Origin: Myxococcota bacterium
GTDB taxonomy: Bacteria; Myxococcota_A; UBA9160; SZUA-336
NCBI GenBank assembly: GCA_965226855.1
Contig: CBDDEE010000024.1
Span: forward strand, 8,971-72,970
Reading direction: 5' to 3'
DNA length: 64,000 nt
This document shows, piece after piece, positions 1 to 64,000 of this stretch. Positions within the stretch are counted from its first letter, which is position 1, and each line of letters starts with the position of its first letter. The notes beneath the pieces are model-generated. The model worked only from the letters and a program-made list of their open reading frames with translations, searched no databases and was not told the origin of the DNA. The translations under genes were made by a program, and so were the position numbers.

Positions 1-2151
1 CACGTCGTTCGGGGAGTCGAGGCGGCCCGCGGCCACGAGCAGGTCGGCCCGGGCGAGCGCCCCGCGTCGCATGGCGTAGGTAGCGAGGATCCAGTGGAAC
101 TTCGCCGTGTCGCGTTCGCCAGCAAAGGCCTCGGTCCAGCGGTGAGCCAGGCGCAGGAGCGCGCGCTGGAACCACCCGAACCGCCCGCTGAGCTCCGCGA
201 ATGCCTGCCGCCGTTCGATGACGTGGCGCTCGTGCGCCGGCCTCGGATCGTTCTCGGGCGCGGCCCTGGCCATGAACGACAGCTGCCGAAGCAGCAGAAC
301 CGGGTCCTCTCCGTAGCGCGGGCTCGCGAGATCCATCTCGTTTGGCCCACGCGTTCCGAAGCGGTAGAGGAGCGCATCCCAGGTCGCGAGGAACGCCGCG
401 GGCAGCTCCCGGCTCTCGATCCGTTTCGCGAGGCGGTCCAGGTCGTCGAATTCGCCGGGTTCGAGCAGGCGGCTCGTCGCGAACATCTCGAGCCCCATCT
501 CGATGACCAGTTCGCCCTCGATGCCCCGGCTCATCCGGTCAAGAAGCTTTCGTGTCTGCGGGTCGGCGCGCCTCGCCAGCGCTCCGAGGATGCCGATCGC
601 TGCCGTCCACGCGTAGATCGTCGGCAGGACGATGGCCGTGATCACTTCGAGCGATCGCGTGTGAAGGTCATGGAGCTCGGCGACCGAGGCGTCGACGCCC
701 GTGGATCGTGCCTCGCGCTCGAACCGCTCGACAGCCTCGCGGTATCGCTTCAAGTACCGCGCAGGGGCGCAGAGCGCGAGCGCGCTGTTCCACCACATGC
801 GCCTGTTGCTCCAGAGAATCCCGAAGATCGCGCGTGCGAGGCCTCCCCACGCGAGCCAGCCGGGCTTGTCCGTCGGCCGATAGCGCTCGCGGTCCAGGTT
901 CTCGAGCGTCCGGACGAGCAGGGCGTCTAGGGTCCGGCCGCTGGCGGCAATCTTCCGTGGGCTGACGAACCAGAGAACGTCCGAGAACGCTGTGTATATG
1001 CGTGCCCCGCGGAAGACGACAAGATCCTGGAGCGGCTTCTCTTCGCGGTTGAGCGAGATCCCATAGCTCTCGCACAAGCGCTCGAACATGACCTTGTACC
1101 CGTCGAGAGTCAGCCTCGAGATGGGTGCGTTGCTCGTGATGCCGTCTGACAGGTTTCCGTCCATGTAGAGCCGGCGCGGAGCGCCGGGCTCCGTTTGCAT
1201 GTCGGCCGAGAGGGGAAAGTAGGTGGTGATCGGGCGCGCTTGCAGGAGGTACAGCTCGCCACCGGCGTAGGCCCACTCGATGTCGACGGGATGCCCGTAC
1301 ACCTCCTCGAGTCGACCGAGAGCATCGGTCAGCTCGAGGACCTGCTCGTCCTCGAGCGAGGCCTGCTCGCCCCGCGTCTCCTCGCGCAGCTCGACCCCGC
1401 CCTCCGGCCGGATCCAACGAGAGACGCTCTTGCTGCCGAGGTCGCGCTCGAGGATGTTGCGGCCAGGCTTGTCGACGACGAAGTGATCGGGCGAGACCTC
1501 GCCCGAGACGACCGTCTCACCGAGCCCGAAGCTCGCGTCGATCACTGCCTCGTCGTAGTCGTTCGTCACGGGGTTGAGCGAGAACCCGACGCCGGACACG
1601 TCGCTCTCGACCTGCCGCTGGACCAGCACGGCGATGCGAGGACGGTGTGTCTCGAGTCCGTGCCGCATCTTGTAGAGCGCCACGCGCTCGTCGAGACACG
1701 AGACGAAGCAGGCGCGCACGGCCTCCTCTAGATCCGCGGGCTTCACGCCGAGCACAGTCTCGTAGCAGCCCGCGAATGACGCGGTCTCGAGGTCCTCTTC
1801 GGGCGACGACGAGCGCACGGCGCACGTTGCGTCTTCGCCCCAGGACGCCATCTGGCGCCGCACCTCGTCGAGCTCTGCACGCATGGTATCCGAGAAGGGC
1901 AGCGTCGTGGCGGCGGACTGCAACGCCTCACACGGCTCTCGCCACTGCCCGTTGGTGGTCCGCGCAGAGCGCGCTCACGTATCGGTCGACTCGAGCGCGC
2001 GCCACCAGTCCGAGAACCAGTCGACGGGCAGCACCAGCGCCTCCGGCACGCGAAAGCCCGCAGCCCGCAGGCGAGCCAGCGAGGCCGCCTTGCCCCCGAT
2101 CTCGTCCAGACCGTGCCCGGCTGCTTCCGCGAGTCGGATGATCGTCGCCAC
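1..2151 (-). CDS. PEP/pyruvate-binding PPDK_N-family protein (PEP synthase / rifampicin-phosphotransferase-like). The C-terminus lies beyond the window edge, and there is an in-frame TGA at 1975-1977.
   Basis: Own minus-strand translation; the frame is absent from the ORF track because no stop lies inside the window. Motifs: ...GLDEIGGKAASLARLRAAGFRVPEALVL..., ...CAVRSSSPEEDLETASFAGCYETVLGV..., ...IAVLVQRQVESDVSGVGFSLNPVT..., ...HPVDIEWAYAGGELYLLQARPITT... The + ORFs 94..930 and 1195..1731 are same-register antisense shadows. GTG 2151 is the first start after the upstream in-frame stop. Confidence 0.7.
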
Positions 2152-2221
2152 GCGCGCGATCCTAGCGCCTCAGCGTAGTCGGGGTCGACGCCGCTACTGG
2201 CTGGCGGACTAGGATTCGAAC

Positions 2222-3349
2222 CTAGGTTCGGGCAGCGGCGGGGTCTGCGGGTTGGCCGGCGTAGTTGCGCCAGACGCCGGCTTCGAAGTCGTAGAGCTTG
2301 CAGGCGCGGGTGGTCTTGATGTAATCGCGGATGCGGTACTTGCGCTCGCGCAGGACATCGCCGAAGTGCTCGCGCAAGGCGTCCACGGCCTTAGGAAGGC
2401 CGTAAAAGGGGATCCGCATATCCACGTGGTGGGGGACGTGTAGGAAGATGTTGTGGAAGAAGAAGTTGATAAAGCGCGGGACGTGGAGGACGGTCGTGCC
2501 CTCGACCTGCCCGGTGAACTTGGTCCAACTGCGGCGCTTCTTCCAAGGGATGTCCTGTGCGATGTGGTGGACGTAGACGGTGATCCCGATGCAGTAGTTC
2601 CAGAGCAGGAACGGCACGCCAAAGACCTTGACCCACATCCAGAGCGCGCCGCCGAGTGTTCCGGAGAGCGACGCGCCGAGTCCGAGCAGGGCGGCGGTCA
2701 CGACGGCGAAATACGTCCCCACGACGATCCGATCGCGGTGCACCCTCCCCTTGATCCGGTCTGGGGGTGAGAACTGCACCATGCTCCGCCACCAGATATC
2801 GCGCAGGTAATAGAGGCCCCCGCCGATCCAGGACCACATCACGCGGTGTACCAGACGTTGCAGGGTGGGCATCTCCGCGAACTCCTGCGGCGTTACCGGG
2901 TGCCAGACGTAGTCCATGCTCTCGCGCGTGGTGTGGCCGTGGTGGATCCGGTTGTGGCCGAAGCACCATGCCTCGTAGAGATGCAGCGACGGCAGCATGG
3001 CGAGCTGACCGACCACGTAGTTGAGTCGCCCGCTCTGGAACAGCGCACCGTGGGCAGCGTCGTGCCCCAGGACGAAGAGCGCAGCGATGCTCAGCGAGGC
3101 GAGCAGCCAGAGCGGAATGACCGTGAAGAGCGAATCGGCTGCCACCAGCGCGACCACGACTGTCGCGTAAATACCGAGGTCGCGCAGAAGCCAGGCCGCG
3201 CCCTTCCAGGTCGGATTTGCGTAGCAGTCCGTTGGGAGAACGTCGATCGCGTCGCCGAGTGCACGCTTCTCGACCATGCGCGGCATGATAGCCGCTCGCT
3301 GACCCGCCCCGCACCCCGCCGTCCCCATCGAGTGTGAAACTTCGGTCAA
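2222..3349 (-). CDS. membrane fatty-acid desaturase family protein
   Basis: The three histidine boxes of membrane desaturases are present: LGHDAAHG, GHNRIHHGH, LHVPHH. Hydrophobic helices lie between them. The track start is a TTG; the true start may be an internal ATG (about 3286). Confidence 0.8.
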   Translation of the reverse strand: MTEVSHSMGTAGCGAGQRAAIMPRMVEKRALGDAIDVLPTDCYANPTWKGAAWLLRDLGIYATVVVALVAADSLFTVIPLWLLASLSIAALFVLGHDAAHGALFQSGRLNYVVGQLAMLPSLHLYEAWCFGHNRIHHGHTTRESMDYVWHPVTPQEFAEMPTLQRLVHRVMWSWIGGGLYYLRDIWWRSMVQFSPPDRIKGRVHRDRIVVGTYFAVVTAALLGLGASLSGTLGGALWMWVKVFGVPFLLWNYCIGITVYVHHIAQDIPWKKRRSWTKFTGQVEGTTVLHVPRFINFFFHNIFLHVPHHVDMRIPFYGLPKAVDALREHFGDVLRERKYRIRDYIKTTRACKLYDFEAGVWRNYAGQPADPAAART

Positions 3350-3409
3350 AGCGGCCGATCTGGCAGCGGTTATACTGCCCTGGGCCGTGCTTCAGGGAGG
3401 GCCAGCGAC

Positions 3410-4516
3410 GTGAGGATCAGGGCTGCGGTTGCCTGGGAGGCGGGACGCCCACTCGAGGTCGAGGAGGTCGAGCTGGAAGGCCCCCGTGATACCGAATGCC
3501 TGGTGCGCCTGGCGGCGACGGGCGTCTGCCACACGGATGCCTACACCCTGAGTGGCGCCGATCCCGAGGGCGTGTTTCCCGCTGTTCTGGGCCACGAGGG
3601 AGCAGGCGTGGTCGAGGAGTTGGGAGCGGGGGTGCGCCACGTCGAGGTCGGCGATCACGTCATCCCGCTCTACATTCCGGAGTGTCGGGAATGCAAGTTC
3701 TGTCTCTCGGGCAGGACGAATCTGTGCGGCCGGATTCGCGCTACCCAGGGTCAGGGCTTGATGCCCGACGGGACGAGTCGGTTGTCCCAATCGGGAAAGA
3801 TGATCCACCACTTCATGGGCACCTCCACGTTCGGCGAGTACTGCGTCGTGCCTGAGATCGCGCTCGCCAGGGTGCGCAAGGACGCCCCGCTCGAGAAGAT
3901 CTGTCTGCTCGGTTGCGGGATCACCACCGGCATCGGCGCGGTCCTGCACACTGCCAAGGTGGAGCCCGGGTCCAGTGTGGCGGTGTTTGGGCTGGGCGGG
4001 GTGGGCCTCTCCGTGGTGCAGGGCTCCGTGCTCGCCGGAGCGGAGCGGATCATCGGCGTGGACACTAACCCGAGAAAGTTCGAGCTGGCGGAGAAGCTAG
4101 GGGCGACGGACTTCTTGAACCCGAGTGAAGTGGAGGACGTCGCGGGCACGATCGTCGACATGACCGAAGGCGGGGTCGACTACTCCTTCGAGTGCATCGG
4201 TCGTACCGACGTGATGAGCGTCGCGCTGGCCTGTACGCACCGCGGCTGGGGAGAAGCGATCATCATCGGCGTGGCGGGGGCCGGCGAGGAGATCAGGGCG
4301 CGGCCCTTCCTCCTCGTCACGGGCCGCTCCTGGCGCGGCAGCGCCTTCGGCGGGACCCGGGGGCGCACTCAGCTGCCCGGGTTCGTCGATCGCTACATGA
4401 GCGGCCGCATCAAGATCGACGAGCTGATCACAACGACGCTGCCCCTAGAGAAGATCAACGACGCCTTCGAGCTGATGCACGGCGGCGAGGCCATCCGCAG
4501 CGTGATCCACTACTGA
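3410..4516 (+). CDS. adhC: S-(hydroxymethyl)glutathione dehydrogenase / class III alcohol dehydrogenase
   Basis: The N-terminus RAAVAWEAGRPLEVEEVELEGP...GVCHTDAYTLSGADPEGVFPAVLGHEGAGVVE is typical of class III Zn-ADH. GTG start is preceded by GGAGG. Confidence 0.85.
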   Translation: MRIRAAVAWEAGRPLEVEEVELEGPRDTECLVRLAATGVCHTDAYTLSGADPEGVFPAVLGHEGAGVVEELGAGVRHVEVGDHVIPLYIPECRECKFCLSGRTNLCGRIRATQGQGLMPDGTSRLSQSGKMIHHFMGTSTFGEYCVVPEIALARVRKDAPLEKICLLGCGITTGIGAVLHTAKVEPGSSVAVFGLGGVGLSVVQGSVLAGAERIIGVDTNPRKFELAEKLGATDFLNPSEVEDVAGTIVDMTEGGVDYSFECIGRTDVMSVALACTHRGWGEAIIIGVAGAGEEIRARPFLLVTGRSWRGSAFGGTRGRTQLPGFVDRYMSGRIKIDELITTTLPLEKINDAFELMHGGEAIRSVIHY

Positions 4517-5338
4517 GCGGTCCGCTGAGGAGAGTGCGCGTTGGAGATCGGCAATGATCTCCTCGGGCGTGTGCTGCAAGCCGAGATAGCGCTCTACGAT
4601 GCGGCCGTTCGAGTCGATCAGGAAGGTGGCGATGGTGTGGTCGATCTGTCCGTCGGGTCTGCGGATCGAACCGACGTAATAGGAGGCTACGACCTCTGCA
4701 ACGACCGTCGGATCGCCGGTAAGGAACGACCAGTTCGACAGGTCTGCACCGCGCCGGGACGCGTACTCCCGCAGGCGCTCGGGAGTGTCGTGCGCCGGGT
4801 CGAGCGAGATCGACAGCAGCACCGTCCGGCTGCGAAGCTCGTCGGGAAGCTCGCGCTGTAGACGCGCGTGCGCGGAGGTGAGGATGGGGCACGGTCCGGG
4901 GCAGCGCGTGAAGATGAAGTCGAGCAGCACGGCCCGTCCCTTGAAGTCGGCCAGGGCCACCTGCGCGCCATCCTGATTCACGAGGGCGAACGGCGGCGCG
5001 CGATCGATGTCTCCTCCCATGCCGACCCCCGGTCCGCTCCCCGCAGGCGGGGGAACCGTGATCCGCAGCGTAGTGATGGTCAGCACGGTGGCGCTGCGTC
5101 GCACCGTGAAGAGCACCGAGGCTCCTGGACGCAGCCCCTCGAGGAGCTCTGCAGCCGCGACGTCGAAGCTCATCGTCATGGCGGGCATGAAGCCCGGGAT
5201 GGCGTCGTGGGCGATCTTGACGGTGCGCGCGTCCACGTCGACGGCTTCGACCGTGCCGCGGACCCGGTAGCTCTCCTCCTCCGGGATCCCGCACTGAAGC
5301 GTACAGAGGAAGACGAGGCTGGCGAAGGCGCGCCTCAC
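4445..5338 (-). CDS. SCO1/SenC-family copper chaperone fused to an N-terminal CusF-like copper-binding domain; lipoprotein-type signal peptide
   Basis: FIFTRCPGPCPILT (CxxxC thioredoxin-fold SCO motif). The N-terminal domain has HDAIPGFMPAMTMSFDV (Met-rich CusF-like motif). Signal/lipobox is LVFLCTLQC. Confidence 0.8.
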   Translation of the reverse strand: MRRAFASLVFLCTLQCGIPEEESYRVRGTVEAVDVDARTVKIAHDAIPGFMPAMTMSFDVAAAELLEGLRPGASVLFTVRRSATVLTITTLRITVPPPAGSGPGVGMGGDIDRAPPFALVNQDGAQVALADFKGRAVLLDFIFTRCPGPCPILTSAHARLQRELPDELRSRTVLLSISLDPAHDTPERLREYASRRGADLSNWSFLTGDPTVVAEVVASYYVGSIRRPDGQIDHTIATFLIDSNGRIVERYLGLQHTPEEIIADLQRALSSADRSVVDHAADGLAAVHQLEGVVDLL

Positions 5339-5343
5339 CGGAC

Positions 5344-6648
5344 TCAGGTTCCCAAGATCTTGTCGCTCAGGTAGGTTGCCACCTGGCTCAGCCCGATGCG
5401 CTCTTGCTCTGTCGTGTCCCGTTCACGCACGGTGACCATCTGGTCGGTCTCCGACTCAAAGTCGTAGGTGACGCAGTACGGCGTCCCGATCTCGTCTTGC
5501 CGACGGTAGCGCTTGCCGATGCTGGCCGTGGCGTCGAAGGCGACGTGAAAGCGTCTGCGCAGCTCTGCGGCGAGCTTGTGGACCGGCTCCGACAGCTTCT
5601 TCGAGAGCGGCAGCAGGCCTGCCTTGACGGGGGCAATCTGCGGCGAGAGCCGCAAGACCACGCGCTTCTCGCCGGCGATCTCGTCCTCCGCGTACGCGCT
5701 CGTGAGCAACGCCAGCATGCAGCGGTCGACACCGAGGGATGTCTCCACGACGTGAGGCAGGTAGCGCTCTCGGGTCTCGGGATCTGTGTACGACTGGTCC
5801 TTGCCCGAGTGGTTGCCGTGTGCGGCCAAATCGTAGTCGCCTCTGTAGTGCGTGCCCTCCAGCTCGTGGCGGCCAAAGGGGAAGTCGAACTCGATGTCGA
5901 AGGCGAGCTTTGCGTAGTGGGCGAGCTCGTCAGGGCCGTGCTCACGCCAGTGCAGCATGCTCTCCGGGAGCCCGATCTCCAGGTGCCACTGCCAGCGCTC
6001 CTCGCGCCAGCGTTCGAACCAGGAGAGTGCGTCTGCCGGAGGCGTGAAGAACTCCAGCTCCATCTGCTCGAACTCGCGAGAGCGGAAGATGAAGTTCCTG
6101 GGCGTGATCTCGTTGCGGAACGCCTTTCCGATCTGTGCGATACCGAAGGGCGGTTTGAGCCGGCTGGATTGCATGACGCGTTTGAAGTCGAGAAAGATCG
6201 ATTGGCAGGTCTCGCCGCGCAGGTAGGCTTGTGAGGACGAGTCCTCCGAGGCCCCGATGTGCGTGCTGAGCATCAAGTTGAACTGCCGGGGCTCGGTCAA
6301 GTCGTGCTCGCCGTCGTCTGATGCGCTGCAGCGGTCGTTCGCGTCGATTTGGTCGGCGCGGAAGCGTCGCTTGCAGCTCCTGCAATCGACCATCGGGTCG
6401 TTGAAGTTTGCGACATGACCGGAGGCGACCCAGGCTTCGGGGTTCGCGATGATGGAGGAGTCGAGGCCCACAACGTCGTCGCGCTCGCGCACCATGCGCT
6501 GCCACCAGGCGACCTTGAGGTTGTTCCGCAGCTCCGTTCCCAGGGGACCGTAGTCCCAGAATCCCGCGATTCCCCCGTAGATCTCGCTCGAGGGGTAGAT
6601 GAACCCTCGGTTCAGGCAGAGAGCGACGAGCTTCTCCATCGTGTTCAT
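5344..6648 (-). CDS. glyQS: glycine--tRNA ligase (homodimeric class II type)
   Basis: MEKLVALCLNRGFIYPSSEIYGGIAGFWDYGPLGTELRNNLK... full-length, 434 aa. Confidence 0.9.
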   Translation of the reverse strand: MNTMEKLVALCLNRGFIYPSSEIYGGIAGFWDYGPLGTELRNNLKVAWWQRMVRERDDVVGLDSSIIANPEAWVASGHVANFNDPMVDCRSCKRRFRADQIDANDRCSASDDGEHDLTEPRQFNLMLSTHIGASEDSSSQAYLRGETCQSIFLDFKRVMQSSRLKPPFGIAQIGKAFRNEITPRNFIFRSREFEQMELEFFTPPADALSWFERWREERWQWHLEIGLPESMLHWREHGPDELAHYAKLAFDIEFDFPFGRHELEGTHYRGDYDLAAHGNHSGKDQSYTDPETRERYLPHVVETSLGVDRCMLALLTSAYAEDEIAGEKRVVLRLSPQIAPVKAGLLPLSKKLSEPVHKLAAELRRRFHVAFDATASIGKRYRRQDEIGTPYCVTYDFESETDQMVTVRERDTTEQERIGLSQVATYLSDKILGT

Positions 6649-6657
6649 GGTCCCTCT

Positions 6658-7389
6658 CTATAGCGCGAGGCGCGCGAGGAGTGCCACGACCGCGGTCTCC
6701 ACACGAAGCACGCGCTCACCCAGTCCAAGCCGCCGCGCGCCACTCGCCATCAGGAGCTCGAGCTCGAAGGGGACGAGTCCCCCCTCCGGCCCCACGATCA
6801 GCGTCCAGGGTTGGCCGACATCGGCCGGAGCGGCGAGCGGCGCGGCACCGGGGTCGGCTACGAGGACGACGCCCTCCTTCGCCAGTCTCGGAACCTCGTC
6901 CTCGGCGAAGGGCCGGAAACGGGGCCGGGTCCAGACCTCCGGCAGGATCGTGTCGCGCGCTTGCTCCAGGCCGAGGCGCAGCTGCGCCTCGATGGACGCG
7001 CTATCGAGCCCATGGCTCTGCCAGTAGCTCTTCTCCACCCGCCTGCTGTGAAAGAGCAGGATGCGTTTCACCCCGAGCGCGGTCGCCTGCTGCAGGACCC
7101 TCCGCAGAGCCGGCGGCCGCGGCAACGCCACTGCGAGGGTGACCGCGAGCGGCGCCGGGGGGGCCCGGTCGAGCCGGACTTCGAGCTCGAGGGCACGCTC
7201 ATCCAGGCAGAGGACACGACCGGAGCCGAGCATGCCGCCGACCTCGCCCACCCGCAGATGCTCACCGACGCGGGCACGACACACGTCGCGCACGTGCTCG
7301 AGGCGTCGACCCGTGAGTCGCACACGGTCTCGGGACACGAAGTCCTCGCGATCGAGCAGGATGAGATTCACGCGGCCGAGTGTTCCCAT
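6658..7389 (-). CDS. rsmE: 16S rRNA (uracil1498-N3)-methyltransferase RsmE
   Basis: The real protein starts at MGTLGRVNLILLDREDF (ATG 7389). The C-terminus has LIVGPEGGLVPFELELL, typical of RsmE. The upstream 95 codons of the track ORF are Arg/Pro-rich junk. Confidence 0.8.
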   Translation of the reverse strand: MGTLGRVNLILLDREDFVSRDRVRLTGRRLEHVRDVCRARVGEHLRVGEVGGMLGSGRVLCLDERALELEVRLDRAPPAPLAVTLAVALPRPPALRRVLQQATALGVKRILLFHSRRVEKSYWQSHGLDSASIEAQLRLGLEQARDTILPEVWTRPRFRPFAEDEVPRLAKEGVVLVADPGAAPLAAPADVGQPWTLIVGPEGGLVPFELELLMASGARRLGLGERVLRVETAVVALLARLAL

Positions 7390-7421
7390 GGCGGGCTCAT
7401 GTGGCAAGCTGGCGGGCGCAG

Positions 7422-8420
7422 ATGCGAGCGATGGTGTTGCATGGCCCCGCCCCGATCGAGCGATCGCCGCTCGTCCTCGAGTCCCTTCCGGATCCGGAGC
7501 CGGGTCCGGCCGAGATCCTGGTCGAGGTGTCCACCTGCGGCGTCTGTCGCACCGACCTGCACTTGATCGAGGGCGAGCTCGACCCGGCACGGTCTCGTGT
7601 CGTACCGGGCCATCAAGTCGTGGGAACGGTGGCCGCTCGCGGCTCGGCCGCCACGCGCTTCCCGATCGGGGCACGAGTGGGCGTTGCCTGGCTCCACGAC
7701 ACGTGCCGTGTCTGCCCCTACTGCCAGAGCGGGCGCGAGAACCTGTGCCAGGCGCCGACCTTTACCGGCTGGCACGTCGACGGTGGGTACGCGGAGCGGC
7801 TGACGGTTCCGGCCGCGTACGCGTACGCCATTCCGGAGATCTTCAGCTCCGAAGAGGCTGCCCCTCTGCTGTGCGCGGGCATCATCGGCTACCGCGCGCT
7901 GCGACGCGCCGCGGTGCGGCCCGGCTGCAAGCTCGGCCTGTACGGGTTCGGCTCCTCGGCGCACCTGTCGCTCCAAGTGGCTCGGCACTGGGGCTGCGAG
8001 GTCTACGTCGTGACGAGAGAGGCGTCACACCGCGAGCTGGCGCTTTCGCTCGGTGCGATCTGGGCTGGTGGCGTGAAAGAGGAGCCCCCGTCCGCTCTCG
8101 ACTCGGCCATCAACTTCGCCCCAGTTGGTGAGCTGGTCCCGCTGGCGCTCCGGGCGCTGGGACCCGGGGGAACCCTGGCCTGTGCTGGTATCCACATGAG
8201 CGATGTGCCGGTGCTCCGCTACCAGGGAGAGCTGTTTCAGGAGCGAACCCTGACGAGCGTGACGGCGAACACCCGCCAGGACGGCGAGGAGCTGCTCGCC
8301 GTCGCCTCCGAGATCCCCATCCGACCCGTCACGACCAGCTTCGAGCTAGAGCAGGCGAACGTCGCGCTGCAGCGTCTGAAGCGAGGGGACGTGGTCGGGT
8401 CCGCTGTGCTCCGGCTCTGA
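7422..8420 (+). CDS. zinc-dependent alcohol dehydrogenase family protein
   Basis: MRAMVLHG...[15 protein letters not shown]...PGHQVVG...[15 protein letters not shown] (catalytic and structural Zn ligands). The start is moved to ATG 7422. Confidence 0.8.
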
Positions 8421-8423
8421 TAA

Positions 8424-8444
8424 GTCTTGCGGGTCCCGCGAGAC
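8424..8444 (+). terminator. GC-rich hairpin directly after the ADH stop. Its core, CTTGCGGGTCCCG, resembles the outer arm of the repeat family.
   Basis: gtcttgcgggtcccgcgagac is an imperfect palindrome starting 4 nt after the TGA. There is no clear T-tract. Confidence 0.3.
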
Positions 8445-8591
8445 TGGAGCTTGCGTTTCCAGCTGATGCTGTAGACTGAGGAGGCGCAAACGACCCCTCC
8501 CAGCATGTGCTGACGCCCTTGGCCGAAGCCCAGTGCCAGGGGAGAGCCCGGCGGCTCCCGCACTGCCAGGAGGGGCTCGGGGGAGGCTTTC

Positions 8592-9098
8592 ATGGTAGAG
8601 AGCGAGTTTTCCGAAGCGTACGACGAGGATTCCACGTCGCTCCGGGGTGCGATCATGAACGAGCCGATCTCGGTGCTTGACCGGAGGAAGCACGTCGAGA
8701 TCTCGGGCCAAATCTCGGTTCGAGAGGCGATCGGCCTGATGAACGAGCACCACACCGGCTGCGTCCTGGTAGTTGAGGGCGGGAAGCTGGCGGGTATCTT
8801 CACCGAGCGCGATCTGCTCCGGATCGTACAGGAGGAAATCGACACGTCCGCGGTTACCGTGAGCGAGGTCATGACGCCGGATCCTGACGTGCTCCGGCCC
8901 GAGCACAGGCTCGCACTGGCATTGAACGAGATGGCGGAGGGTGGCTTCCGGCACATCCCTTTGGTAGACGGCCAGCGTCGACCGGTGGGCATCGTCGCCA
9001 TGCGAGACATCGTTCGGTTCATCGTCTCGATGTTTCCGGACGCGGTCCTGAACGTACCCCCTGATCCCGCCAAGATCCCGAAGAAGTACGGCGGCTGA
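8592..9098 (+). CDS. CBS domain pair protein
   Basis: Two CBS repeats (...GCVLVVEGGKLAGIFTERDLLRIV... and ...FRHIPLVDGQRRPVGIVAMRDIVRFIV). GGGGGAGG RBS upstream. Confidence 0.8.
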   Translation: MVESEFSEAYDEDSTSLRGAIMNEPISVLDRRKHVEISGQISVREAIGLMNEHHTGCVLVVEGGKLAGIFTERDLLRIVQEEIDTSAVTVSEVMTPDPDVLRPEHRLALALNEMAEGGFRHIPLVDGQRRPVGIVAMRDIVRFIVSMFPDAVLNVPPDPAKIPKKYGG

Positions 9099-9106
9099 GA
9101 GAGGCG

Positions 9107-10990
9107 ATGGCAAAACCGAACGGCCCGGACGAGGACGGCGATCCGCGCGTCCTGGAGCTCGACTCCGTAATCGTCCGCTTTGCTGGCGACTCGGGCGACG
9201 GAATGCAGCTAACGGGGACGGAGTTCACTCGCGCGGCGGCGTTGTTCGGCAACGACATCGCCACGTTCCCGGACTTCCCCGCGGAGATCCGCGCCCCCGC
9301 GGGAAGTCTCGCTGGCGTGTCCGGCTTCCAGCTGCAGTTCTCGAGCATGGACATCTTCACTGCTGGCGACGCACCCGACGTGCTCGTGGTCATGAATCCC
9401 GCGGCGCTCAAGACGAACGTTGCAGACCTGATCCCTGGGGGCATGCTCCTGGTTGACGTCTCGTCCTTCAAGAAGCGCAACCTCGAGTTGGCAGGCTACG
9501 AGAAAAACCCGCTCGAGGACGGGAGCCTCGCCGACTTCCGGGTGATCGAGATCGACTTCTCCAAGCACGTGACCGCGGCCCTCAAGGGCAGTGGTCTCTC
9601 GACCAAGGACACGCAGCGGACGCGAAACATGTTCGCGTTGGGCATCGTGTTCTGGCTCTACAACCGCGATCCCGAGCCCGAGGTCGAGGCGATTCGAGCC
9701 AAGTTCGCTCGTAGACCGGAGATCGCCGAGTCGAACGCCAAGGTCTTCATGACCGGGTTCCACTTTGGTGAGACGGCGGAGCTCGTGGACGCCACGTATC
9801 GGGTTCCCCCGGCCAAGCTCGAGCCCGGACTCTACCGCCACGTGACGGGAAACGAGGCCGCCGCGCTCGGCATCGTGGCGGCGGGCAAGCTCGCCGGGAT
9901 TAAGGTCTTCTACGCGAGCTACCCGATCACCCCGGCCTCCGACATCTTGCACCACCTCTCGGGCTACAGCCGCTACGGAGTGACGGCGTTCCAGGCCGAG
10001 GACGAGCTCGCGGCGGTGACGGCAGCCGTCGGCGCCTCGTTTGGAGGCGTGCTGGGGGTGACCGGAACGTCCGGGCCAGGGTTCACGCTCAAGCAGGAGG
10101 GGATCGCGCTCGCGGTCGTGACGGAGCTCCCGCTCCTGATCGTGAACGTGCAGCGGGCCGGACCCTCGACCGGGATGCCGACCAAGCCGGAGCAGGGCGA
10201 TCTGATGCAGGCCCTGGTCGGGCGGAACAGCGACTGCCCGGTTGCGGTGGTGGCTCCCGCGACGCCGGCCGACTGCTTCGAGGTCATGATCGAGGCGGCT
10301 CGCTTCGCCATCGAGCACATGACGCCGGTCGTCTACCTCTCGGACGCCTCGCTTGCCAACGGCTCGGAGCCCTGGCTCTTGCCTGACCCCGACCAGCTCG
10401 CACCGATCCGCGCCGAGTACTGCACGGATCCCGAGGGCTTCCAGCCGTTCCTCCGCAATGACGACTTCGTGCGGCCGTGGGCGGTGCCGGGGACGCCGGG
10501 CCTCGAGCACCGCATCGGGGGTCTGGAGAAGGAGGACGTGACCGGAAACGTCTCCTACGACCCGCTGAACCACGAGCACATGAACCGCGTCCGCTACGCG
10601 AAGCTCGAGCGCATAGCGAACGGCATTCCGCTCGCCGAGATCGACGGTCCGGAGCGGGGCGATGTGCTGCTGGTTGGCTGGGGCGGGACCTTCGGAGCGC
10701 TGCACCAGGCCGCGGTGGCGCTGCGCAGCGAGGGCGCGGACGTGGGACACCTCCACCTCCGCTACCTGAATCCCCTCCAAACCAACGTGGGCGAGCTCCT
10801 GTCCCGCTACCGCCACGTCATCGTCGCGGAGCTCAACATGGGCCAGCTCCTCTCGATCCTGCGCGACCGCTTCCTGGTCGACGCAAAGGGCCTGAACAAA
10901 GTGCAGGGCCAACCCTTCAAGGTTCAGGAGATCATCAACACCGTTCGCCCGCTGCTTCCCACTCGGGCGCTTAGTGAGGCGAGGCTATGA
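9107..10990 (+). CDS. korA: 2-oxoacid:ferredoxin oxidoreductase, alpha subunit (fused gamma+alpha domains)
   Basis: 627 aa with an N-terminal gamma-like domain and an alpha domain (YPITPASDILH). ATGA overlap with the beta subunit. Confidence 0.85.
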   Translation: MAKPNGPDEDGDPRVLELDSVIVRFAGDSGDGMQLTGTEFTRAAALFGNDIATFPDFPAEIRAPAGSLAGVSGFQLQFSSMDIFTAGDAPDVLVVMNPAALKTNVADLIPGGMLLVDVSSFKKRNLELAGYEKNPLEDGSLADFRVIEIDFSKHVTAALKGSGLSTKDTQRTRNMFALGIVFWLYNRDPEPEVEAIRAKFARRPEIAESNAKVFMTGFHFGETAELVDATYRVPPAKLEPGLYRHVTGNEAAALGIVAAGKLAGIKVFYASYPITPASDILHHLSGYSRYGVTAFQAEDELAAVTAAVGASFGGVLGVTGTSGPGFTLKQEGIALAVVTELPLLIVNVQRAGPSTGMPTKPEQGDLMQALVGRNSDCPVAVVAPATPADCFEVMIEAARFAIEHMTPVVYLSDASLANGSEPWLLPDPDQLAPIRAEYCTDPEGFQPFLRNDDFVRPWAVPGTPGLEHRIGGLEKEDVTGNVSYDPLNHEHMNRVRYAKLERIANGIPLAEIDGPERGDVLLVGWGGTFGALHQAAVALRSEGADVGHLHLRYLNPLQTNVGELLSRYRHVIVAELNMGQLLSILRDRFLVDAKGLNKVQGQPFKVQEIINTVRPLLPTRALSEARL

Positions 10991-12018
10991 GCGTTCAGAC
11001 GGCAGATGCCCCGAAGCTGACGAAGAAGGACTTCATCGCGGATGAGGACGTGCGCTGGTGCCCGGGCTGCGGAGACTACGCGATCCTCGCGCAGATGCAG
11101 AAGGTCATGCCCGAGCTGGGAGTCCCGCGCGAGAACATCGTTTTCGTTTCTGGAATCGGCTGCAGCTCGCGCTTTCCGTACTACATGAACACATTCGGGT
11201 TTCACACCATCCACGGGCGCGCGCCGGCCATCGCAACGGGGCTGAAGATCGCGCGGCCCGACCTGTCCGTGTGGGTGGTGACGGGCGACGGCGACGGGCT
11301 GTCGATCGGTGGAAACCACCTGATCCAGATGCTGCGTCGCAACGTCGATCTGAAGATCCTGCTGTTCAACAACAGGGTCTACGGACTGACGAAGGGACAG
11401 TTCTCGCCCACCTCCAATACGGGCATGAAGACGAAGTCCTCACCGAACGGATCGGTGGCCCGTCCTTTCCGCACGCTCTCGCTCGCGCTCGGAGCCGAGG
11501 CGACCTTCGTCGCGCGGACGGTCGACACGGAGACCCGTCACCTGCAGGACATGATCCGCCGGATGGCGGAGCACAAAGGCTCTGCCTTCCTCGAGATCTA
11601 CCAGAACTGTCCCGTCTACAACGACGGGGCGTTCGACGAAGTCAAGGACAGAAAGATCAAGTCCGACCACCTGCTCGTCCTCGAGCAGGGTCAGCCGCTC
11701 GTCTACGGCAACGATCACGATCGCGTGCTCAAGCTGAACCCGACCCACCTGCGTCTTTACGCCGGCCACGTCGGCGCCGCGGACGACGGAGTCGAGGTCT
11801 TGCATGACGAGACGAACCGCGATCCGACGCTCTCTATGTTGCTGGCCCGCTGTGACGCGCCCGACTTCCCCACGCCGATCGGCGTGCTGCGGGCCGTCGA
11901 CGAGCCGACCTTCGACGGCGAGACGTACGAGCAGGGCCAGGTCGAGCTCGCTCGTAGCGACACCGGCCTGGGCGACCTCCTGTTCTCCGGCGATCGCTGG
12001 ACCGTCTCCCGGGATTAG
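10987..12018 (+). CDS. korB: 2-oxoacid:ferredoxin oxidoreductase, beta (TPP-binding) subunit
   Basis: WCPGCGDYAIL and GDGDGLSIGGNH TPP motifs. Confidence 0.85.
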   Translation: MSVQTADAPKLTKKDFIADEDVRWCPGCGDYAILAQMQKVMPELGVPRENIVFVSGIGCSSRFPYYMNTFGFHTIHGRAPAIATGLKIARPDLSVWVVTGDGDGLSIGGNHLIQMLRRNVDLKILLFNNRVYGLTKGQFSPTSNTGMKTKSSPNGSVARPFRTLSLALGAEATFVARTVDTETRHLQDMIRRMAEHKGSAFLEIYQNCPVYNDGAFDEVKDRKIKSDHLLVLEQGQPLVYGNDHDRVLKLNPTHLRLYAGHVGAADDGVEVLHDETNRDPTLSMLLARCDAPDFPTPIGVLRAVDEPTFDGETYEQGQVELARSDTGLGDLLFSGDRWTVSRD

Positions 12019-12036
12019 TAGACGATCCTTCGACTC

Positions 12037-12435
12037 TTACGCTTCCGGCGGCTTCGCGTTGGCGCGGCAGCGTCCACCGGCGATCTCGAGGAGGGCGACG
12101 TAGCCCGCCGCGGGACCCGTGAGCTTCTGCTCGATGATCGCGACGAACGGTCCGGGTCCGACATCTTTGCCCTTTCCCGACAGGTAGCCGCCATCGTGTC
12201 GTCGCGCGACCAGAGAAACGACGGCTGACGTGCCCGCGTACCCCTTCACGCGGTAGGAGATGTCGAAGCCCCGGCTGTTGGAGACGCTGCTCTCGACCCC
12301 GACGATCTCGATCTTGCAGGCCTCGGGACCTGACGTTCCCCCCAGACAACCCGCGCCGAAGATAGCGGCTGCGGCGATGCTCAGAATCGGACGCCTCACC
12401 CTACCGAGCGTAGGCCGGCGCGGCAGCGCTGTCAC
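12037..12435 (-). CDS. hypothetical lipoprotein
   Basis: Signal peptide with lipobox (AAIFGAGC) and coding-like composition. No recognisable family. Confidence 0.5.
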   Translation of the reverse strand: MTALPRRPTLGRVRRPILSIAAAAIFGAGCLGGTSGPEACKIEIVGVESSVSNSRGFDISYRVKGYAGTSAVVSLVARRHDGGYLSGKGKDVGPGPFVAIIEQKLTGPAAGYVALLEIAGGRCRANAKPPEA

Positions 12436-12459
12436 GTCCGACCTTCGTCTTTGCGAGAC

Positions 12460-12505
12460 CGGAACTTGGGGACGGTCCTTAATCAGAACTTTTTCTGGTG
12501 GTCCG
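12460..12505. repeat. half copy of the inner arm of the nested palindromic repeat family
   Basis: cggaacttggggacggtccttaatcagaact plus the spacer start matches 62845-62885 with one mismatch in the arm. Confidence 0.7.
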
Positions 12506-12515
12506 GGGAAGCGGG

Positions 12516-12734
12516 CTAGCCTTTGAGTTCCGGGAGAATCTCGTCCGGTTCGGGGAAGCGGCCGGTCTCCGACTTCGAGTAGATCGTGCGTCCGTCGACG
12601 ACGACGTCGAACACGCCGTTGCCCCCGCGAATCAGCTCGGTCTCGACGCCGACTTTCTCCTTGATCGTGGCCGCCAGACTGGTGGCCTGTGGGAGGTAGT
12701 TTCAGGCGCCGCAGTAGGTGATGGAGATGTGCAT
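12516..12734 (-). CDS. SelW/Rdx-family selenoprotein; Sec encoded by in-frame TGA at 12702-12704
   Basis: Own translation: MHISITYCGA-U-NYLPQATSLAATIKEKVGVETELIRGGNGVFDVVVDGRTIYSKSETGRFPEPDEILPELKG-stop. It has a CxxU motif at the N-terminus, the frame stays open after the TGA, and a hairpin lies 15 nt downstream. Confidence 0.8.
12670..12686 (-). promoter_or_regulatory. candidate bacterial SECIS apical hairpin
   Basis: RNA GCCACC-AGUCU-GGCGGC starts 15 nt 3' of the UGA. The loop contains GU, as in the fdhF SECIS. Confidence 0.45.
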
Positions 12735-12788
12735 CGCCAGATCGTACCCCGAGTCGGCAGCACCGGCAAAGGCGCTACCATCCGACGT

Positions 12789-13886
12789 GTGCTGACGGTA
12801 GCCGACTTTCTCGACGCACTCGGTCGGCGTGCGCCGCTCGAGAAGGCGGCGGCCTGGGATCCCGTCGGCCTGCAGCTCGGCGATGCCTCCGCGCGCGTGG
12901 AGCGGGTCGCGTTGTGTCACGAAGTGACCGAGGACGTCGTCGCGCGTCTGGAGCAGGCTCCCGTGGACTTGCTCGTCAGCTACCACCCGTTGCTGTTCCG
13001 AGCCACGAACACGCTCCTCAGTGGAGCGACGCCAGAGGGCAGGACGTTGCGGCTGGCGCGCCGCGGCACCGCGCTCGCCGTGGTCCATACGAGCTTCGAC
13101 ATCGCCGAAGGCGGAACCTCCGACGCGCTGGCGGAGGTGCTCGGTCTGGTGGAGCTCTCCGGCTTTGCCCCCCTGTACGGTCCAGACGTTCTGAAGGTCG
13201 TCACCTTCCTGCCCGCCGAAGCCGCGCCGCCGGTGCTGCAGGCGGTCTCCGCAGCCGGCGCGGGACGGATCGGAAACTACTCGAGCTGCTCCTATCGCTC
13301 CGAGGGGGTCGGAACGTTCTTCGCCGGAGCCGGAACGCAGCCGAGCATGGGCTCGCAGGGACAGCTGAACGAGGAACGCGAGGTGCGGCTCGAATTCGTG
13401 GTGCCGCGTTCCAGGGAGGCTGAGGCGCTCGGAGCGCTCGTGGCGGCGCATCCCTACGAGGAGCCGGCCTACGACGTGTACGAGCGGCGTGGCAACGCCG
13501 GAATGCTCGGACGGATCGGGACTCCCGCCGCGGGGACCACGCTCCAGGGGCTGGCGCAGCGCGCGGCGGAGGAGCTGCGGACGAAGACGCTGCGGCTCGC
13601 TGGCGATCCCGAACGAATTCTCGACCGCGTCGCCGTGATCCCCGGCTCGGGCTCTCCGTTGCTGGACCTGGCTGCGGCGGCGGGAGCGGACGCTGTCGTG
13701 ACGGGCGATCTGGGCCACCACGTTGCGCGAGCGGCCAATGATCGGGGCCTGTGCCTTCTCGATGCTGGACACGTCCCTACGGAGCGCCCCGGACTCGAGC
13801 GCCTGTACGTTGCGCTCGCGGCCCTCGGGGCCGAGACGCTGAGCTTCCTCGACCTCGATCCCGATCCGTGGGCCGCGCCGAGCTGA
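12789..13886 (+). CDS. Nif3-like dinuclear metal centre protein (GTP cyclohydrolase 1 type 2 homologue)
   Basis: LTVADFLDALGRRAPLEKAAAWDPVGLQLGD...LLVSYHPLLF...DAVVTGDLGHH. GTG 12789 is chosen because the upstream part of the track ORF is the antisense of the selenoprotein gene. Confidence 0.75.
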   Translation: MLTVADFLDALGRRAPLEKAAAWDPVGLQLGDASARVERVALCHEVTEDVVARLEQAPVDLLVSYHPLLFRATNTLLSGATPEGRTLRLARRGTALAVVHTSFDIAEGGTSDALAEVLGLVELSGFAPLYGPDVLKVVTFLPAEAAPPVLQAVSAAGAGRIGNYSSCSYRSEGVGTFFAGAGTQPSMGSQGQLNEEREVRLEFVVPRSREAEALGALVAAHPYEEPAYDVYERRGNAGMLGRIGTPAAGTTLQGLAQRAAEELRTKTLRLAGDPERILDRVAVIPGSGSPLLDLAAAAGADAVVTGDLGHHVARAANDRGLCLLDAGHVPTERPGLERLYVALAALGAETLSFLDLDPDPWAAPS

Positions 13887-13887
13887 G

Positions 13888-14682
13888 ATGCCGCGAATCC
13901 TGGACGCGCTGGGCAGGAGCCACGACTTCCAGCGCAACCCGCAGCGAATCGTGTCGCTCGTCCCGTCGATCACCGAGACGCTCTTCGGGCTCGGTCTGGA
14001 TACCGAGATCGCGGGAGTTACAGACTTTTGTGTTCACCCTGCAGAGCGCGTGCGCTCGAAGGTCCGCGTTGGAGGAACGAAGAATCCCTCGCTCGACGCG
14101 ATCCTGGGCCTCGAGCCCGACCTGGTCATCGCGAACAAGGAGGAGAACCGCCGGCGCGACGTCGAGCGCCTGGAAGCCGCGGGGGTACGGGTCTTGGTGA
14201 CCTACGCGCGTACGCTCGCAGAAGCCATTACGGACATCCGAACCCTTGGCGTGGTGACGGGAACCGACCCGGTCGCGGAGGAGATCGCCACTCGAGTCGA
14301 GCGCGCGCGAGCAGCGATCACCCCGCGCGAGCACGGGGACCGCGTGGCGGCCCTCATCTGGAAGCGGCCCTACATGGCGGTTGGCGGGGATACCTTTGCG
14401 CACGATCTCATGCGGGTCTGCGGTGGGGTGAACTGCTTTGCCGGCAGGGAGCGCTACCCGCGCATCGACGCGCATGCGCTCGAGGAAGCAGCTCCGGAAG
14501 TGATCCTGCTGCCCACGGAGCCGTACTGCTTCGGCGAGTTCGATCGAGACGAGCTCCTGCAGCTCGATTGCGCCGCAGCTCGCAGCGGCAGGGTCCACGT
14601 GATCGAGGGCGAGCTGCTCAGCTGGTACGGCCCACGCATGGAGCGCGCGCTGCAGACGCTCTCGCGGCTGATCGCTCCCTGA
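13888..14682 (+). CDS. BtuF-like cobalamin/metal-binding protein (ABC-type periplasmic binding protein fold), with no obvious signal peptide
   Basis: PQRIVSLVPSITETLFGLGLDTEIAGVTDFC...DLVIANKEEN... Confidence 0.65.
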   Translation: MPRILDALGRSHDFQRNPQRIVSLVPSITETLFGLGLDTEIAGVTDFCVHPAERVRSKVRVGGTKNPSLDAILGLEPDLVIANKEENRRRDVERLEAAGVRVLVTYARTLAEAITDIRTLGVVTGTDPVAEEIATRVERARAAITPREHGDRVAALIWKRPYMAVGGDTFAHDLMRVCGGVNCFAGRERYPRIDAHALEEAAPEVILLPTEPYCFGEFDRDELLQLDCAAARSGRVHVIEGELLSWYGPRMERALQTLSRLIAP

Positions 14683-14895
14683 CTTGTGGGACCCAGGGCG
14701 CGGGCGCCCGCGCCCTTCCCACCTCCGCTCAGTCTAGGGCCTTCGCTGCGCGCACCGCTTCGCGGTGCTTGCAGGGTTGCCACTCTTGTGGGACCCGGCG
14801 CGCGAGCGGTCGCGCGCCACCCACCTTCGCTCAGGTCTAAGGCCTTCGCTGCGCGCACCGCTTCGCGGCGCTTGCAGGTTGCCTGCAAGTCCCGC
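14683..14895. repeat. two tandem units of about 100-110 bp from the outer arm of the palindromic repeat family
   Basis: Unit 1 is 14683-14784 and unit 2 is 14785-14895. Both begin CTTGTGGGACCC and share ...GGCCTTCGCTGCGCGCACCGCTTCGCGG(T/C)GCTTGCAGG... Confidence 0.75.
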
Positions 14896-14899
14896 CTAG

Positions 14900-16170
14900 C
14901 AGGCTGCGGAGAAAGTGACTGGGTTGGGCGGGACGCCTCTGACGGGAGGCGTGCCGAGCAGGGAGAGGGATCGCCGTTCCCGGTACGAACCGGTTCGGTG
15001 TCGCACGGGTAGATCTTGCGGGATCATGAGCTATGTCGCCTCCAACAGGTTGCGGATACGGACCAGGTTGTAGGCCGCAGCAGTGAAGGTGAAGACCCAG
15101 CCGACCCGATCCGTGCCCCGGTGCCGGGTCTTGCGCATCAAGCCCACCGTCTTCATCCAGCCAAACACCTCCTCCACCCGTTTGCGGAAGCGCTGGCTCA
15201 CCTCGTAGCCCGGGTGTCCTGTGGTCCTTCGATCGATCGCGCTTCGGCGGTTCGTCGTGTTCTGTGCCACGTGCGGGGTAACGCTCCAGGCCCGAAGCGC
15301 CTGCACAAAGCTCTTGGCGTCGTAGCCCTTGTCTCCAGCCAGGGTGATCCGGCGAGCGCCCCCCAGACCCAGCACCATCTCGAGAGCCGCTTCGCGCTCC
15401 GCATACCCCGACGCCTGAGTGAGCTTCGCCGCCACCACCAGGCCGTTGCGGTTCTCCGTCACGACGTGTCCCTGATACGCGAGCCGCGCGCCCTGGCCCC
15501 TCATCCCCGCCAGTCGGGCGTCCGGATCCGTCCTCGACGCATGCGTCTGGTTGCTCCGCTTCTCGCCCCGGAAGTTGACCGTCGGGTTGCCCGGGTCGTC
15601 ATCGTCCCTGCGCTTCTCGTCCTTGCGCACGAAGCTCTTCTGGCTCGCCCACGCCTCGATCAGCGTCCCGTCCACCGTGAAGTGCTCCGATGACACCAAC
15701 CCCTCCGACTCCGCCTGCGCCAGCACCGCCTCGAAGAAATGCTGAGCGATCTCGCCCTTCAGCAGCCGTTCCCGATTCTTGGTGAACACCGTCGCGCTGA
15801 ACACCTCATCGTCCAGCTCCAGGCCCACGAACCAGCGGTAGAGCAGGTTGTAGTCGATCTGCTCGATCAGCTGGCGCTCGCTCCGGATCGTGTACAGCAC
15901 CTGCAACAGCAGCGCCCGCAACAGCTGCTCCGGCGGGACCGACGGTCGGCCGACCCCTTTGGCGTAGATACCATCGAAGCGTCGCGACAGCTGCTCCAGC
16001 GCCGCGTCCACCAGTCGCCGGATCGCTCGAAGCGGATGGTCCTCGGGAATCCGGGACTCCAGCGATACGTAGCTGAAGATCCCACCCTGGAGCGTCTGCG
16101 GTCCTCTCACATCTCCCCCTTGGGGCTTCCCTCAAAGGTACCCTTCGATGAGGAGTTTTTCAGCAGCCTG
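14900..16170 (-). mobile_element. IS5-family insertion sequence (about 1.27 kb) flanked by a duplicated CTAG
   Basis: Single DDE transposase ORF. Terminal inverted repeats are CAGGCTGCGGAGAAAGT (left) and CAGGCTGCTGAAAAACT (right, reverse complement). CTAG lies at 14896-14899 and 16171-16174. The flanks GTCCCGC / GCGGGAC extend the perfect inverted match to 19 bp (14889-14907 vs 16163-16181). Confidence 0.75.
15031..16110 (-). CDS. IS5-family DDE transposase
   Basis: N-terminus QGGIFSYVSLESRIPEDHPLRAIRRLVD (InsH-type N-terminal domain). The DDE region has FTVDGTLIEAWAS...TLAGDKGYD...RKRVEEVFGWMK. Confidence 0.85.
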   Translation of the reverse strand: MRGPQTLQGGIFSYVSLESRIPEDHPLRAIRRLVDAALEQLSRRFDGIYAKGVGRPSVPPEQLLRALLLQVLYTIRSERQLIEQIDYNLLYRWFVGLELDDEVFSATVFTKNRERLLKGEIAQHFFEAVLAQAESEGLVSSEHFTVDGTLIEAWASQKSFVRKDEKRRDDDDPGNPTVNFRGEKRSNQTHASRTDPDARLAGMRGQGARLAYQGHVVTENRNGLVVAAKLTQASGYAEREAALEMVLGLGGARRITLAGDKGYDAKSFVQALRAWSVTPHVAQNTTNRRSAIDRRTTGHPGYEVSQRFRKRVEEVFGWMKTVGLMRKTRHRGTDRVGWVFTFTAAAYNLVRIRNLLEAT

Positions 16171-16174
16171 CTAG

Positions 16175-16248
16175 GCGGGACGCGCAGTGAGGCGAAGCCG
16201 AACGGAGAGTGGGTGGCGCGCGACCGCTCGCGCGCCGGGTCCCACAAG
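16175..16248. repeat. inverted copy of the outer arm of the palindromic repeat family (right flank of the IS)
   Basis: Its reverse complement, tcttgtgggacccggcgcgcgagcggtcgcgcgccacccac, is identical over about 41 bp to 14784-14824. Confidence 0.75.
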
Positions 16249-16279
16249 ACCGACGGTGTAGGTTGCGATCTCGCCGCGC

Positions 16280-16891
16280 TTAAACGAGGTCGGCGTGGAC
16301 GATCTTTGCCCCTGCTTTGGCCATGGCGGCCAGGGCGCGATCGCCATCGCCCGCCCCCAGGTCGACCGCGCGACAGCCGTCCTCGATCACGTGCGTGCGG
16401 AAGCCGAGCGACAGCGCGTCCTGGGCGGAGAAGCGAACGCAGTAGTCGGTCGCTAGCCCGAGCAGCCAGACCTCGTCGACACCCCGACCCTTGAGGAAGC
16501 CGCCGAGCCCTGTGTCCCGCCGGTGGGCGTTGTCGAAGAACGTGCTGTAGCTGTCGACGTGGCGATCGGTCCCCTTCTGAAAGACGGCCTCCACGCGCTG
16601 CTCGTCGAGACCGGTGGCGAACTCCGCCCCTCGAGTGTCCTGCACGCAATGGTCCGGCCAAAGCGTCTGCGGCAGTCCGTAGAGGTCGATCTGGTTGCCT
16701 GGCCGCTTGCCCGGATGCTGGCTTGCGAAGCTCAGGTGATCGGCCGGGTGCCAGTCCTGCGTGCAGACGACGAGGGGGAAGCGGGGTTGGACTGCGTTGG
16801 CAACGTCGATCACGGCATTCCCGTCAGGAACCGCGAGCGAGCCTCCGGGCAGGAAGTCGTTCTGCAGGTCGACGAGGATGAGGGCTCTCAC
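16280..16891 (-). CDS. pncA: nicotinamidase / pyrazinamidase
   Basis: [22 protein letters not shown]...WPDHCVQ...[11 protein letters not shown] start in a GTGA overlap with the pncB stop. The upstream 330 codons of the track ORF are a shadow of pncB. Confidence 0.85.
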
Positions 16892-18252
16892 GTCCGGGCC
16901 CGAGCTGCGAGGCGTGCGTCGATCTCTACCGGATAGGGGTCGGGGTCCACGAGGCGCCTCGTTCCGGCGGGAAGTCGGGCGAGCTGATCGAGCGCGCGTG
17001 CGCGAGACTCGTGGAGGGTAGGGGGCTCTTCGACAGGGCGTCCCGAGCGCAGAACCGGGGCGAGGAGATCCTGATGTGGCTCGTCTGTCTGGTCCGTGCC
17101 GAGCTCCACGTCGAAAATCAGATCCCGGAGGAACCCGCGTCCGCGGAGAAAGCGGCGCGTCTGCTGGATGCCCGGCAGGGTCGACTTCTCCGGGTCCGCA
17201 GAGTGCTTGACCGGATAGCTCCAACGGCCCGTCGCATCCCGGAACGCGCCGAGCTTGAACACCCCGCCAAGGGCGGGATCGCCGTGCGCGGTGGCGAGGC
17301 GAGTGCCGACTCCCCAGACGCTGATGGCGGCGCCGCGCTGCCTGAGCTGTTCGATCGCGTGCTCGTCGAGATCGTTGCTGGCCACGATCTCCGCCTTTGG
17401 GAAGCCACTCGCGTCGAGCAGCTGGCGCGCCGCCACGCTGAGCTCTGCTAGGTCTCCCGAATCGAGCCGGACGCCAGCGAGCTCGTATCCGCGCTCGCGC
17501 AGACGCTTGCCCACCTTCGCGGCCAGGCGCACGCCCTCCAGCGTGTCGTAGGTGTCGACGAGAAAGACGCAGTTGTTCGGCATAGCCTCGGCCCACGCCT
17601 CGAAGGCAGCCTGCTCGCTGTCGAAGGCCATGATCCAGCTGTGCGCGTGCGTGCCGCGTACTGGGATGCCGAAGCGCTTGCCGGCCAGCACATTCGAGGT
17701 CGCGGCGCAGCCTCCGAGGTACGCGGCGCGACTGGCCGACACGCCTCCGTCCGGCCCCTGCGCCCGGCGCAGCCCGAACTCGAGCACCGGATCTCCGCCG
17801 GCCGCCAGGCAAACGCGGGCAGCCTTCGTCGCCACCAGGGTCTGGAAGTTCAGCAGGTTCAGGAGAGCCGTCTCGACCAGCTGGCACTGAAGGATGGGGC
17901 CGCGTACACGCAGCAGCGGCTCACCCTCAAATACCACGGTCCCTTCGGGCACCGCATCGAGGTTGGAGTCGAAGCGCAGGGTTCGCAGCCCTTCCAGGAA
18001 CTTCCGGTCCAAGAGTGGCCGGCCGTCGTTCCCCGGGAGCTCGGCGAGGTAGGCCAGGTCCTCGTCATCGAAAGACATGGACTCGAGGAAGTCGATCACC
18101 GCGGCCAGCCCCGCGGCCACCGCATAGCCGCCGCCGAACGGGTTCCTACGGAAGTAGAGGTGGAAGACCGCCTCACGCTCGCCCAACCCGGTCTCCCAGT
18201 ACGCGTTGGCCATGGTGATCTGGTACAGATCGGTAAGAAGGCCCTGGCCCAT
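16888..18252 (-). CDS. pncB: nicotinate phosphoribosyltransferase
   Basis: [15 protein letters not shown]...GTHAHSWIM...SNDLDE; 454 aa. Confidence 0.85.
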
Positions 18253-18291
18253 CTCGAAGCCAAGTCTATGCGGGTCGGCCCCGGATTGCTG

Positions 18292-19430
18292 CTAGGCGCC
18301 CGGCTCCTCGAGCGCGTGCCCGCAGCTCGGGCAGAAACGGGCGCCCGGTGCGACATGCGCCTCGCAGCTGGGGCAGGCCGTGGTGCCCTGACCGGCTCCG
18401 CACCGCGGGCAGAAGTTCGCCCCGGCGGGGACGTTCGCCTGGCAGCCCGTACAGCTGGTCGCGGTCGCAACCGGGCTGCCGCAGCCCGGGCAGAAGCCCG
18501 CACCCGGCGGAATCTGACCGGCACATCGGGCACAGGCCGCGCTGCCCGGGGCTGCGCGCCGGCCGTCGCACCGCGGAGGGCCTGCGAGACCATGCCGGCC
18601 ACGCCGGCGCCCATCCCCACACCGGCGCCGAGACCGACCCCGGCTCCTAGCAGGGAGCTGCCCTCTCCGCCCTCCGCCTCGCCGGCCACGCCCAGTGCGT
18701 GTCCGGCCTGATAGCGCAGGAAGTTGTCCATGCTGCCCACGGCCGCGATGCCCGCCCGCTTGTCGATCATCTCCTGCACGTGATCGGGCGGCGAGATCGA
18801 CACGATCTTGAAGTCGCTGACGGTGACGCCGTACTTCTCGAAATCTGAGATCAGGTGCGCTTTGATGCCCGCGCTGAGCTCGTTGTAGTACTGCGCGAGG
18901 TCGAGCACGCTGCGCAGGTGCTCGCCGAGGAAGTCGGCCACGTGCGTGATAATGAAGCTGCGAAAGAACGAGGCGATGCAGTCGGTATACAAGCGCCCGA
19001 CGGTACCGGAGAGCGTATTGAGAAACACCTGGGGGTTCGTGATCCGGAACGAGAACATGCCGAAGGAGCGCAGCCGAACCATCGACAGCTCTTCGTCCCG
19101 AAACAGGATGGGCTCGGTGGTTCCCCACTTCTGGTTTGTGAAGGTCTTGAGGTTCAGGAAGTAAACCTCGGAGCGGAAGGGGCTCGTCAGCCCGGTCGGC
19201 AGCGACAGCACCTTGGTTAGGATGGGCACGTTCAGCGTCGACAGCGTGTGACGTCCCGGCCCGAAGGTGTCCAGAGCCCGTCCGTCTCGGAAGAAGACCG
19301 CGGCCTGGCTCTCACGGACGACGAGCTGCGCCCCCATCTTGATCTCGGCGGAACCGTCCGCCGGATAGCGCGACACGATGGTGTCGCCCGTCGTATCCAG
19401 ACTCTCGATGACCTCGATGAACTGCGACAT
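18292..19430 (-). CDS. SPFH/Band-7 (YdjI-like, Band_7_1) protein with three C-terminal zinc ribbons; as assembled, the two parts are in different frames
   Basis: Frame 1 runs MSQFIEVIESLDTTGDTIVSRYP...SPPDHVQEMIDKRAG...Gly-rich linker. The next frame runs ...CARCAGQIPPGAGFCPGCG...CTGCQANVPAGANFCPRCG...CPSCEAHVAPGARFCPSCGHALEEPGA-stop at 18292. The frame-1 continuation is Arg/Pro junk running into pncB. Confidence 0.7.
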
Positions 19431-19435
19431 ACCGC

Positions 19436-19924
19436 TCACTCTCCGACCAGGCCGAGGATCGCGGCGCGGCGATCTTCGAGCCTGTGCTGCAGCCCTACGA
19501 GCTCGCCGCGAAGTTGCTCGGGGGCGGATGCTTCCCGATCGAAATCCGAGACGAGCGCTTCGATATCGAGGACCAGCTCCAGGTCCAGGCAATAGACCGC
19601 TTGCAGGGCGTCCTCGTCGTCCCACTTGATCTCCGCGAAGAAGCCCGCGTAGCCCTGATCGGCGTGGCGCAAGGCGTTGCGCAGCTTCTCCGCCTGGTTG
19701 ATGGTCTCTTGATAGGTGTCCATCTGGGGGAGCGGCGCCTGCTTGGTGGCGTGGTTGAGCTCCGAGCAGAGGCGCTCGAGCCGGGTCACGCCGAAGTCGC
19801 GGATCAGACGATCCGCCTCGCGACGGTTCTCCCGATCGAAGTAGCCGCGAAAACCGGGGACGTGCTGGACCAGCGCTTCGAGGGCGTTTCTCTGCTCGCG
19901 AATCACTCGATCGAGATCTACCAA
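19436..19924 (-). CDS. hypothetical helical protein (162 aa), probably translationally coupled to the SPFH gene
   Basis: Coding-like composition. The stop lies 5 nt before the SPFH ATG. No family recognised. Confidence 0.6.
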   Translation of the reverse strand: MVDLDRVIREQRNALEALVQHVPGFRGYFDRENRREADRLIRDFGVTRLERLCSELNHATKQAPLPQMDTYQETINQAEKLRNALRHADQGYAGFFAEIKWDDEDALQAVYCLDLELVLDIEALVSDFDREASAPEQLRGELVGLQHRLEDRRAAILGLVGE

Positions 19925-20012
19925 AGCTGTGCTCCCCGTCCGTCAGCGCAGGTCAGCAGCGCCAGGTGCAAAGAGGTGGTTCGGCGAGCCGCGGGTCCAG
20001 CTTGAGGAGCCC

Positions 20013-21628
20013 TCAGGCGAGGTTGAAGCTCTTGGTCAGTCGCGCCGTGGCGGCGCTGCTCTCGACCCGAGCCAGGGGGAACCCCCGCACGCTGGAGCCC
20101 AGTAGTTTCCGACCCGGGTCCCAGTCCTCGCCCCTCCCGACGAGCGCGACGAGAGCCAGAAACGGCGAGCCCAGCAGGGGCTCGGCCTCCGCCAGGTAGC
20201 TGCCGAAGCTGCGGCCGTTCAGGCGGCGCGTGCTCTGGTCATCGTGCAGTGCGAGGAGGGCAAAGCGGGCGAGCTTCCACGCCTCGGCAGCCGAGAGCTC
20301 CACCCCCAGCGCGCTCGTCCGCTCGGCGGCTGCAGGCGATCCGGGTAGAGCTCGGGCTGGCGCCAGTTCACCCAGCCCGTGAGCTGGGCAAACACGTCGT
20401 CCAGCTCGGGGCTGCCGAACACCTGGCGCGCCGGCAGGAAGAACGTGCTCTCCGGCGGGTCCGTCTCCCGGAACTGCTCTGCCAGCGGCTGGGGGGAGAC
20501 CGCGGTCAGCCAGTCCCAGACGCGCGTGTAGAGCGCGTTCTCGACCCGCACACGGAACGGAAACGCCCAGAACGGGAAGTAGAGCAGGCGCCGATCTCGG
20601 CCCGGAGCCTGCGCCCGCTCGGCCCGGTAGGCACGTGCCTGAAGACCCTCCGGAGTCACCGATACGCCGAGCCAGCAGGTGGGACAGAAGACAATGCTCT
20701 CTCTTGACGGCAGCTCCAGCTCCCAGCCGCAGTTTGGACACTGCGACGCGATCGCCCGGATGTCCGGCGGCACCAGCACCTGGGAGATCGGGCGCGGCGG
20801 CAGCGCTCGAAATCGCTTGGCCTCTTCCGACGAAGGCCTGCCCGCGATCCCGTCGAACTGGCGATCGATCAGGTAGTGCTCGGGAGCAGCGTTCCGCCTC
20901 ACGCAGGCATAGCTCATGTGCTTGTAGACCCGGAGCCGGCGCTCGCGCGTCGCGTCGTGAATGCGACTGATGATCTGCGTGTCGGCCCGAACGCGAAACG
21001 CCGTGCGATCCGGACGAGAGTCGAAGTCCGCAGCCGTGTAGGCATCGAGGAAGCGGGGCTCGCTTCCGCCGAAGTGAGCGTCGCGCATGAGCTGCAGCTC
21101 CAGGCCCCGGATCTTGAGCCCGCGGTCCCGCAGGTTGAAGTCGGAGGTATCGTAAAGGCGGGCCAGCTCCTCCACGAGGAAGGCCTGGAGGAACGACTCC
21201 TTCCGGCCGCGTCGCCTGCCCAGGATTCCCTGCATGACGGTCTGCTCGCGAACCTCGTACGGGGCGAAGAAGTCGATCGTCTCCACGAGCTCGAGCGAGG
21301 CACGCAGCTCCGCCTGGAACGCCTTCACCTTGGCCTCGACGAGCGCGGGGAGCTCCAGGCTCACGCCATCCTCGAGCCTGTAACGTCCGCGCAGGCGGGA
21401 GCGCAGCTCGTCCGACTCCCTCGCGATGATCACGTCGAGCACCGGGAGGTTCCGTCCGGAGCTGACGACGAACACCTCGCCGCCCAGCTCGCGCTTCGAA
21501 AGCAGGAGAGACCCGCAGTACTCGCAGTGGAACGAGTGGTCCCAGATGCCAGCGCGAAACGGACCGCCGCACTCGCTGCACGAGCCCTTTACGACGAGCT
21601 CGGGATGAGACTCCTCGGACGCGCCCAT
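20013..21628 (-). CDS. hypothetical large protein with two CxxC...CxxC zinc-ribbon motifs; an apparent 1-nt frameshift near 20300-20345
   Basis: GSCSECGGPF...HCEYCG and QCPNCGWELELPSRESIVFCPTCW. The tail of track ORF 20219..21628 turns to junk, while ORF 20013..21581 carries a coding-like C-terminus (...GVELSAAEAWKLARFALLALHDDQS...). Confidence 0.6.
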
Positions 21629-21677
21629 CCGTACCGGATCGGCCCGTCGTGCCTGGACCTGAGGCTGCGGCCCGAGC

Positions 21678-22611
21678 TCAGGTCCAGGCGTGCGCGACGG
21701 GCAGGACCTCCTCGACGAGGCGCTGTGTCTGCTCGCTGATCGCCCGGTCTCCCCGCGCGATCGGAATCAGCACGAACTTGAAAGCGCCGGCCTCTCGGTA
21801 CTCGCGGATGCGGTCGAGAATGGCCGCGGCGTCGCCGACCGCGAAGTAGCTGCGGGGATCGGCTCCGCCCGGGAGTCTGCCCCGCGCCCGCGCGATTTTT
21901 TTCGACCTCCGGGTCGTCCCAGCTCCCGAAGAAGAACGGGACGCCGGCACCGTAGTGATCCGCGTCGATCTTGCGCCCCGTCTCGTCGGCAGCCTTCTTG
22001 ATCGCTGCGACCACGGGCTTGACCTGCGCTGGAGACTGAATGCCGGCGAGCCAGCCCGTGCCGAGTCGAGCCGTGCGGCGGATCGCAGCCTTGCTGCTGC
22101 CGCCGATCCACAGCGGCAGCGGCTTCTGGACAGGCTGCGGCGCGATGCTGGCCTCGTCGTAGTGGAAGTGCTCACCCTCGAAGCTGACACGCTCCTCGGT
22201 CCAGAGTCGGCGCATGATCTCCAGGGCCTCGTCTGCCATGCGTCCACGTCGTCTCGGGCTCCTGCCCGTCGCCTTCCACTCCGGGGCGTTGTCCCCACCG
22301 ACTCCGAACACAGGCAGAAGCCGCCCGTCACTCAGGTAGTCGATGGTCGCGCACTGCTTCGCGAGCAGCAGCGGGTCACGAAGGCTCACGACCACCGCGT
22401 TCATCCCGAACTTGAGCCTGTCCGTCGCCCCGGCCAGCGCCGCCATCGCGCTCATGGCCTCGAGGAAGGGCTGCGTCCCCGTCAGCCGGTCTGTTTGCCA
22501 CAACGAGTCGACGTTGCTCGATTCCAGCATGTCGACCCAGCGCCAGTACGCGCCGGCGCTCGAGAAGGGAAACGTCGCCGTCCCCACCCCGATCCGAACC
22601 TTGAGGCCCAT
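21678..22611 (-). CDS. luciferase-like (LLM class) oxidoreductase; frame broken in an A7/T7 run at 21896-21902
   Basis: MGLKVRIGVGTATFPF...LPLWIGGSSKAAIRRTARLGTGW...GSWDDPEVEK | (frame change) IARARGRLPGGADPRSYFAVGDAAAILDRIREYREAGAFKFVLIP. Confidence 0.75.
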
Positions 22612-22679
22612 CAACACTCCCCGACCCCGTCCCGGGCCCTTACCCCATGCTATTCGATCTTCCGAGCCGAACGCGAGCC

Positions 22680-22710
22680 GTAGAACTTGGGAACGGTCCC
22701 CAAGTTCTAC
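22680..22710. repeat. short palindromic member of the repeat family (GTAGAACTTGGG-aacggtc-CCCAAGTTCTAC); probable terminator
   Basis: 12-bp perfect stem. It contains the TAG stop (22707-22709) of the carboxyltransferase gene and shares the GAACTTGGG..CCCAAGTTC core with 62847-62925. Confidence 0.6.
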
Positions 22711-24263
22711 GGGCGGACGGTGTAAGAGCGGGGGCCGAGGTGTTGTTCCAGGTGGGGCTGGATCCATTCGATCCAGTTGCAAAGGGCCGGGCGGGTGGTG
22801 CGGGGGTCGATCAGGTCCGAGACGCCGAAGCCCTCGGCACGCGCGTAGGGGGAGCGGCGGCTCGCGAGCTGCTCTTCGAGCTCGCGGCGCTTGGCTTCGG
22901 GATCGGGGGCGGCGGCGATCTCGCGGCGGAAGGCGACGGCGACTCCACCCTCGAGCGGTAACGCGCCGGACTCGGCAGACGGCCAGGCCAGCGTGTGTCC
23001 GTACGGTCCGAAGTGTGCGCCGCCGGCCACGCCGAAGGTCTTGCGCACCATGACCGTGGCCCAGGGGATGGTCGACTGCATGATCGCGAACAGGGTGGCG
23101 GTCCCGTAGCGAATCGTGGCCGAGCGCTCGGCCTCCGGGCCGATCATGAAGCCGGGCTCGTCGGCAAGGCTCACGATCGGCAGGTGGAACGTGTCGCACA
23201 GGTCGACGAAGCGCGTCACCTTCTGAGAGCCCGCCGCCGTCATGGCACCCGCGTAGAAGTAGGGGTCGTTCGCGAGCACCCCGACCGGCTGGCCGTTCAT
23301 GCGCGCCAGGCCGGTGATCTGGCTCTGGCCGTAGCCTGCCGACATCTCGAAGAAGCTGCCTCGGTCGACGAGGAGCTCGATGATCCTGCGCATCTTGTGG
23401 GGCTTGCGGCGCTCCCGGGGGACGATGGACAGGAGCTCTTCCTCGCAGCGGTCCGACGGGTCGTCGCAGCTCAAAACGGGAGCACGTTCCCAGATGTTTG
23501 TCGGCAGATAGCTCAGAAAGCGCCGGGCCTGCTCGAAGACGCCGCGCTCGTCGGGAGCCACGTTGTCGACCACGCCGCTCTTCAGGTGCACCTGCGGGCC
23601 GCCGAGCTCTCCCTTGGAGAGCGAGTGTCCCGTAGCGCGCTCGACGAGCGCAGGGCCGCCAACCATCACCTGGGCCGTGTCCCTGGCCATGATGGAGAGA
23701 TGGGAGGCAACAAGCCGCGCGGCTGGAAGACCCGCGACGGCCCCCATGGCACCGGAGACCACGGGCACCATCCCCATCGCACGCATCACGCTCATGAACC
23801 GCGGCGGTGTCGCTGGCGATTCGACGGTAGCCGCGGAGGTCGGTCCCCGTGCCGGGGCCACGCTGCCGCCACCTCCCTCGAGGAACCGAACCAGCGGCAC
23901 GCGGTAGCGGCAGGCGAGCTCTTCCGCCATCACGGACTTGCGGAAGCCCGCGGGAGAGGGCGAGCCCCCGCGCAGTGTGAAGTCTTCGCCGCCCACGGCG
24001 ACGAGGCGTCGATCGATACGCCCGAGGCCGAGTACGTAGTTCGCCGGACTGAAGTCGATCAGCTCACCCCCGTCATCGAGCTCGGGCACGCCCGCGATCG
24101 GCCCCTGCTCCTGGAACGTGCCGGGGTCGAGCAGGCCATCGATGCGCTCGCGAATCGTCAGCTTGCCCCGCTCGTGCTGGGCTGCGACCGCCTCGTCCCC
24201 GCCCTGCAGAAGAGCGAGCCGACGGCGTTGCTCGATTCCGTCCACCTCGGGCTTCCAGCTCAT
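22707..24263 (-). CDS. acyl-CoA carboxylase carboxyltransferase subunit (propionyl-CoA carboxylase beta family)
   Basis: MSWKPEVDGIEQRRRLALLQGGDEAVAAQHERGKLTIRERID...GGEDFTLRGGS...ANDPYFYAGAM...; start reassigned to ATG 24263. Confidence 0.85.
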   Translation of the reverse strand: MSWKPEVDGIEQRRRLALLQGGDEAVAAQHERGKLTIRERIDGLLDPGTFQEQGPIAGVPELDDGGELIDFSPANYVLGLGRIDRRLVAVGGEDFTLRGGSPSPAGFRKSVMAEELACRYRVPLVRFLEGGGGSVAPARGPTSAATVESPATPPRFMSVMRAMGMVPVVSGAMGAVAGLPAARLVASHLSIMARDTAQVMVGGPALVERATGHSLSKGELGGPQVHLKSGVVDNVAPDERGVFEQARRFLSYLPTNIWERAPVLSCDDPSDRCEEELLSIVPRERRKPHKMRRIIELLVDRGSFFEMSAGYGQSQITGLARMNGQPVGVLANDPYFYAGAMTAAGSQKVTRFVDLCDTFHLPIVSLADEPGFMIGPEAERSATIRYGTATLFAIMQSTIPWATVMVRKTFGVAGGAHFGPYGHTLAWPSAESGALPLEGGVAVAFRREIAAAPDPEAKRRELEEQLASRRSPYARAEGFGVSDLIDPRTTRPALCNWIEWIQPHLEQHLGPRSYTVRP

Positions 24264-24308
24264 GCGGGGGGATACTAACGGCTCTGCTACTCTGCCGTCG
24301 GGGGAAGC

Positions 24309-25712
24309 ATGATGGCGCAGCTCGAGCAGGCCCACGAGGCGCTGGAGCAGGGCTTCGATCGAGCGTTCGCGCAGCTGTGCGAGCTTGCTCGCATTCCGGG
24401 TGTGTCCGCAGCGGGCTTCGACCCGTCGCAGGTGGCGCGTTCTGCGGACGCAGTAGCTGAGCTGCTGAAGGAGACGGGGCTTTCGAAGGTGGAGCTCCTG
24501 CGGCTCCGCGGCGCCCACCCCTACGTCGTCGGAGAGCGCGCGGACCACGGACCCGATGCGACGACCGTGCTGATCTACGCGCATCACGACGTTCAGCCCC
24601 CGGGGCGTCCTGAGCTGTGGGAATCGCCGCCCTTCGAGCCTACCTACCGCGGGGACGGTCGCCTGTACGGGCGCGGAGTGGTGGACGACAAGGCGGGGCT
24701 GATGCTGCACCTGGCGGCGCTGCGCGCGTGGCTCGAGTCGAGCTCCGAGCTTCCGACGAACGTCAAGCTGATCGTCGAGGGCGAAGAGGAGATCGGCTCT
24801 CCGCACCTCGCGGAGTTTCTGCACGCTCACCGCGAACGTCTCTCCGCCGACGTGATCATCCTCTCGGACACTGCGAACCTGGAGACGGGCCTGCCCTCGC
24901 TCACGACGAGCCTGCGCGGTCTCGTTGCGGTGGACGTGACCGTGCGTGCCCTGGACCACGCGATCCACAGCGGCATGTGGGGTGGTCCGGTTGCAGACAC
25001 GGCAACCTGTCTGGTTCGCGTGTTGGCGCGTCTGGTGGACGACCGCGGTGTGATTCAGGTGCCCGGGATCTACGACGACGTCGACGTGTTGGACGGGCCC
25101 GAACGCGAGCGGATCGCCCGCCTGCCGTTCGACGCAGCGCGCTTCAGAGACGAAGCCGGACTGGTCGCGACTGGAGATTTCACTGGCGAGAGCGAGTACT
25201 CGGTGTGGGAGCGTCTCTGGTGGCGGCCCAGTCTCGCGATCACCGCCCTGGAGGGCGTGTCGTTGCAGGGCGCTGCGAACCAGCTCATGGACGTTGCGCG
25301 CGCCCGAGTCGGGCTGCGCCTTGCCCCCGGTCAGGACCCGACCCGCGCCGCAGGGCTGCTCCGCGAGTTCCTCGAACGTGACCCGCCCGGAGGGGTGCAG
25401 GTGGAGACGCAGGTCGAGGCTGTAGCTGGCGGGTGGCGAACGCAGCCGCGGGGTCCGGCGTTCGACGCGGCCCGGCGGGCGCTAGCTGCCGGCTTCGGCC
25501 GCGAGCCCGTCGAGATCGGCTGCGGGGGCACGATCCCCTTCGTGGGCCCATTCAGCGAGGTGCTCGGCGGGGTGCCGGCCTTGCTCCTCGGACTCGAGGA
25601 CCCGATCTGCAACGCGCACGGAGAGAACGAGAGCCTCGACACGGCGGACTTCCGTCGCGCGGCGCGAGCCTCCGTTCACCTGCTCCAGGAGCTGGCTTCG
25701 CTCAAGCGCTGA
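24309..25712 (+). CDS. M20-family metallopeptidase (dipeptidase/ArgE/DapE-like)
   Basis: YAHHDVQP...GRGVVDDKAG...IVEGEEEIGS motifs. Confidence 0.8.
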   Translation: MMAQLEQAHEALEQGFDRAFAQLCELARIPGVSAAGFDPSQVARSADAVAELLKETGLSKVELLRLRGAHPYVVGERADHGPDATTVLIYAHHDVQPPGRPELWESPPFEPTYRGDGRLYGRGVVDDKAGLMLHLAALRAWLESSSELPTNVKLIVEGEEEIGSPHLAEFLHAHRERLSADVIILSDTANLETGLPSLTTSLRGLVAVDVTVRALDHAIHSGMWGGPVADTATCLVRVLARLVDDRGVIQVPGIYDDVDVLDGPERERIARLPFDAARFRDEAGLVATGDFTGESEYSVWERLWWRPSLAITALEGVSLQGAANQLMDVARARVGLRLAPGQDPTRAAGLLREFLERDPPGGVQVETQVEAVAGGWRTQPRGPAFDAARRALAAGFGREPVEIGCGGTIPFVGPFSEVLGGVPALLLGLEDPICNAHGENESLDTADFRRAARASVHLLQELASLKR

Positions 25713-26280
25713 GGCGCTCCTCTTCGCGATCGAAGAACGCCTCGAGGCCCTCGCGCACCAGGTCCTCGGTCTCGGAGATCTGCTCCGACAGCTCGTCGCT
25801 CATATCCCCCATAGCCTCGATGTAGCCGCGGCCCTCCGCCAGGCCTTGCTCGAAGCCGCGCTGTACTTCCTGCTTGAACCGGGCGAAGTCCTCCAGGTCT
25901 GCGTCGGGATTGCTCATCCGAAACGCCCGGGTGATGTAGCCGGTGATGCCCCCCAGAATGCGCTCCGCCGTGGCGGCCGCCGAGAAGTCGTCCGGGATCT
26001 CGATCGATTCGAGATACTCGCTGCGTCCCGCCTGCTCGTAGACCGGGTAGTCCAGGCCGAAGATCCCTTCCTCGACGCCACCGAAGGTTGCACGCAGCAG
26101 CTCGGCCTCGAGCCGCAGCCTGTTTCCGCGGGCGGAGATCTCGAGCTCTTGCGTCTCCCCGGGCGTCGCTTCCCTTACTTTGCGTGCGATCTGGGTCTTC
26201 TTGGGCTGGCTATCGTCGAAGATCAGGCGTTCCAATCCCCTGGAGAGCTCGGGTCCGGCCTTGGGTGTGTAGATGGGCAT
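25702..26280 (-). CDS. hypothetical acidic protein
   Basis: Starts MPIYTPKAGPE with a GGAGGCGAGG RBS. Coding-like composition; no family recognised with confidence. Confidence 0.5.
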   Translation of the reverse strand: MPIYTPKAGPELSRGLERLIFDDSQPKKTQIARKVREATPGETQELEISARGNRLRLEAELLRATFGGVEEGIFGLDYPVYEQAGRSEYLESIEIPDDFSAAATAERILGGITGYITRAFRMSNPDADLEDFARFKQEVQRGFEQGLAEGRGYIEAMGDMSDELSEQISETEDLVREGLEAFFDREEERLSA

Positions 26281-26392
26281 CACCTCGCCTCCGTAGCGGC
26301 AGTGTCGCTCCTTCATCGGTTGTCGATTGGCGAACTTGAGCACGGGCTTTGCGAACCGGCACCTCCTGTCGCGGGGCGGTACGCTGTTCGCC

Positions 26393-27172
26393 GTGATCCG
26401 GCTCGAGGATCTGACGAAGCGCTACGGCACAACCCTGGCGGTCGACGGCCTGTCACTGGAGGTGGGTCGGGGGGAGCTCCTGGTCCTCCTCGGGAGCTCG
26501 GGCTGCGGCAAGACCACGACGCTCAAAATGATCAATCGTCTGATCGAGCCCACGAGCGGTCGGGTCTGGATCGGCGGCCAGGCTGCGAGCAGCCTGGAGC
26601 CGCACCTGCTGCGCCGACAGATCGGTTACTGCTTTCAGCAGATCGGGCTGTTCCCGCACCTCTCCGTGACGGAGAACATAGAGGTCACGCCTCGTCTGCT
26701 CGGTTGGTCCGAAGAGGAGCGCGGGGTCCGGGTCGATGAGCTCCTCGCCCTGGTGGAGCTCGAGGCTGAGAGCTTTCGGGAACGCATGCCCAACGAGCTC
26801 TCCGGTGGCCAGCAGCAGCGCGTCGGCATCGCCCGAGCCCTGGCCGCGCGTCCCGAGGTCCTGCTGATGGACGAGCCTTTCGGCTCGCTCGATCCGCTCA
26901 CGCGGGATCGGCTGCAACAGCGCCTGAAGGCGATCCAGCGTGAGCTTGCGATCAGCATCGTCTTCGTCACGCACGACATGGTCGAGGCGCTCGTGCTCGG
27001 TGATCGAATCGCTGTGATGGATGCGGGGCGCCTCGTGCAGGTCGGCTCGCCGCAGGAGCTGCTGCTGGCTCCCGACGGCCCCATCGTGGTCGCGCTCATG
27101 GAGACTCCACGCCGCCAGGTCGAGCAGGTAGAAGCTCTGCTCGGCGTCGGTCCACGAAGCGGACCGGCATGA
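26393..27172 (+). CDS. ABC transporter ATP-binding protein (osmoprotectant/glycine-betaine type)
   Basis: Walker A GSSGCGKTT, signature LSGGQQQR, Walker B LLMDEP. The start (GTG 26393) is uncertain. Confidence 0.8.
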   Translation: MIRLEDLTKRYGTTLAVDGLSLEVGRGELLVLLGSSGCGKTTTLKMINRLIEPTSGRVWIGGQAASSLEPHLLRRQIGYCFQQIGLFPHLSVTENIEVTPRLLGWSEEERGVRVDELLALVELEAESFRERMPNELSGGQQQRVGIARALAARPEVLLMDEPFGSLDPLTRDRLQQRLKAIQRELAISIVFVTHDMVEALVLGDRIAVMDAGRLVQVGSPQELLLAPDGPIVVALMETPRRQVEQVEALLGVGPRSGPA

Positions 27173-28722
27173 GCGAGCAGCTCGCCCTGCTCCCGGGCTA
27201 CCTCACGGCGCACCTGCAGCTCTCGCTGCTCGCACTGCTCTTCGGAACGCTGATCAGCATGCCGCTCGGGATCTGGATCACTCGGCGACCATCGCTCGCC
27301 CAGGGCGTCCTCGCGACCGTGGGCGTGGTCCAGACGATTCCCAGCCTCGCCCTGCTCGCGCTCATGGTCCCCGCCCTCGCCGCGCTCAGCGCTCTCACGA
27401 CGTCGTCGTTCGGCTTCGAGCTCCGGAGCATCGGCTTCCTGCCCGCACTGATCGCGCTCACCCTCTACAGCATGCTGCCGATCGTCCAAACGACCGTGGC
27501 GGGGATCAACGGGGTGGATCCGGCGCTCTCAGAAGCCGCGCTCGGCGTGGGGATGACGGAGCGGCAGAAGCTCTTGCGCGTCGAGCTTCCACTCGCCCTG
27601 CCGGTCATGGTGGCGGGAGTTCGCACGGCGACGGTGTGGGTCGTCGGAACGGCGACGCTCTCGACTACCGTGGGCGCGACCAGCCTTGGCAACTACATCT
27701 TCAGCGGGCTGCAGACTCGCAACCTGAGCGCGGTGCTGGTCGGCTGCGTAGCGGCCGCGGGCCTGGCGGTTCTGCTCGACCAGGTCATCCGCACGCTCGA
27801 GCTCGGCGTGCGGGCGCGCCGGCGTGGATTGCTCGCGCTGGCTGCAAGCGTCATGGGCGCGCTCTACGTGTTTACCGCGGGCTCCTTCGTCTGGGAGCGC
27901 ATGGGAGAGCCCGTTCGGCGCGTCGCGATAGGATCGAAAACCTTCACCGAGCAGTACATCCTGAGCGAGTTCCTCTCGCTCTGGATCGAGAATGAGACCG
28001 GAAGACCGACGCGCGCCGTGCAGTCGCTCGGCTCCACGGTGCTCTTCGACGCGCTCAGAGCCGGCGACGTTGATCTCTACGTCGACTATTCCGGGACCAT
28101 TTGGGCCACGATCCTGGAGCGCGACGGCCTCGCCCGCAGCCGTGCCTCCGTTCTGCAGGAGGTGCGGGAGGCGCTGCCCGAGGAGTACGGTGTCGTCGTC
28201 GCCGCCGCGTTTGGCTTCGAGAACACGTATGCCTTGGCCATGCGCGAGGATCTCGCACTCGAGCTCGGCGTGCGTAGCATCAGCGACCTGGTCGCAGTCG
28301 CCGGATCGCTCGAGATTGGAGGCGATTACGAGTTCTTCGTGCGCCCCGAGTGGAAGGCCCTGCGGGACACGTACGGGCTCGGCTTTCGTGTACAGCGCAG
28401 CATGGACTCCTCGCTGATGTACCAGGCCGCGGCCTCCGGAGAGGTCGACGTGATCAGTGCGTTCTCGACGGACGGTCGCATCGCCGCCTTTGAGCTGCGC
28501 CTGCTCGAGGACGATCGAGGCGTCATTCCTCCCTACGATGCGATCGTGCTCGTCGGACCGCGCCTGGCGCGGGAAGCGCCAGACGTCGTCCGGGCGCTGC
28601 AGCGGCTGGAAGGCAGCCTCGACGAGAGCGCGATCCAGCGGCTGAACCTCGAGGTGGACGAGCGGGGGCGCGGTCCCGGAGAGGTGGCCCGGACGCTCTT
28701 CCTTGAGCTGCGTCCGGAGTGA
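27169..28722 (+). CDS. ABC transporter permease fused to a substrate-binding domain (OpuC/OpuB-like)
   Basis: The N-terminal half is polytopic membrane. The C-terminal half is a glycine-betaine-type binding domain (IGSKTFTEQYILSE...DLYVDYSGT). Confidence 0.8.
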   Translation: MSEQLALLPGYLTAHLQLSLLALLFGTLISMPLGIWITRRPSLAQGVLATVGVVQTIPSLALLALMVPALAALSALTTSSFGFELRSIGFLPALIALTLYSMLPIVQTTVAGINGVDPALSEAALGVGMTERQKLLRVELPLALPVMVAGVRTATVWVVGTATLSTTVGATSLGNYIFSGLQTRNLSAVLVGCVAAAGLAVLLDQVIRTLELGVRARRRGLLALAASVMGALYVFTAGSFVWERMGEPVRRVAIGSKTFTEQYILSEFLSLWIENETGRPTRAVQSLGSTVLFDALRAGDVDLYVDYSGTIWATILERDGLARSRASVLQEVREALPEEYGVVVAAAFGFENTYALAMREDLALELGVRSISDLVAVAGSLEIGGDYEFFVRPEWKALRDTYGLGFRVQRSMDSSLMYQAAASGEVDVISAFSTDGRIAAFELRLLEDDRGVIPPYDAIVLVGPRLAREAPDVVRALQRLEGSLDESAIQRLNLEVDERGRGPGEVARTLFLELRPE

Positions 28723-28726
28723 CCCC

Positions 28727-29905
28727 TCACTCCCGGAACGCGACCCGGTAAACCATCCCGGCGAAGTCGTCGGACACGTAGATCATGCCGTCCGGTCCTT
28801 GCGCCACGTCGACGGGGCGACCGATCACGTCTTCGTCTACCTCGAAGCCGACGAGGAAGTCGCGCTCACGGATCGATCCGTCCTCTGCCCAGTGGAGCGA
28901 GACGACCTTGTAGCCGTCCTTCTCGGTGCGGTTCCACGAGCCGTGCAGCGCCACCAGCGCTGAGCCGACCAGCTCGGGCGGTGTGGATTCCTCGCGCAGG
29001 AAGGCGATCCCTAGCGGTGCGGTATGCGCCGCGAACCCGTGCACGGGAGGAATGGAGCCCTCGATCCGTTCCTCGTTTCCCGCCCCCAGGTCGGGGTCCG
29101 GCACGCGGTCGCCGTTGGCGAAGGGCCAGCCGTAGAAGCCGCCACGCTCGACCCGATTGAGCTCGCAGGGCGGGAAGTTGTCACCGAGCAGATCGCGGCC
29201 GTTATCGGTCGCGAAGAGCTCTCCTGTGCCGGGGCGCCAGTCGAAGCCCACGGCGTTGCGAAGTCCCGTGGCGTAGAGCTCCGGCTCGCTGCCGTCGGCC
29301 TGGAAGCGGAGGATCGCCGCACGCCGGGGGTCGCGCTCCTCGCACACGTTGCAGCTCGATCCGACGGAGACGTAGAGCATGCCGTCGGGTCCAATGCGGA
29401 CGGTGCGCGACCAGTGGTTTCCGCCGGAGGGAAGCCCGGTAGCGATCCGCTCGTACTCTCCAAGGAGGCGGCGCGCGGCGGCATCGAAACGGACCCGGCC
29501 GATCGCGTCCATCTCCGCGATGTAGAGCCAGCCGTCGTGGAGCTCCAGGCCGTGGGGCCGGTTCAAATCGCCGATCAGGACTCGCGTCCCATCCGCGCGA
29601 CCGTCGGCGTTCGCGTCGCGCTCGAGCAACGAGACGTGACCTGCGCGGGGCTGGCTCACGAGCAAGTCCCCCGTCGGTGTGAAACGCAGGAAGCGGGCGT
29701 TCGGAAGCCCGCTCGCATACTCGGCAACGGAGAAGCCCTCCGGCACCACGAGCCGGCTCTGGATGACGTCGGCCTCGGGTGGGGCCGCGCCCCGCAGCAT
29801 CTGTAGGATCGGGGCGTTCACCGCGTAGCGCTCGGGCAAGAGCACATTGCAGGCCCCAACGCCGGCCGCAAGGAGGACGACGAGAGAGAGGAGGATTCGC
29901 ATCAT
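28727..29905 (-). CDS. PQQ-dependent sugar (glucose/sorbosone) dehydrogenase, secreted
   Basis: Signal peptide MMRILLSLVVLLAAGVGA. Beta-propeller motifs GLRNAVGFDW, GRDLLGDNFPPCELN and GFYGWP. ATGA overlap with the upstream gene. Confidence 0.8.
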   Translation of the reverse strand: MMRILLSLVVLLAAGVGACNVLLPERYAVNAPILQMLRGAAPPEADVIQSRLVVPEGFSVAEYASGLPNARFLRFTPTGDLLVSQPRAGHVSLLERDANADGRADGTRVLIGDLNRPHGLELHDGWLYIAEMDAIGRVRFDAAARRLLGEYERIATGLPSGGNHWSRTVRIGPDGMLYVSVGSSCNVCEERDPRRAAILRFQADGSEPELYATGLRNAVGFDWRPGTGELFATDNGRDLLGDNFPPCELNRVERGGFYGWPFANGDRVPDPDLGAGNEERIEGSIPPVHGFAAHTAPLGIAFLREESTPPELVGSALVALHGSWNRTEKDGYKVVSLHWAEDGSIRERDFLVGFEVDEDVIGRPVDVAQGPDGMIYVSDDFAGMVYRVAFRE

Positions 29906-31062
29906 GGCTCTGCGACGCGAGGCAGCACCTTCGAGTAGAAGCTCTCGATAGAGTGCATCAGGTCCGCGTGCGGTATGCAGGAGTTGTACTGCCACGCGAA
30001 GAGCCACTTGGCCGGGAGACGCTCGAGCAGTCGCTCGAGCTGGCGGGTCACGGTGTCTGCGGAGCCGACCAGCGCGAGCCCTTCCCGGAACAGGTCGGGA
30101 CGCTCGCCCGTTGCGGGATCCACGAGCCCGCGCGAGAAGCCGAAGGGCTCGAACCACGCTGCTCCCACGAAGGCGGCGCTGTTCGACCAGAGGCGCTGCG
30201 CCTCCTCGTCGCTGTCGGCCACGATGACGTCGCGGAGCACCCCCACGCCCTCTCCGATGGCACGCCCGGACGCCTCGGCGTAGAGCTCGAACAGGTGACG
30301 CTCCAGGCTCGGGTGGAGGGGGGGCAGGATCGCGGTGACGCCCTCCTCGGCGCACCAGCGGATGCTCCGCTCCGAGGAGGCGAAGGGCTGGAACAGCGGC
30401 GGGTGCGGCTTTTGAACGGGCTTCGGCACGACCCCGACCGCCTTCAGTAGGTTGCCCTCGACGCCGGCGCCGTGGCGCCGCGTGGACTCCATGTCCCAGG
30501 GGGTGTCGCCCGCAGGCACGCGCCAGTACTTTCCCTGGAACTCGAGCAGCTCGTCCGTCCAGGCCTGCTTGATGATGCGGAAGCTCTCTTCGAAGGCCGC
30601 GCGGTTCGCCGCGTCGATCTCATCGTGCTCGTGGGGGAGGGCGCCGTGAATGCCGTGCATCTGCTGCGCCATGATGTCCACCCAGCGACGCTGGTAGCCG
30701 CGCGCGAAGCCCGCGCAGGCCCGTCCGCCCGTCATCCGGTCCAGCATGGCGATGTCCTCCGCAACACGGATCGGGTTGTTGGCAGGGAGAACGATCCCCA
30801 GCTGCCCAACACGCAGACGCTTCGTCTGCATGCCGATGAAGAGGTCGAGCATGACTGGGTTGTTCGAGAGCTCGAAGCCCTCGATGTGGAAGTGGTGCTC
30901 CGTAAAGCTGATGGAGTCGTAGCCGAGCTCGTCCGCGAGCACGGCCTGCTCGCTGATCTCGGCGAGCATTCGGTCGTAGAGCTCGCCCCGTGTACCGGCC
31001 ATGCCGGACTCGATCTCTGCGCGATTGCCGACGATCGGCAGGTAGAAGAGGGACGTTTTCAT
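29902..31062 (-). CDS. LLM-class flavin-dependent oxidoreductase (luciferase-like monooxygenase)
   Basis: MKTSLFYLPIVGNRAEI...SISFTEHHF...; 386 aa. Confidence 0.75.
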   Translation of the reverse strand: MKTSLFYLPIVGNRAEIESGMAGTRGELYDRMLAEISEQAVLADELGYDSISFTEHHFHIEGFELSNNPVMLDLFIGMQTKRLRVGQLGIVLPANNPIRVAEDIAMLDRMTGGRACAGFARGYQRRWVDIMAQQMHGIHGALPHEHDEIDAANRAAFEESFRIIKQAWTDELLEFQGKYWRVPAGDTPWDMESTRRHGAGVEGNLLKAVGVVPKPVQKPHPPLFQPFASSERSIRWCAEEGVTAILPPLHPSLERHLFELYAEASGRAIGEGVGVLRDVIVADSDEEAQRLWSNSAAFVGAAWFEPFGFSRGLVDPATGERPDLFREGLALVGSADTVTRQLERLLERLPAKWLFAWQYNSCIPHADLMHSIESFYSKVLPRVAEP

Positions 31063-31084
31063 GGCGCCTGATCGTATGCCAGGC

Positions 31085-31828
31085 TCAGGCCATGGTCAGG
31101 CCGCCGCTCACGGACAAGGTCTGTCCCGTGATGAAGCCGGCGGCCTCTGAGGCCAGAAAGGCAACGGCGGGCGCGATGTCGTCTGCGGTGCCGAGCCGCT
31201 TCATCGGGACGCTGCGCTCCATTGCGGCGATCACGCGGTCGGAGTCCGGGTTGGCCTGAATGATCTGGTCGAGCAGCGGCGTCTGGGTCGGACCGGGACA
31301 GACCGAGTTCGCAGTGACACCGCGGCGTGCAGACTCGCGGGCGATCGTTTTGGTGAAGGCGATCAGCCCGCCTTTCGCTGCGGAGTAGACCGCCTCGAGC
31401 GACGAGCCCACGCGCCCAGCGTCCGACGCGATGTTCACGATGCGGCCACGACCGCGCCCGAGCATGCCGGGGAGCACCTGGCGTGTCACGCGGATCGGGC
31501 CCTCGAGGTTGATCCCGAGCACGCGACGCGTGAACTCCTCATCCGTCTCAACGAAGGGCTTGAGCTCGTCCCAGCCCGCGCAGTTGACGCAGACGTCTAC
31601 CTGGCCGAGGCGCTCCTCGGTCTCCTGTACGGCGGCAACCACGGAGGCGGGGTCCGTGACGTCGAGCACTATCGCGAGACCGTCGATCTCTTTGGCCATT
31701 ACTTCGCCGGCCGCCGACGACAGGTCCGCGACTGCCACTCGTGTGCCGTCCGCAGCGAGAGCGCGGCAGATCGCGCCTCCGATCCCGCCCGCGCCGCCAG
31801 TCACGAATGCCACCCTCGAATCGCTCAT
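31085..31828 (-). CDS. SDR-family oxidoreductase
   Basis: VAFVTGGAGGIGGAI (TGxxxGxG) and YSAAKGG (YxxxK). Start at ATG 31828 with a GGAGGG RBS. Confidence 0.85.
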   Translation of the reverse strand: MSDSRVAFVTGGAGGIGGAICRALAADGTRVAVADLSSAAGEVMAKEIDGLAIVLDVTDPASVVAAVQETEERLGQVDVCVNCAGWDELKPFVETDEEFTRRVLGINLEGPIRVTRQVLPGMLGRGRGRIVNIASDAGRVGSSLEAVYSAAKGGLIAFTKTIARESARRGVTANSVCPGPTQTPLLDQIIQANPDSDRVIAAMERSVPMKRLGTADDIAPAVAFLASEAAGFITGQTLSVSGGLTMA

Positions 31829-31911
31829 GTTTCTTCCCTCCGGACCACACACTATACTGGCATAGGCCGGAGACGGTACGCGTGCGCCAGGGAAGATTGG
31901 AGAGGGTAGAC

Positions 31912-32607
31912 GTGACGAAGAGACTCGGAGCAGTGTTGGCAATGTTCGTTCTCCTACCGGGCTTTGCGCTCGCGGCGGGCGGCGGCGGCATGGGCGGTGG
32001 CGGCATGGGCGGGTCGTCGATGCGCGACCCCTCGCCTCGCCGCACGCCCGAGGAGATCGCGCAGTCCCGCTACAACGCTGGACTGAAGAAGCGCGACAAG
32101 GCTTGGAGATACGAGGCCAAAGGCGCGAAAGCCGATTCCGAGAAGAAACGAGGCAAGCTCGAGGCCAAGGCACAGAAGCAGTACAGAAAGGCGATCAAGA
32201 ACTTTCGGCGCGCCGTGGAGAAGAACCCGCTCCTCTATCAGGCCCACAGCAGTCTGGGCTACGCGCTCCGCCGCACCGGAGAGTACGAGGCGGCCCTCCA
32301 AGCTTACGACGAGGCGCTGCGACTGCAGCCGGCCTACGCGGAGGCGATCGAATACCGCGCCGAAGCCTACCTCGGCCTGAACCGGCTCGATCAGGTGAAG
32401 GCGGCTTACGTGCAGCTGTTCGGCCTGGATCGCGCCCGCGCCGACGAGCTGATGCCGGCAATGCAAGCCTTCCTGGAGCAGCGAGAGCGCGAGCAGGATG
32501 GACTGGCGCGCGAGACTCTGGCGGAGTTCGCCACCTGGGTCCGAGAACGTCGCGAGATCGCTCAGCAGACCGCACGTCTCTCGGAGGCGGAAGCCGGCCG
32601 CTGGTAG
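31912..32607 (+). CDS. secreted TPR-repeat protein
   Basis: GTG start after GGAGAGGG. Signal peptide [17 protein letters not shown], a Gly/Met-rich stretch, then TPR-like repeats ([37 protein letters not shown]). Confidence 0.65.
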
Positions 32608-33742
32608 GAGCGCGCGCTCTCCTCGCCTGCTGCGCACTGTCCGGGGCCAGCCTCTTCGCGTGCGGGCAGCGCGCTGCGCCGCATGAGCCGCCGGCTCCTG
32701 AAGCGTTCGAGTGGTCGCTGCCTCCTGGCTTCCCGACGCCGGCCGTGCCCTCGGGGAATCCCATGTCGGCTGCAAAGGTCGAGCTGGGGCGACACCTCTT
32801 CTACGAGCTCCGGCTGTCGGGCAATGCGAGCGTCTCCTGCGCGTCATGCCACCGACAGGAGCTCGCCTTTACCGACGGGCTACCGCGCGCTCTCGGGTCA
32901 ACCGGCGAGCTGCATCCGCGCAGCTCGATGACACTGACCAATGTCGCCTACAACGCGACCTTTACGTGGGCAACCCGAACCTCGAGAGCCTCGAGGATCA
33001 GATCCGCATCCCCCTTCTGAACGAGAATCCGATCGAGCTCGGAGTTGCGGGGAACGAGCACCTCGTGCTGGCCCAGCTGCGGGATGCGCCTGGCTACGAG
33101 GAACTCTTTCGCGCTGCTTTTTCGGAGGTCGCCGATCCGATCGCAATCGACAACGTCATCAAGGCGCTCGCGAGCTTCTCCCGTATCCTGATCTCGGGCA
33201 ACTCGGCGTACGATCGCCTCGTGTACTTCGACGAGAGCGAGGGTCTCTCGGCACCCGCCCGGCGTGGCATGCGTCTGTTTTTCTCCGAGCGGACGGGGTG
33301 CTCGAAGTGCCACGAGGGCTTCAATTTCTCGGGGCCGGTGCGGTACCGCGGAGCCGCCACACCCGGCGCCTTCCACAACACCGGCCTGTACAACCTGGCG
33401 GGGCGGGGGCTCTATCCCCCTCTCAATCCCGGTCTGCGGGCGTTCAGCGGACAGCCCGCGGACACGGGCCGCTTTCGTGCGCCGACGCTCCGCAACGTCG
33501 GGCTCACGGCTCCCTACATGCACGACGGCAGCATCGCGACGCTAGAAGAGGTGATCGACCACTACGCGGCGGGAGGCCGGGGAACCGGTGCAGCTCGGGG
33601 GACGCCGAAACCGTACACGAGCCCGCTCATCCGCCGCTTCGTGGCGAACGAGCAGGAGCGAGCCGACCTCGTCCATTTCTTGCATAGCCTGACCGACCAG
33701 AGCTTCGTCCGGGACACGCGTTTTGCGAGTCCGTTCGAGTGA
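32601..33742 (+). CDS. di-haem cytochrome c peroxidase (CCP/MauG family) lipoprotein; apparent 1-nt frameshift near 32968-32970; start codon unclear
   Basis: Frame A: ...[17 protein letters not shown]...[15 protein letters not shown]...[10 protein letters not shown]. Frame B: [24 protein letters not shown]...[12 protein letters not shown]...[18 protein letters not shown]. There is no ATG/GTG/TTG upstream of the signal peptide in frame A. Confidence 0.7.
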
Positions 33743-33828
33743 ACCGAGCGTCCCGCTCTTGTTGTACTGAGGAGAACGTGGTTTGATCGCGTTCTCTGAG
33801 CGACCTCACCGTCGACTTTTACTGGGAC

Positions 33829-34410
33829 GTGGGCAGCACGAACACCTACTTCGCGGTGTTCCTGCTTCCCGCTGTCCTCGAGCGCACGGGCGGGCGGGCG
33901 AACTTCGTGCCGTTCAATCTCGGCTACGTGTTCCGCAAGCACGGCTACGCGCTCGGGCAGGAGTCCCGCACGAAGATGCGGCAGCGCCGTCGCGACTTGG
34001 AGCGCTGGGCGGAGTACACCGGCTTGCCCTTCCGCGTTCCCGCGCAGTTCCCCATCAAGACGAGCCGTGCCCTGCGTGGTGCGATCGCCATGCGCCGCTG
34101 GGGTCAGGAAGAGTCCTACATCCGCGCCATCTTCCGCTCCTACTGGGAGCGCGGCGTGAACGTCGCCGACTACGACGCGCTGCGACCGATCGCGGCGGAG
34201 CTCGGCGTGGATCCCGACGAGTTCGAGAAAGAGAGCGAGAGTGAGCCGGCGCGTCAGGAGCTCATCCGCGCCACGAGCGAGGGCCTCGAGCGCGGCGTCT
34301 TCGGAGCGCCGACCTTTTGCGTTGGCGACGAGCTGTTCTGGGGGAAGGATCGACTCGACTTTCTGGAACGGGAGCTCGTGCGGCAGGCCGAATCCGACCA
34401 GAACGGCTGA
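33829..34410 (+). CDS. 2-hydroxychromene-2-carboxylate isomerase / DsbA-like thioredoxin-fold protein (the true start is probably upstream of 33829)
   Basis: ...DFYWDVGSTNTYF...GVFGAPTFCVGDELFWGKDRLDFLE. The conserved first strand (LTVDFYWD) lies upstream of the first GTG. Confidence 0.7.
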   Translation: MGSTNTYFAVFLLPAVLERTGGRANFVPFNLGYVFRKHGYALGQESRTKMRQRRRDLERWAEYTGLPFRVPAQFPIKTSRALRGAIAMRRWGQEESYIRAIFRSYWERGVNVADYDALRPIAAELGVDPDEFEKESESEPARQELIRATSEGLERGVFGAPTFCVGDELFWGKDRLDFLERELVRQAESDQNG

Positions 34411-34418
34411 GGCGGTTG

Positions 34419-36365
34419 CTACTCGGCGGGAATTCGCTCGCGGTGCACCGAGAGCAGCCGCGGTATTGTCGCCAGTGCCGCGGCCACGAGCACGCCCTGC
34501 AGCGCAAGACCTTCGAGTGTCCCGTGGATGCCGAGCCATTCCACTCTCAGGTCCGTGATGACGGTGGCCGGCAGCCAGTCGACCTCTTGAAGCGCGGCGA
34601 CGCCCTGTCCGGCCAGCACGACGGCCAGGGTATACAGCAGGGCCGAGCTCAGCCCGAAGAACGCGCGCATCGGCAGTCGCAGGCCAAAACGGAGGATTAG
34701 TGTGGCCAGCAGCGCGAGCAGCGCTGCACCCGCGACGATCCCGAGCAGCAGGGGTCGCAGCCCACCTGGTCCCGCTTGTGCGGACAGCGCCTGGAAGAAG
34801 AGCACCGTCTCGAGCAGCTCGCGATAGACCGCGACGAAACTGACTGCGGTTAGCGCCCAGAAGTTGCCGCGTCCGAGAGCGGTCGAGAGCCTGTCGTGGA
34901 GGAACGTCTGCCATCGCTCCGTCGCCAGGTTGGAGACGAACCAGTAGCTGACGTAGAAAAGGATAGCGGTTGCGATCAAGGAGCTGATGCCCTCGATCAC
35001 CTCGCGCTGCGCGCCAGTTACGCGCACCAGCCCCTGAGCCGCGTACCAGGTCGCGGCCCCGGCGACGAGCGCAGCCACCCAGCCGCGATGGACCCAGCGC
35101 AGCGCGTCGCGGCGGTTTGCCCGCACCAGCACGCCGATGAGCGCGACGACGACGAGCACGGCTTCGAGGCCTTCGCGGGCCACGATCGCGAGCGCGCCCG
35201 TGAAGATCGCTGCCGGGCCGAGGTCGCCCTTCGCAAGACGCCTCTCGACGGCGTCGAGCAGTCCACTAAGTGCAGCGTAGACGGGCTCCAGCTCGGCCCG
35301 CGACGCGCCCGCCCGGATCAGAGCGCGATAGCGCATGAAGTCCTGCTCCACGGAGATGCGGAGCTCGCGGTCCAGCGCGTTGAGGCTGGGCTCGAGCGGC
35401 TCGAAGTCTTCGATGTATCCGGCTACCGCGAGATCGATCGCCAGCCGCGAATCGCCGTTTGTGTAGGCGCCCCAGGACTCGTCGAGTCGACGCTTTGCGC
35501 GCTGCACTGGCCCGCTGGCGTGCTGCAGAAACTCTGGATGGACGCGCACGAAGGCGACGACTGCGCGGCCGTCCTTGTCTTGCGCGAGCTCGCCCGCGGG
35601 CGTCTGCACGAGGGACGCCAGGTCCGGCACCCGATCCGACACGCGTTGGGGCTCCCGTTCCGCCAGTGCCCGACCCCGTTCCACGAGCGCCGGATCGAAG
35701 GCTAGGGAGCCCACGTAGAAGGCCAGGTCGTGTCGGCCGGCCTCGTCGAAGGCATCGGCATAGCTGACCATCCCGGTTCCCGCGATCCCGAAGCTGATCG
35801 TACTGTACAGCGCGAGTGGGCTCAGCAGGAGCGCGCGGTCGAGATCGGTGAAGTCCGTGGGTGGCGGCTCCAGACCGAGCCCTGCCGGTCCGTCACCGCG
35901 ACCCAGCGGCCCGTGACAGGATCCACATATCTGTGTGTAGAGATGTGCACCCCGCTCCAGGTCCGGCGTACGCGGCGGAAGCGCCCGAACTGCAAAGCGC
36001 TCCCGAATGGCTCGGGAAAGCGCGCGCGAGTGGGTTGCGATCTCCGGGGCGGGCTGGCGCTTGCGGATGGCATCGAGAAGGCTAGCCAGCTGCTCGCGCA
36101 GCGGATCGCTCTCGACGAGGCCCAATCGCGCGAGCTGCTCGCCGACGGTGCCCGCGAACTCGAGCTGCTCCCGGTACTCGAGGTCGCTGATCACATCCCC
36201 ATCCCGCACTGCCTCGGGGTAGTCGATGGCGATGTAGTCGAGCAGGTGGCTCGCCCGGCGGGCGGACTCTTCCTCTCCCACAGCCCGGGCGGGGCCTGCC
36301 GCCCCCAGGAGTACCCCTGAGGTCAGGACCAACGCCATCGCCCATCTCGCCACCATCGGGACCAT
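34419..36365 (-). CDS. cytochrome c domain fused to an FTR1/EfeU-family iron permease
   Basis: CGSCHGPLGRGDG (CxxCH). REGLEAVLVV (REXXE) followed by multiple TM helices. Signal peptide at the N-terminus. Confidence 0.8.
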   Translation of the reverse strand: MVPMVARWAMALVLTSGVLLGAAGPARAVGEEESARRASHLLDYIAIDYPEAVRDGDVISDLEYREQLEFAGTVGEQLARLGLVESDPLREQLASLLDAIRKRQPAPEIATHSRALSRAIRERFAVRALPPRTPDLERGAHLYTQICGSCHGPLGRGDGPAGLGLEPPPTDFTDLDRALLLSPLALYSTISFGIAGTGMVSYADAFDEAGRHDLAFYVGSLAFDPALVERGRALAEREPQRVSDRVPDLASLVQTPAGELAQDKDGRAVVAFVRVHPEFLQHASGPVQRAKRRLDESWGAYTNGDSRLAIDLAVAGYIEDFEPLEPSLNALDRELRISVEQDFMRYRALIRAGASRAELEPVYAALSGLLDAVERRLAKGDLGPAAIFTGALAIVAREGLEAVLVVVALIGVLVRANRRDALRWVHRGWVAALVAGAATWYAAQGLVRVTGAQREVIEGISSLIATAILFYVSYWFVSNLATERWQTFLHDRLSTALGRGNFWALTAVSFVAVYRELLETVLFFQALSAQAGPGGLRPLLLGIVAGAALLALLATLILRFGLRLPMRAFFGLSSALLYTLAVVLAGQGVAALQEVDWLPATVITDLRVEWLGIHGTLEGLALQGVLVAAALATIPRLLSVHRERIPAE

Positions 36366-36366
36366 C

Positions 36367-36387
36367 TCTAATGATAACGATTATCAA
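36367..36387. promoter_or_regulatory. Fur-box-like operator immediately upstream of the iron permease gene
   Basis: tctaatgataacgattatc matches GATAATGATAATCATTATC at 15 of 19 positions (own alignment). It contains the TGATAA-N3-TTATCA palindrome and is an AT-rich island in GC-rich DNA. Confidence 0.6.
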
Positions 36388-36468
36388 TTCCGGCACGAGC
36401 TGGCCACGTAGAGTCCTGCTCGCACGTCGGAGGCGCCCCTACGGTCTGCTGTAGTCTTCATCAGCACG

Positions 36469-37365
36469 ATGCGTCCTGGAGTCCGCGCGCGATCGTTGAT
36501 TCTGATCTCGGCATTCCTGTTCTCCACCGGCGGCGCGGCCATCAAGGCGACCAGCCTCGACAATTGGCAGGTCGCGGGCTTTCGCTCGGGCGTGGCAGCG
36601 CTGGCTCTCTGGCTGCTCTTTCCGGCGTGGCGACGCTTCTGGCAACCGCGCACGCTGCTGGTGGGAGGCGCCTATGCGGCGACACTCATCCTGTACGTCA
36701 CGGCGAACAAGCTCACGACGGCCGCGAACGCGATCTTCCTCCAGTCCAGCGCGCCGCTCTGGGTGTTGCTGCTCGGACCGCGGCTCCTCGGCGAGAGGGC
36801 GCGGCCTACGGACTTCGGTTGGATGGTTGCGTTCCTCGTCGGGATGGGGTTGTTCTTCGCGGGCACAGGTCGGCCGCTGGCGAGCGCACCAGATCCTCTC
36901 CTCGGCGACCTGATAGCAGCCGGGAGCGGCGTCGTCTGGGGGCTGACGCTGCTCGGACTGCGCAAGCTTGCCCGCGACGATGGGCAGCGCGGGACTTCGA
37001 CGGTGGGCGCGTCCGTGGTCGCGGGCAACCTGATCGCGTTGCTCGTGTGTCTACCCTTCGCGCTGCCAGTCGCTCCGAGTACGACCACGGATTGGACAGT
37101 GATCGCCTACCTGGGTCTCTTCCAGATCGGACTCGCCTACGTCTGCATGACCCACGGCGTGCGCGAGGTCCGCGCCCTCGAGGTCTCCCTGCTGCTCCTG
37201 CTGGAGCCCGTCCTCAATGCCTGCTGGGCGTGGGCGATCCACGCCGAGGCTCTTGGTGCATGGGCCGTCGCTGGCTGTGTCGTGATCCTGGCTGCGAGCG
37301 CCGGCATGGCGCTGCTCCGAGCCGACGAAGCGTCCCCCCCCAACCCGTCGCGTAGTCTGAACTAA
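36469..37365 (+). CDS. EamA/DMT-family transporter
   Basis: About ten hydrophobic helices with a duplicated EamA-like architecture. Confidence 0.75.
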   Translation: MRPGVRARSLILISAFLFSTGGAAIKATSLDNWQVAGFRSGVAALALWLLFPAWRRFWQPRTLLVGGAYAATLILYVTANKLTTAANAIFLQSSAPLWVLLLGPRLLGERARPTDFGWMVAFLVGMGLFFAGTGRPLASAPDPLLGDLIAAGSGVVWGLTLLGLRKLARDDGQRGTSTVGASVVAGNLIALLVCLPFALPVAPSTTTDWTVIAYLGLFQIGLAYVCMTHGVREVRALEVSLLLLLEPVLNACWAWAIHAEALGAWAVAGCVVILAASAGMALLRADEASPPNPSRSLN

Positions 37366-37393
37366 AGTTCGGACTACAGGGGTCACGCTGGCA

Positions 37394-38572
37394 TCAAGCG
37401 AGGCCGCGGGTCCCGAGTGTTGCGCCCATCAGCTCCACGAAGTTGTCGCGATAGAAGCGGGAGAGGGTTCCCGCGCCGGAACGGGACAAGCTCTCCTCGA
37501 AGCGCTTTATGGGATTGCGTCCACCCTCCACGTGCGGGTAGTCGGAGGAGAAGAGCGGGATTTCGGAGCCCGCTTCACTCGCGATCCAGCCGACGTCCTC
37601 GGTGGGGTAGGGAGTTGCGCGCAGTTGTCGCCGGACGTACTCCGTCGGGCGCATGCTCAGCCTCTGAAGGCGCTCCTCGTGACGCCGGAAGGCATCGTAG
37701 GCGCTGTCGAGATAGCGCATCCAGCTCGGCAACCAGCCGGCGCCCTGCTCGATCACACCGAACATGAGTGCGGGATGGTCTTCGAAGATGCCGTCGATGA
37801 TGAGTGTTGCCAGGGTCTGCATCACGGGCGTGGGAATGGCCATGTAGTCCACCGAGCGGAAGTTCTCGGCCCCTCCGTGGAAGTCGGGCGGGACAGGCAG
37901 TCCGTTCATGAAGTAGTGCGGGTCAAGCAGCTGGCCGCCGCCACCCACGTGAAACAGAATCGGGATGCCAGCCTCCTCCGCCGTCCGCCACAGCGGGAAC
38001 AGCCCGACGTGGCTCGGGGAATGAGTGCGCGGGCAGGCTGACGGGATCAGCAGCCCGGCGAATCCGTCACGTATGGCTGCCTGGCTGATCCGCAGCGTGC
38101 GCTCGAAGTCCGCGAGCGGAACGTAGGCAGTCGGCAACAGGCGCGAGTCCACGCCGCAGAAATCGAGCATGGTGCGGTTGTGTACCTCGGCAAGACCGTA
38201 GATGAGCTCCAGGTCGTCGGAGCTGCGTTCCAGCTGCGACATGTGCCCGTTGAAGAAGGTGTTGAAGACCAGCTGGCTCGCAAAGCCCAGATGATCGAGT
38301 GCCTGAGGACGGTCCTCTTTGAGCAACGCCCCTGTTGCGTCCCAGTTCTTTCGGAGCATGATCTGCTCTTCATCCCGGGCCCGATACTCCGGATCGCGGT
38401 GCTTGTCGAGGGTGGCGCGAATCTCCGCAGCACTCGTCGCGACGGAGCCGCTCGCGTCGATCCCCAGTATGTGATCGCGAACCCGACCGACAGCGAACTC
38501 CGCGAGCAGCTCCCTTGTTTCCATGATGTGCGCGTCGGCGTCGTGGACGATCCGGTCTTGAACGTAAGGCAT
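37394..38572 (-). CDS. amidohydrolase-family (TIM-barrel metal-dependent hydrolase) protein
   Basis: HDADAHIME...FHVGGG...SSDYPHVEGG motifs. Confidence 0.75.
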   Translation of the reverse strand: MPYVQDRIVHDADAHIMETRELLAEFAVGRVRDHILGIDASGSVATSAAEIRATLDKHRDPEYRARDEEQIMLRKNWDATGALLKEDRPQALDHLGFASQLVFNTFFNGHMSQLERSSDDLELIYGLAEVHNRTMLDFCGVDSRLLPTAYVPLADFERTLRISQAAIRDGFAGLLIPSACPRTHSPSHVGLFPLWRTAEEAGIPILFHVGGGGQLLDPHYFMNGLPVPPDFHGGAENFRSVDYMAIPTPVMQTLATLIIDGIFEDHPALMFGVIEQGAGWLPSWMRYLDSAYDAFRRHEERLQRLSMRPTEYVRRQLRATPYPTEDVGWIASEAGSEIPLFSSDYPHVEGGRNPIKRFEESLSRSGAGTLSRFYRDNFVELMGATLGTRGLA

Positions 38573-38656
38573 GTGCCCAGTTTGACATCGAGCAGAAGAG
38601 CTGGCCAGCGGACTGCCGTCCGCAAGATCGGCTGGTCGAGCGGGCGACTCGCGGAA

Positions 38657-40099
38657 TCAGTAGCCGGGCGGTCGCTGGAAGCCTCCGTTTCGCTCGGAGA
38701 GTCGTCGCGCCAGGTCGAGCGTGGTGCGGTCCTCCAGGAACGGTCCGGCGATCTGGATGCCCACAGGGAGCTGCTCACTGCACAGCCCGATGGGGACGAC
38801 CGTCGAGGGCAGATAGACGACCCCGGTGAGCCCCACCCACAGCGTGAGGTCCGAGTATGGCCGCACCTCTCCGTTCACGCGGATGGTGCGCTCGGAGGCG
38901 GGCTCAGAGTGGTCGTGCGAGATCGCTCCGGTCGACAGCGTCGGAAGCAGCACTGCGTCCCACTCCGAGAAGAAGGTGTGCCACTTCTGCCGCATCTGCA
39001 GCCGCCGCTCGTTCGCGGAGAGCCAGGCGCGATGGCGCTGCGAGGCCCGCGCTGCGGCGAGCGCGTGCGGACCGTCGCCACTCGCCCGCTCCGCCTTCTT
39101 CTCGATCTCCTCGCGGGTGTACCCACCACACATGGCGGCCGCGATGAGATCGCTGAAGACGCGGGTCGCGTAGTCAAACTCGAAGTCCGGTCTGGCCTTG
39201 TAGTCGACGCGAGCGCCCGCGGACTCCAGCGACTTGGCGGCTTCGCCGAGCAAGGCGCGTACTGATGCATCCAGCGGGCAGCTCGGCTCGTCGAGCCAGA
39301 CCGCGATGCGATAGTCGCGCAGCTCGGTGTGGCGCGGAGGGGGGAGCTCCAGTCGGTACCCTACGCGGTGCCAGTCGTCGGGACCGGCGAGCACGTCCAG
39401 CGCGAGCTCCAGGTCGTCGACATCCCGCGCCATGGGACCCGCGACGGCGAGGTCCGCCTGGGTCAGTGTTCCGGGGGGGCCCGGGATCTGGCCGAGCGCC
39501 GGTACGATGCCGAAGCTCGGCTTGTGGCCCGTGACACCGCAGGTGTGCGCCGGCCCGCGAATGGACCCGCCGATGTCGCTCCCGAGCTCGAGCGGCGTGA
39601 AGCCCGCAGCCAGGGCCGCCGCCGCGCCGCCGGAGGAGCCGCCTGGTGTCCGCTCGACGTTCCACGGGTTGTTCGTCTGGCCGAACACCTCGTTGTAGCT
39701 CTGCGCGTCCCCGGCGTAGATCGGCAGATTCGTCTTGCCTACGATCACCGCTCCGGCCTCGCGCAGGCGCGCTACGGGCACCGCGTCCGTTTCGGCAACG
39801 TAGTCCGAGAGCTCCGGTGCCCCGGAGGTGGTGCGCATGCCCTGCGTCTCGAACGAATCCTTGATGGTCATGCACACACCGTGCAGCGGACCGAGCTTGA
39901 CTCCGCGGCTCAGCGCGGCATCCGCAGCGTCGGCCTCGCGCCGCGCCCGCTCAGCATCGAGCGTAACTACTGCGTTTAGAGGGCCGTTCAGCCGCTCGAT
40001 CCGATCGAGCATGGCTTCGAGGTGATCGCGGCTCTTGAGCCTGCCGTCGCGGATCGCGGCGGAAATCGAGCGAGCGCTCTCGTATGCGAGGTCGTCCAT
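38657..40099 (-). CDS. amidase (amidase-signature family)
   Basis: GGSSGGAAAALAAG signature. Start reassigned to MDDLAYESARS (ATG 40099). Confidence 0.8.
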   Translation of the reverse strand: MDDLAYESARSISAAIRDGRLKSRDHLEAMLDRIERLNGPLNAVVTLDAERARREADAADAALSRGVKLGPLHGVCMTIKDSFETQGMRTTSGAPELSDYVAETDAVPVARLREAGAVIVGKTNLPIYAGDAQSYNEVFGQTNNPWNVERTPGGSSGGAAAALAAGFTPLELGSDIGGSIRGPAHTCGVTGHKPSFGIVPALGQIPGPPGTLTQADLAVAGPMARDVDDLELALDVLAGPDDWHRVGYRLELPPPRHTELRDYRIAVWLDEPSCPLDASVRALLGEAAKSLESAGARVDYKARPDFEFDYATRVFSDLIAAAMCGGYTREEIEKKAERASGDGPHALAAARASQRHRAWLSANERRLQMRQKWHTFFSEWDAVLLPTLSTGAISHDHSEPASERTIRVNGEVRPYSDLTLWVGLTGVVYLPSTVVPIGLCSEQLPVGIQIAGPFLEDRTTLDLARRLSERNGGFQRPPGY

Positions 40100-40121
40100 C
40101 TGGTGTTTCCTTGGGCGGGGC

Positions 40122-40925
40122 CTATGCGGTGTCCCGCAACGAGGCGAGGTGATTCTGGGCGAGCATGCCGCCGTCCACGACAAGGATCGCTCCGTTCATG
40201 AATGAGGAGGCGGGCAGCACGAAGTTCAGCGTGCCTTGTGCGACTTCCTCCGGCTTGCCGTAGCGTCGCAGAGGCACTTTGCGCCGGGCAAAGAGATCCT
40301 TGGCCTCGTCTGGGATCGCAGCTGTCATGCCCGTGCGAATCGGACCAGGGCAAATGCAGTTGACCGTGACGCCCTGCGAGCCGAGCTCGACCGCGAGCGA
40401 GCGCGTGAGTCCGATCACGCCGTGCTTGCTCGCGGTGTACGCGCTACCGAACGCGGTCGCCCCGAACCCCTCGGTCGAGGCGATGTTCACGATACGCCCC
40501 GCGCCGCTGCGCTTGAGGTGGGGCAGGCAGGCACGAATTGTGCGGGTGTGTGCGGTCAGGTTGACGGCGAAGGTCTTCTCCCACCTGTCCTCGAACTCCT
40601 CTGCATCGATCGGCCCTCCCTGGCTCGTGCCCGCGTTGTTCACCAGAATGTCCAGGCCACCGAAGCGCTCGACGATCTCGTCGACGACGGACTCGACCGC
40701 CGCGCGATCGCTGACGTCCAGCACCCAGCCAGAGACCGTGCCTCCGGCCCCCTCGATCTCCTCGACCACCTGCTTGACGCCGTCCGCGACGACGTCACTG
40801 ACAGCGACCAGGGCTCCCTCGTCGGCGAAGAGGTGGGCAGTCGCCCGCCCCATGCCACTCGCGGCTCCCGTCACCAGGGCCACCTTACCCGCGATGGAGC
40901 GGCTGAGCTCGGTCAATCTTGCCAT
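40122..40925 (-). CDS. SDR-family oxidoreductase
   Basis: VALVTGAASGMGRAT, NNAG and YTASKHG motifs. Start at ATG 40925 with a GGAAGGA RBS. Confidence 0.85.
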   Translation of the reverse strand: MARLTELSRSIAGKVALVTGAASGMGRATAHLFADEGALVAVSDVVADGVKQVVEEIEGAGGTVSGWVLDVSDRAAVESVVDEIVERFGGLDILVNNAGTSQGGPIDAEEFEDRWEKTFAVNLTAHTRTIRACLPHLKRSGAGRIVNIASTEGFGATAFGSAYTASKHGVIGLTRSLAVELGSQGVTVNCICPGPIRTGMTAAIPDEAKDLFARRKVPLRRYGKPEEVAQGTLNFVLPASSFMNGAILVVDGGMLAQNHLASLRDTA

Positions 40926-41000
40926 GGCGTTCTTCCTTCCAGCTGTCGGCACTGCGATGGTACGCGGAACCAGCAGGTCTCGGGCGGCTAGAATAGTCGG

Positions 41001-41498
41001 ATGGCAGAGCCAGATGACAGCGACGCCGAGGGACCCGCACTCTTCGGAATCGGCACCTCGGTGTACGCCCGGCGCGGCGACGAGATCCTGATCCTGAAGC
41101 GAGCCGGAGGCGCGGCACCGGGAGCCTGGTACACCCCCGGGGGAGTGCTGGACCGAGGAGAGACGCCCGAGCAGGGTGCGCTGCGCGAGCTCGAGGAGGA
41201 GACGGGGCTCGTGCCGACCGGCTCACTCTTCCTGGTCGGGCTCATTCCCACGCACGTGTACGGCGCTGACACCTTCCTTGTCGCCTACGCCTGCGACTGC
41301 GCGCAGGGTGAGGTTCGCCTGAGCTCGGAGCACACAGGGTTCCGTTGGATCAAGCCGGAGGAATACCGGGAGCGCTACTTCTCGGACAACAACCTGAGAA
41401 AGCTCGAGGCGGCGGACCCGGGAATCTGGGCGCTCGCATCCTCCGTGCGCAAGGGAATCGACGACTACCTTGCGTGGTGGGAGGAGCGCGCTGGCTAG
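41001..41498 (+). CDS. NUDIX hydrolase
   Basis: Nudix box GGVLDRGETPEQGALRELEEETGL. Confidence 0.85.
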   Translation: MAEPDDSDAEGPALFGIGTSVYARRGDEILILKRAGGAAPGAWYTPGGVLDRGETPEQGALRELEEETGLVPTGSLFLVGLIPTHVYGADTFLVAYACDCAQGEVRLSSEHTGFRWIKPEEYRERYFSDNNLRKLEAADPGIWALASSVRKGIDDYLAWWEERAG

Positions 41499-41546
41499 CG
41501 CACTACTTCGAAGCTTACAGCCTCGGCATCCTAGGTCGCTTCGTTC

Positions 41547-42251
41547 CTATGACGAGGTAGGGAAGGACGCGGCCATGTCCTGGGCCAGCGACGCTTCGAT
41601 CTGGTCGAGTACTGCGCTTCGTGCGCGCGCACGCGTGGCGCAGAAGATGGGTCCCGGGAGCTCCGTCAGGCGCTGGGCCTCTCGCTGAGCTGCTCCCACC
41701 ACGTCGTCGGGCGCTGTCACACGGTCCAGGAAGCCCGCGTCGACGGCCGCCTCCGGTGTGTAGATCTCGGCTTGCGCCGTCGCGCGGAGGAAGTGCCGCT
41801 TGGACAGCCGATCGCGCGCGAGCTCCATCAGGAAGACCGGCGTCGTCATGCCGATGGCGACCTCGTTGAAGCCGATCTTGAAGTCGCCGGTCGCACCGAG
41901 GCGAAGGTCGGCGGCCACGAGTAGGACCGCGCCCATCGCCAGCGCGTGTCCAGTGCAGGCGATGATGATCGGCCCTGGATGTCGCGCGATCCGGACCGCG
42001 AGCTTGGCACCGGAGGTAACGAGCTCGGTGGCGACCTTGGCGCCACCGGAGCGGAGCACCCCCAGATCGAACCCAGCCGAAAAGCGTCCTGGTCGCCCGG
42101 CGATCAGCACCGCCTTCGACTCCTTCTCTGCTCGATCGAGTCCGGCATTCAGCGCCGCGATGACCTGTGGAGCGAGCGCGTTCACCTTGCCGTCGTCGAT
42201 CCGCAGGACCGCGACGTCCTCGGACAGCTCGTACTGCACCACGTCAGTCAT
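41547..42251 (-). CDS. enoyl-CoA hydratase/isomerase (crotonase) family protein
   Basis: VAVLRIDDGKVNAL...FSAGFDL...IIACTGHALAMG. Confidence 0.8.
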   Translation of the reverse strand: MTDVVQYELSEDVAVLRIDDGKVNALAPQVIAALNAGLDRAEKESKAVLIAGRPGRFSAGFDLGVLRSGGAKVATELVTSGAKLAVRIARHPGPIIIACTGHALAMGAVLLVAADLRLGATGDFKIGFNEVAIGMTTPVFLMELARDRLSKRHFLRATAQAEIYTPEAAVDAGFLDRVTAPDDVVGAAQREAQRLTELPGPIFCATRARARSAVLDQIEASLAQDMAASFPTSS

Positions 42252-42282
42252 GGCCTCATTCTATCCGGGATCCACAATAGGG

Positions 42283-43242
42283 CTAGCGCTGCGCGTCCTC
42301 GGCGATGAAAGCCAGCAGGTGTCGGGCGCCTTCGTTGGCCAGCCTTGGTGCGAAGGACTCGGACGATGGAGACTCGAGCCGCTGCAAGCGCAGAAGATCG
42401 GTATGCGCGAACTCGGGCAGGACCGCGCAGAAGAAGAAGCCCTGATCCCGAAGCACTGACACAGCCGCTTCCACTCCTGGGTCGTCGAGACAGAGATCGA
42501 CGTGGGTTAGGGCTGCCGCGGAGTCGATCCATTTCGCGAGGTCGCGTCCGGCTCGCTCTATGTGTACGTGTTGCAAGCTGCGACGAGCGTGCATGGTCCG
42601 GAGGGCGCGACTGACAGCCTGAGTCGACGTATCCCTCGGTGGAGCTACGACCCGCCGTAACATCGCCTCGCGACAGAGGTCTGCGACCACACCACGGTAG
42701 ATGGTGGGCACGAACACCTGACGTTCGGGCGCAGGGGAGAACGGCAGGTACACCACAGTGGCGGCGAGTCGTCCAGCGCTGCGATCGATGCCTCGATAGT
42801 CGGTCTCTGCCGGGATGTAGTCGAGCATCAGTCCCGTTTCGACGCCATCGCCGCGAACCGAAGTCCTCTGCATGATGTCGTGCGCGGTAGTGGGATAGTG
42901 GACATAGCCAACGAAGCCCTCGCCGCGGCACAAGTCGGCGAGCGCTCGACCGAGGCGGCCGAGCAGCCCGCGGCCCCGATAGGCCGGGTCCACCACGGTG
43001 TTGCCTGCCTCGCTCGCCCGCGGTCGTAGATGGTGAACGGTGAGCCCCATGTGACCGACGAGCTGCCCGCTCCGCGCGATCGCCCCTACGGATCGCAGCG
43101 TGCCCTCTGCAATGCGTTGGCTCAGTAGCTCCGGATCGTGGAAATGGTCGGATGGGTAGGTGTCTCCGTAACAGCGCTCGAAGCAGCCGACGAGCGCAGC
43201 AGCGTCCGTCTCGACGAGCCGCCGGATGGTGACGTCGCTCAA
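42283..43242 (-). CDS. GNAT-family N-acetyltransferase (two-domain)
   Basis: VVDPAYRGRGLLGRLGRAL acetyl-CoA binding motif. Confidence 0.7.
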   Translation of the reverse strand: MSDVTIRRLVETDAAALVGCFERCYGDTYPSDHFHDPELLSQRIAEGTLRSVGAIARSGQLVGHMGLTVHHLRPRASEAGNTVVDPAYRGRGLLGRLGRALADLCRGEGFVGYVHYPTTAHDIMQRTSVRGDGVETGLMLDYIPAETDYRGIDRSAGRLAATVVYLPFSPAPERQVFVPTIYRGVVADLCREAMLRRVVAPPRDTSTQAVSRALRTMHARRSLQHVHIERAGRDLAKWIDSAAALTHVDLCLDDPGVEAAVSVLRDQGFFFCAVLPEFAHTDLLRLQRLESPSSESFAPRLANEGARHLLAFIAEDAQR

Positions 43243-43279
43243 GTCGTACGAGACGCCTGGCTAGCTCGGTTCTTCGAGT

Positions 43280-44217
43280 TCACTCGAAGTGAGAGCCGGT
43301 GCGTGGCGCCATGGCGAGTCGCGACGAGTCGGGCCCGTCGTGAATCCAGGGATTGACGGAGTGCAGCCCCATCAAGGTGGAGAACCGTCGGGGGTTGCGT
43401 TCGATCATCTCGGGCGTGGTTGTCGCCCAGTACAGCTCCTGCGCTTGCATGTGGTCCCGACAGTGGGGCAAGACGAGGGTCACGCGCTGTCCATCCGCCG
43501 TCCGCGGCACCGCCCCGTGCCAGAGGCTGCCGTGCCACACGATCACTGATCCGACCGGGATCTCGAGGACCCTTATGTCCTCGTGATCGTGGGCCATTGT
43601 CAGGTGCTCGGGAACCGGCTGGCAGAACCGGTGGCTGCCGGGCCACACGCAGACCGCGCCGTTCTCCCGCGTGTAGTCCGTGAGCACCCAGGTCACGACG
43701 CTGTACTGAGAGACCCTGGGCCAGGGTGCGGGCAGCTTGGCGCTGTGATCGGCGTGGAAGCCAAGCGCCTGCCCTCCGCGGTTCTTGATCAGTGCCGTCG
43801 ACTGGCTGAGCTTCGCGCGGTGCCCGAGCAGGTACGTGACGAGCGTGCCGGGTGCGGGCGCCATGAGCGCCTCCTCGAAGATGCTGTCACGGGGCAACAG
43901 GTGGAACACGGTCTGCCCCAGACCTCGCTCCCGTCCCGCGAACTTCTCGGCACTACGGTCATCAGCAGCAAGACGGAGCACCGTCTCGCGCAGCCTGTCC
44001 ACGAACTCGAGCGAAGCGCCTTCCCCGGCGGCAACACGGTGTAGCCCTGCGTCTCGAACTCGGTGATGTTGGCCTGGAGCTCGTGCTCCTCGATCTGAGC
44101 TTGAAGCCGAACCGTGGCCTCCTTGCCGATCGGCAGGGAATCGTCGGCGAGCTTCTTGGCAGCCAGCGCTCGGAGCTCGTTCAGCTCCTTCGCGAGCGAG
44201 TGCGAGTCGATCGGCAC
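43280..44217 (-). CDS. phytanoyl-CoA dioxygenase (PhyH) family Fe(II)/2-oxoglutarate oxygenase; apparent 1-nt frameshift at the C/G run 44023-44026
   Basis: N-terminal part from track ORF 43789..44217 (MPIDSHSLAKEL...EFETQGYTVLPPG). The remainder is from ORF 43280..44461 (GASLEFVDRLRE...GFHADH...VWHGSLWHGAVPR). Confidence 0.7.
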
Positions 44218-44220
44218 GCG

Positions 44221-44406
44221 CTAGCTCTCCTCGAGAGTGAGGGCTCCAGACGGGCAGGCCTGAACCGTCTTCTCGATCTCCTCCAACGGTGCGCCGTCCT
44301 GTACGATCACGAACTTCTTGTCTTTGACCTGGAAGACGGCGGGCAACGTGCGCACGCAGTTCCCCGCGTGGATACAGACCTCTGGGTCGTACTTGATCTC
44401 GGCCAT
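44221..44406 (-). CDS. small ferredoxin-like protein (divergent single-cluster 4Fe-4S type)
   Basis: 61 aa with the cysteine pattern C-x5-C...C-P (CIHAGNC...ACPSGA). Lies 3 nt upstream of the PhyH gene. Confidence 0.6.
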   Translation of the reverse strand: MAEIKYDPEVCIHAGNCVRTLPAVFQVKDKKFVIVQDGAPLEEIEKTVQACPSGALTLEES

Positions 44407-44491
44407 GCTCGAAGCTCCTCAAGAGTGTGCACACACAGCATATCAGCCGGTCGCTCTGCAAGAGGAGACCTTCGATCCGAACCAGATCGAG

Positions 44492-45913
44492 CTACTCGAG
44501 GTAGTTGATGACTTCGATGCCGAAGTCCGTCGGCTTGAGGGTCTCGGTGATCTGGACGGCGTCGGGCTCCTTGGCACGCAGCGACAGGTCGATGGTGTTC
44601 GGTGGGCACTCGTGACCCTGGTTGTCGAGGATCAGGCGGACCTTTGGGAGCTGACGCATCTCCGCGATGGAGCCCTCGCCGATCACGATTCCGACCGAGT
44701 CGTCCGAGAGGCGAACCACGGTGCCCACGGGCAGGGTGCCCAGCATGTTCATGAAGTAGCGCAAGAGCGTCTGGTCGACCTGGTCGACCCAGCGGTAGTG
44801 AAGAAGCGCGAGCGCCTTGGGAGGCGTCATGCCGTTGTGGTAGACGCGCACGCTGGTCATCGCGTCGTAGCGGTCCACGATCGCCACGATGCGGCTCAGC
44901 AGTGTCACTGGCCGGACCACACTGCGGTCGGGGTACCCTGATCCATTCACGTTCAGGTGGTGCTCGTAGGCAGCGAGGGCGACCCCGACCGTCTCGGCCG
45001 TCACCCCCTGATTGGACGCGATCGTGAGAAAGCCCTCGGCGGGATGTTTTTGAATGACTTGGCGCTCCTCGGCTGTGAGCGGCCCGGGCTTGTTCAGGAT
45101 CTCCTTCGGAACGCAGAGCTTGCCGATGTCGTGGAGCATCCCGGCCTGGCCCACGATGTAGAGCTGCTGGCGGGGCAGTCCGACCGCGCGCCCCAGGGCG
45201 ATCGCCAGAACGCCGACGTTCACACTATGGTTGAAGGTATACTCGTCGTAGTTCTTGACGCTGGTGAGACTGAGCGCGTAGCCGGAGTCCTGGTCGACGG
45301 ACTCCATCATCTGCTGCACGATTCGCTTCACGCGTCGCGAGTTCATGCGGTCCTTCTCGCGAGTCTCGTGGAACACCGCCTTGAGCACGCCGATGGAGCA
45401 AACGTAGACCCGCTTCTGCAGCTGGTGGCCTTCGAGCAGCGCAGCGTCCTCCTCTTCGTCGGAGTCGTCGATGACCACCTCTAGCGAGGTTGCGTTGTGC
45501 ACCTTGAGCTCTCGCAGCAGCTCTTCCGATGTGAGACCCCGCTGGTGTACCCCGAGCAGCAAGTGGCCGAAGATCTGCAGGTCAAAGGGATCGGCGCTCG
45601 CGTCGGTGGTAAAGCCTTTGATGCGCGCCGTTCGCAGCACGCCTGTCAGTCGCTGGAACGCCGTTGCGCTGGAACCGCCCTCCTTGAGGCGTGTGCCGTC
45701 GAGGTAGATCAGATCCTTGCGGATCGCGAGCTCGACCGGGCAGCCGTCGCTCAGCTCGCGAACGGAGTGGAGAACCCGTTCGGCCGCGGCCCGAACGGCG
45801 GCGTGCCGCCAGTCGTACAGGCCAAGAGCCTTGAATAGGCCGGTCCAGCGAGCGACGAACTCTCGGCCGTGCACGAGCCTGTCGCGCTCGAGCTGCTCAG
45901 GCGTCCCGCTCAT
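44492..45913 (-). CDS. HD-GYP domain protein (putative c-di-GMP phosphodiesterase)
   Basis: HSVNVGVLAIALG...GMLHDIGK...HHLNVNGSGYPD. Confidence 0.85.
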   Translation of the reverse strand: MSGTPEQLERDRLVHGREFVARWTGLFKALGLYDWRHAAVRAAAERVLHSVRELSDGCPVELAIRKDLIYLDGTRLKEGGSSATAFQRLTGVLRTARIKGFTTDASADPFDLQIFGHLLLGVHQRGLTSEELLRELKVHNATSLEVVIDDSDEEEDAALLEGHQLQKRVYVCSIGVLKAVFHETREKDRMNSRRVKRIVQQMMESVDQDSGYALSLTSVKNYDEYTFNHSVNVGVLAIALGRAVGLPRQQLYIVGQAGMLHDIGKLCVPKEILNKPGPLTAEERQVIQKHPAEGFLTIASNQGVTAETVGVALAAYEHHLNVNGSGYPDRSVVRPVTLLSRIVAIVDRYDAMTSVRVYHNGMTPPKALALLHYRWVDQVDQTLLRYFMNMLGTLPVGTVVRLSDDSVGIVIGEGSIAEMRQLPKVRLILDNQGHECPPNTIDLSLRAKEPDAVQITETLKPTDFGIEVINYLE

Positions 45914-47535
45914 GTGGCGCTCGCCTGCTGGAGAGCGCTTGCGCAGATCTCGGCCAGCTCTTTCTTGCCGCTCCGTGCGCCAGTCTCGAGCGCCTGTCGC
46001 GCCTCTGGTAGACGCATGCTTGCCAGCGCGCGAGCGGCACGCGTCCAGGTCCGTACGTCGGATCGCCCCCGCAGCCAGCCTGGCCGCATGCGCTCGCTCA
46101 GGAACTGGAGGGCCTCGGGTCGGTTGGTCGCGCCGATGGTCAGGTAGAGGAGATCGAGCTCCTCGCCCGCCAGCGTCCGTGCCTCGGAGGACGAAACACG
46201 CGCGATCAGCGGGGCAGGGTCGAGCTCAGAGCGGAGGCTTGCCAGGCACTTGAGTGCCACCAATCGGACGCTAGCGTCCGGATCGGACAGCGCTGCACGT
46301 GTCAGCTGCGGCTCGGCTCGGTTTCTTTGCATCGCTGCCAGACCGCGCAGCGCCTCCCGGCGCAGGGCGGGGTTGGCACTTCGAGTGAGCGAGGTCAACG
46401 GCTCGATCGCGCTTTCATTACGCAATTTTCCGAGCACGCGTACGAAGTATGGCTTGGTTGCATCGGCCGCAGTGTGGATGTGCTGCAGGACCGGCTCGAA
46501 CGCAGGCTGGCCGATTTTCGCGAGGACGTCGGCGTAGAAGCGGCGGGAACGGTCGTGCTTGGCCGCGGTGAGCAGGGAGCAGGGGGATTCAGGGATCCAC
46601 TCGCCGAGCAGTACGAACACGCGCTCGGCTGCCTCAGGATCGCACGCTCCATTCTCGAGCGCCTCGTGCAGCGGCTGCAGTCGTTCGGCGTGCCCCATTC
46701 GAAACAGCGCCTCGCGGACGGCCTGGTCCGCCACGGCGGGAACGTCGGCCCGGATCCGCAGCAGGAGCTCTGTGGCCACCTCGATCTGTCCGTCGCGCAG
46801 GGTGCGTTGGAACGTCGCTTCCAGGAGCGATACCAGATCCTCCAACCGATCCGCCTTGTTCTCGTCGCCCATCAGGTCGAACAGCGCGATCATGAAGGTC
46901 GACCAGGGTGGAGTCGTCGTGGCGCGCTCGATCTCTTGCGCGATTCGCTCGGCATCTTCTTCCGGGATGCGAAACGCCTCCTCTGGCGGCGGAGGGATGT
47001 CCAGCTCCGTTTCATCTCTCTCCCGCGGCGGGCCGACGTCCTCGACCTCGGCCGTCGGGACGTACTTGCCCTCGAGGACCTCGTCGGGAACGTCGAGATC
47101 GAGATAGGGATCGATGGCGACCACCCTGACGTTCGGGAGGTCTGCCTCCCAGAGGCGAGTGACGTAGTCCTCGGACAGGTCGTCGGGATGAAGCGGTGTG
47201 GCGAGCGAGACGATGAAACGCTCGAGCTCGGCGGCGTCAATCTGTGCTCCCAGGCGCAGTATCCGCACGCCATCCTTGTAGAGCCGGCCCGCGATGTCGG
47301 AACGGTCTCTATCCGCCTCCAGGAGCGGGACGTCGTTCCAGATGAGCTGGTCACGCGCGACGCGCAGATCGAGAGGTAGCACCCCTGGCAGCTTGCCGAG
47401 AAGATCGGCCAGTAGATTCTGGCTGAGCTGATTGCCGACGGGGTAGGTGCGCACCATCCGCTCGGTTCGAACGAGCGTATCGATGGCTCTCTTCACTGCC
47501 TGGAGGTCGCCGTCAGTGCCCTCGGGTACGGACAT
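45910..47535 (-). CDS. HEAT-repeat protein
   Basis: The C-terminal third has PBS-lyase/HEAT-like repeats (...NPALRREALRGLAAM...DPDASVRLVALKCLASL...). Start reassigned to ATG 47535. ATGA overlap with the HD-GYP gene. Confidence 0.65.
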   Translation of the reverse strand: MSVPEGTDGDLQAVKRAIDTLVRTERMVRTYPVGNQLSQNLLADLLGKLPGVLPLDLRVARDQLIWNDVPLLEADRDRSDIAGRLYKDGVRILRLGAQIDAAELERFIVSLATPLHPDDLSEDYVTRLWEADLPNVRVVAIDPYLDLDVPDEVLEGKYVPTAEVEDVGPPRERDETELDIPPPPEEAFRIPEEDAERIAQEIERATTTPPWSTFMIALFDLMGDENKADRLEDLVSLLEATFQRTLRDGQIEVATELLLRIRADVPAVADQAVREALFRMGHAERLQPLHEALENGACDPEAAERVFVLLGEWIPESPCSLLTAAKHDRSRRFYADVLAKIGQPAFEPVLQHIHTAADATKPYFVRVLGKLRNESAIEPLTSLTRSANPALRREALRGLAAMQRNRAEPQLTRAALSDPDASVRLVALKCLASLRSELDPAPLIARVSSSEARTLAGEELDLLYLTIGATNRPEALQFLSERMRPGWLRGRSDVRTWTRAARALASMRLPEARQALETGARSGKKELAEICASALQQASAT

Positions 47536-47591
47536 ACGCGAGCGACATCGGCCTTGCGGCGCTCGACCTTGACGGGCAGACCGGCCACTGT

Positions 47592-47637
47592 CGGTGGTTC
47601 CAACAGGACATGAATCTGTGTCTCCAGGGGTGTGAAC
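47592..47637 (-). repeat. degenerate copy of the 3' half of tRNA-Glu (att-like remnant)
   Basis: Own alignment against 48893-48937 gives about 37 of 46 positions identical, in the same orientation. The 5' half of a tRNA is absent. Confidence 0.65.
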
Positions 47638-47838
47638 GCGAAAAAAAAGCGTCAAATGGGGCACTTGGCGCCCGTGTCCCATGACAGTCCTTGGCGGACA
47701 CCGGCGCGGCGCCGCGCCAGGATCGCCCCCTCGCCTCGCGTTTCCTGTCGGCGCTAGCCGTAGATGGGGGCGGCAACCGGGCACGCGGAGCGGGTGGGGA
47801 AGGAGCTGGCCGTCTTAGTTTGAGCCGGCAGGCCCTGC

Positions 47839-48369
47839 TTAAGGAGTCGGGATGGCGGAGGCTCTGTGTGTATCGCGCCGCTTCGAACGAGATCGCCACC
47901 GAGCCAGGAGGGCGACACCGGCAATCCCCGTCAACTGGAGTAACTGAGGCGATGATTTGGGCACAAATGAGAAGTCGTCAACCACCACATCAGCGACACT
48001 GCTCTCGTTTACCACTTCGATGAGGACGATGTTTCCGCCCCCGATACCCACCAGCTGGAAGGTTTCACTACCGGGGAAAGTAAACTTGGCCTCACCAGTC
48101 AAGACCACGGATACGTGGCTGGGGACGCCGCCCTGCGTTTCCCGAAAGAAGAGCTCTATATCGTCGGGGGGACTCTCGAAACTGATGGTCGCCGTGACGC
48201 CTGGTCCCACGTGCCAGGAGTGTGTGCCCGAGCGGTAGTACTCTCCGATCCCCACAATCATCACGTCTCCGTCGCTGAATGTTGCGGTGATCGGTGACGT
48301 TCCGATTGTGAAGTCCCCGAGGGGTGCGGTCCCGAAAATCGCCCGCAAGGAGTCTCGTTCGAGGCCCAC
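47839..48369 (-). CDS. hypothetical protein with a PEP-CTERM-like C-terminus and no signal peptide; lower GC
   Basis: C-terminus FVPKSSPQLLQLTGIAGVALLARWRSRSKRR resembles the PEP-CTERM sorting signal. The body is beta-rich. GTG start with a stop shortly upstream. Confidence 0.4.
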   Translation of the reverse strand: MGLERDSLRAIFGTAPLGDFTIGTSPITATFSDGDVMIVGIGEYYRSGTHSWHVGPGVTATISFESPPDDIELFFRETQGGVPSHVSVVLTGEAKFTFPGSETFQLVGIGGGNIVLIEVVNESSVADVVVDDFSFVPKSSPQLLQLTGIAGVALLARWRSRSKRRDTHRASAIPTP

Positions 48370-48431
48370 GCAGGAATAACTCAGCTGTTCCTCTGTCTTC
48401 TGTTTATCTGCGATCAGCTACCTTCCTGGGC

Positions 48432-48785
48432 ATGGCGGAGATTGGATCTATCCTCCTCTCGGTCGTTGCGTTGCTGGCGAGCGCAGCCGCGATCGTGACG
48501 GCTCTTGTCGCATTCGTGCGATTGCTCCGCCGACCGAAACCGGGAATCCCCCCCTTCCTGGTGACTCGGCAGCAGCAGGACTGGCAGCAGTGGCTGCGGG
48601 ACCAGGTGGCCGACGCCGTGCGTGTGATCTGGGTCTTTCCGGGCCAGGTGCCGTCCTACCAAGCCAACGGATACGTAATGGAGCGCAAAACGGCTTCAGG
48701 GGCTGAGATCCGCACAACAGACCTCGCGTCTCCAGACCTTGCGGCGCACGGCTACATGGTGCTGATGACCATGCGCCGGCGCTAG
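48432..48785 (+). CDS. hypothetical membrane-anchored protein (117 aa)
   Basis: MAEIGSILLSVVALLASAAAIVTALVAFVRLLRR gives one N-terminal TM helix. ATG 48432. Lower GC than the surroundings. Confidence 0.45.
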   Translation: MAEIGSILLSVVALLASAAAIVTALVAFVRLLRRPKPGIPPFLVTRQQQDWQQWLRDQVADAVRVIWVFPGQVPSYQANGYVMERKTASGAEIRTTDLASPDLAAHGYMVLMTMRRR

Positions 48786-48892
48786 TGATCGTCCGAACGG
48801 CCGATCTGCTCGCCTGTCTTCCCGAGTCCCAAGGAAGTCCCAAGGCTTCGGTCTGCGACGATGAGAATGTCGCGGTAGGTCCCCGCGATCCT

Positions 48893-48968
48893 TGGTGGTC
48901 CCAACGGGATTTGAACCCGTGTCTCCAGGGTGAGAACCTGGTATCCTAAACCCCTAGACGATGGGACC
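48893..48968 (-). tRNA. tRNA-Glu (anticodon CUC), CCA encoded
   Basis: GGTCCCATCGTCTAGGGGTTTAGGATACCAGGTTCTCACCCTGGAGACACGGGTTCAAATCCCGTTGGGACCACCA. Cloverleaf has a 7-bp acceptor stem, anticodon stem CCAGG/CCTGG and loop TTCTCAC. Confidence 0.9.
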
Positions 48969-49080
48969 GAGAGGCGCGCAGGGTAGTGACCAGCGCGCCT
49001 TCCGTCAACGCGGGGCAAGGTTGGGTGCTCTCCCGTGGACGTTCCCAGAGATCCGGAAGCGTTAGGGAGAGGGCGGGCGC

Positions 49081-49116
49081 TAGACCCCCGACGACGGGCT
49101 TGCCGCCGGGGGTCTA
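49081..49116. terminator. 9-bp GC hairpin downstream of the basic-protein gene
   Basis: TAGACCCCC-N18-GGGGGTCTA. There is no clear U-tract. Confidence 0.35.
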
Positions 49117-49136
49117 ACTAGCCGGGAGTGCCCGGT

Positions 49137-49448
49137 TTAGGCTCGCTTGCGACGAGCCGTGGTGCGACGCGCGCTGCGGCGCTTGGCCGGTGCGCGACGC
49201 TTCGCAGCCGCTCGACGCTTGGGCGCACTCCGCCGCTTGGCCGGTCGGCGCTTTGCTGCGGACGGCTTCTTCTTCATGCCTATGCCGTACCGCATCACGG
49301 CGGCGTCCGTGCTCTTGAACATCCCGCGCAGCGCGGTGTGCAGCGCGGAGTCCTTCGGGTAGTGACTCGAAATGTGACTCGCGAGCTTTGTCCAGCTCCG
49401 CTTGCTGGTCGCGGTCTGCCACTTCTTGGCGGAGACGTTGATCTTCAC
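49137..49448 (-). CDS. small basic protein with a histone H1-like Ala/Lys/Arg repeat tail
   Basis: C-terminus KKKPSAAKRRPAKRRSAPKRRAAAKRRAPAKRRSARRTTARRKRA. GTG start with a GGGGAG RBS. Confidence 0.6.
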   Translation of the reverse strand: MKINVSAKKWQTATSKRSWTKLASHISSHYPKDSALHTALRGMFKSTDAAVMRYGIGMKKKPSAAKRRPAKRRSAPKRRAAAKRRAPAKRRSARRTTARRKRA

Positions 49449-49565
49449 GTGGTGGTACTCCCCACAGTTTCTACTGCCGCCCCTCTTCGGACGAAACTGG
49501 CTAGAGCGTTAGCGATTCCTCTAGACTTGCGCGCGAAGGTTCACGAGAAGCAATGGAACGCGCCT

Positions 49566-50351
49566 ATGAGTGAGGAGTTAGGGCAACCCATCAGCGGCCT
49601 GCGCAGTGGCGAGGCTGGCGAGAACGTCTTTCTGTGTGGCGACCCTGCGCGCGTCGAGCGAATTTCAGCCGGCTGGTCTGACGTGCGTGAGATCTGCAAC
49701 GTTCGCGAGTACAGAATCCACCTCGGCGAGCTCGACGGAGTGCAGCTTGCCGCAGCCTCTACCGGAATCGGCGCTCCTAGCACGGCGATCTTGATCGAGG
49801 AGCTCGCGAAGGTCGGGGTGACGACCTTCATTCGCATAGGCAACAGCGGAGGCCTCGATCCCGCCGTGGAGGTGGGCGACCTCGTGATCACCACCGGCGC
49901 GGTACGCGATGACGGCACGTCGACGAGCTACGTGACGTTGAGCTATCCGGCGGTGGCGGACTACGAAGTGGTCTCGGCGCTGGTGTCCGCTGCGCGTGCT
50001 CACGGCGTGCGCCACCGCATCGGTGTGACCTGGGCCATGGATGCGTTCTACGCCCGGAACGCCATCCTGGGAGCAGATGGCGCGCTGGAGACGATGAGCT
50101 TCGCTGGCTACCGGCCGCCCGAGCTCGAGCAGCGGCTCGTGCAGATGCAGGCGGCGCGCGTTCAGAACTGCGAGATGGAGAGCGGCATCCTGCTCACCCT
50201 CGCCAACCTGTTCGGCCTGCGGGCAGGCTGCATCTGCGTGGTATCGGATCGCGCCCCCTGGCCCGGCCCTGCCGAGCTGGACATCGACAAGAACATGGAC
50301 GTCGCCATTGCGGTCGCAAGGGACGCGATGCTCACCCTCGCAGCGCGGTGA
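49566..50351 (+). CDS. nucleoside phosphorylase (PNP/UDP family 1)
   Basis: GDPARVERIS...AAASTGIGAPSTAILIEEL...IRIGNSGG...EMESG motifs. ATG 49566. Confidence 0.8.
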   Translation: MSEELGQPISGLRSGEAGENVFLCGDPARVERISAGWSDVREICNVREYRIHLGELDGVQLAAASTGIGAPSTAILIEELAKVGVTTFIRIGNSGGLDPAVEVGDLVITTGAVRDDGTSTSYVTLSYPAVADYEVVSALVSAARAHGVRHRIGVTWAMDAFYARNAILGADGALETMSFAGYRPPELEQRLVQMQAARVQNCEMESGILLTLANLFGLRAGCICVVSDRAPWPGPAELDIDKNMDVAIAVARDAMLTLAAR

Positions 50352-51520
50352 GTGACTCGGCGCTTTGGGTTGCGCGGGCCGTCACTCCCGCGCGCAGCAT
50401 GGAGCGTGTGCGCGTGCGCTTCGGCAACGGACGCATCACCCAGGTCTCTGCCGATGTCGCCCCGCAGTCCGGTGACGTGCGCTACGAGGACGCGACGCTG
50501 GTGCCCGGGCTGGTCGATCTGCAGGTGAACGGCGGTGCTGGAGCCGCCTACTCGGATGCCGATCGAGCCACACGCGAACGCGCCACGAGCTTCCACCTGC
50601 GCCGCGGCACCACCAGCCTGCTGGCCACGTTGGTCAGTGCTCCGCTCGAGCGCCTGGAGTCCGCGCTCGCTCAGCTCGCCGGGGATCTGGACGAAGGGGG
50701 CCCGCTCGTGGGCATTCACCTGGAGGGGCCCTTTCTGGCCGAGGAGAAGTGCGGCGCGCACGCCCGCGAACACCTCTGTGACCCGACACCCGAACGGGTG
50801 GACCGACTGCTCGCGAAGGCCGGCTCGGGACTGCGTATGGTCACGCTCGCGCCCGAGCGCGAGGGGGCGCTTGACGCGATCGCGCGCTTTCACCGCGCCG
50901 GTGCGGTCGTCTCCGCCGGGCACTCGCGGGCGACGCGCAGCCAGCTGCGGGATGCCATCGGCTGTGGTCTGTCGTTCATGACCCACGTGGGTAATGCCAG
51001 CGACTGGCCGGATCGACCCGACGACCCGGAGCGGGGCTACCGACGCAGCGAGCCCGGCATGGTGGGGACCTTCCTGTGCGATCCGGAGCTGCGCGGCAGC
51101 GTCATCATGGATGGCCACCACCTCCATCCAGAGCTGGTCCGGGCGCTCGTGGAGCTGCGCGGCTCCGAGTCCGTGGTGCTGATTAGCGATGCGACACCGG
51201 CCGCCGGGCTGGCGCCAGGCCGGTATCAGCTGGGCGGGCTCCACGCGGAGATCCATGCCGGTGGCTACGCCACGGCAAACGGCAGCCTGGCGGGGAGCGT
51301 GATTCCTCTGGTCACTGCAGTCCGGGAAGCGGTCTCCTCCGCCAGGCTCTCGCTTGCGGACGCGGTCTGCATGGCGACGGCGACTCCTGCTGATGTGATT
51401 GGGCTCGGGGCTCGCAAGGGCCGGATCGAGCCGGGCTTCGATGCGGACCTCCTGGTGCTCGACGGCGATCTGCGCCCCGTGCAGGTCTACTGGGCGGGGG
51501 AGGCGGTCCCCGTCGCCTGA
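50348..51520 (+). CDS. nagA: N-acetylglucosamine-6-phosphate deacetylase-like amidohydrolase
   Basis: PGLVDLQVNGGAG...HLEGPFL...SAGHS...ISDA motifs. GTGA overlap with the upstream gene. Confidence 0.7.
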   Translation: MSDSALWVARAVTPARSMERVRVRFGNGRITQVSADVAPQSGDVRYEDATLVPGLVDLQVNGGAGAAYSDADRATRERATSFHLRRGTTSLLATLVSAPLERLESALAQLAGDLDEGGPLVGIHLEGPFLAEEKCGAHAREHLCDPTPERVDRLLAKAGSGLRMVTLAPEREGALDAIARFHRAGAVVSAGHSRATRSQLRDAIGCGLSFMTHVGNASDWPDRPDDPERGYRRSEPGMVGTFLCDPELRGSVIMDGHHLHPELVRALVELRGSESVVLISDATPAAGLAPGRYQLGGLHAEIHAGGYATANGSLAGSVIPLVTAVREAVSSARLSLADAVCMATATPADVIGLGARKGRIEPGFDADLLVLDGDLRPVQVYWAGEAVPVA

Positions 51521-51612
51521 CCCTCGAGTCGCAAGCCTTCCCCGTCAAGTTCGCCTCGCCAGGTCCCGATGGCTATGCCAGTCCCAGCGACGGCCCGGGA
51601 AGGGAGGAGCCC

Positions 51613-51933
51613 ATGCGGAGATTCGCTCGTACTCTGACTGCCAGCCTCGCACTGGTTGCGGTACTCGGGGTTAGCCCGGGAGCGGCGCAGGCAGGGTTGG
51701 ACAACTCGTTCGAGACTTGCGACTACCCGAAGACCTTCGACCTGATCGTCCTTCGGCCTCTCTCGCTCATCTCCCTCGCCATCGGCACGGGACTCTACGT
51801 GGCCGTAGCACCCTTCGCCTATGTGACGGTGAAGAAGGACTTCCGCTCCGTGACGGAGAGCCTCGTCTACAAGCCCGCGCGCTTCACGTTCAAGCGCCGC
51901 CTTGGCGAGTGTTCAGGCACCACCGACTACTAG
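51613..51933 (+). CDS. hypothetical secreted/membrane protein
   Basis: Signal peptide LTASLALVAVLGVSPGAAQA followed by one hydrophobic helix. Confidence 0.5.
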   Translation: MRRFARTLTASLALVAVLGVSPGAAQAGLDNSFETCDYPKTFDLIVLRPLSLISLAIGTGLYVAVAPFAYVTVKKDFRSVTESLVYKPARFTFKRRLGECSGTTDY

Positions 51934-52171
51934 AGCGTCACCCAGGTCCGGCTGACTCCTCGCCAGGCCCGATTTGCGCGGCCGGGACGAGAAAGGGGCC
52001 CGCGAGTCGGGAGGGGAGCATCAGAGGGAGGGAGACAAGATCTCTGGAAGACTCTGATGCTCAGAGGGATTCGCCTCCTTCACATCGCGGGCCCCAGCTG
52101 GGGTGCTTATTGTTCGGAAAGTAAGACGCAGCCCGCGGTGCAAATGTTCAATGGGAGACCGGAATTTCGGT

Positions 52172-52245
52172 TGGCTGGCGGGCAGGGATTCGAACCCCGA
52201 TAGCAGGAACCAGAATCCTGAGTCCTACCGTTAGACGACCCGCCA
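52172..52245 (-). tRNA. tRNA-Gln (anticodon CUG), CCA encoded
   Basis: TGGCGGGTCGTCTAACGGTAGGACTCAGGATTCTGGTTCCTGCTATCGGGGTTCGAATCCCTGCCCGCCAGCCA. It has the U1-A72 pair and G73 typical of bacterial tRNA-Gln, and anticodon loop TTCTGGT. Confidence 0.9.
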
Positions 52246-52284
52246 GCAGATGCGCCAATATAGGCGCCCCAAGGGGATCTTCAA

Positions 52285-53718
52285 TCAGGCCGCCGACGAG
52301 TTGGCAATGTGCGAAAGCGCCGCCTCGATCCGGGTCAGACTGCGCTCGCGGCCCAGCAACTCCAGGGTCTCGAAGATGCCAGGGCTGGCAGAGCTTCCGG
52401 TGATTGCCACGCGAACGGGCTGGGCTAGAGCGCCGAGCGCGAGCCCAGACTCCGGGAGCACCGCGTCGAAGGCCTGACGCAGGGTGTCAACGTCCCATAC
52501 GGACAGCTCCGAGAAGGCGCGGTGCAGGTCTCGAAGCGGGACGGCGATCTCCGGCTTCAGGAACTTCCGCGCCGGCTTGGGCTCGTACTCGATCTGCTCG
52601 ACGCAGAAGAAACCCGCCAGGCGCGCCATCTCCTCCAGGTTGCGGCTGCGCTCGCGCAGGAGCTCGACGAGAGCGCGGAAGCCTTCGTCCTCCTTCGGCA
52701 TGGAGCCGACCTCCGCCTGCATGAAGGGCTCGAGGTAGCGGAGCAGGACCGCGAGCGGCAGTGTCTTCAGGTAGTGCTGGTTGAGCCAGGTGAGCTTGTC
52801 GTCGTGCACCTGCGAGGGGCTGCGCCCGACGCCGTTCAGGCCGAAGAGCTCTACGAGCTCTCCCCGACTCAGAATCTCGCGGTCGCCGTGTCCCCAGCCC
52901 AGGCGCGCGAGGTAGTTGAAGACCGCCTCGGGCGTGAAGCCCCGGTCCCGGTAGTGCAGGACCGAGGCCGCGTCCATGCGCTTGGAGAGCTTCTTGCCAT
53001 CGGGCTCGACCAGGAGTGGTACGTGTGCGAACTCGGGCGGCGCGAGGTCGAGCGCCTGGTACAGCAGCAGCTGCCTCGGCGTGCTCGACATGTGCTCGCG
53101 CCCCCGAATCACATGGGTCACCCCCATCCCGTGGTCGTCGACCACCACCGCCAGGTGGTAGATCGCGCTCCCATCCGTGCGGGCGATCACGAAGTCGTCG
53201 AGCTGTGAGGCGTCCTCGCCCGTCGGACCGCCAACGAGGTCGTTCCAGCGGGTGCGCCCCCCCTGGACTGGGACCTTCAACCGGACGCAGAACGGGTCGG
53301 CGCTGTCCGCTCCGATCGAACGCTCGCGACAGGTTCCGTCATAGCCCGGGCTTCGGCCCTCCGCCCGGGCGCGCTCGCGCATCGCCTTCAGGCGCTCTGG
53401 TGAGCACGTGCAGCGGTAGGAGTGGCCCAGCTCGAGCAAGCGGGACAGTGCCTTGCGGTAGTGCTGCACGCGCTCGCTCTGACGCGGGATTGCGTCTTCG
53501 CCCGGCACCGGATCGTGGTCGATGCCGAGCCAGGCGAGCGCCTCCAGAATGGCCTCTTCCGACTCGCGCGACGAGCGCTCGCGGTCCGTGTCCTCGAAGC
53601 GCAGCAGGAAGCGGCCGTTGTGGTGGCGCGCAAACCCCCAGTTGAAGAGCGCCGTGCGCGCGCCGCCAATGTGGAGCGCGCCACTCGGGCTGGGTGCGTA
53701 GCGCGCGATGACCGTCAT
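52285..53718 (-). CDS. gltX: glutamate--tRNA ligase
   Basis: ARYAPSPSGALHIGGARTALFNW (HIGH) and KLSKR (KMSKS). Start at ATG 53718. Confidence 0.9.
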   Translation of the reverse strand: MTVIARYAPSPSGALHIGGARTALFNWGFARHHNGRFLLRFEDTDRERSSRESEEAILEALAWLGIDHDPVPGEDAIPRQSERVQHYRKALSRLLELGHSYRCTCSPERLKAMRERARAEGRSPGYDGTCRERSIGADSADPFCVRLKVPVQGGRTRWNDLVGGPTGEDASQLDDFVIARTDGSAIYHLAVVVDDHGMGVTHVIRGREHMSSTPRQLLLYQALDLAPPEFAHVPLLVEPDGKKLSKRMDAASVLHYRDRGFTPEAVFNYLARLGWGHGDREILSRGELVELFGLNGVGRSPSQVHDDKLTWLNQHYLKTLPLAVLLRYLEPFMQAEVGSMPKEDEGFRALVELLRERSRNLEEMARLAGFFCVEQIEYEPKPARKFLKPEIAVPLRDLHRAFSELSVWDVDTLRQAFDAVLPESGLALGALAQPVRVAITGSSASPGIFETLELLGRERSLTRIEAALSHIANSSAA

Positions 53719-53756
53719 CGCGCCGCATTCTAGCGTGGCCCTCCCAAGGCGCCGGC

Positions 53757-53785
53757 TTGACAACGGAAGCCTTGCGCCCTAAACA
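53757..53785 (+). promoter_or_regulatory. candidate sigma70-type promoter for yceD-rpmF-fab
   Basis: TTGACA, a 17-nt spacer, then TAAACA, about 55 nt upstream of the yceD start. Confidence 0.3.
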
Positions 53786-53839
53786 GACAGGCCATTCAAG
53801 TCCGCGTGCCAAAAGGCTTTTCTTGGCATCGAGAGTCCG

Positions 53840-54397
53840 ATGGACGAGCTTTGCATTCGCGTTGAGAGCGTCGTGGAAGCGCCGCGGCAGATCCTGCTGC
53901 AGACTTCTCGTGATTGGTGGGAGGGGGCGCGCGAGATCTTCCGGGAGCCCGAGGCCCGAGCGCGGGAGCCGTTCCGAGTTGACATGGAGGCCTACCGCAT
54001 CGGGCAGCGGCTGCTGTTTCGTGGCGGGCTCGCCGGCATGGTGGAGCTCCCCTGTGGTCGCTGCGCCGAGTCCTACCCGCACGCCTTCGCGGAGCCGCTC
54101 GAGCTCCTGCTCGAGCCGGCAACGGATCCGAGCGCTGTCCCAGAAGGCGGGATTGAGCTCGACGCGCAGGATCCGGAGCTCGGGCGCTACGCAGGCGACG
54201 AGCTAAACTTCGAGTCGGTCGTGCTGGAGATCCTGGCCCTGGTATGGCCCATGCAGCCGCTCTGCCGCGAGGACTGCGCGGGTCTGTGTCAGGTGTGCGG
54301 GCTGAATCTGAACAGAGAGAGCTGTGCTTGCCGTGCCGAGCCGACAAATCGGCCCTTTGCGCAGCTCGCAAAGCTCCTGAGCCGGAGGCGCGCGTAG
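53840..54397 (+). CDS. yceD: YceD/DUF177 family protein (23S rRNA accumulation protein)
   Basis: Position directly upstream of rpmF. CGRC...CREDCAGLCQVCG cysteine motifs. Confidence 0.8.
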   Translation: MDELCIRVESVVEAPRQILLQTSRDWWEGAREIFREPEARAREPFRVDMEAYRIGQRLLFRGGLAGMVELPCGRCAESYPHAFAEPLELLLEPATDPSAVPEGGIELDAQDPELGRYAGDELNFESVVLEILALVWPMQPLCREDCAGLCQVCGLNLNRESCACRAEPTNRPFAQLAKLLSRRRA

Positions 54398-54399
54398 CG

Positions 54400-54591
54400 A
54401 TGGCAGAACCGAAGAAGAAGAAGTCGAAGTCGAGGACGCGCATGGGGCGCGCGCATCATGCGCTGCGCAGCGTCTCCCTTTCCGCCTGTCCGCAATGTGG
54501 CGCGAACAAGCTGCCGCACCATGTCTGCCCGGAGTGCGGCCACTACCGTGGGCGCCAGATCTTCGAGGTCGAGAAGGAGGAAGAGGTGTAG
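54400..54591 (+). CDS. rpmF: 50S ribosomal protein L32
   Basis: MAEPKKKKSKSRTRMGRAHHAL...CPQCGANKLPHHVCPECGHYRGRQI. Confidence 0.9.
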   Translation: MAEPKKKKSKSRTRMGRAHHALRSVSLSACPQCGANKLPHHVCPECGHYRGRQIFEVEKEEEV

Positions 54592-54619
54592 GTCGCCGGG
54601 CCTGCACTCCCCCCACCTC

Positions 54620-55555
54620 ATGCTCGGCGTCGTTTTTCCTGGTCAAGGCTCCCAGGCGGTCGGAATGGCCGCCGACTTCGTGCGCGCGGAGCCCGCCGCG
54701 CGTCAGGTGTTCGAAGAGGCCGACCTTGCCTACGGCGCTCCGCTTTCCAAGCTGATCAGCGAAGGTCCGGAATCCGAGCTCCAGCAGACCGAGGTCACGC
54801 AGCCGGCGCTGCTTACCGCGTCGATCGCGATCTACCGCGCACTCGAGCCGCGCCTTCCTGCACCTCCCGCGTTCTTTGCCGGACACAGCCTCGGTGAGTA
54901 CTCGGCCCTGGTGGCGGCAGGGAGCCTGTCGCTGACCGAGGCAGTCAAGCTCGTGCGTCACCGGGGCGCGCTGATGCAGGACGCGGTGCCGAGGGGCGAG
55001 GGAGAGATGGCTGCGGTGATCGGGCTCTCGAGCGATCTTGTGTCGCGGATCTGTGACGAGGTCGAGGGCGTGGTCGCGCCGACGAACTTCAACTCCCCCC
55101 TCCAGACGGTGATCGGCGGAGCGCGCGACCCGGTCCGCGCCGCCTCGGAGAAGCTGAAGGCCGCCGGTGCTCGCCGGGTGGTCGCGCTGGCAGTCTCCGC
55201 CCCCTTCCACTCCGCGCTGATGGCGCCGGCCATGGAGAAGCTGCGTCCCGCGCTGGCGGACGCCCGCTTCGTGGACCCGCGGGTACCCGTGATCTCGAAC
55301 GTCACTGGGCGGGCCTACCAGACCGCCGACCTTGCGCGCGCCCTGTTGCGCGACCAGGTTTGCGCACCGGTCCGCTGGGTCGACTGCGTCCAGCAGCTGG
55401 TCGCGTCGGGCGTGCGCATCCAGCTCGAGGTGGGCCCGGGCAAGGTGCTCTCGGGGCTCGCGGCGCGCATTGACTCCGACCTGGCGTGCGCCAACGTGGA
55501 GAAAGTGGACGACGTGGAAGCGGCCATGGAGAAGGTCGGGGAGGCGCTGGCATGA
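54620..55555 (+). CDS. fabD: malonyl-CoA:ACP transacylase
   Basis: MLGVVFPGQGSQAVGM...GHSLGEYSALV. Confidence 0.9.
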   Translation: MLGVVFPGQGSQAVGMAADFVRAEPAARQVFEEADLAYGAPLSKLISEGPESELQQTEVTQPALLTASIAIYRALEPRLPAPPAFFAGHSLGEYSALVAAGSLSLTEAVKLVRHRGALMQDAVPRGEGEMAAVIGLSSDLVSRICDEVEGVVAPTNFNSPLQTVIGGARDPVRAASEKLKAAGARRVVALAVSAPFHSALMAPAMEKLRPALADARFVDPRVPVISNVTGRAYQTADLARALLRDQVCAPVRWVDCVQQLVASGVRIQLEVGPGKVLSGLAARIDSDLACANVEKVDDVEAAMEKVGEALA

Positions 55556-56298
55556 GCGGCGTGCTGGACGAGCGGATCGCGCTCGTCACTGGGGGCTCTC
55601 GCGGCATCGGCCAGGCGATCTGCCTCGAGCTAGCGCGCGCCGGCGCCAGCGTCGTCTTCACCTACAAGAGCAGTCCGGACGGGGCGCGCGTAACAGAGAA
55701 GCGCATCCTCGAGGACGGAGGCCGCAGCCGCGCGGCACGCTGCGACGTGGCCGATGGTGAGGCAGTCGACGCGCTGGTCGCGGGAGTCGTCAAGGAGGAG
55801 GGGCGCGTCGACATCCTCGTGAACAACGCGGGGATCACCCGAGACCAGGTCATCATGCGCATGAAGCCCGAGGACTTCGATGCCGTGATTGCAACGAACT
55901 TGCGTGGCACCTGGAACCTGTGTCGGGCAGCGAGCCGGCCCATGCTCCGCGCGCGGGCCGGTCGCATCATCAACCTCTCATCCGTGGTCGCGGAGATGGG
56001 AAACCCTGGCCAGTCGAGCTATGCGGCCAGCAAGGGCGGCATCGAGGCCCTGACCCGCTCGCTCTCACGCGAGCTCGGCAGCCGGGGGATCACGGTGAAC
56101 GCCATCGCGCCGGGCTTCATCCAGACGGACATGACGGCGGCGCTGCCCGAGGACGCTCAGAGAGCACTGCTAGCACGCATTCCGCTGGGCGAGCTCGGTA
56201 CTGTCGAAGATGTCGCGCGCGCGGTACGCTTTCTCGCCTCCGACGATGCGAGATATATCACCGGGCAGGTGATACACGTGAACGGTGGGTTGACCTGA
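55552..56298 (+). CDS. fabG: 3-oxoacyl-ACP reductase
   Basis: [20 protein letters not shown] and YAASKGG motifs. ATGA overlap with fabD. Confidence 0.9.
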
Positions 56299-56311
56299 CC
56301 GGAGGGGCACG

Positions 56312-56548
56312 ATGGGTGTCGAGGAGAAGGTTCGAGACATTATCGTGGAGCAGCTCGGAGTGGCTCCCGGCGAGGTCGTTCCGGAGGCGTCCTTGATCGA
56401 CGATCTCGGCGCGGACTCGCTGGACATCGTAGAGCTGGTGATGGCGATCGAGGAGGAGTTCGACCTCGAGATCTCCGACGACGACGCGGAGAGGATGCAG
56501 ACGATCGGGGACGCCATCACGTGCGTCGATGAAAAGACGAAAGCCTGA
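56312..56548 (+). CDS. acpP: acyl carrier protein
   Basis: [19 protein letters not shown] (DSL phosphopantetheine site). Confidence 0.95.
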
Positions 56549-56551
56549 GCG

Positions 56552-57826
56552 GTGCCTCCCCGCCTGACGACCCGGACGATCGAGCTGCGTCGCGTGGTGG
56601 TCACGGGGATGGGAACCGTGAACCCGCTCGGCAACGATGTGGCAACGACCTGGAACGCGTTGCTCAAGGGGAGCTCGGGCATCGCGCGGGTCGAGGGCTT
56701 CTCGACAGACGACTGCAGCGCGAAGATCGCGGGCCAGCTCAAGGGCTTCGACCCGCTCACAGTGATGGACAAGAAAGAGGTGCGACGCCTCGACCCCTAC
56801 CTGCAGTTCTCGATGGCGGCGGCGGTCGAGGCGATTCGGGACTCGGGCTTCGAGGTGACTGAGGACGAGGCCGACAGGACGGGTGTTCTCGTCGGTTCCG
56901 GCATCGCGGGACTGATGACCATGCTGGACAACTGCGAGACGCTGCTCACTCGCGGACCGATGAAGATCTCACCCTTCTTCGTTCCCAGTGCGATCGCGAA
57001 CATGGCCTCGGGCCTGATCTCCATACGCTACGGGGCGCGCGGACCCAACTCCTGCGTCGTCACGGCATGCACGACGGGCACCCATGCCATCGGGGACGCC
57101 GCGCGCATCATCCAGCGCGGCGAAGCGGACGTGATGATCGCGGGCGGTGGCGAGGCGCCCGTGAACCGGCTCGGGCTCGGCGGCTTCGGCACGATGCGGG
57201 CGCTGTCGACGCGCAACGACGATCCGGAGCGTGCCAGTCGGCCCTTCGACCTGGGTCGGGACGGCTTCGTCTGTGCCGAAGGCGCCGGAGTGGTAGTGCT
57301 CGAGAGCCTGGAGCACGCGCTGCGGCGTGGGGCTCGGATCCACGCCGAGATCGTGGGCTACGGGATGTCCGCAGATGCCCACCACATGACCGCCCCGCCC
57401 GAGAACGGCGTGGGCGCACAGCTCGCGATGCGCAAGGCGCTCGCGGATGGGGACCTCGCTCCTGGGGACGTCGACTACATCAACGCTCACGGGACCAGCA
57501 CCCAGTACAACGACAAGATCGAGACCTACGCGATCCGCCAGGTCTTCGGAGAGCATGCAGACGAGCTCGCGGTCTCGTCGACCAAGTCGATGACCGGCCA
57601 CGCGCTCGGAGGCGCCGGCGGCATGGAGGCCATCTTCACGATCCTGACGGTTCGAGAAGGTAAGATCGCCCCGACCATCAACTACACCGACCCGGATCCG
57701 GACTGCGATCTCGACTACGTGCCGAACGTGATGCGCGAGATCCCAGTACGGGTGGCGCTGTCGAACTCCTTCGGGTTCGGCGGCACGAACGGAGCGCTGG
57801 CGATCGCTCGCTACGATGAGGAGTAG
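56552..57826 (+). CDS. fabF: 3-oxoacyl-ACP synthase II
   Basis: [15 protein letters not shown]...ACTTG...NAHGTST...NSFGFGGTN. Confidence 0.9.
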
Positions 57827-57859
57827 TGCTACGTTATCGGGCACTCGGGGGGTGACGGG

Positions 57860-59104
57860 GTGAGCCTGCGAGACGCGGATCCGGAGATCGCGGCGGCGAT
57901 CGAGGGTGAGATCGAGCGGCAGCAGTCGAGCATCGAGCTGATCGCGAGCGAGAACTTCACCTCGCCGGCGGTGCTCGCGGCGATGGGAACGCCGCTCACG
58001 AACAAGTACGCCGAGGGCTACCCCGGCAAGCGCTATTACGGCGGCTGCGAGTTCGTCGACGTCGCGGAGAATCTTGCGATCGAGCGAGCCAAGCGGCTGT
58101 TCGGCTCGGACCACGCGAACGTGCAGCCGCACTCAGGCTCGGCAGCGAACATGGCCGCTTACTTCGCGCTGCTAAAGCCCGGCGACACGATCCTCGGCAT
58201 GGAGCTCAGCCACGGCGGCCACTTGACACACGGCTCGCCCGTGAACTTCTCGGGCCAGCTGTTCGAGTTCATGCGCTACGGCGTGGCGGAGGGTGACCAG
58301 CGCATCGATTACGACCAGGTACGCGACCTGGCGCGGCGGCACCGCCCCAAGATGATCCAGTGCGGCTACAGCGCCTACTCACGGACCATCGACTTCGAGG
58401 CTTTCGGTGAGATCGCGCGAGACGTGGGCGCCGTACTGTTCGCCGACATCGCGCACATCGCTGGACTGGTCGCGGCTGGCGTGCACCCCTCGCCCACCGG
58501 GCAGGCCGGTGTGGTAACCACGACCACGCACAAGACCCTGCGCGGACCCAGGGGGGGCCTGATCCTGTGCGACGCAGAGCACGCCGACGCGATCGACCGG
58601 GCAGTGTTCCCGCTGACTCAGGGCGGCCCGCTCGAGCACGTGATCGCAGCCAAGGCAGTGGCCCTGGAGGAGGCGAGCCAGCCCGACTTCAAGGCCTACG
58701 CCGAGCAGATCGTCGGCAACGCCCGAGCCCTGGCGGGGCGCATGCTCGAGCGCGGCTTCCGGGTCGTCTCCGGCGGGACCGACAACCACCTGTTCGTTCT
58801 CGACTTTCGCGACCGGGATCTGTCGGGGCTCAAAGCCCAGAGACGTCTCGACCGGGCCGGGATTACCGCGTCCAAGAGCACCGTTCCCGGCGAGGAGCGT
58901 TCTCCGTGGGTCACGAGCGGGCTGCGCGTGGGGACCCCCGCCATCACCACCCGTAATATGGGTGTGGCGGAGATGCTGCAGATCGCCGACTGGATGGCGG
59001 ACGTCCTCGAGAGCCCCGACGACGAGCAACTCCAGGTGCGCGTCAAGGCCTCGGTCGCGGAGGTCTGCGAGCGCTTTCCCCTCCCGTACACCCCGCCCGA
59101 ATAG
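57860..59104 (+). CDS. glyA: serine hydroxymethyltransferase
   Basis: [15 protein letters not shown]...[16 protein letters not shown]...[14 protein letters not shown]. Confidence 0.95.
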
Positions 59105-59118
59105 AGGAGCCGAGGGAC

Positions 59119-59580
59119 TTGCGTTGCCCGTTCTGTGATCACCCCGACACCAAGGTGATCGACGCCCGGAATCAGCGCGACGCCCCGGTCAAGCGGCGCC
59201 GCCGCGAGTGCTCGGAGTGCGGTAGGCGCTTTACGACGTACGAGCGCATCGAGGATCTACTACCTCTCGTCGCCAAGCGCGACGGCCGCAGGGAGGCTTT
59301 TGATCGGCTGAAGATCGTCCAGGGTCTGCAGAGGGCCTGCGAGAAACGACCGGTCAGTGCGAATGCGGTCCAGGAGGCGGTCCAGCGCATCGAGCGTGTG
59401 ATCCTGGACCTCGGCGAGCGCGAGGTGCCGACCACGCGCATCGGGGACGAGGCGCAGCTCGAGCTGCGCGCGCTGGATCCGGTCGCCTGGCTGCGCTTCA
59501 CCTCCGTCTACCTCGGCTTTCGCACGATCGAGGAGTTCCGGGACGCGCTCGACGACATCGACCCCGCGCAAAGTGGGTAG
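59119..59580 (+). CDS. nrdR: transcriptional repressor NrdR
   Basis: MRCPFCDHPDTKVIDAR...CSECGRRFTTYE zinc ribbon plus an ATP-cone. TTG start. Confidence 0.9.
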   Translation: MRCPFCDHPDTKVIDARNQRDAPVKRRRRECSECGRRFTTYERIEDLLPLVAKRDGRREAFDRLKIVQGLQRACEKRPVSANAVQEAVQRIERVILDLGEREVPTTRIGDEAQLELRALDPVAWLRFTSVYLGFRTIEEFRDALDDIDPAQSG

Positions 59581-60685
59581 GACGGGGTCGACGCGCGAAG
59601 CAGACCGGGTCTTCATGCGTGAGGCGCTACGGCTGGCTGCACGCGCCAGCGGGAGGACGGCTCCGAATCCGCTCGTGGGCAGCGTGGTCGCCCGGGGCGG
59701 ACGGCGCATCGCGCGCGGCTACCACACCCGCGCCGGTCATCCGCATGCCGAGGCCGTGGCGCTTGCGCGAGCCGGGGGGGCCGCGCGGGGAGCCACGCTC
59801 TATGTGACGCTGGAGCCCTGTGCGCACACCGGTAGTACACCTCCTTGTGTCGATGCGGTGCTGGCGTCGGGCGTCCGCAGGGTGGTCGTCGGCATGAGAG
59901 ATCCGGATCCGCGAACCTCGGGCAAGAGCATCCGCAAGCTGCGCCGGGCCGGCTTAACGGTCGAGGTGGGCGCGCTTGCGGAGGAGTGCAGGCGTCTAAA
60001 CGCCGGCTTCGTGTCGCGCATCGAGCGGGGGCGCCCCTTCACCACGCTGAAGCTCGCGGCCAGTTTCGACGGGCGGATCGCGACGGCGCGCGGCGAGTCG
60101 CGCTGGATCAGCGGACCCCGCTCCCGCGCGTTCGTCCAGCAGCTGCGCGGAAGGGTGGACGCCATCGCGGTCGGCTCCGGGACCGTGGTCGCCGATGACC
60201 CCTCGCTCACCCAGCGGAGCGGCGCGCGGGTCCTGCACCGCCCGACCCGGATCGTCGTCGACTCGAGGCTGCGCACTCCCGCCAACGCGCGCCTCATCGA
60301 TCCCGAGCACCCGGGGAGCGCCTGGATCCTCACCGCGAGCGACGCCGCCCCGCGGAAGCGCCGGCAGCTCGAACGGGCGGGTGCGAGGCTCGTCAACGTG
60401 CGCGCCCGGGGGCGGTCACTCGACCTGCGCGACGCCTGGCGCAAGCTCGGACGCCTCGGCGTGAACGACCTGCTGGTCGAGGGGGGAGGCGGGCTCGCTG
60501 CCGCGTTGCTGCGCGCTGGCCTCGTCGACCGGATGCATCTCTTTCTCGCTCCGCTCTTCATCGGCTCCGACGGAAAGCCACTGATCGGTGAGCTCGGAGT
60601 GGAGCGCTTGAAACAAGCGCTCCACCCGCGCACAGTTGCTAGCCGTAAGCTTGGAGACGACCTTCTCGTGACGGCAGAGTGGTAA
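59573..60685 (+). CDS. ribD: bifunctional riboflavin biosynthesis deaminase/reductase RibD
   Basis: PNPLVGSVV...HAEAVAL...LEPCAHTGSTPPC, then a reductase domain. Confidence 0.9.
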   Translation: MGRTGSTREADRVFMREALRLAARASGRTAPNPLVGSVVARGGRRIARGYHTRAGHPHAEAVALARAGGAARGATLYVTLEPCAHTGSTPPCVDAVLASGVRRVVVGMRDPDPRTSGKSIRKLRRAGLTVEVGALAEECRRLNAGFVSRIERGRPFTTLKLAASFDGRIATARGESRWISGPRSRAFVQQLRGRVDAIAVGSGTVVADDPSLTQRSGARVLHRPTRIVVDSRLRTPANARLIDPEHPGSAWILTASDAAPRKRRQLERAGARLVNVRARGRSLDLRDAWRKLGRLGVNDLLVEGGGGLAAALLRAGLVDRMHLFLAPLFIGSDGKPLIGELGVERLKQALHPRTVASRKLGDDLLVTAEW

Positions 60686-60689
60686 GGCG

Positions 60690-61166
60690 ATGCGAACCAT
60701 CGAGACGAAGCTTGCCGGTGAGGGCATGCGCATCGGCGTGGTCGTCGCCCGCTTCAATCACATGATCACGCGTCGCCTGCTCGAGGGCTGCGAGCTACGC
60801 CTGCGCGAGCTCGGCTGTGAGGAGACGGAGGTGATGTGGGTGCCCGGGGCTTTCGAGGTGCCGCTCGGCGCACAGCAGGCTGCCCGGAGTGGACGCTACG
60901 ATGCGCTCATCGCTATCGCCGTGATCGTGCGGGGCGATACCCCGCACTTCGATTACGTCTGCCGGGGAATCACGGACGGCGTTCGACAGGTCGGCATGGA
61001 GCACGCCATCCCGGTGGCGTTCTGTGTGCTCACCACCGAGACGGTGCAGCAGGCGCTGGCGCGGGCGGCCGCACCCGGCGAGCATGGCGTGAACAAGGGC
61101 GTCGAGGCGGCCGAGGTCGCGGTCGAGATGACGAGCTTGCTGAGAGCCCTGGAGAAAGGAGCTTGA
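60690..61166 (+). CDS. ribH: 6,7-dimethyl-8-ribityllumazine synthase
   Basis: RIGVVVARFNHMIT...VPGAFEVP...GDTPHFDYV. Confidence 0.9.
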   Translation: MRTIETKLAGEGMRIGVVVARFNHMITRRLLEGCELRLRELGCEETEVMWVPGAFEVPLGAQQAARSGRYDALIAIAVIVRGDTPHFDYVCRGITDGVRQVGMEHAIPVAFCVLTTETVQQALARAAAPGEHGVNKGVEAAEVAVEMTSLLRALEKGA

Positions 61167-61168
61167 CC

Positions 61169-61603
61169 GTGGGAAGTCACGGCCCGCGCAGGATGGCACG
61201 CGAGACGGCACTCCAGGTGCTGTTTGCCGCTGACCTGTCCGGCGAGGTGAACCTGGCGAGCGTCGAGACCTGCTTCGAGGAGGTCGCGCGAGAGTTCTCG
61301 TTGCCCGGCCGGGCACGGCAATGGGCCCAGGAGCTCGCGCGAGGCGTGGCCGAGCATCTGAAGCAGATCGACGAGAACATCGGCCGCGCCAGCACGAACT
61401 GGCAGGTCCACCGCATCGCCAACGTGGACCGCAACATCCTCCGGGTCGCCACATACGAGCTGCTACGAGACGAGACGCCGACCGAAGTGATTATCGACGA
61501 GGCGGTCGAGATCGCGAGGCGCTTTGCCAGCGAGACGTCACCGGCGTTCGTGAACGGCGTGCTCGACGTGCTCGGGCGCGAGCGCGCAGCGGCCCGGCTC
61601 TGA
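61169..61603 (+). CDS. nusB: transcription antitermination factor NusB
   Basis: RRMARETALQVLFAADL...NILRVATYELL...FVNGVLD. GTG 61169 lies 7 nt after GGAGAAAGGAG (alternative start ATG 61193). Confidence 0.85.
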   Translation: MGSHGPRRMARETALQVLFAADLSGEVNLASVETCFEEVAREFSLPGRARQWAQELARGVAEHLKQIDENIGRASTNWQVHRIANVDRNILRVATYELLRDETPTEVIIDEAVEIARRFASETSPAFVNGVLDVLGRERAAARL

Positions 61604-61752
61604 GCAGACCTGTCTTCTCCGGCGCGCGACGTCATACGACAGCTCTCCACAGAAGCGGCAGCCAGTGAACCCGACCGCTGTCGTCGCGTAAAGGGGCCCC
61701 CTGTATGGACCGATAACTCCGGTGCTTCGCTCCGACGCGAGCAGGAGGCGCG

Positions 61753-62771
61753 ATGATCGCCCTGTGCCCGAAGTGCAAGACCCGCTATCGACTCGCCCCT
61801 GAGAAGGTGGGTCCGCAGGGTGTGCGCATCCGCTGCTCCAAGTGCAAGACCGTGTTCCGCGTGCAGGCGCCGAAGCGTGCTGAGCCCGCAGCCGGCCAGC
61901 AAGCGCAGCCTAGCCCGCAGCCCGCGCCGAGCGCCCCCGCAGACAGGTACGTCGCACATGCGCTCGTGGCCGAGGCCGATGCCGAGGTGGCGAAGCGAAT
62001 CGCGAGCACTCTGCGCCGTTGGAAGGTCCAGGCCGAGGTAGTCGCCGACGGGGGGCAGGCGCTGCTGCGGCTGTTCCGCAAGACTCCCGACCTCGCTATT
62101 CTCGGCGGGCACCTGCCCGGCGTGAGCGCCCCGGTCATTGCCGAGATCGCCCGGCGCGCAGAGAATCTGCGGGTCATCCCGCTGATCCGCATTGCTCCGA
62201 TGGACGAGCCCGCGGGCGCGCCGGAGTTCGAGGCGAACGAGGTGCTCGAGCCCGGGGAGGTCGGGGAGCGCCTTGGTGCGGTGCTGCGCCGTCTCGCCAT
62301 CGGCCAGTCTCCGTCCCCGAGGCAGATACCGACAAGCTGCCCGTGGAGCTCCCGCAGCAACCTGCAGTCGCCGAGTCCGCAGCCGCGCCGCCCCTGCCGC
62401 CGCCGACCCCCTTGCCGACGCCGGAGACCGCCGCACCCGATCCCGGGCCCCCCAGACCTGCGGACGCCGAGCCGGACCTGCCGCAGCCCGCTGCGCGCAA
62501 GCCGCGAAAGCAGGCAAACGCCTCCGCCTCCGACGACCCGGCGATCGTTTCCGCAGAGCGCCTCGCCCGCATCGCGGTGTCCGACATCATCCTCTACAAC
62601 GAGGAGAAGTTCGCAAAGGGCGTGAGCGAGGGAAACGTGGCAGCCAGTCTCGAGCCCGAGCTCGCGGAGGCGCGCCATCTCTTCGAGCAGCGCATTCCGG
62701 AGGAGATCCGCAACCTGCGCGACTTCCTGGTCGAAGAGCTCGAACGCCGCGTCGCCGCCAGGTCCGCCTGA
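61753..62771 (+). CDS. MJ0042-type zinc-ribbon protein with a receiver-like domain, Pro-rich linker and conserved helical C-terminus; apparent 1-nt frameshift at C-run 62315-62318
   Basis: MIALCPKCKTRYRLAPEKVGPQGVRIRCSKCKTVFRV. The receiver-like part is ALVAEADAEVAKRIASTLRRW...DLAILGGHLPGVS. The C-terminus is in the other frame: ...AERLARIAVSDIILYNEEKFAKGVSEGN...IRNLRDFLVEELERRV. Confidence 0.65.
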
Positions 62772-63004
62772 CTTGCGGGTCCCGGCGCGCGAGCGGTCGC
62801 GCGCCACCCGCTCTCCGTTTGCCTAAGGCTCACCGCGCGGAAGTCGGAACTTGGGGACGGTCCTTAATCGGAACTTCTTGGTCCGCTCGAGGAGTTAGTT
62901 CCGATTGAGGACCGTCCCCAAGTTCCGTGCCCTTTGGGACTTGCAGGCAACATGCGAGCGCCGCGAACCCGGCGCGCGACCGCTCGCGCGCCGGGTCCCG
63001 CAAG
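62772..63004. repeat. intact nested palindromic intergenic element (233 bp), reference copy of the repeat family
   Basis: Outer 34-bp inverted repeats CTTGCGGGTCCCGGCGCGCGAGCGGTCGCGCGCC (62772-62805) and its complement (62971-63004) have 1 mismatch. Each contains its own 9-bp hairpin. Inner 31-bp arms 62845-62875 / 62897-62927 have 1 mismatch and a 21-nt spacer. Confidence 0.85.
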
Positions 63005-63034
63005 ACCAGACCCACAAGACTATACTCCCGCCCC

Positions 63035-64000
63035 GTGGGCATCCTGATCATCGGGGGCGGGGACATCGGGGCTACGCTCGCGCGGCGCCTGTCGTCCGAG
63101 CGCAAGGACGTCGTCATCATCGAGAGCGACGTGGAGCGCGTGCCGCAGCTGCGTGACGTCGCAGACGTCCAGGTCGTGCATGGAAACGGCTCTAACCCCT
63201 CGGTGCTGCGCTCGGCCGGTCTGGAAGACGCCGAGATGATCATCGCTGTGACGAACTCCGACGAGATCAACATTGTCTCGTGCATGGTCGCGTCGCACGA
63301 GACCGTGATTCCGACGAAAATCGCCCGGGTGCGCGATCCGGACCTGGCGCAGGCGGTGCCCGCTATCTTCGGCGACGACCCGCTGGACCTGAACATCAAT
63401 CCCGAGGAAGAAGCCGCACAGATCGTTCTGAAGACACTGCGTGTCCCGGGGGCGGTCCGCGTGTTCGAGTTTGTCGAGGGGCGCGTTCAGGTGGTCGCCT
63501 TTGCCCTGGACGCGGAGAGCGAGGTCGTGGACACCCCGCTCTACGACGTCAAGACGCGCCTCGGGATCGACTGCAACGTCGTGGCGATCCTGCGCGACGG
63601 CCAGATGCTCATTCCGGAGGGGAAGACGCGGATCTGCCTGGGCGATCAGCTGTACGCCGCCGGCAGCCCAGCGGCACTCGGTAAGCTCGCGGAGCTTCTT
63701 GGCAAGCCCGACGTCGACGTGCGCCGCATCGTGATCAGCGGCGGCGGAAACATCAGCTACTACCTCGCGCGGATGCTCGAAGCCGAAGACATCGTGCCGA
63801 AGATCATCGAGTCGGACCCGCAGCGGTGCAAGTATCTCGCGGAGAGACTCGAGCGCAGCGTCATCCTGCAGGGCTCAGGCACGGATCCGGAGCTGCTGCG
63901 CGAGGAGAGCATCGAGACGACGGACGCCTTCCTCGCGCTGACCCGCGACGAGGAGGACAACATCCTCGCCTCCCTGCTCGCGAAGCGCTCGGGAGCGGGC
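63035..64000 (+). CDS. trkA: Trk system potassium uptake protein TrkA (3' end beyond the window)
   Basis: Own translation from GTG 63035: GILIIGGGDIGATLARRLSSERKDVVIIESD...second RCK-N repeat RRIVISGGGNISYYLARMLE... The frame is open to the window edge, so it is not in the ORF track. Confidence 0.85.
   Translation, partial: MGILIIGGGDIGATLARRLSSERKDVVIIESDVERVPQLRDVADVQVVHGNGSNPSVLRSAGLEDAEMIIAVTNSDEINIVSCMVASHETVIPTKIARVRDPDLAQAVPAIFGDDPLDLNINPEEEAAQIVLKTLRVPGAVRVFEFVEGRVQVVAFALDAESEVVDTPLYDVKTRLGIDCNVVAILRDGQMLIPEGKTRICLGDQLYAAGSPAALGKLAELLGKPDVDVRRIVISGGGNISYYLARMLEAEDIVPKIIESDPQRCKYLAERLERSVILQGSGTDPELLREESIETTDAFLALTRDEEDNILASLLAKRSGAG

Follow-up and report, generated by a model that had tools for sequence, protein, structure and literature searches.

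Whether an in-frame TGA ends a short open reading frame or is decoded as selenocysteine (Sec) is the question raised by a minus-strand locus in the window analysed here, which is the whole 64-kb stretch of DNA from an uncultured Myxococcota bacterium. An earlier note on this DNA described the locus as a hidden gene of the SelW/Rdx type with a UGA-encoded Sec, and the coordinates and translation that it gave for the open reading frame are exactly those found in this analysis. Translation starts at an ATG (12734-12732), yields MHISITYCGA, reaches the TGA (12704-12702) and continues through 61 further sense codons to a TAG (12518-12516). In the list of open reading frames only codons 1-10 are present at the locus, where they form the tail of a 423-aa shadow ORF (12702-13973) that is antisense to the NIF3 gene; a 32-aa ORF with a GTG start (12516-12614) is also listed at the 3' end of the gene and is in the selenoprotein frame. 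Based on the family membership, conservation and RNA structure described below, we propose that the minus-strand ORF from 12734 to 12516 is very probably a functional gene for a Sec-decoded, SelW-like (Rdx family) selenoprotein of 72 residues. The features of the locus and its surroundings are listed in Table 1.

Table 1. Predicted features at and around the SelW-like locus (positions are those of the window).
Feature	Position	Strand	Details
Predicted SelW-like (Rdx family) selenoprotein CDS	12516..12734	(-)	72 codons + TAG stop; Sec = codon 11; from translation
C-G-A-U redox motif	12702..12713	(-)	Cys8 TGC 12711-12713; predicted Sec11 TGA 12702-12704
Putative bacterial SECIS hairpin, GGCCACCA-GUC-UGGCGGCC	12669..12687	(-)	stem begins 14 nt after UGA
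Possible promoter	12741..12769	(-)	TTGCCG 12764-12769, 17 nt, TACGAT 12741-12746, 6 nt, ATG
NIF3/DUF34 gene	12789-13886		GTG start; divergent from SelW-like gene, 54 nt away
Peripla_BP_2 protein gene	13888-14682		next after NIF3
Putative lipoprotein, 132 aa	12037-12435	(-)	80 nt downstream of SelW-like gene; no Pfam match
2-oxoacid:ferredoxin oxidoreductase	9107-12018	(+)	alpha 627 aa (POR, POR_N); beta 343 aa (TPP_enzyme_C)

The GC contents at the three codon positions of the SelW-like gene are 0.58, 0.42 and 0.86, respectively, which are typical of real genes in this window (67% GC), and the GC3 of the frame is 1.0 upstream and 0.85 downstream of the TGA. TGA terminates 18 of the 29 well-supported ORFs in the window and is the commonest stop codon there. 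Given that TGA is the usual stop, the organism is on the standard code, and the TGA at codon 11 needs a local recoding signal.

The 72-residue product was searched against profile collections with U written as C. It matches the Pfam family Rdx (PF10262) over residues 3-69 of 72 with an E-value of 3.3e-18 and 66.1 bits (cut-off, 22.6 bits), and the alignment is continuous across the TGA position. It also matches TIGR02174 (CXXU_selWTH) with 54.7 bits (cut-off, 34.2 bits), so that the search for Rdx/SelW similarity called for in the earlier note returned two matches above curated cut-offs that span the TGA. With 87.3 bits, the product falls 0.7 bits under the cut-off of 88 for the NCBIfam equivalog NF041051 (SelTWH_Campy); because of this narrow miss, the gene is not filed under that Campylobacter-type equivalog. 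A sequence search of the PDB identified MIEN1 (E-value of 7e-9), Atu0228, SAV_2001, 2OKA, 2OJL and 2OBK. In the alignments, the predicted Sec falls on the second Cys of the CxxC motif in Atu0228, MIEN1 and the other PDB matches, as well as in P0002, a Cys-form homologue that is 67% identical to the window protein. The TGA is thus found at the second redox position of a C-x-x-U motif, where it had been placed before, opposite a Cys in both homologues and solved structures.

The fold was modelled with AlphaFold2 on P0002 and not on the window protein. The model (pLDDT of 90.6) displays a thioredoxin-like order of strand (residues 3-8), helix (residues 14-28), three strands and a helix; the redox motif is located after strand 1 and before helix 1. 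Foldseek matched it to 2FA8, 3DEX, 2OJL and 2P0G with TM scores of 0.90-0.93 and rmsd values of 1.1-1.8 A, and further matches are MIEN1 and mouse SelW. The homologue model supports a predicted SelW-like (Rdx) fold for the product of the window gene.

If the TGA is part of a coding sequence, it and the codons on both of its sides should be traceable in other genomes. A scan of GTDB species-representative genomes identified 457 confirmed relatives, the best 80 loci of which were aligned together with the window locus. All 81 loci contain TGA at codon 11 and a redox motif of the CxxU type. The 80 loci span Myxococcota, Planctomycetota, Vicinamibacterales and other Acidobacteriota, Desulfobacterota, Spirochaetota, Betaproteobacteria, Binatia, Opitutales and Eisenbacteria. 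An N-terminal (M/V)xIxITYC and the C-terminal domain are conserved throughout the alignment, and ATG, GTG or TTG is found at the aligned start in 78 of the 80 loci. Nearly all homologues in the databases are annotated as fragments of 43-62 aa that begin after the TGA, and in the DNA of four of them this in-frame TGA is also present, after a conserved (M)xIxITYCxx. These truncated entries, and the absence of the window product among the database matches, bear out the prediction that standard gene callers would miss this gene.

Compared with its two closest relatives (L001 and L005, ~87-92% nucleotide identity), the window gene differs by 15-18 synonymous and 3-4 nonsynonymous codon changes. The synonymous changes are found on both sides of the TGA; downstream of it there are 14 synonymous vs. 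3-4 nonsynonymous changes, and neither frameshifts nor extra stops were seen in this part of the gene in the close relatives. As judged from the aligned codons, this pattern demonstrates purifying selection upstream as well as downstream of the TGA. The earlier note had proposed that a lack of conservation downstream of the TGA in orthologues would speak against a selenoprotein; the downstream sequence is conserved, and the TGA is kept in every one of the 81 loci.

The local recoding signal is predicted to be a 19-nt hairpin, which folds as GGCC.ACCA-GUC-UGG.CGGCC with a minimum free energy (MFE) of -9.9 kcal/mol. It consists of seven pairs and one A-C mismatch, with a loop that is either GUC or, when the A-U closing pair is open, AGUCU. 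The loop G-U is at 12679-12678, and the distance from the UGA to the loop is 21-22 nt. The current model of bacterial SECIS elements includes an apical loop of 3-9 nt and an upper stem of 4-16 bp, a G within the first two loop positions (usually as N1-G-[G/U]-N-N2, in which N1 and N2 are paired), a distance of 16-37 nt between UGA and loop and an MFE of -7.5 kcal/mol or lower (PMC13188914). The hairpin at 12669-12687 agrees with all four criteria of this model (PMC13188914). The same element had been delimited previously as 12670-12686 with a stem beginning 15 nt after the UGA; the hairpin is indeed located there, but one outer G-C pair had been left out, and with this pair the full span is 12669-12687 and the stem begins 14 nt after the UGA.

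Folding of the single sequence yields a moderate z-score of -2.0 relative to shuffled sequences, 7 of 200 of which fold as well. Comparison among 78 distinct orthologues is more informative. In these sequences 89.6% of the hairpin cells are paired, vs. 22-48% in controls in which the 3' partners were slid by 1-3 columns. Compensatory double changes are found in 28 cells, vs. 5.2 expected, and the observed covariation score was reached by none of 500 shuffles. Pair 24-36, whose two bases are the third positions of the Ala codons GCN17 and GCN21, is C-G in 62 orthologues, U-A in 6, G-C in 4, G-U in 3, U-G in 2 and A-U in 1, and is unpaired in none. Since these are synonymous third positions, their covariation is beyond explanation by protein coding. 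The codon for Ser19, which supplies the loop G-U, is AGT in all 68 of the Ser-bearing loci despite the GC3 of 0.86 of the gene; the loop G is invariant and the loop U is kept in at least 90% of the orthologous sequences. RNAalifold alone recovered just the upper four pairs of the hairpin, with a weak energy, because internal mismatches are frequent and the outer pairs are variable, for which reason the explicit count of pairs is more informative. Rfam detected no SECIS family in the whole window at the gathering threshold or in 12500-12800 at a permissive threshold, where its single match, to a lncRNA model, is noise. The fit to the bacterial model and the covariation across orthologues support the earlier claim that a bacterial SECIS follows the UGA.

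The Sec machinery was also searched for. ARAGORN identified no tRNA-Sec in the 64-kb window or in 84 related loci, Rfam identified none in the window, and selA, selB and selD are absent from the window and from the flanks of the related loci according to tblastn searches with SelA, SelB and SelD of E. coli, whose one match was to a generic GTPase in a related locus (L017). The genome presumably encodes SelB and tRNA-Sec elsewhere and hence a working system for Sec insertion, to which the purifying selection downstream of the UGA points indirectly.

Based on these results, we propose the following mechanism. Once the ribosome meets the UGA of codon 11, the hairpin that begins 14 nt further on, with its A-GUC-U loop, would serve as a bacterial SECIS and recruit SelB, GTP and Sec-tRNA(Sec), so that Sec would be inserted and translation would not terminate. 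The product would be a minimal thioredoxin-like protein, whose Cys8-x-x-Sec11 pair is located where helix 1 starts. Cys8 and Sec11 presumably cycle between the selenol/thiol and selenenylsulfide states, in which case the protein would function as a thiol-dependent oxidoreductase. Incorporation of selenium at codon 11 is a prediction, as is the action of the Cys8/Sec11 product on a redox substrate.

A Cys form of the gene was observed in a metagenome. Positions 83-298 of a 557-nt, low-coverage metagenome contig (L089) encode P0002, with TGC in place of TGA. The hairpin on this contig is identical to that of the window (GGCCACCAGTCTGGCGGCC), including the AGT codon for Ser. This Cys form is either a very recent Sec-to-Cys conversion with a fossil SECIS or an error of the contig.

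Three other readings of the locus were weighed against Sec decoding. The UGA could be read as some amino acid that is not Sec, which would yield a full-length product without selenium, either through a SelB-dependent tRNA of Cys identity or through near-cognate read-through. For some bacteria, it has been suggested that Cys is inserted at UGA in a SelB-dependent manner. As no tRNA-Sec is located within the 64-kb window, the identity of the tRNA has to be inferred, and the TGC form of the metagenome contig, with its intact hairpin, implies that Cys is tolerated at this position there. However, all 81 loci, from many phyla, have TGA although mutation of one base would turn it into a Cys codon (TGC or TGT), the retention of a costly UGA and SECIS argues for a benefit specific to selenium, and the SelW-like family is documented as Sec-containing. 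Recoding to a non-Sec amino acid is accordingly rated as very improbable, and so is its particular version in which the UGA and SECIS are read by a SelB-dependent tRNA charged with Cys or another non-Sec amino acid, which would make the product a SECIS-dependent Cys protein; we give this version only a very slight chance.

Another possibility is that a Cys-form Rdx gene was broken by a nonsense mutation from TGC or TGT to TGA. A single base change would suffice, and the source annotation is without a gene call at the locus. Such a pseudogene would hardly share an identical TGA with all of the 80 best orthologues from many phyla, its downstream substitutions would not be mostly synonymous with a downstream GC3 of 0.85, and it would not possess a conserved SECIS that covaries. 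By these comparative data the pseudogene reading is effectively refuted, and we consider it extremely improbable. If the UGA were instead a true stop, the first ten codons would encode a 10-residue peptide, and the conservation downstream would have to come from a short gene of its own or from an element that is not coding. The 32-aa ORF that starts with GTG in the same frame is a candidate for the former. It would, however, be without the whole part of the domain from strand 1 to strand 2, redox motif and helix 1 included, while the Pfam match is unbroken over residues 3-69. Amino acids are conserved between the TGA and 12614 even though this stretch contains no start codon, and no other gene overlaps 12516-12701, with NIF3 starting at 12789. 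The probability of a true stop is therefore negligible. Taken together, the conservation of the TGA and of the start codon, the substitution pattern and the standard code rule out that the locus is a pseudogene, that a separate gene begins downstream and that the code is reassigned.

Decoding of the UGA as Sec in a SelW-like protein, which the earlier note had suggested, is thus supported by family, TGA conservation, SECIS covariation and the alignment with Cys forms, and it is in keeping with what is known of this family. SelW-like proteins with CxxU have been recognized as bacterial selenoproteins since ~2005, for instance in Geobacter sulfurreducens and Campylobacter jejuni (PMC1242214; PMC1794560). 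In the GOS ocean data no other prokaryotic selenoprotein family is as abundant and widespread, and its Sec forms outnumber its Cys forms by 427 to 56 when SelW-like proteins are counted (PMC2398784); very few Cys homologues are found in Sec-using organisms (PMC1794560). The selW gene of C. jejuni was unannotated and had been taken for an sRNA until full-length translation through its Sec-UGA was demonstrated by Ribo-seq and proteomics (PMC11955535); it is the only family member with support of this kind. The window gene shares with the bacterial SelW-like selenoproteins of the Sargasso Sea and GOS data, G. sulfurreducens, Desulfotalea and C. jejuni a length of ~70-80 aa, the CxxU motif at residues 8-11, a thioredoxin-like fold, the in-frame UGA, a SECIS in the coding region with G-U in a small apical loop, the scarcity of Cys forms and the frequent omission or truncation by gene callers. 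There is no essential difference between them, except that the window copy is from an uncultured Myxococcota and its mRNA is possibly leaderless.

The Cys-form SelW-related proteins of solved structure (Atu0228, 2FA8; SAV_2001, 3DEX; 2OJL; 2P0G; 2OKA; 2OBK) share the fold and the position of the motif, but they possess CxxC instead of CxxU, are ~100 aa long as deposited and display just 26-38% sequence identity. Mammalian selenoprotein W (2NPB) and MIEN1 (2LJK) also belong to the Rdx family, with a CxxU or CxxC motif that follows strand 1 and precedes helix 1. Sequence identity is low, however, mouse SelW is matched less well in fold (TM score of 0.64), and eukaryotic SelW differs further by having its SECIS in the 3' UTR, where SBP2 and eEFSec are involved. 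The bacterial paradigm, the SECIS of E. coli fdhF, is also a hairpin directly downstream of the UGA within the coding sequence. Like the window hairpin, it possesses G-U in a small apical loop that is closed by an A-U pair. The stem of the window hairpin is shorter and begins one codon further from the UGA (14 nt vs. 11 nt in fdhF), and it contains an internal A-C mismatch, whereas the fdhF element contains a bulged U. Every testable defining feature is present, and the window gene is an ordinary member of a common and long-known selenoprotein family.

Upstream of the gene, an arrangement of TTGCC(G/C), 17 nt, TACGAT, 6 nt and ATG is common to the window and three relatives (L001, L002 and L005), all without a Shine-Dalgarno sequence; distant orthologues possess a GGAG Shine-Dalgarno in its place. 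In a promoter scan the TTGCCG/TACGAT site scored below the threshold, which no promoter reached. The lack of a Shine-Dalgarno sequence suggests that the mRNA may be leaderless. From the sequence arrangement, a leaderless selenoprotein mRNA may be transcribed from the 54-nt divergent intergenic region shared with NIF3, in which case the transcript would have the Sec-UGA at nt 31-33 and the SECIS at nt 48-66.

On the other side, the ORF for the putative 132-aa lipoprotein encodes an N-terminus that resembles a signal peptide with a lipobox (…AAAIFGAGCLGG…). Its adjacency to the SelW-like gene is kept in L001, L002, L005 and L037. No minus-strand terminator is predicted after the SelW-like gene, and given the conserved adjacency on the same strand the two genes may be co-transcribed. 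The genes for the alpha and beta subunits of the oxidoreductase are convergent with this pair, and an identical beta subunit was found in several metagenome samples. The neighbourhood of NIF3, Peripla_BP_2 protein and lipoprotein genes is found only in close Myxococcota relatives (L005, L009, L037 and L002), and no neighbouring gene common across phyla was found among the related loci, so that synteny gives no clue to the function.

Synteny links the window to a 2.2-Mb contig (CBDFGR010000002.1, the contig of L005) from the MAG of an uncultured Myxococcota, with 87-89% identity at the nucleotide level. A segment of ~2 kb at 14686-16764 of the window is missing from this contig, which has 62 nt there, and includes an IS5-like transposase gene (15031-16131, minus strand) with DUF772 and DDE_Tnp_1 domains. 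A GC-rich repeat of ~95 nt that contains a palindrome is found between genes, as a tandem pair at 14683-14780 and 14784-14877 of the window, and in L005 at 10225-10322, 10759-10858 and 14466-14558, in both orientations and with 83-90% identity. The repeat resembles REP or MITE elements and seems to form a family in this lineage, and the ~2-kb segment looks like a recent IS insertion beside the repeat pair.

The window was also scanned for further TGA codons with coding signal on both sides, which yielded two more candidates, at 56546 and 60669. In the ORF at 56294-57826 (plus strand), the in-frame TGA at 56546-56548 is the stop of an acyl carrier protein gene, directly after which a beta-ketoacyl-ACP synthase gene begins in that frame (ACP/FabF), so that it is no selenoprotein gene. 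The TGA at 60669 is located just upstream of a start codon.

Existing knowledge of selenoproteins and SECIS elements is unchanged by the window gene, and the main value of the finding is in annotation, as the gene is absent or truncated in the automatic calls for the window and for most of the orthologues found. The 81-locus alignment is a clean case of SECIS covariation at synonymous sites and could be used as a model in searches for this SelW-like subfamily. The restored gene adds a redox selenoprotein to a Myxococcota genome, and it predicts that the host uses selenium and possesses selA, selB, selC and selD.

Follow-up and report, generated by a model that had tools for sequence, protein, structure and literature searches.

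The 233-bp palindrome that separates a zinc-ribbon gene from trkA in an uncultured Myxococcota bacterium is most likely, at a probability that we put near 0.7, a decayed copy of a repeat system that is non-coding and specific to a small clade of uncultured Myxococcota. The window, the whole stretch of DNA that was analysed, comprises 64,000 nt of one contig of this genome, and coordinates given without a locus name refer to it. The repeat family is new and specific to its lineage, while its kind is well known: REP/REPIN/BIME-like modules with a nested MITE-like element. The original prediction, made from the window alone, of a dispersed REP/BIME- or MITE-like family more complex than a simple REP was borne out by a modular, nested architecture and 75 profile copies.

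The spacer upstream of trkA contains a composite of inverted modules

Between the stop codon of the zinc-ribbon gene, TGA at 62769-62771, and the start codon of trkA, GTG at 63035, lies a spacer of 263 bp (62772-63034), of which the palindrome occupies 233 bp and a reiterated partial head a further 16 bp (63005-63020). Arm analysis confirmed the two pairs of arms originally described, namely outer arms of 34 nt (62772-62805 and 62971-63004) and inner arms of 31 nt (62845-62875 and 62897-62927), each pair being 97% complementary with 1 mismatch and the inner pair enclosing a 21-nt loop. The hairpin GGCGCGCGA-GCGG-TCGCGCGCC, attributed to each outer arm, was indeed present in both. This 22-nt hairpin gave 8 strand-matches in the window compared to 0.02 expected, corresponding to 4 sites that each count on both strands because the hairpin is palindromic, and the inner arm occurred 3 times compared to 0 expected. 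Folding of a 242-nt stretch resulted in z-scores of -12.9 (RNA) and -12.2 (DNA) relative to shuffled sequences.

The spacer had been interpreted as one large palindrome. Its inverted arms are real, but the segments lying between the outer and inner arms (62806-62844 and 62928-62970) are not complementary to each other, and alignment of the spacer palindrome to its own reverse complement was gapped and only 73% identical. It is therefore a composite of inverted modules and not one clean palindrome (Table 1). The left module, a truncated U unit without hairpin 3, begins directly 3' of the zinc-ribbon gene stop codon; its head CTTGCGGGTCCC (62772-62783) is followed by hairpin 1 (62784-62805) and by a closing CCCGC (62807-62811) that pairs with the GCGGG of the head. 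In the centre, a miniature of the inner element has kept two 31-nt inverted arms and the 21-nt loop and misses ~130 nt of the full-length core. The right module consists of head and hairpin 1 (62971-63004) and a tail piece (62936-62967) that matches 14862-14893, and the adjacent partial head resembles the 19-21-nt head "stutters" found 5' of many units in a related metagenome-assembled genome (MAG). According to these alignments, the window element is an internally deleted version of a ~470-bp composite, from which the core of the inner element and portions of either U unit have disappeared.

Table 1. Repeat modules and associated features in the window.
Feature	Position	Strand	Evidence
Left U unit	62772-62839	+	nhmmer U profile E = 1.2e-9; alignment to full composites
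Miniature inner MITE-like element	62845-62927	+	Arms, arm-occurrence search, composite alignment, profile
Right U unit, inverted, internal deletion	62936-63004	-	Arm analysis, composite alignment, profile
Reiterated partial head GTCTTGTGGGTCTGGT (minus-strand reading)	63005-63020	-	Sequence
U unit 1 of tandem pair	14683-14784 (profile-confirmed 14683-14772)	+	Profile E = 9e-17
U unit 2 and linker	14785-14895 (profile-confirmed 14785-14875)	+	Profile E = 3e-23
IS5-family insertion sequence	14896-16174 including CTAG flanks; body 14900-16170	-	Pfam DUF772 and DDE_Tnp_1; IS-less allele
U unit 3, short variant, inverted	16175-16248 (also given as 16173-16248)	-	Profile E = 2.7e-13
Solo inner-element arm	12460-12494	+	Arm search, profile; divergent intergenic region
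31-nt palindrome GTAGAACTTGGGAACGGTCCCCAAGTTCTAC	22680-22710		Like collapsed inner arms; marginal, profile E = 0.13-0.29
Head-like palindrome GTCTTGCGGGTCCCGCGAGAC	8424-8444	+	Marginal membership; undetected by profile

The U unit is a three-hairpin module with compensatory changes in its stems

Alignment of 51 distinct units defined U as a module of ~90 nt with three GC-rich hairpins that is composed, in this order, of the head CTTGYGGGACCC, hairpin 1, CCCRC, hairpin 2, CGCTGCGCGC, hairpin 3 and the tail GCTTGC. Hairpin 1 is variable in sequence and its stem is nearly always fully paired; besides the hairpin of the outer arms, examples are GGCCGCGG-GCGT-CCGCGGCC and a long variant that encloses another hairpin. 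The CCCRC motif pairs back to GYGGG in the head, and the variable pair of this helix is T..A in 39 cases, C..G in 9 and broken in 3. Hairpin 2 is small (AGGCC..GGCCT or AGGGC..GCCCT), and hairpin 3, likewise smaller than hairpin 1, reads GCCGCG-TTC-CGCGGC.

RNAalifold predicted 27 base pairs for the U alignment, 10 of them with compensatory changes, and 98.2% of the stem cells were paired. On four of five measures none of 500 shuffles reached the observed values, whereas 83 of the 500 did so for the count of further pair types; the pairing values moreover exceeded those of all slid controls. Among the stem mismatches, 7 were G-U and 12 A-C, without bias to the sense strand. These numbers give no sign of selection acting on the sense RNA specifically, and a constraint at the DNA level fits them equally well. 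The GTAG or CGTC tag is absent from U, whose hairpins are flanked by ACCC and GCGC; only the marginal hairpin at 22680 begins with GTAG.

U units occur singly, in tandem arrays and at the ends of composites

U units were found as single copies, in direct tandem arrays, with reiterated partial heads (19-21 nt) at their 5' side, as inverted pairs in at least 12 clusters and in composites of ~470 bp, with single units and direct tandem arrays far outnumbering the composites. The longest direct array contains up to six units with a 76-nt period (locus L047, 6742-7229). Array periods of 76, 87-92 and 102 nt were observed, mostly not multiples of three.

Four full composites align end to end (L011 6260-6757, L058 230-734, L042 916-1329 and L015 2796-3235). 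Each has the layout U, linker, a ~36-bp inverted repeat (GGAATCCGAACTTGGGGACGGTCCTTAATCCGAACTT), core, inverted repeat, linker and inverted U, so that the ends are inverted U units of ~90 nt. The core of ~100-130 nt is conserved and non-palindromic, and its asymmetry is seen in at least five copies. Mosaic clusters also share conserved linkers such as GGTTGCCAAGCCCCGTAGGAGGTTGCCGGTTCT. The inner part represents a MITE-like element of its own, ~215 bp long with ~36-bp inverted repeats around a ~130-nt core, which occurs in both orientations, as miniatures, as solo arms and away from U units. In the composite alignment the window copy and the copies at L019 and L018 line up as progressively deleted derivatives. 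No direct target-site duplication was detected around composites, inner elements or single units, the boundaries being those given by the family alignment. Presence/absence polymorphism of U units was not seen either, so mobility is read from their distribution only.

An IS5-family insertion splits a second composite in the window

The profile confirmed both the tandem pair of outer-arm units and the inverted unit that had been predicted around 14.7 kb and 16.2 kb (Table 1). The repeats at these positions are real, but what had been listed as two separate places turned out to be a single element, interrupted by an insertion sequence (IS). U unit 1 starts directly 3' of the TGA stop codon of a periplasmic-binding-protein gene (13888-14682) and carries the variant hairpin 1 AGGGCGCG-GGCGCC-CGCGCCCT, unit 2 with its linker terminates in GTCCCGC, the left half of a centre palindrome, and the head of the inverted unit 3 is located 31 nt from the stop codon of an isochorismatase/nicotinamidase-family gene. 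The intervening IS is bordered by the inverted repeats CAGGCTGCGGAGAAA and TTTTTCAGCAGCCTG and flanked by duplicated CTAG (14896-14899 and 16171-16174), and its minus-strand transposase ORF (15031-16110) matches the Pfam families DUF772 and DDE_Tnp_1. An exact-protein look-up of the transposase returned no record, probably owing to a different start call. In-silico removal of the IS predicts the palindrome GTCCCGC-CTAG-GCGGGAC, and exactly this sequence, without IS, is present on contig L075 (22 kb), which stems from a different assembly of the same species. The CTAG-type 4-bp target duplication, the DDE transposase, the inverted repeats and the empty site all agree with assignment to the IS5 family. 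This IS-less allele confirms that 14683-14895 and 16175-16248 belong to one composite, which has the order U, U, centre and inverted U and is located between convergent genes. The IS insertion is strain-polymorphic; it interrupts the repeat and is not a member of the family. A second copy of the IS in the related MAG lies at CTAG/CTAA beside a gene stop codon and outside any repeat. Targeting of the repeat by this IS was therefore rejected, its target being CTAG and not the repeat.

The half copy of the inner arm predicted at 12460 was confirmed as a solo arm; it is followed by a T-run, and two short-read contigs (L001 and L076) break exactly there. The last two predicted copies held up in part. 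What had been described as a collapsed inner hairpin is a palindrome at a stop codon, since the TAG of a minus-strand gene (22707-24968) lies within its terminal GTAG, but its membership in the family is marginal (E = 0.13). The short core is head-like and close to a stop codon, with its CTTG beginning 5 nt past the TGA (8418-8420) of ORF 7380-8420, but the profile did not detect it.

The repeats are reproduced in independent assemblies

An independent 2.70-Mb ENA contig (L077) covers 56690-64000 at 99.97% identity and contains the 62772-63004 element in identical form. Short-read assemblies break inside the repeats. Compared to another assembly, the window has a homopolymer indel in a gene adjoining the repeat.

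Collapsed or chimeric repeats of a metagenome assembly, against which the original prediction had cautioned, could in principle produce such elements, and both the short-read breakpoints and the homopolymer indel would fit this explanation. However, besides the identity in the 2.7-Mb contig, the 14.7-kb element is identical in a third, IS-less assembly, the same outer arms are found at the orthologous locus of another species, and dozens of copies lie in differing unique contexts. An assembly artefact is thus effectively refuted, and we assign it a negligible probability.

The family is genome-wide in a narrow Myxococcota clade

A 20-nt head pattern was scanned over 185,579 species genomes. 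Among the 72 matching stretches, 37 (40 matches) belong to the MAG CBDFGR01, and the rest are single chance matches in unrelated taxa. CBDFGR01, a "Myxococcota bacterium" MAG of three contigs and 5.2 Mb, thus holds 40 exact head matches, which clearly disposes of the possibility, raised with the original prediction, that there are no further copies genome-wide. The unit profile detected 75 copies in the 37 CBDFGR01 stretches (296 kb), a count that comes from loci picked for containing the head pattern, 4-5 copies in the window, and a single copy on each of two contigs of a third MAG (Deltaproteobacteria bacterium CSMAG_3071); it had 0 matches in ~30 unrelated loci having only the head pattern.

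CBDFGR01 is a relative of the window genome and not the same genome, as the flanking genes at the orthologous locus (L020) are 86-91% identical. The orthologous site contains both outer arms and two complete U units around a different centre, with no inner element and with two extra partial heads 3' of the stop codon. This retention of the outer arms implies that the site has been occupied since before the species split and that its interior was remodelled. Neither plasmids nor viral contigs contained matches to the repeats, and an origin from phages or plasmids was rejected on these grounds. Scanning JGI metagenomes for the inner arm turned up no more than two contigs. Taken together, the family is genome-wide, yet limited to a narrow uncultured Myxococcota clade represented by three related genomes. 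A search of the literature on myxobacterial REPs or MITEs yielded nothing relevant and no description of such repeats.

U heads are concentrated immediately 3' of stop codons

The original prediction had pointed to two copies that start right after a TGA stop codon (TGA-CTTG junction), and this proved to be a property of the whole family. We considered the 60 first-in-cluster heads and used non-coding positions of the same loci as baseline. Heads lay at most 7 nt 3' of a same-strand coding stop in 22 of the 60 clusters versus a baseline of 1.5% (p ~6e-25), and a coding-looking same-strand ORF ended at most 45 nt upstream in 30 of the 60 versus 7.6% (p ~3e-18). The register between stop codon and head varies (TGA|CTTG, TAGt|CTTG, TGAgt|CTTG), and a few copies have the stop codon embedded in a variant head, for example CTAG or ATAG. 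Both marginal window copies also abut stop codons. Gene ends were faced by heads 28 times and by tails 7 times, while heads faced gene starts, including that of trkA, 11 times; for half of the cluster ends there is no gene end opposite. Only 4 of 58 clusters fell inside a called gene, according to rough GC-frame calls by a caller that misses some genes.

With a gap of 0-7 nt, the GYGGG/CCCRC helix would start 3-10 nt and hairpin 1 12-19 nt after the stop codon. In E. coli, one study found 260 of 496 REPs, about half, at most 15 nt from a stop codon, and REPs this close stalled ribosomes and lowered translation (Liang, Rudd and Deutscher 2015, cited by PMC12306157). The crowding of U heads at stop codons mirrors this placement.

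Screens for transposases, terminators, promoters and RNA families

To cover RAYT/Y1 transposases, ORFs of at least 70 aa from six-frame translation of ~0.45 Mb of repeat-rich loci, well under 10% of either genome, were searched in a rough screen by phmmer with approximate IS200 TnpA and E. coli YafM queries; no RAYT-like ORF emerged, the best match having E = 1.6. No transposase in the sampled loci lies between two inner arms or two U heads, and the ends of the sole IS are unrelated to the repeat.

Whether the element acts as a terminator had also been raised as a question. No terminator-like sites were found on either strand of 62600-63150, and the hairpins there are not followed by a U-tract; in the unit consensus, ACCCAC follows hairpin 1 and GCTTGC follows hairpin 3. 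A promoter scan of the same interval found none. At Rfam 15 gathering scores the whole window contained two tRNAs only, and the best sub-threshold matches over the repeats had E = 0.47 and 0.82.

The inner arms read GAACTT-N15-TCNGA, which we take to resemble the RpoE/AlgU consensus. Four solo inner arms are known, two of which point at a gene start and one into a gene end, the fourth not being assessable. As GAACTT-N15-17-TCNGA occurs in the window only inside repeat arms, there is no independent evidence of a regulon that would back an ECF promoter. An integron attC identity was likewise rejected: the CTTGY copies of head and tail are direct instead of inverted, housekeeping genes lie on both sides, and no integrase was among the genes inspected. 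A tRNA-Glu half-copy at 47593-47629 has no integrase nearby.

Proposed mechanism and alternative explanations

We propose that U units were copied around the genome and then rearranged into singles, arrays, stutters, inverted pairs and composites. They may have spread as DNA by a hairpin-dependent process of the REP/REPIN kind that leaves no target duplication, and they would persist where they are least harmful, immediately 3' of stop codons. Within the transcript of the upstream gene, U units are predicted to form very stable stem-loops. These could act as E. coli REPs do, as a barrier to 3' decay or to read-through, and a hairpin at most 15 nt from the stop codon could stall terminating ribosomes. 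Such effects of 3'-UTR stem-loops on the upstream transcript might be incidental or selected.

Mobilisation by a RAYT, in which a single-copy HUH tyrosine transposase would recognise hairpin 1 as single-stranded DNA and move units or inverted doublets, is possible but doubtful. It would account for perfect hairpins kept by compensatory change, for the missing target duplications and for inverted doublets, tandem arrays and singlets as in REPINs, and one inner-type hairpin even carries the GTAG tag; however, the U head is CTTGYGGGACCC and not GTAG or CGTC, a three-hairpin unit of ~90 nt is much larger than a REP of 20-40 nt, and no Y1 transposase was seen in the ~0.45 Mb of repeat-enriched DNA searched with approximate queries (<10% of either genome). 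Similarly, the ~470-bp composite and the ~215-bp inner element resemble classical MITEs, that is, deletion derivatives of a DDE-type IS mobilised in trans via their terminal inverted repeats, with solo U units as broken halves. The inverted ~90-nt ends around a conserved asymmetric core in at least five copies argue for such an origin, as do the ~36-bp inverted repeats, both orientations, miniatures and solo ends of the inner element. We nevertheless regard it as improbable, since neither composite nor inner element is bordered by a direct target-site duplication, the sampled loci contain no IS with ends like GAACTTGGGGACGGTCC or the U head, singles and direct arrays far outnumber composites, and U hairpins vary by compensatory change, which is not needed for inverted repeats that merely bind a transposase.

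It is also conceivable that U is a selected cis-regulatory RNA, a terminator, 3' stabiliser or stop-proximal stalling hairpin, whose spread reflects recruitment by many genes. The extreme enrichment of heads at distances of up to 7 nt from stop codons, with a fixed orientation, retention at the orthologous site between flanks of 86-91% identity, very stable predicted folds and the precedent of stop-proximal REPs are consistent with this explanation. Set against them are the lack of a U-tract and of terminator-like sites in 62600-63150, the absence of an Rfam match, and mismatches in which G-U does not prevail over A-C on the sense strand. Furthermore, every second cluster end has no gene end opposite, 11 heads are directed at gene starts, and tandem arrays of up to six units and random internal deletions look like neutral repeat dynamics, which makes recruitment as an RNA element unlikely as the main cause of the spread. 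A further reading would have U as a mobile class that inserts or is selected specifically a few nucleotides from stop codons by a non-RAYT route, with stop-proximal hairpins that would tune termination, ribosome release or mRNA decay for many genes and with inner arms that might carry ECF-sigma promoters. If they did, composites and solo arms would rewire transcription, but we consider this combination a long shot. We favour the view of the palindrome as a decayed copy of a lineage-specific repeat system.

Comparison with known repeat systems

This work defines a repeat family of an uncultured Myxococcota clade by its unit, its sub-modules, a profile and coordinates. In this clade the U repeats interrupt short-read assemblies, give rise to spurious long ORFs and make the binning and annotation of MAGs harder, and the nested insertions and the IS insertion with its matching empty site are useful strain markers.

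The REPs and REPINs of Pseudomonas and enterobacteria are moved by RAYTs, HUH tyrosine transposases whose gene usually has REPs on its flanks. REPINs are inverted REP doublets that form hairpins; they undergo compensatory changes and are found in tandem arrays, as nested insertions and as singlets in decay (PMC3116915). In REPs of the RAYT type, a conserved tetranucleotide, GTAG or CGTC, marks one end of the palindrome (PMC3733652). The U family is likewise extragenic, high-copy and GC-rich, with palindromes kept by compensatory changes; as in REPINs, inverted doublets fold into a larger hairpin, and arrays, insertions into or beside resident copies and decaying singlets are found. It also shares with REPs the lack of target duplications and the location of many copies within 15 nt of a stop codon (PMC12306157). 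In contrast, U is a ~90-nt unit of three hairpins and a long-range helix, whereas a REP is a palindrome of 20-40 nt. Moreover, U lacks the GTAG/CGTC tag, direct arrays and head stutters are common, and there is no sequence similarity to REPs. The tight and oriented placement at stop codons independently echoes the REPs of E. coli and, should an effect of U units on translation or mRNA ends be demonstrated, would support stop-proximal hairpins as a general bacterial device instead of an enterobacterial oddity.

The BIMEs of E. coli, reportedly described by Gilson, Bachellier and co-workers, are intergenic mosaics of palindromic units and linkers that often lie 3' of transcription units. The mosaic U clusters, too, combine few palindromic units with conserved linkers in intergenic regions, often at the 3' ends of transcription units. 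However, BIME units alternate in orientation, while as many as six U units can follow one another in direct orientation, and the centre of the U composites holds a second inverted-repeat element that is unrelated to U.

Correia elements (CREE) of Neisseria and the ERIC/IRU sequences of enterobacteria are 100-500 bp long and have terminal inverted repeats, hairpin-forming transcripts and internally deleted variants, and the BOX elements of Streptococcus pneumoniae are modular with a variable number of internal modules. U composites have in common with these their size, hairpin-folding inverted repeats and internally deleted variants. They differ in that Correia elements duplicate a TA target, which was not seen for the U family, and in the high GC content and restriction of the latter to one Myxococcota clade.

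Finally, MIRUs, reportedly introduced by Supply et al. in 1997, are intergenic direct tandem units of 50-100 nt in a high-GC genome that have a fixed orientation and abut the upstream stop codon. U units similarly form direct tandem arrays in intergenic regions, in a fixed orientation and adjoining the stop codon of the upstream gene. Unlike U, MIRUs carry short ORFs that couple translation and are not dominated by hairpins, whereas the periods of U arrays are mostly not multiples of three and inverted U pairs are common. Altogether, each single property of the U family is already known from REPINs, BIMEs, MIRUs or bacterial MITEs.

Architectural variants of the repeat unit

A subfamily of U, the approximately 90-nt repeat unit, was found in which hairpin 1, the hairpin next to the head, is interrupted by an additional palindromic block of about 30 nt (CCTCCCGCGGGTCAGCGACCCGCGGGCCGCTGACGG), and which also occurs in the third MAG, Deltaproteobacteria bacterium CSMAG_3071. 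The extra block is a nested hairpin-in-hairpin arrangement on a smaller scale. Furthermore, 5' of full U units, partial heads (CTTGYGGGACCCGGCnnnn, 9-21 nt) recur one to three times. At the orthologous trkA site, the two species, represented by the window and by L020 of the related MAG, carry different numbers of these partial heads, and the reiteration possibly arose from slippage or aborted insertions.

Coordinates of repeat variants, promoter-like motifs and the insertion sequence (positions follow the L-number of their locus; W, window)
Feature	Position	Remark
U units with extra block in hairpin 1	L026 499; L036 4800-4900; L047 6742; L053 3265; L057 6754; L058 734; L060 2716; L064 7219; L066 2777; L072 6030	
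Reiterated partial heads	L020 5733-5772; L021 1917; L038 5731; L058 230; W 63005-63020	
IS5-family insertion sequence, 1271 bp	W 14896-16174	CTAG target duplication
-10-like box	W 63021-63026	8 nt 5' of trkA GTG, immediately outside repeat
GAACTT-N15-TC(A/G)GA in inner-element arms	W 12462-12487 (+), 62847-62872 (+), 62900-62925 (-)	

Assembly and insertion differences around the repeats

Multi-copy repeats typically terminate contigs in assembly graphs, and the ends of Logan short-read contigs of the same organism fall exactly within the repeats at 12460-12494 and 14797-14818: L001 ends at 12491, and L076 extends from 12462 to 14813. The IS5-family element is missing from L075, a conspecific contig belonging to a different assembly, and therefore represents an insertion polymorphism at the strain level. 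In the related MAG, a copy with 83.5% identity is located at L055 1504-2785. Within the zinc-ribbon gene (61753-62771), the window reads CCCC at about position 62315 versus CCCCC in the matching 2.7-Mb ENA contig L077, a difference that breaks the 339-aa ORF into two frames in the window and probably reflects misassembly of the homopolymer, not a true frameshift. In the lower-GC region at 44-50 kb (GC 0.63-0.65), the 3' half of tRNA-Glu(CTC) recurs as a degenerate copy 1.3 kb away from the gene (47593-47629 versus 48894-48930, 84% identity). It could be the leftover of an integration event; no integrase ORF was found close to this half-copy.

Putative promoters associated with the repeats

The -10-like box upstream of trkA reads TATACT in the window versus TATAAT in the related species (L020). 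The box is a hint that trkA may be transcribed almost without a leader, in which case the -35 region would lie inside the repeat head; a consensus scan recovered no full promoter at this site. As regards the inner element, solo arms are followed by a T-run. The GAACTT-N15-TC(A/G)GA motif of the arms had no independent instance within the window, and it resembles the consensus of RpoE/AlgU-type ECF sigma factor promoters.
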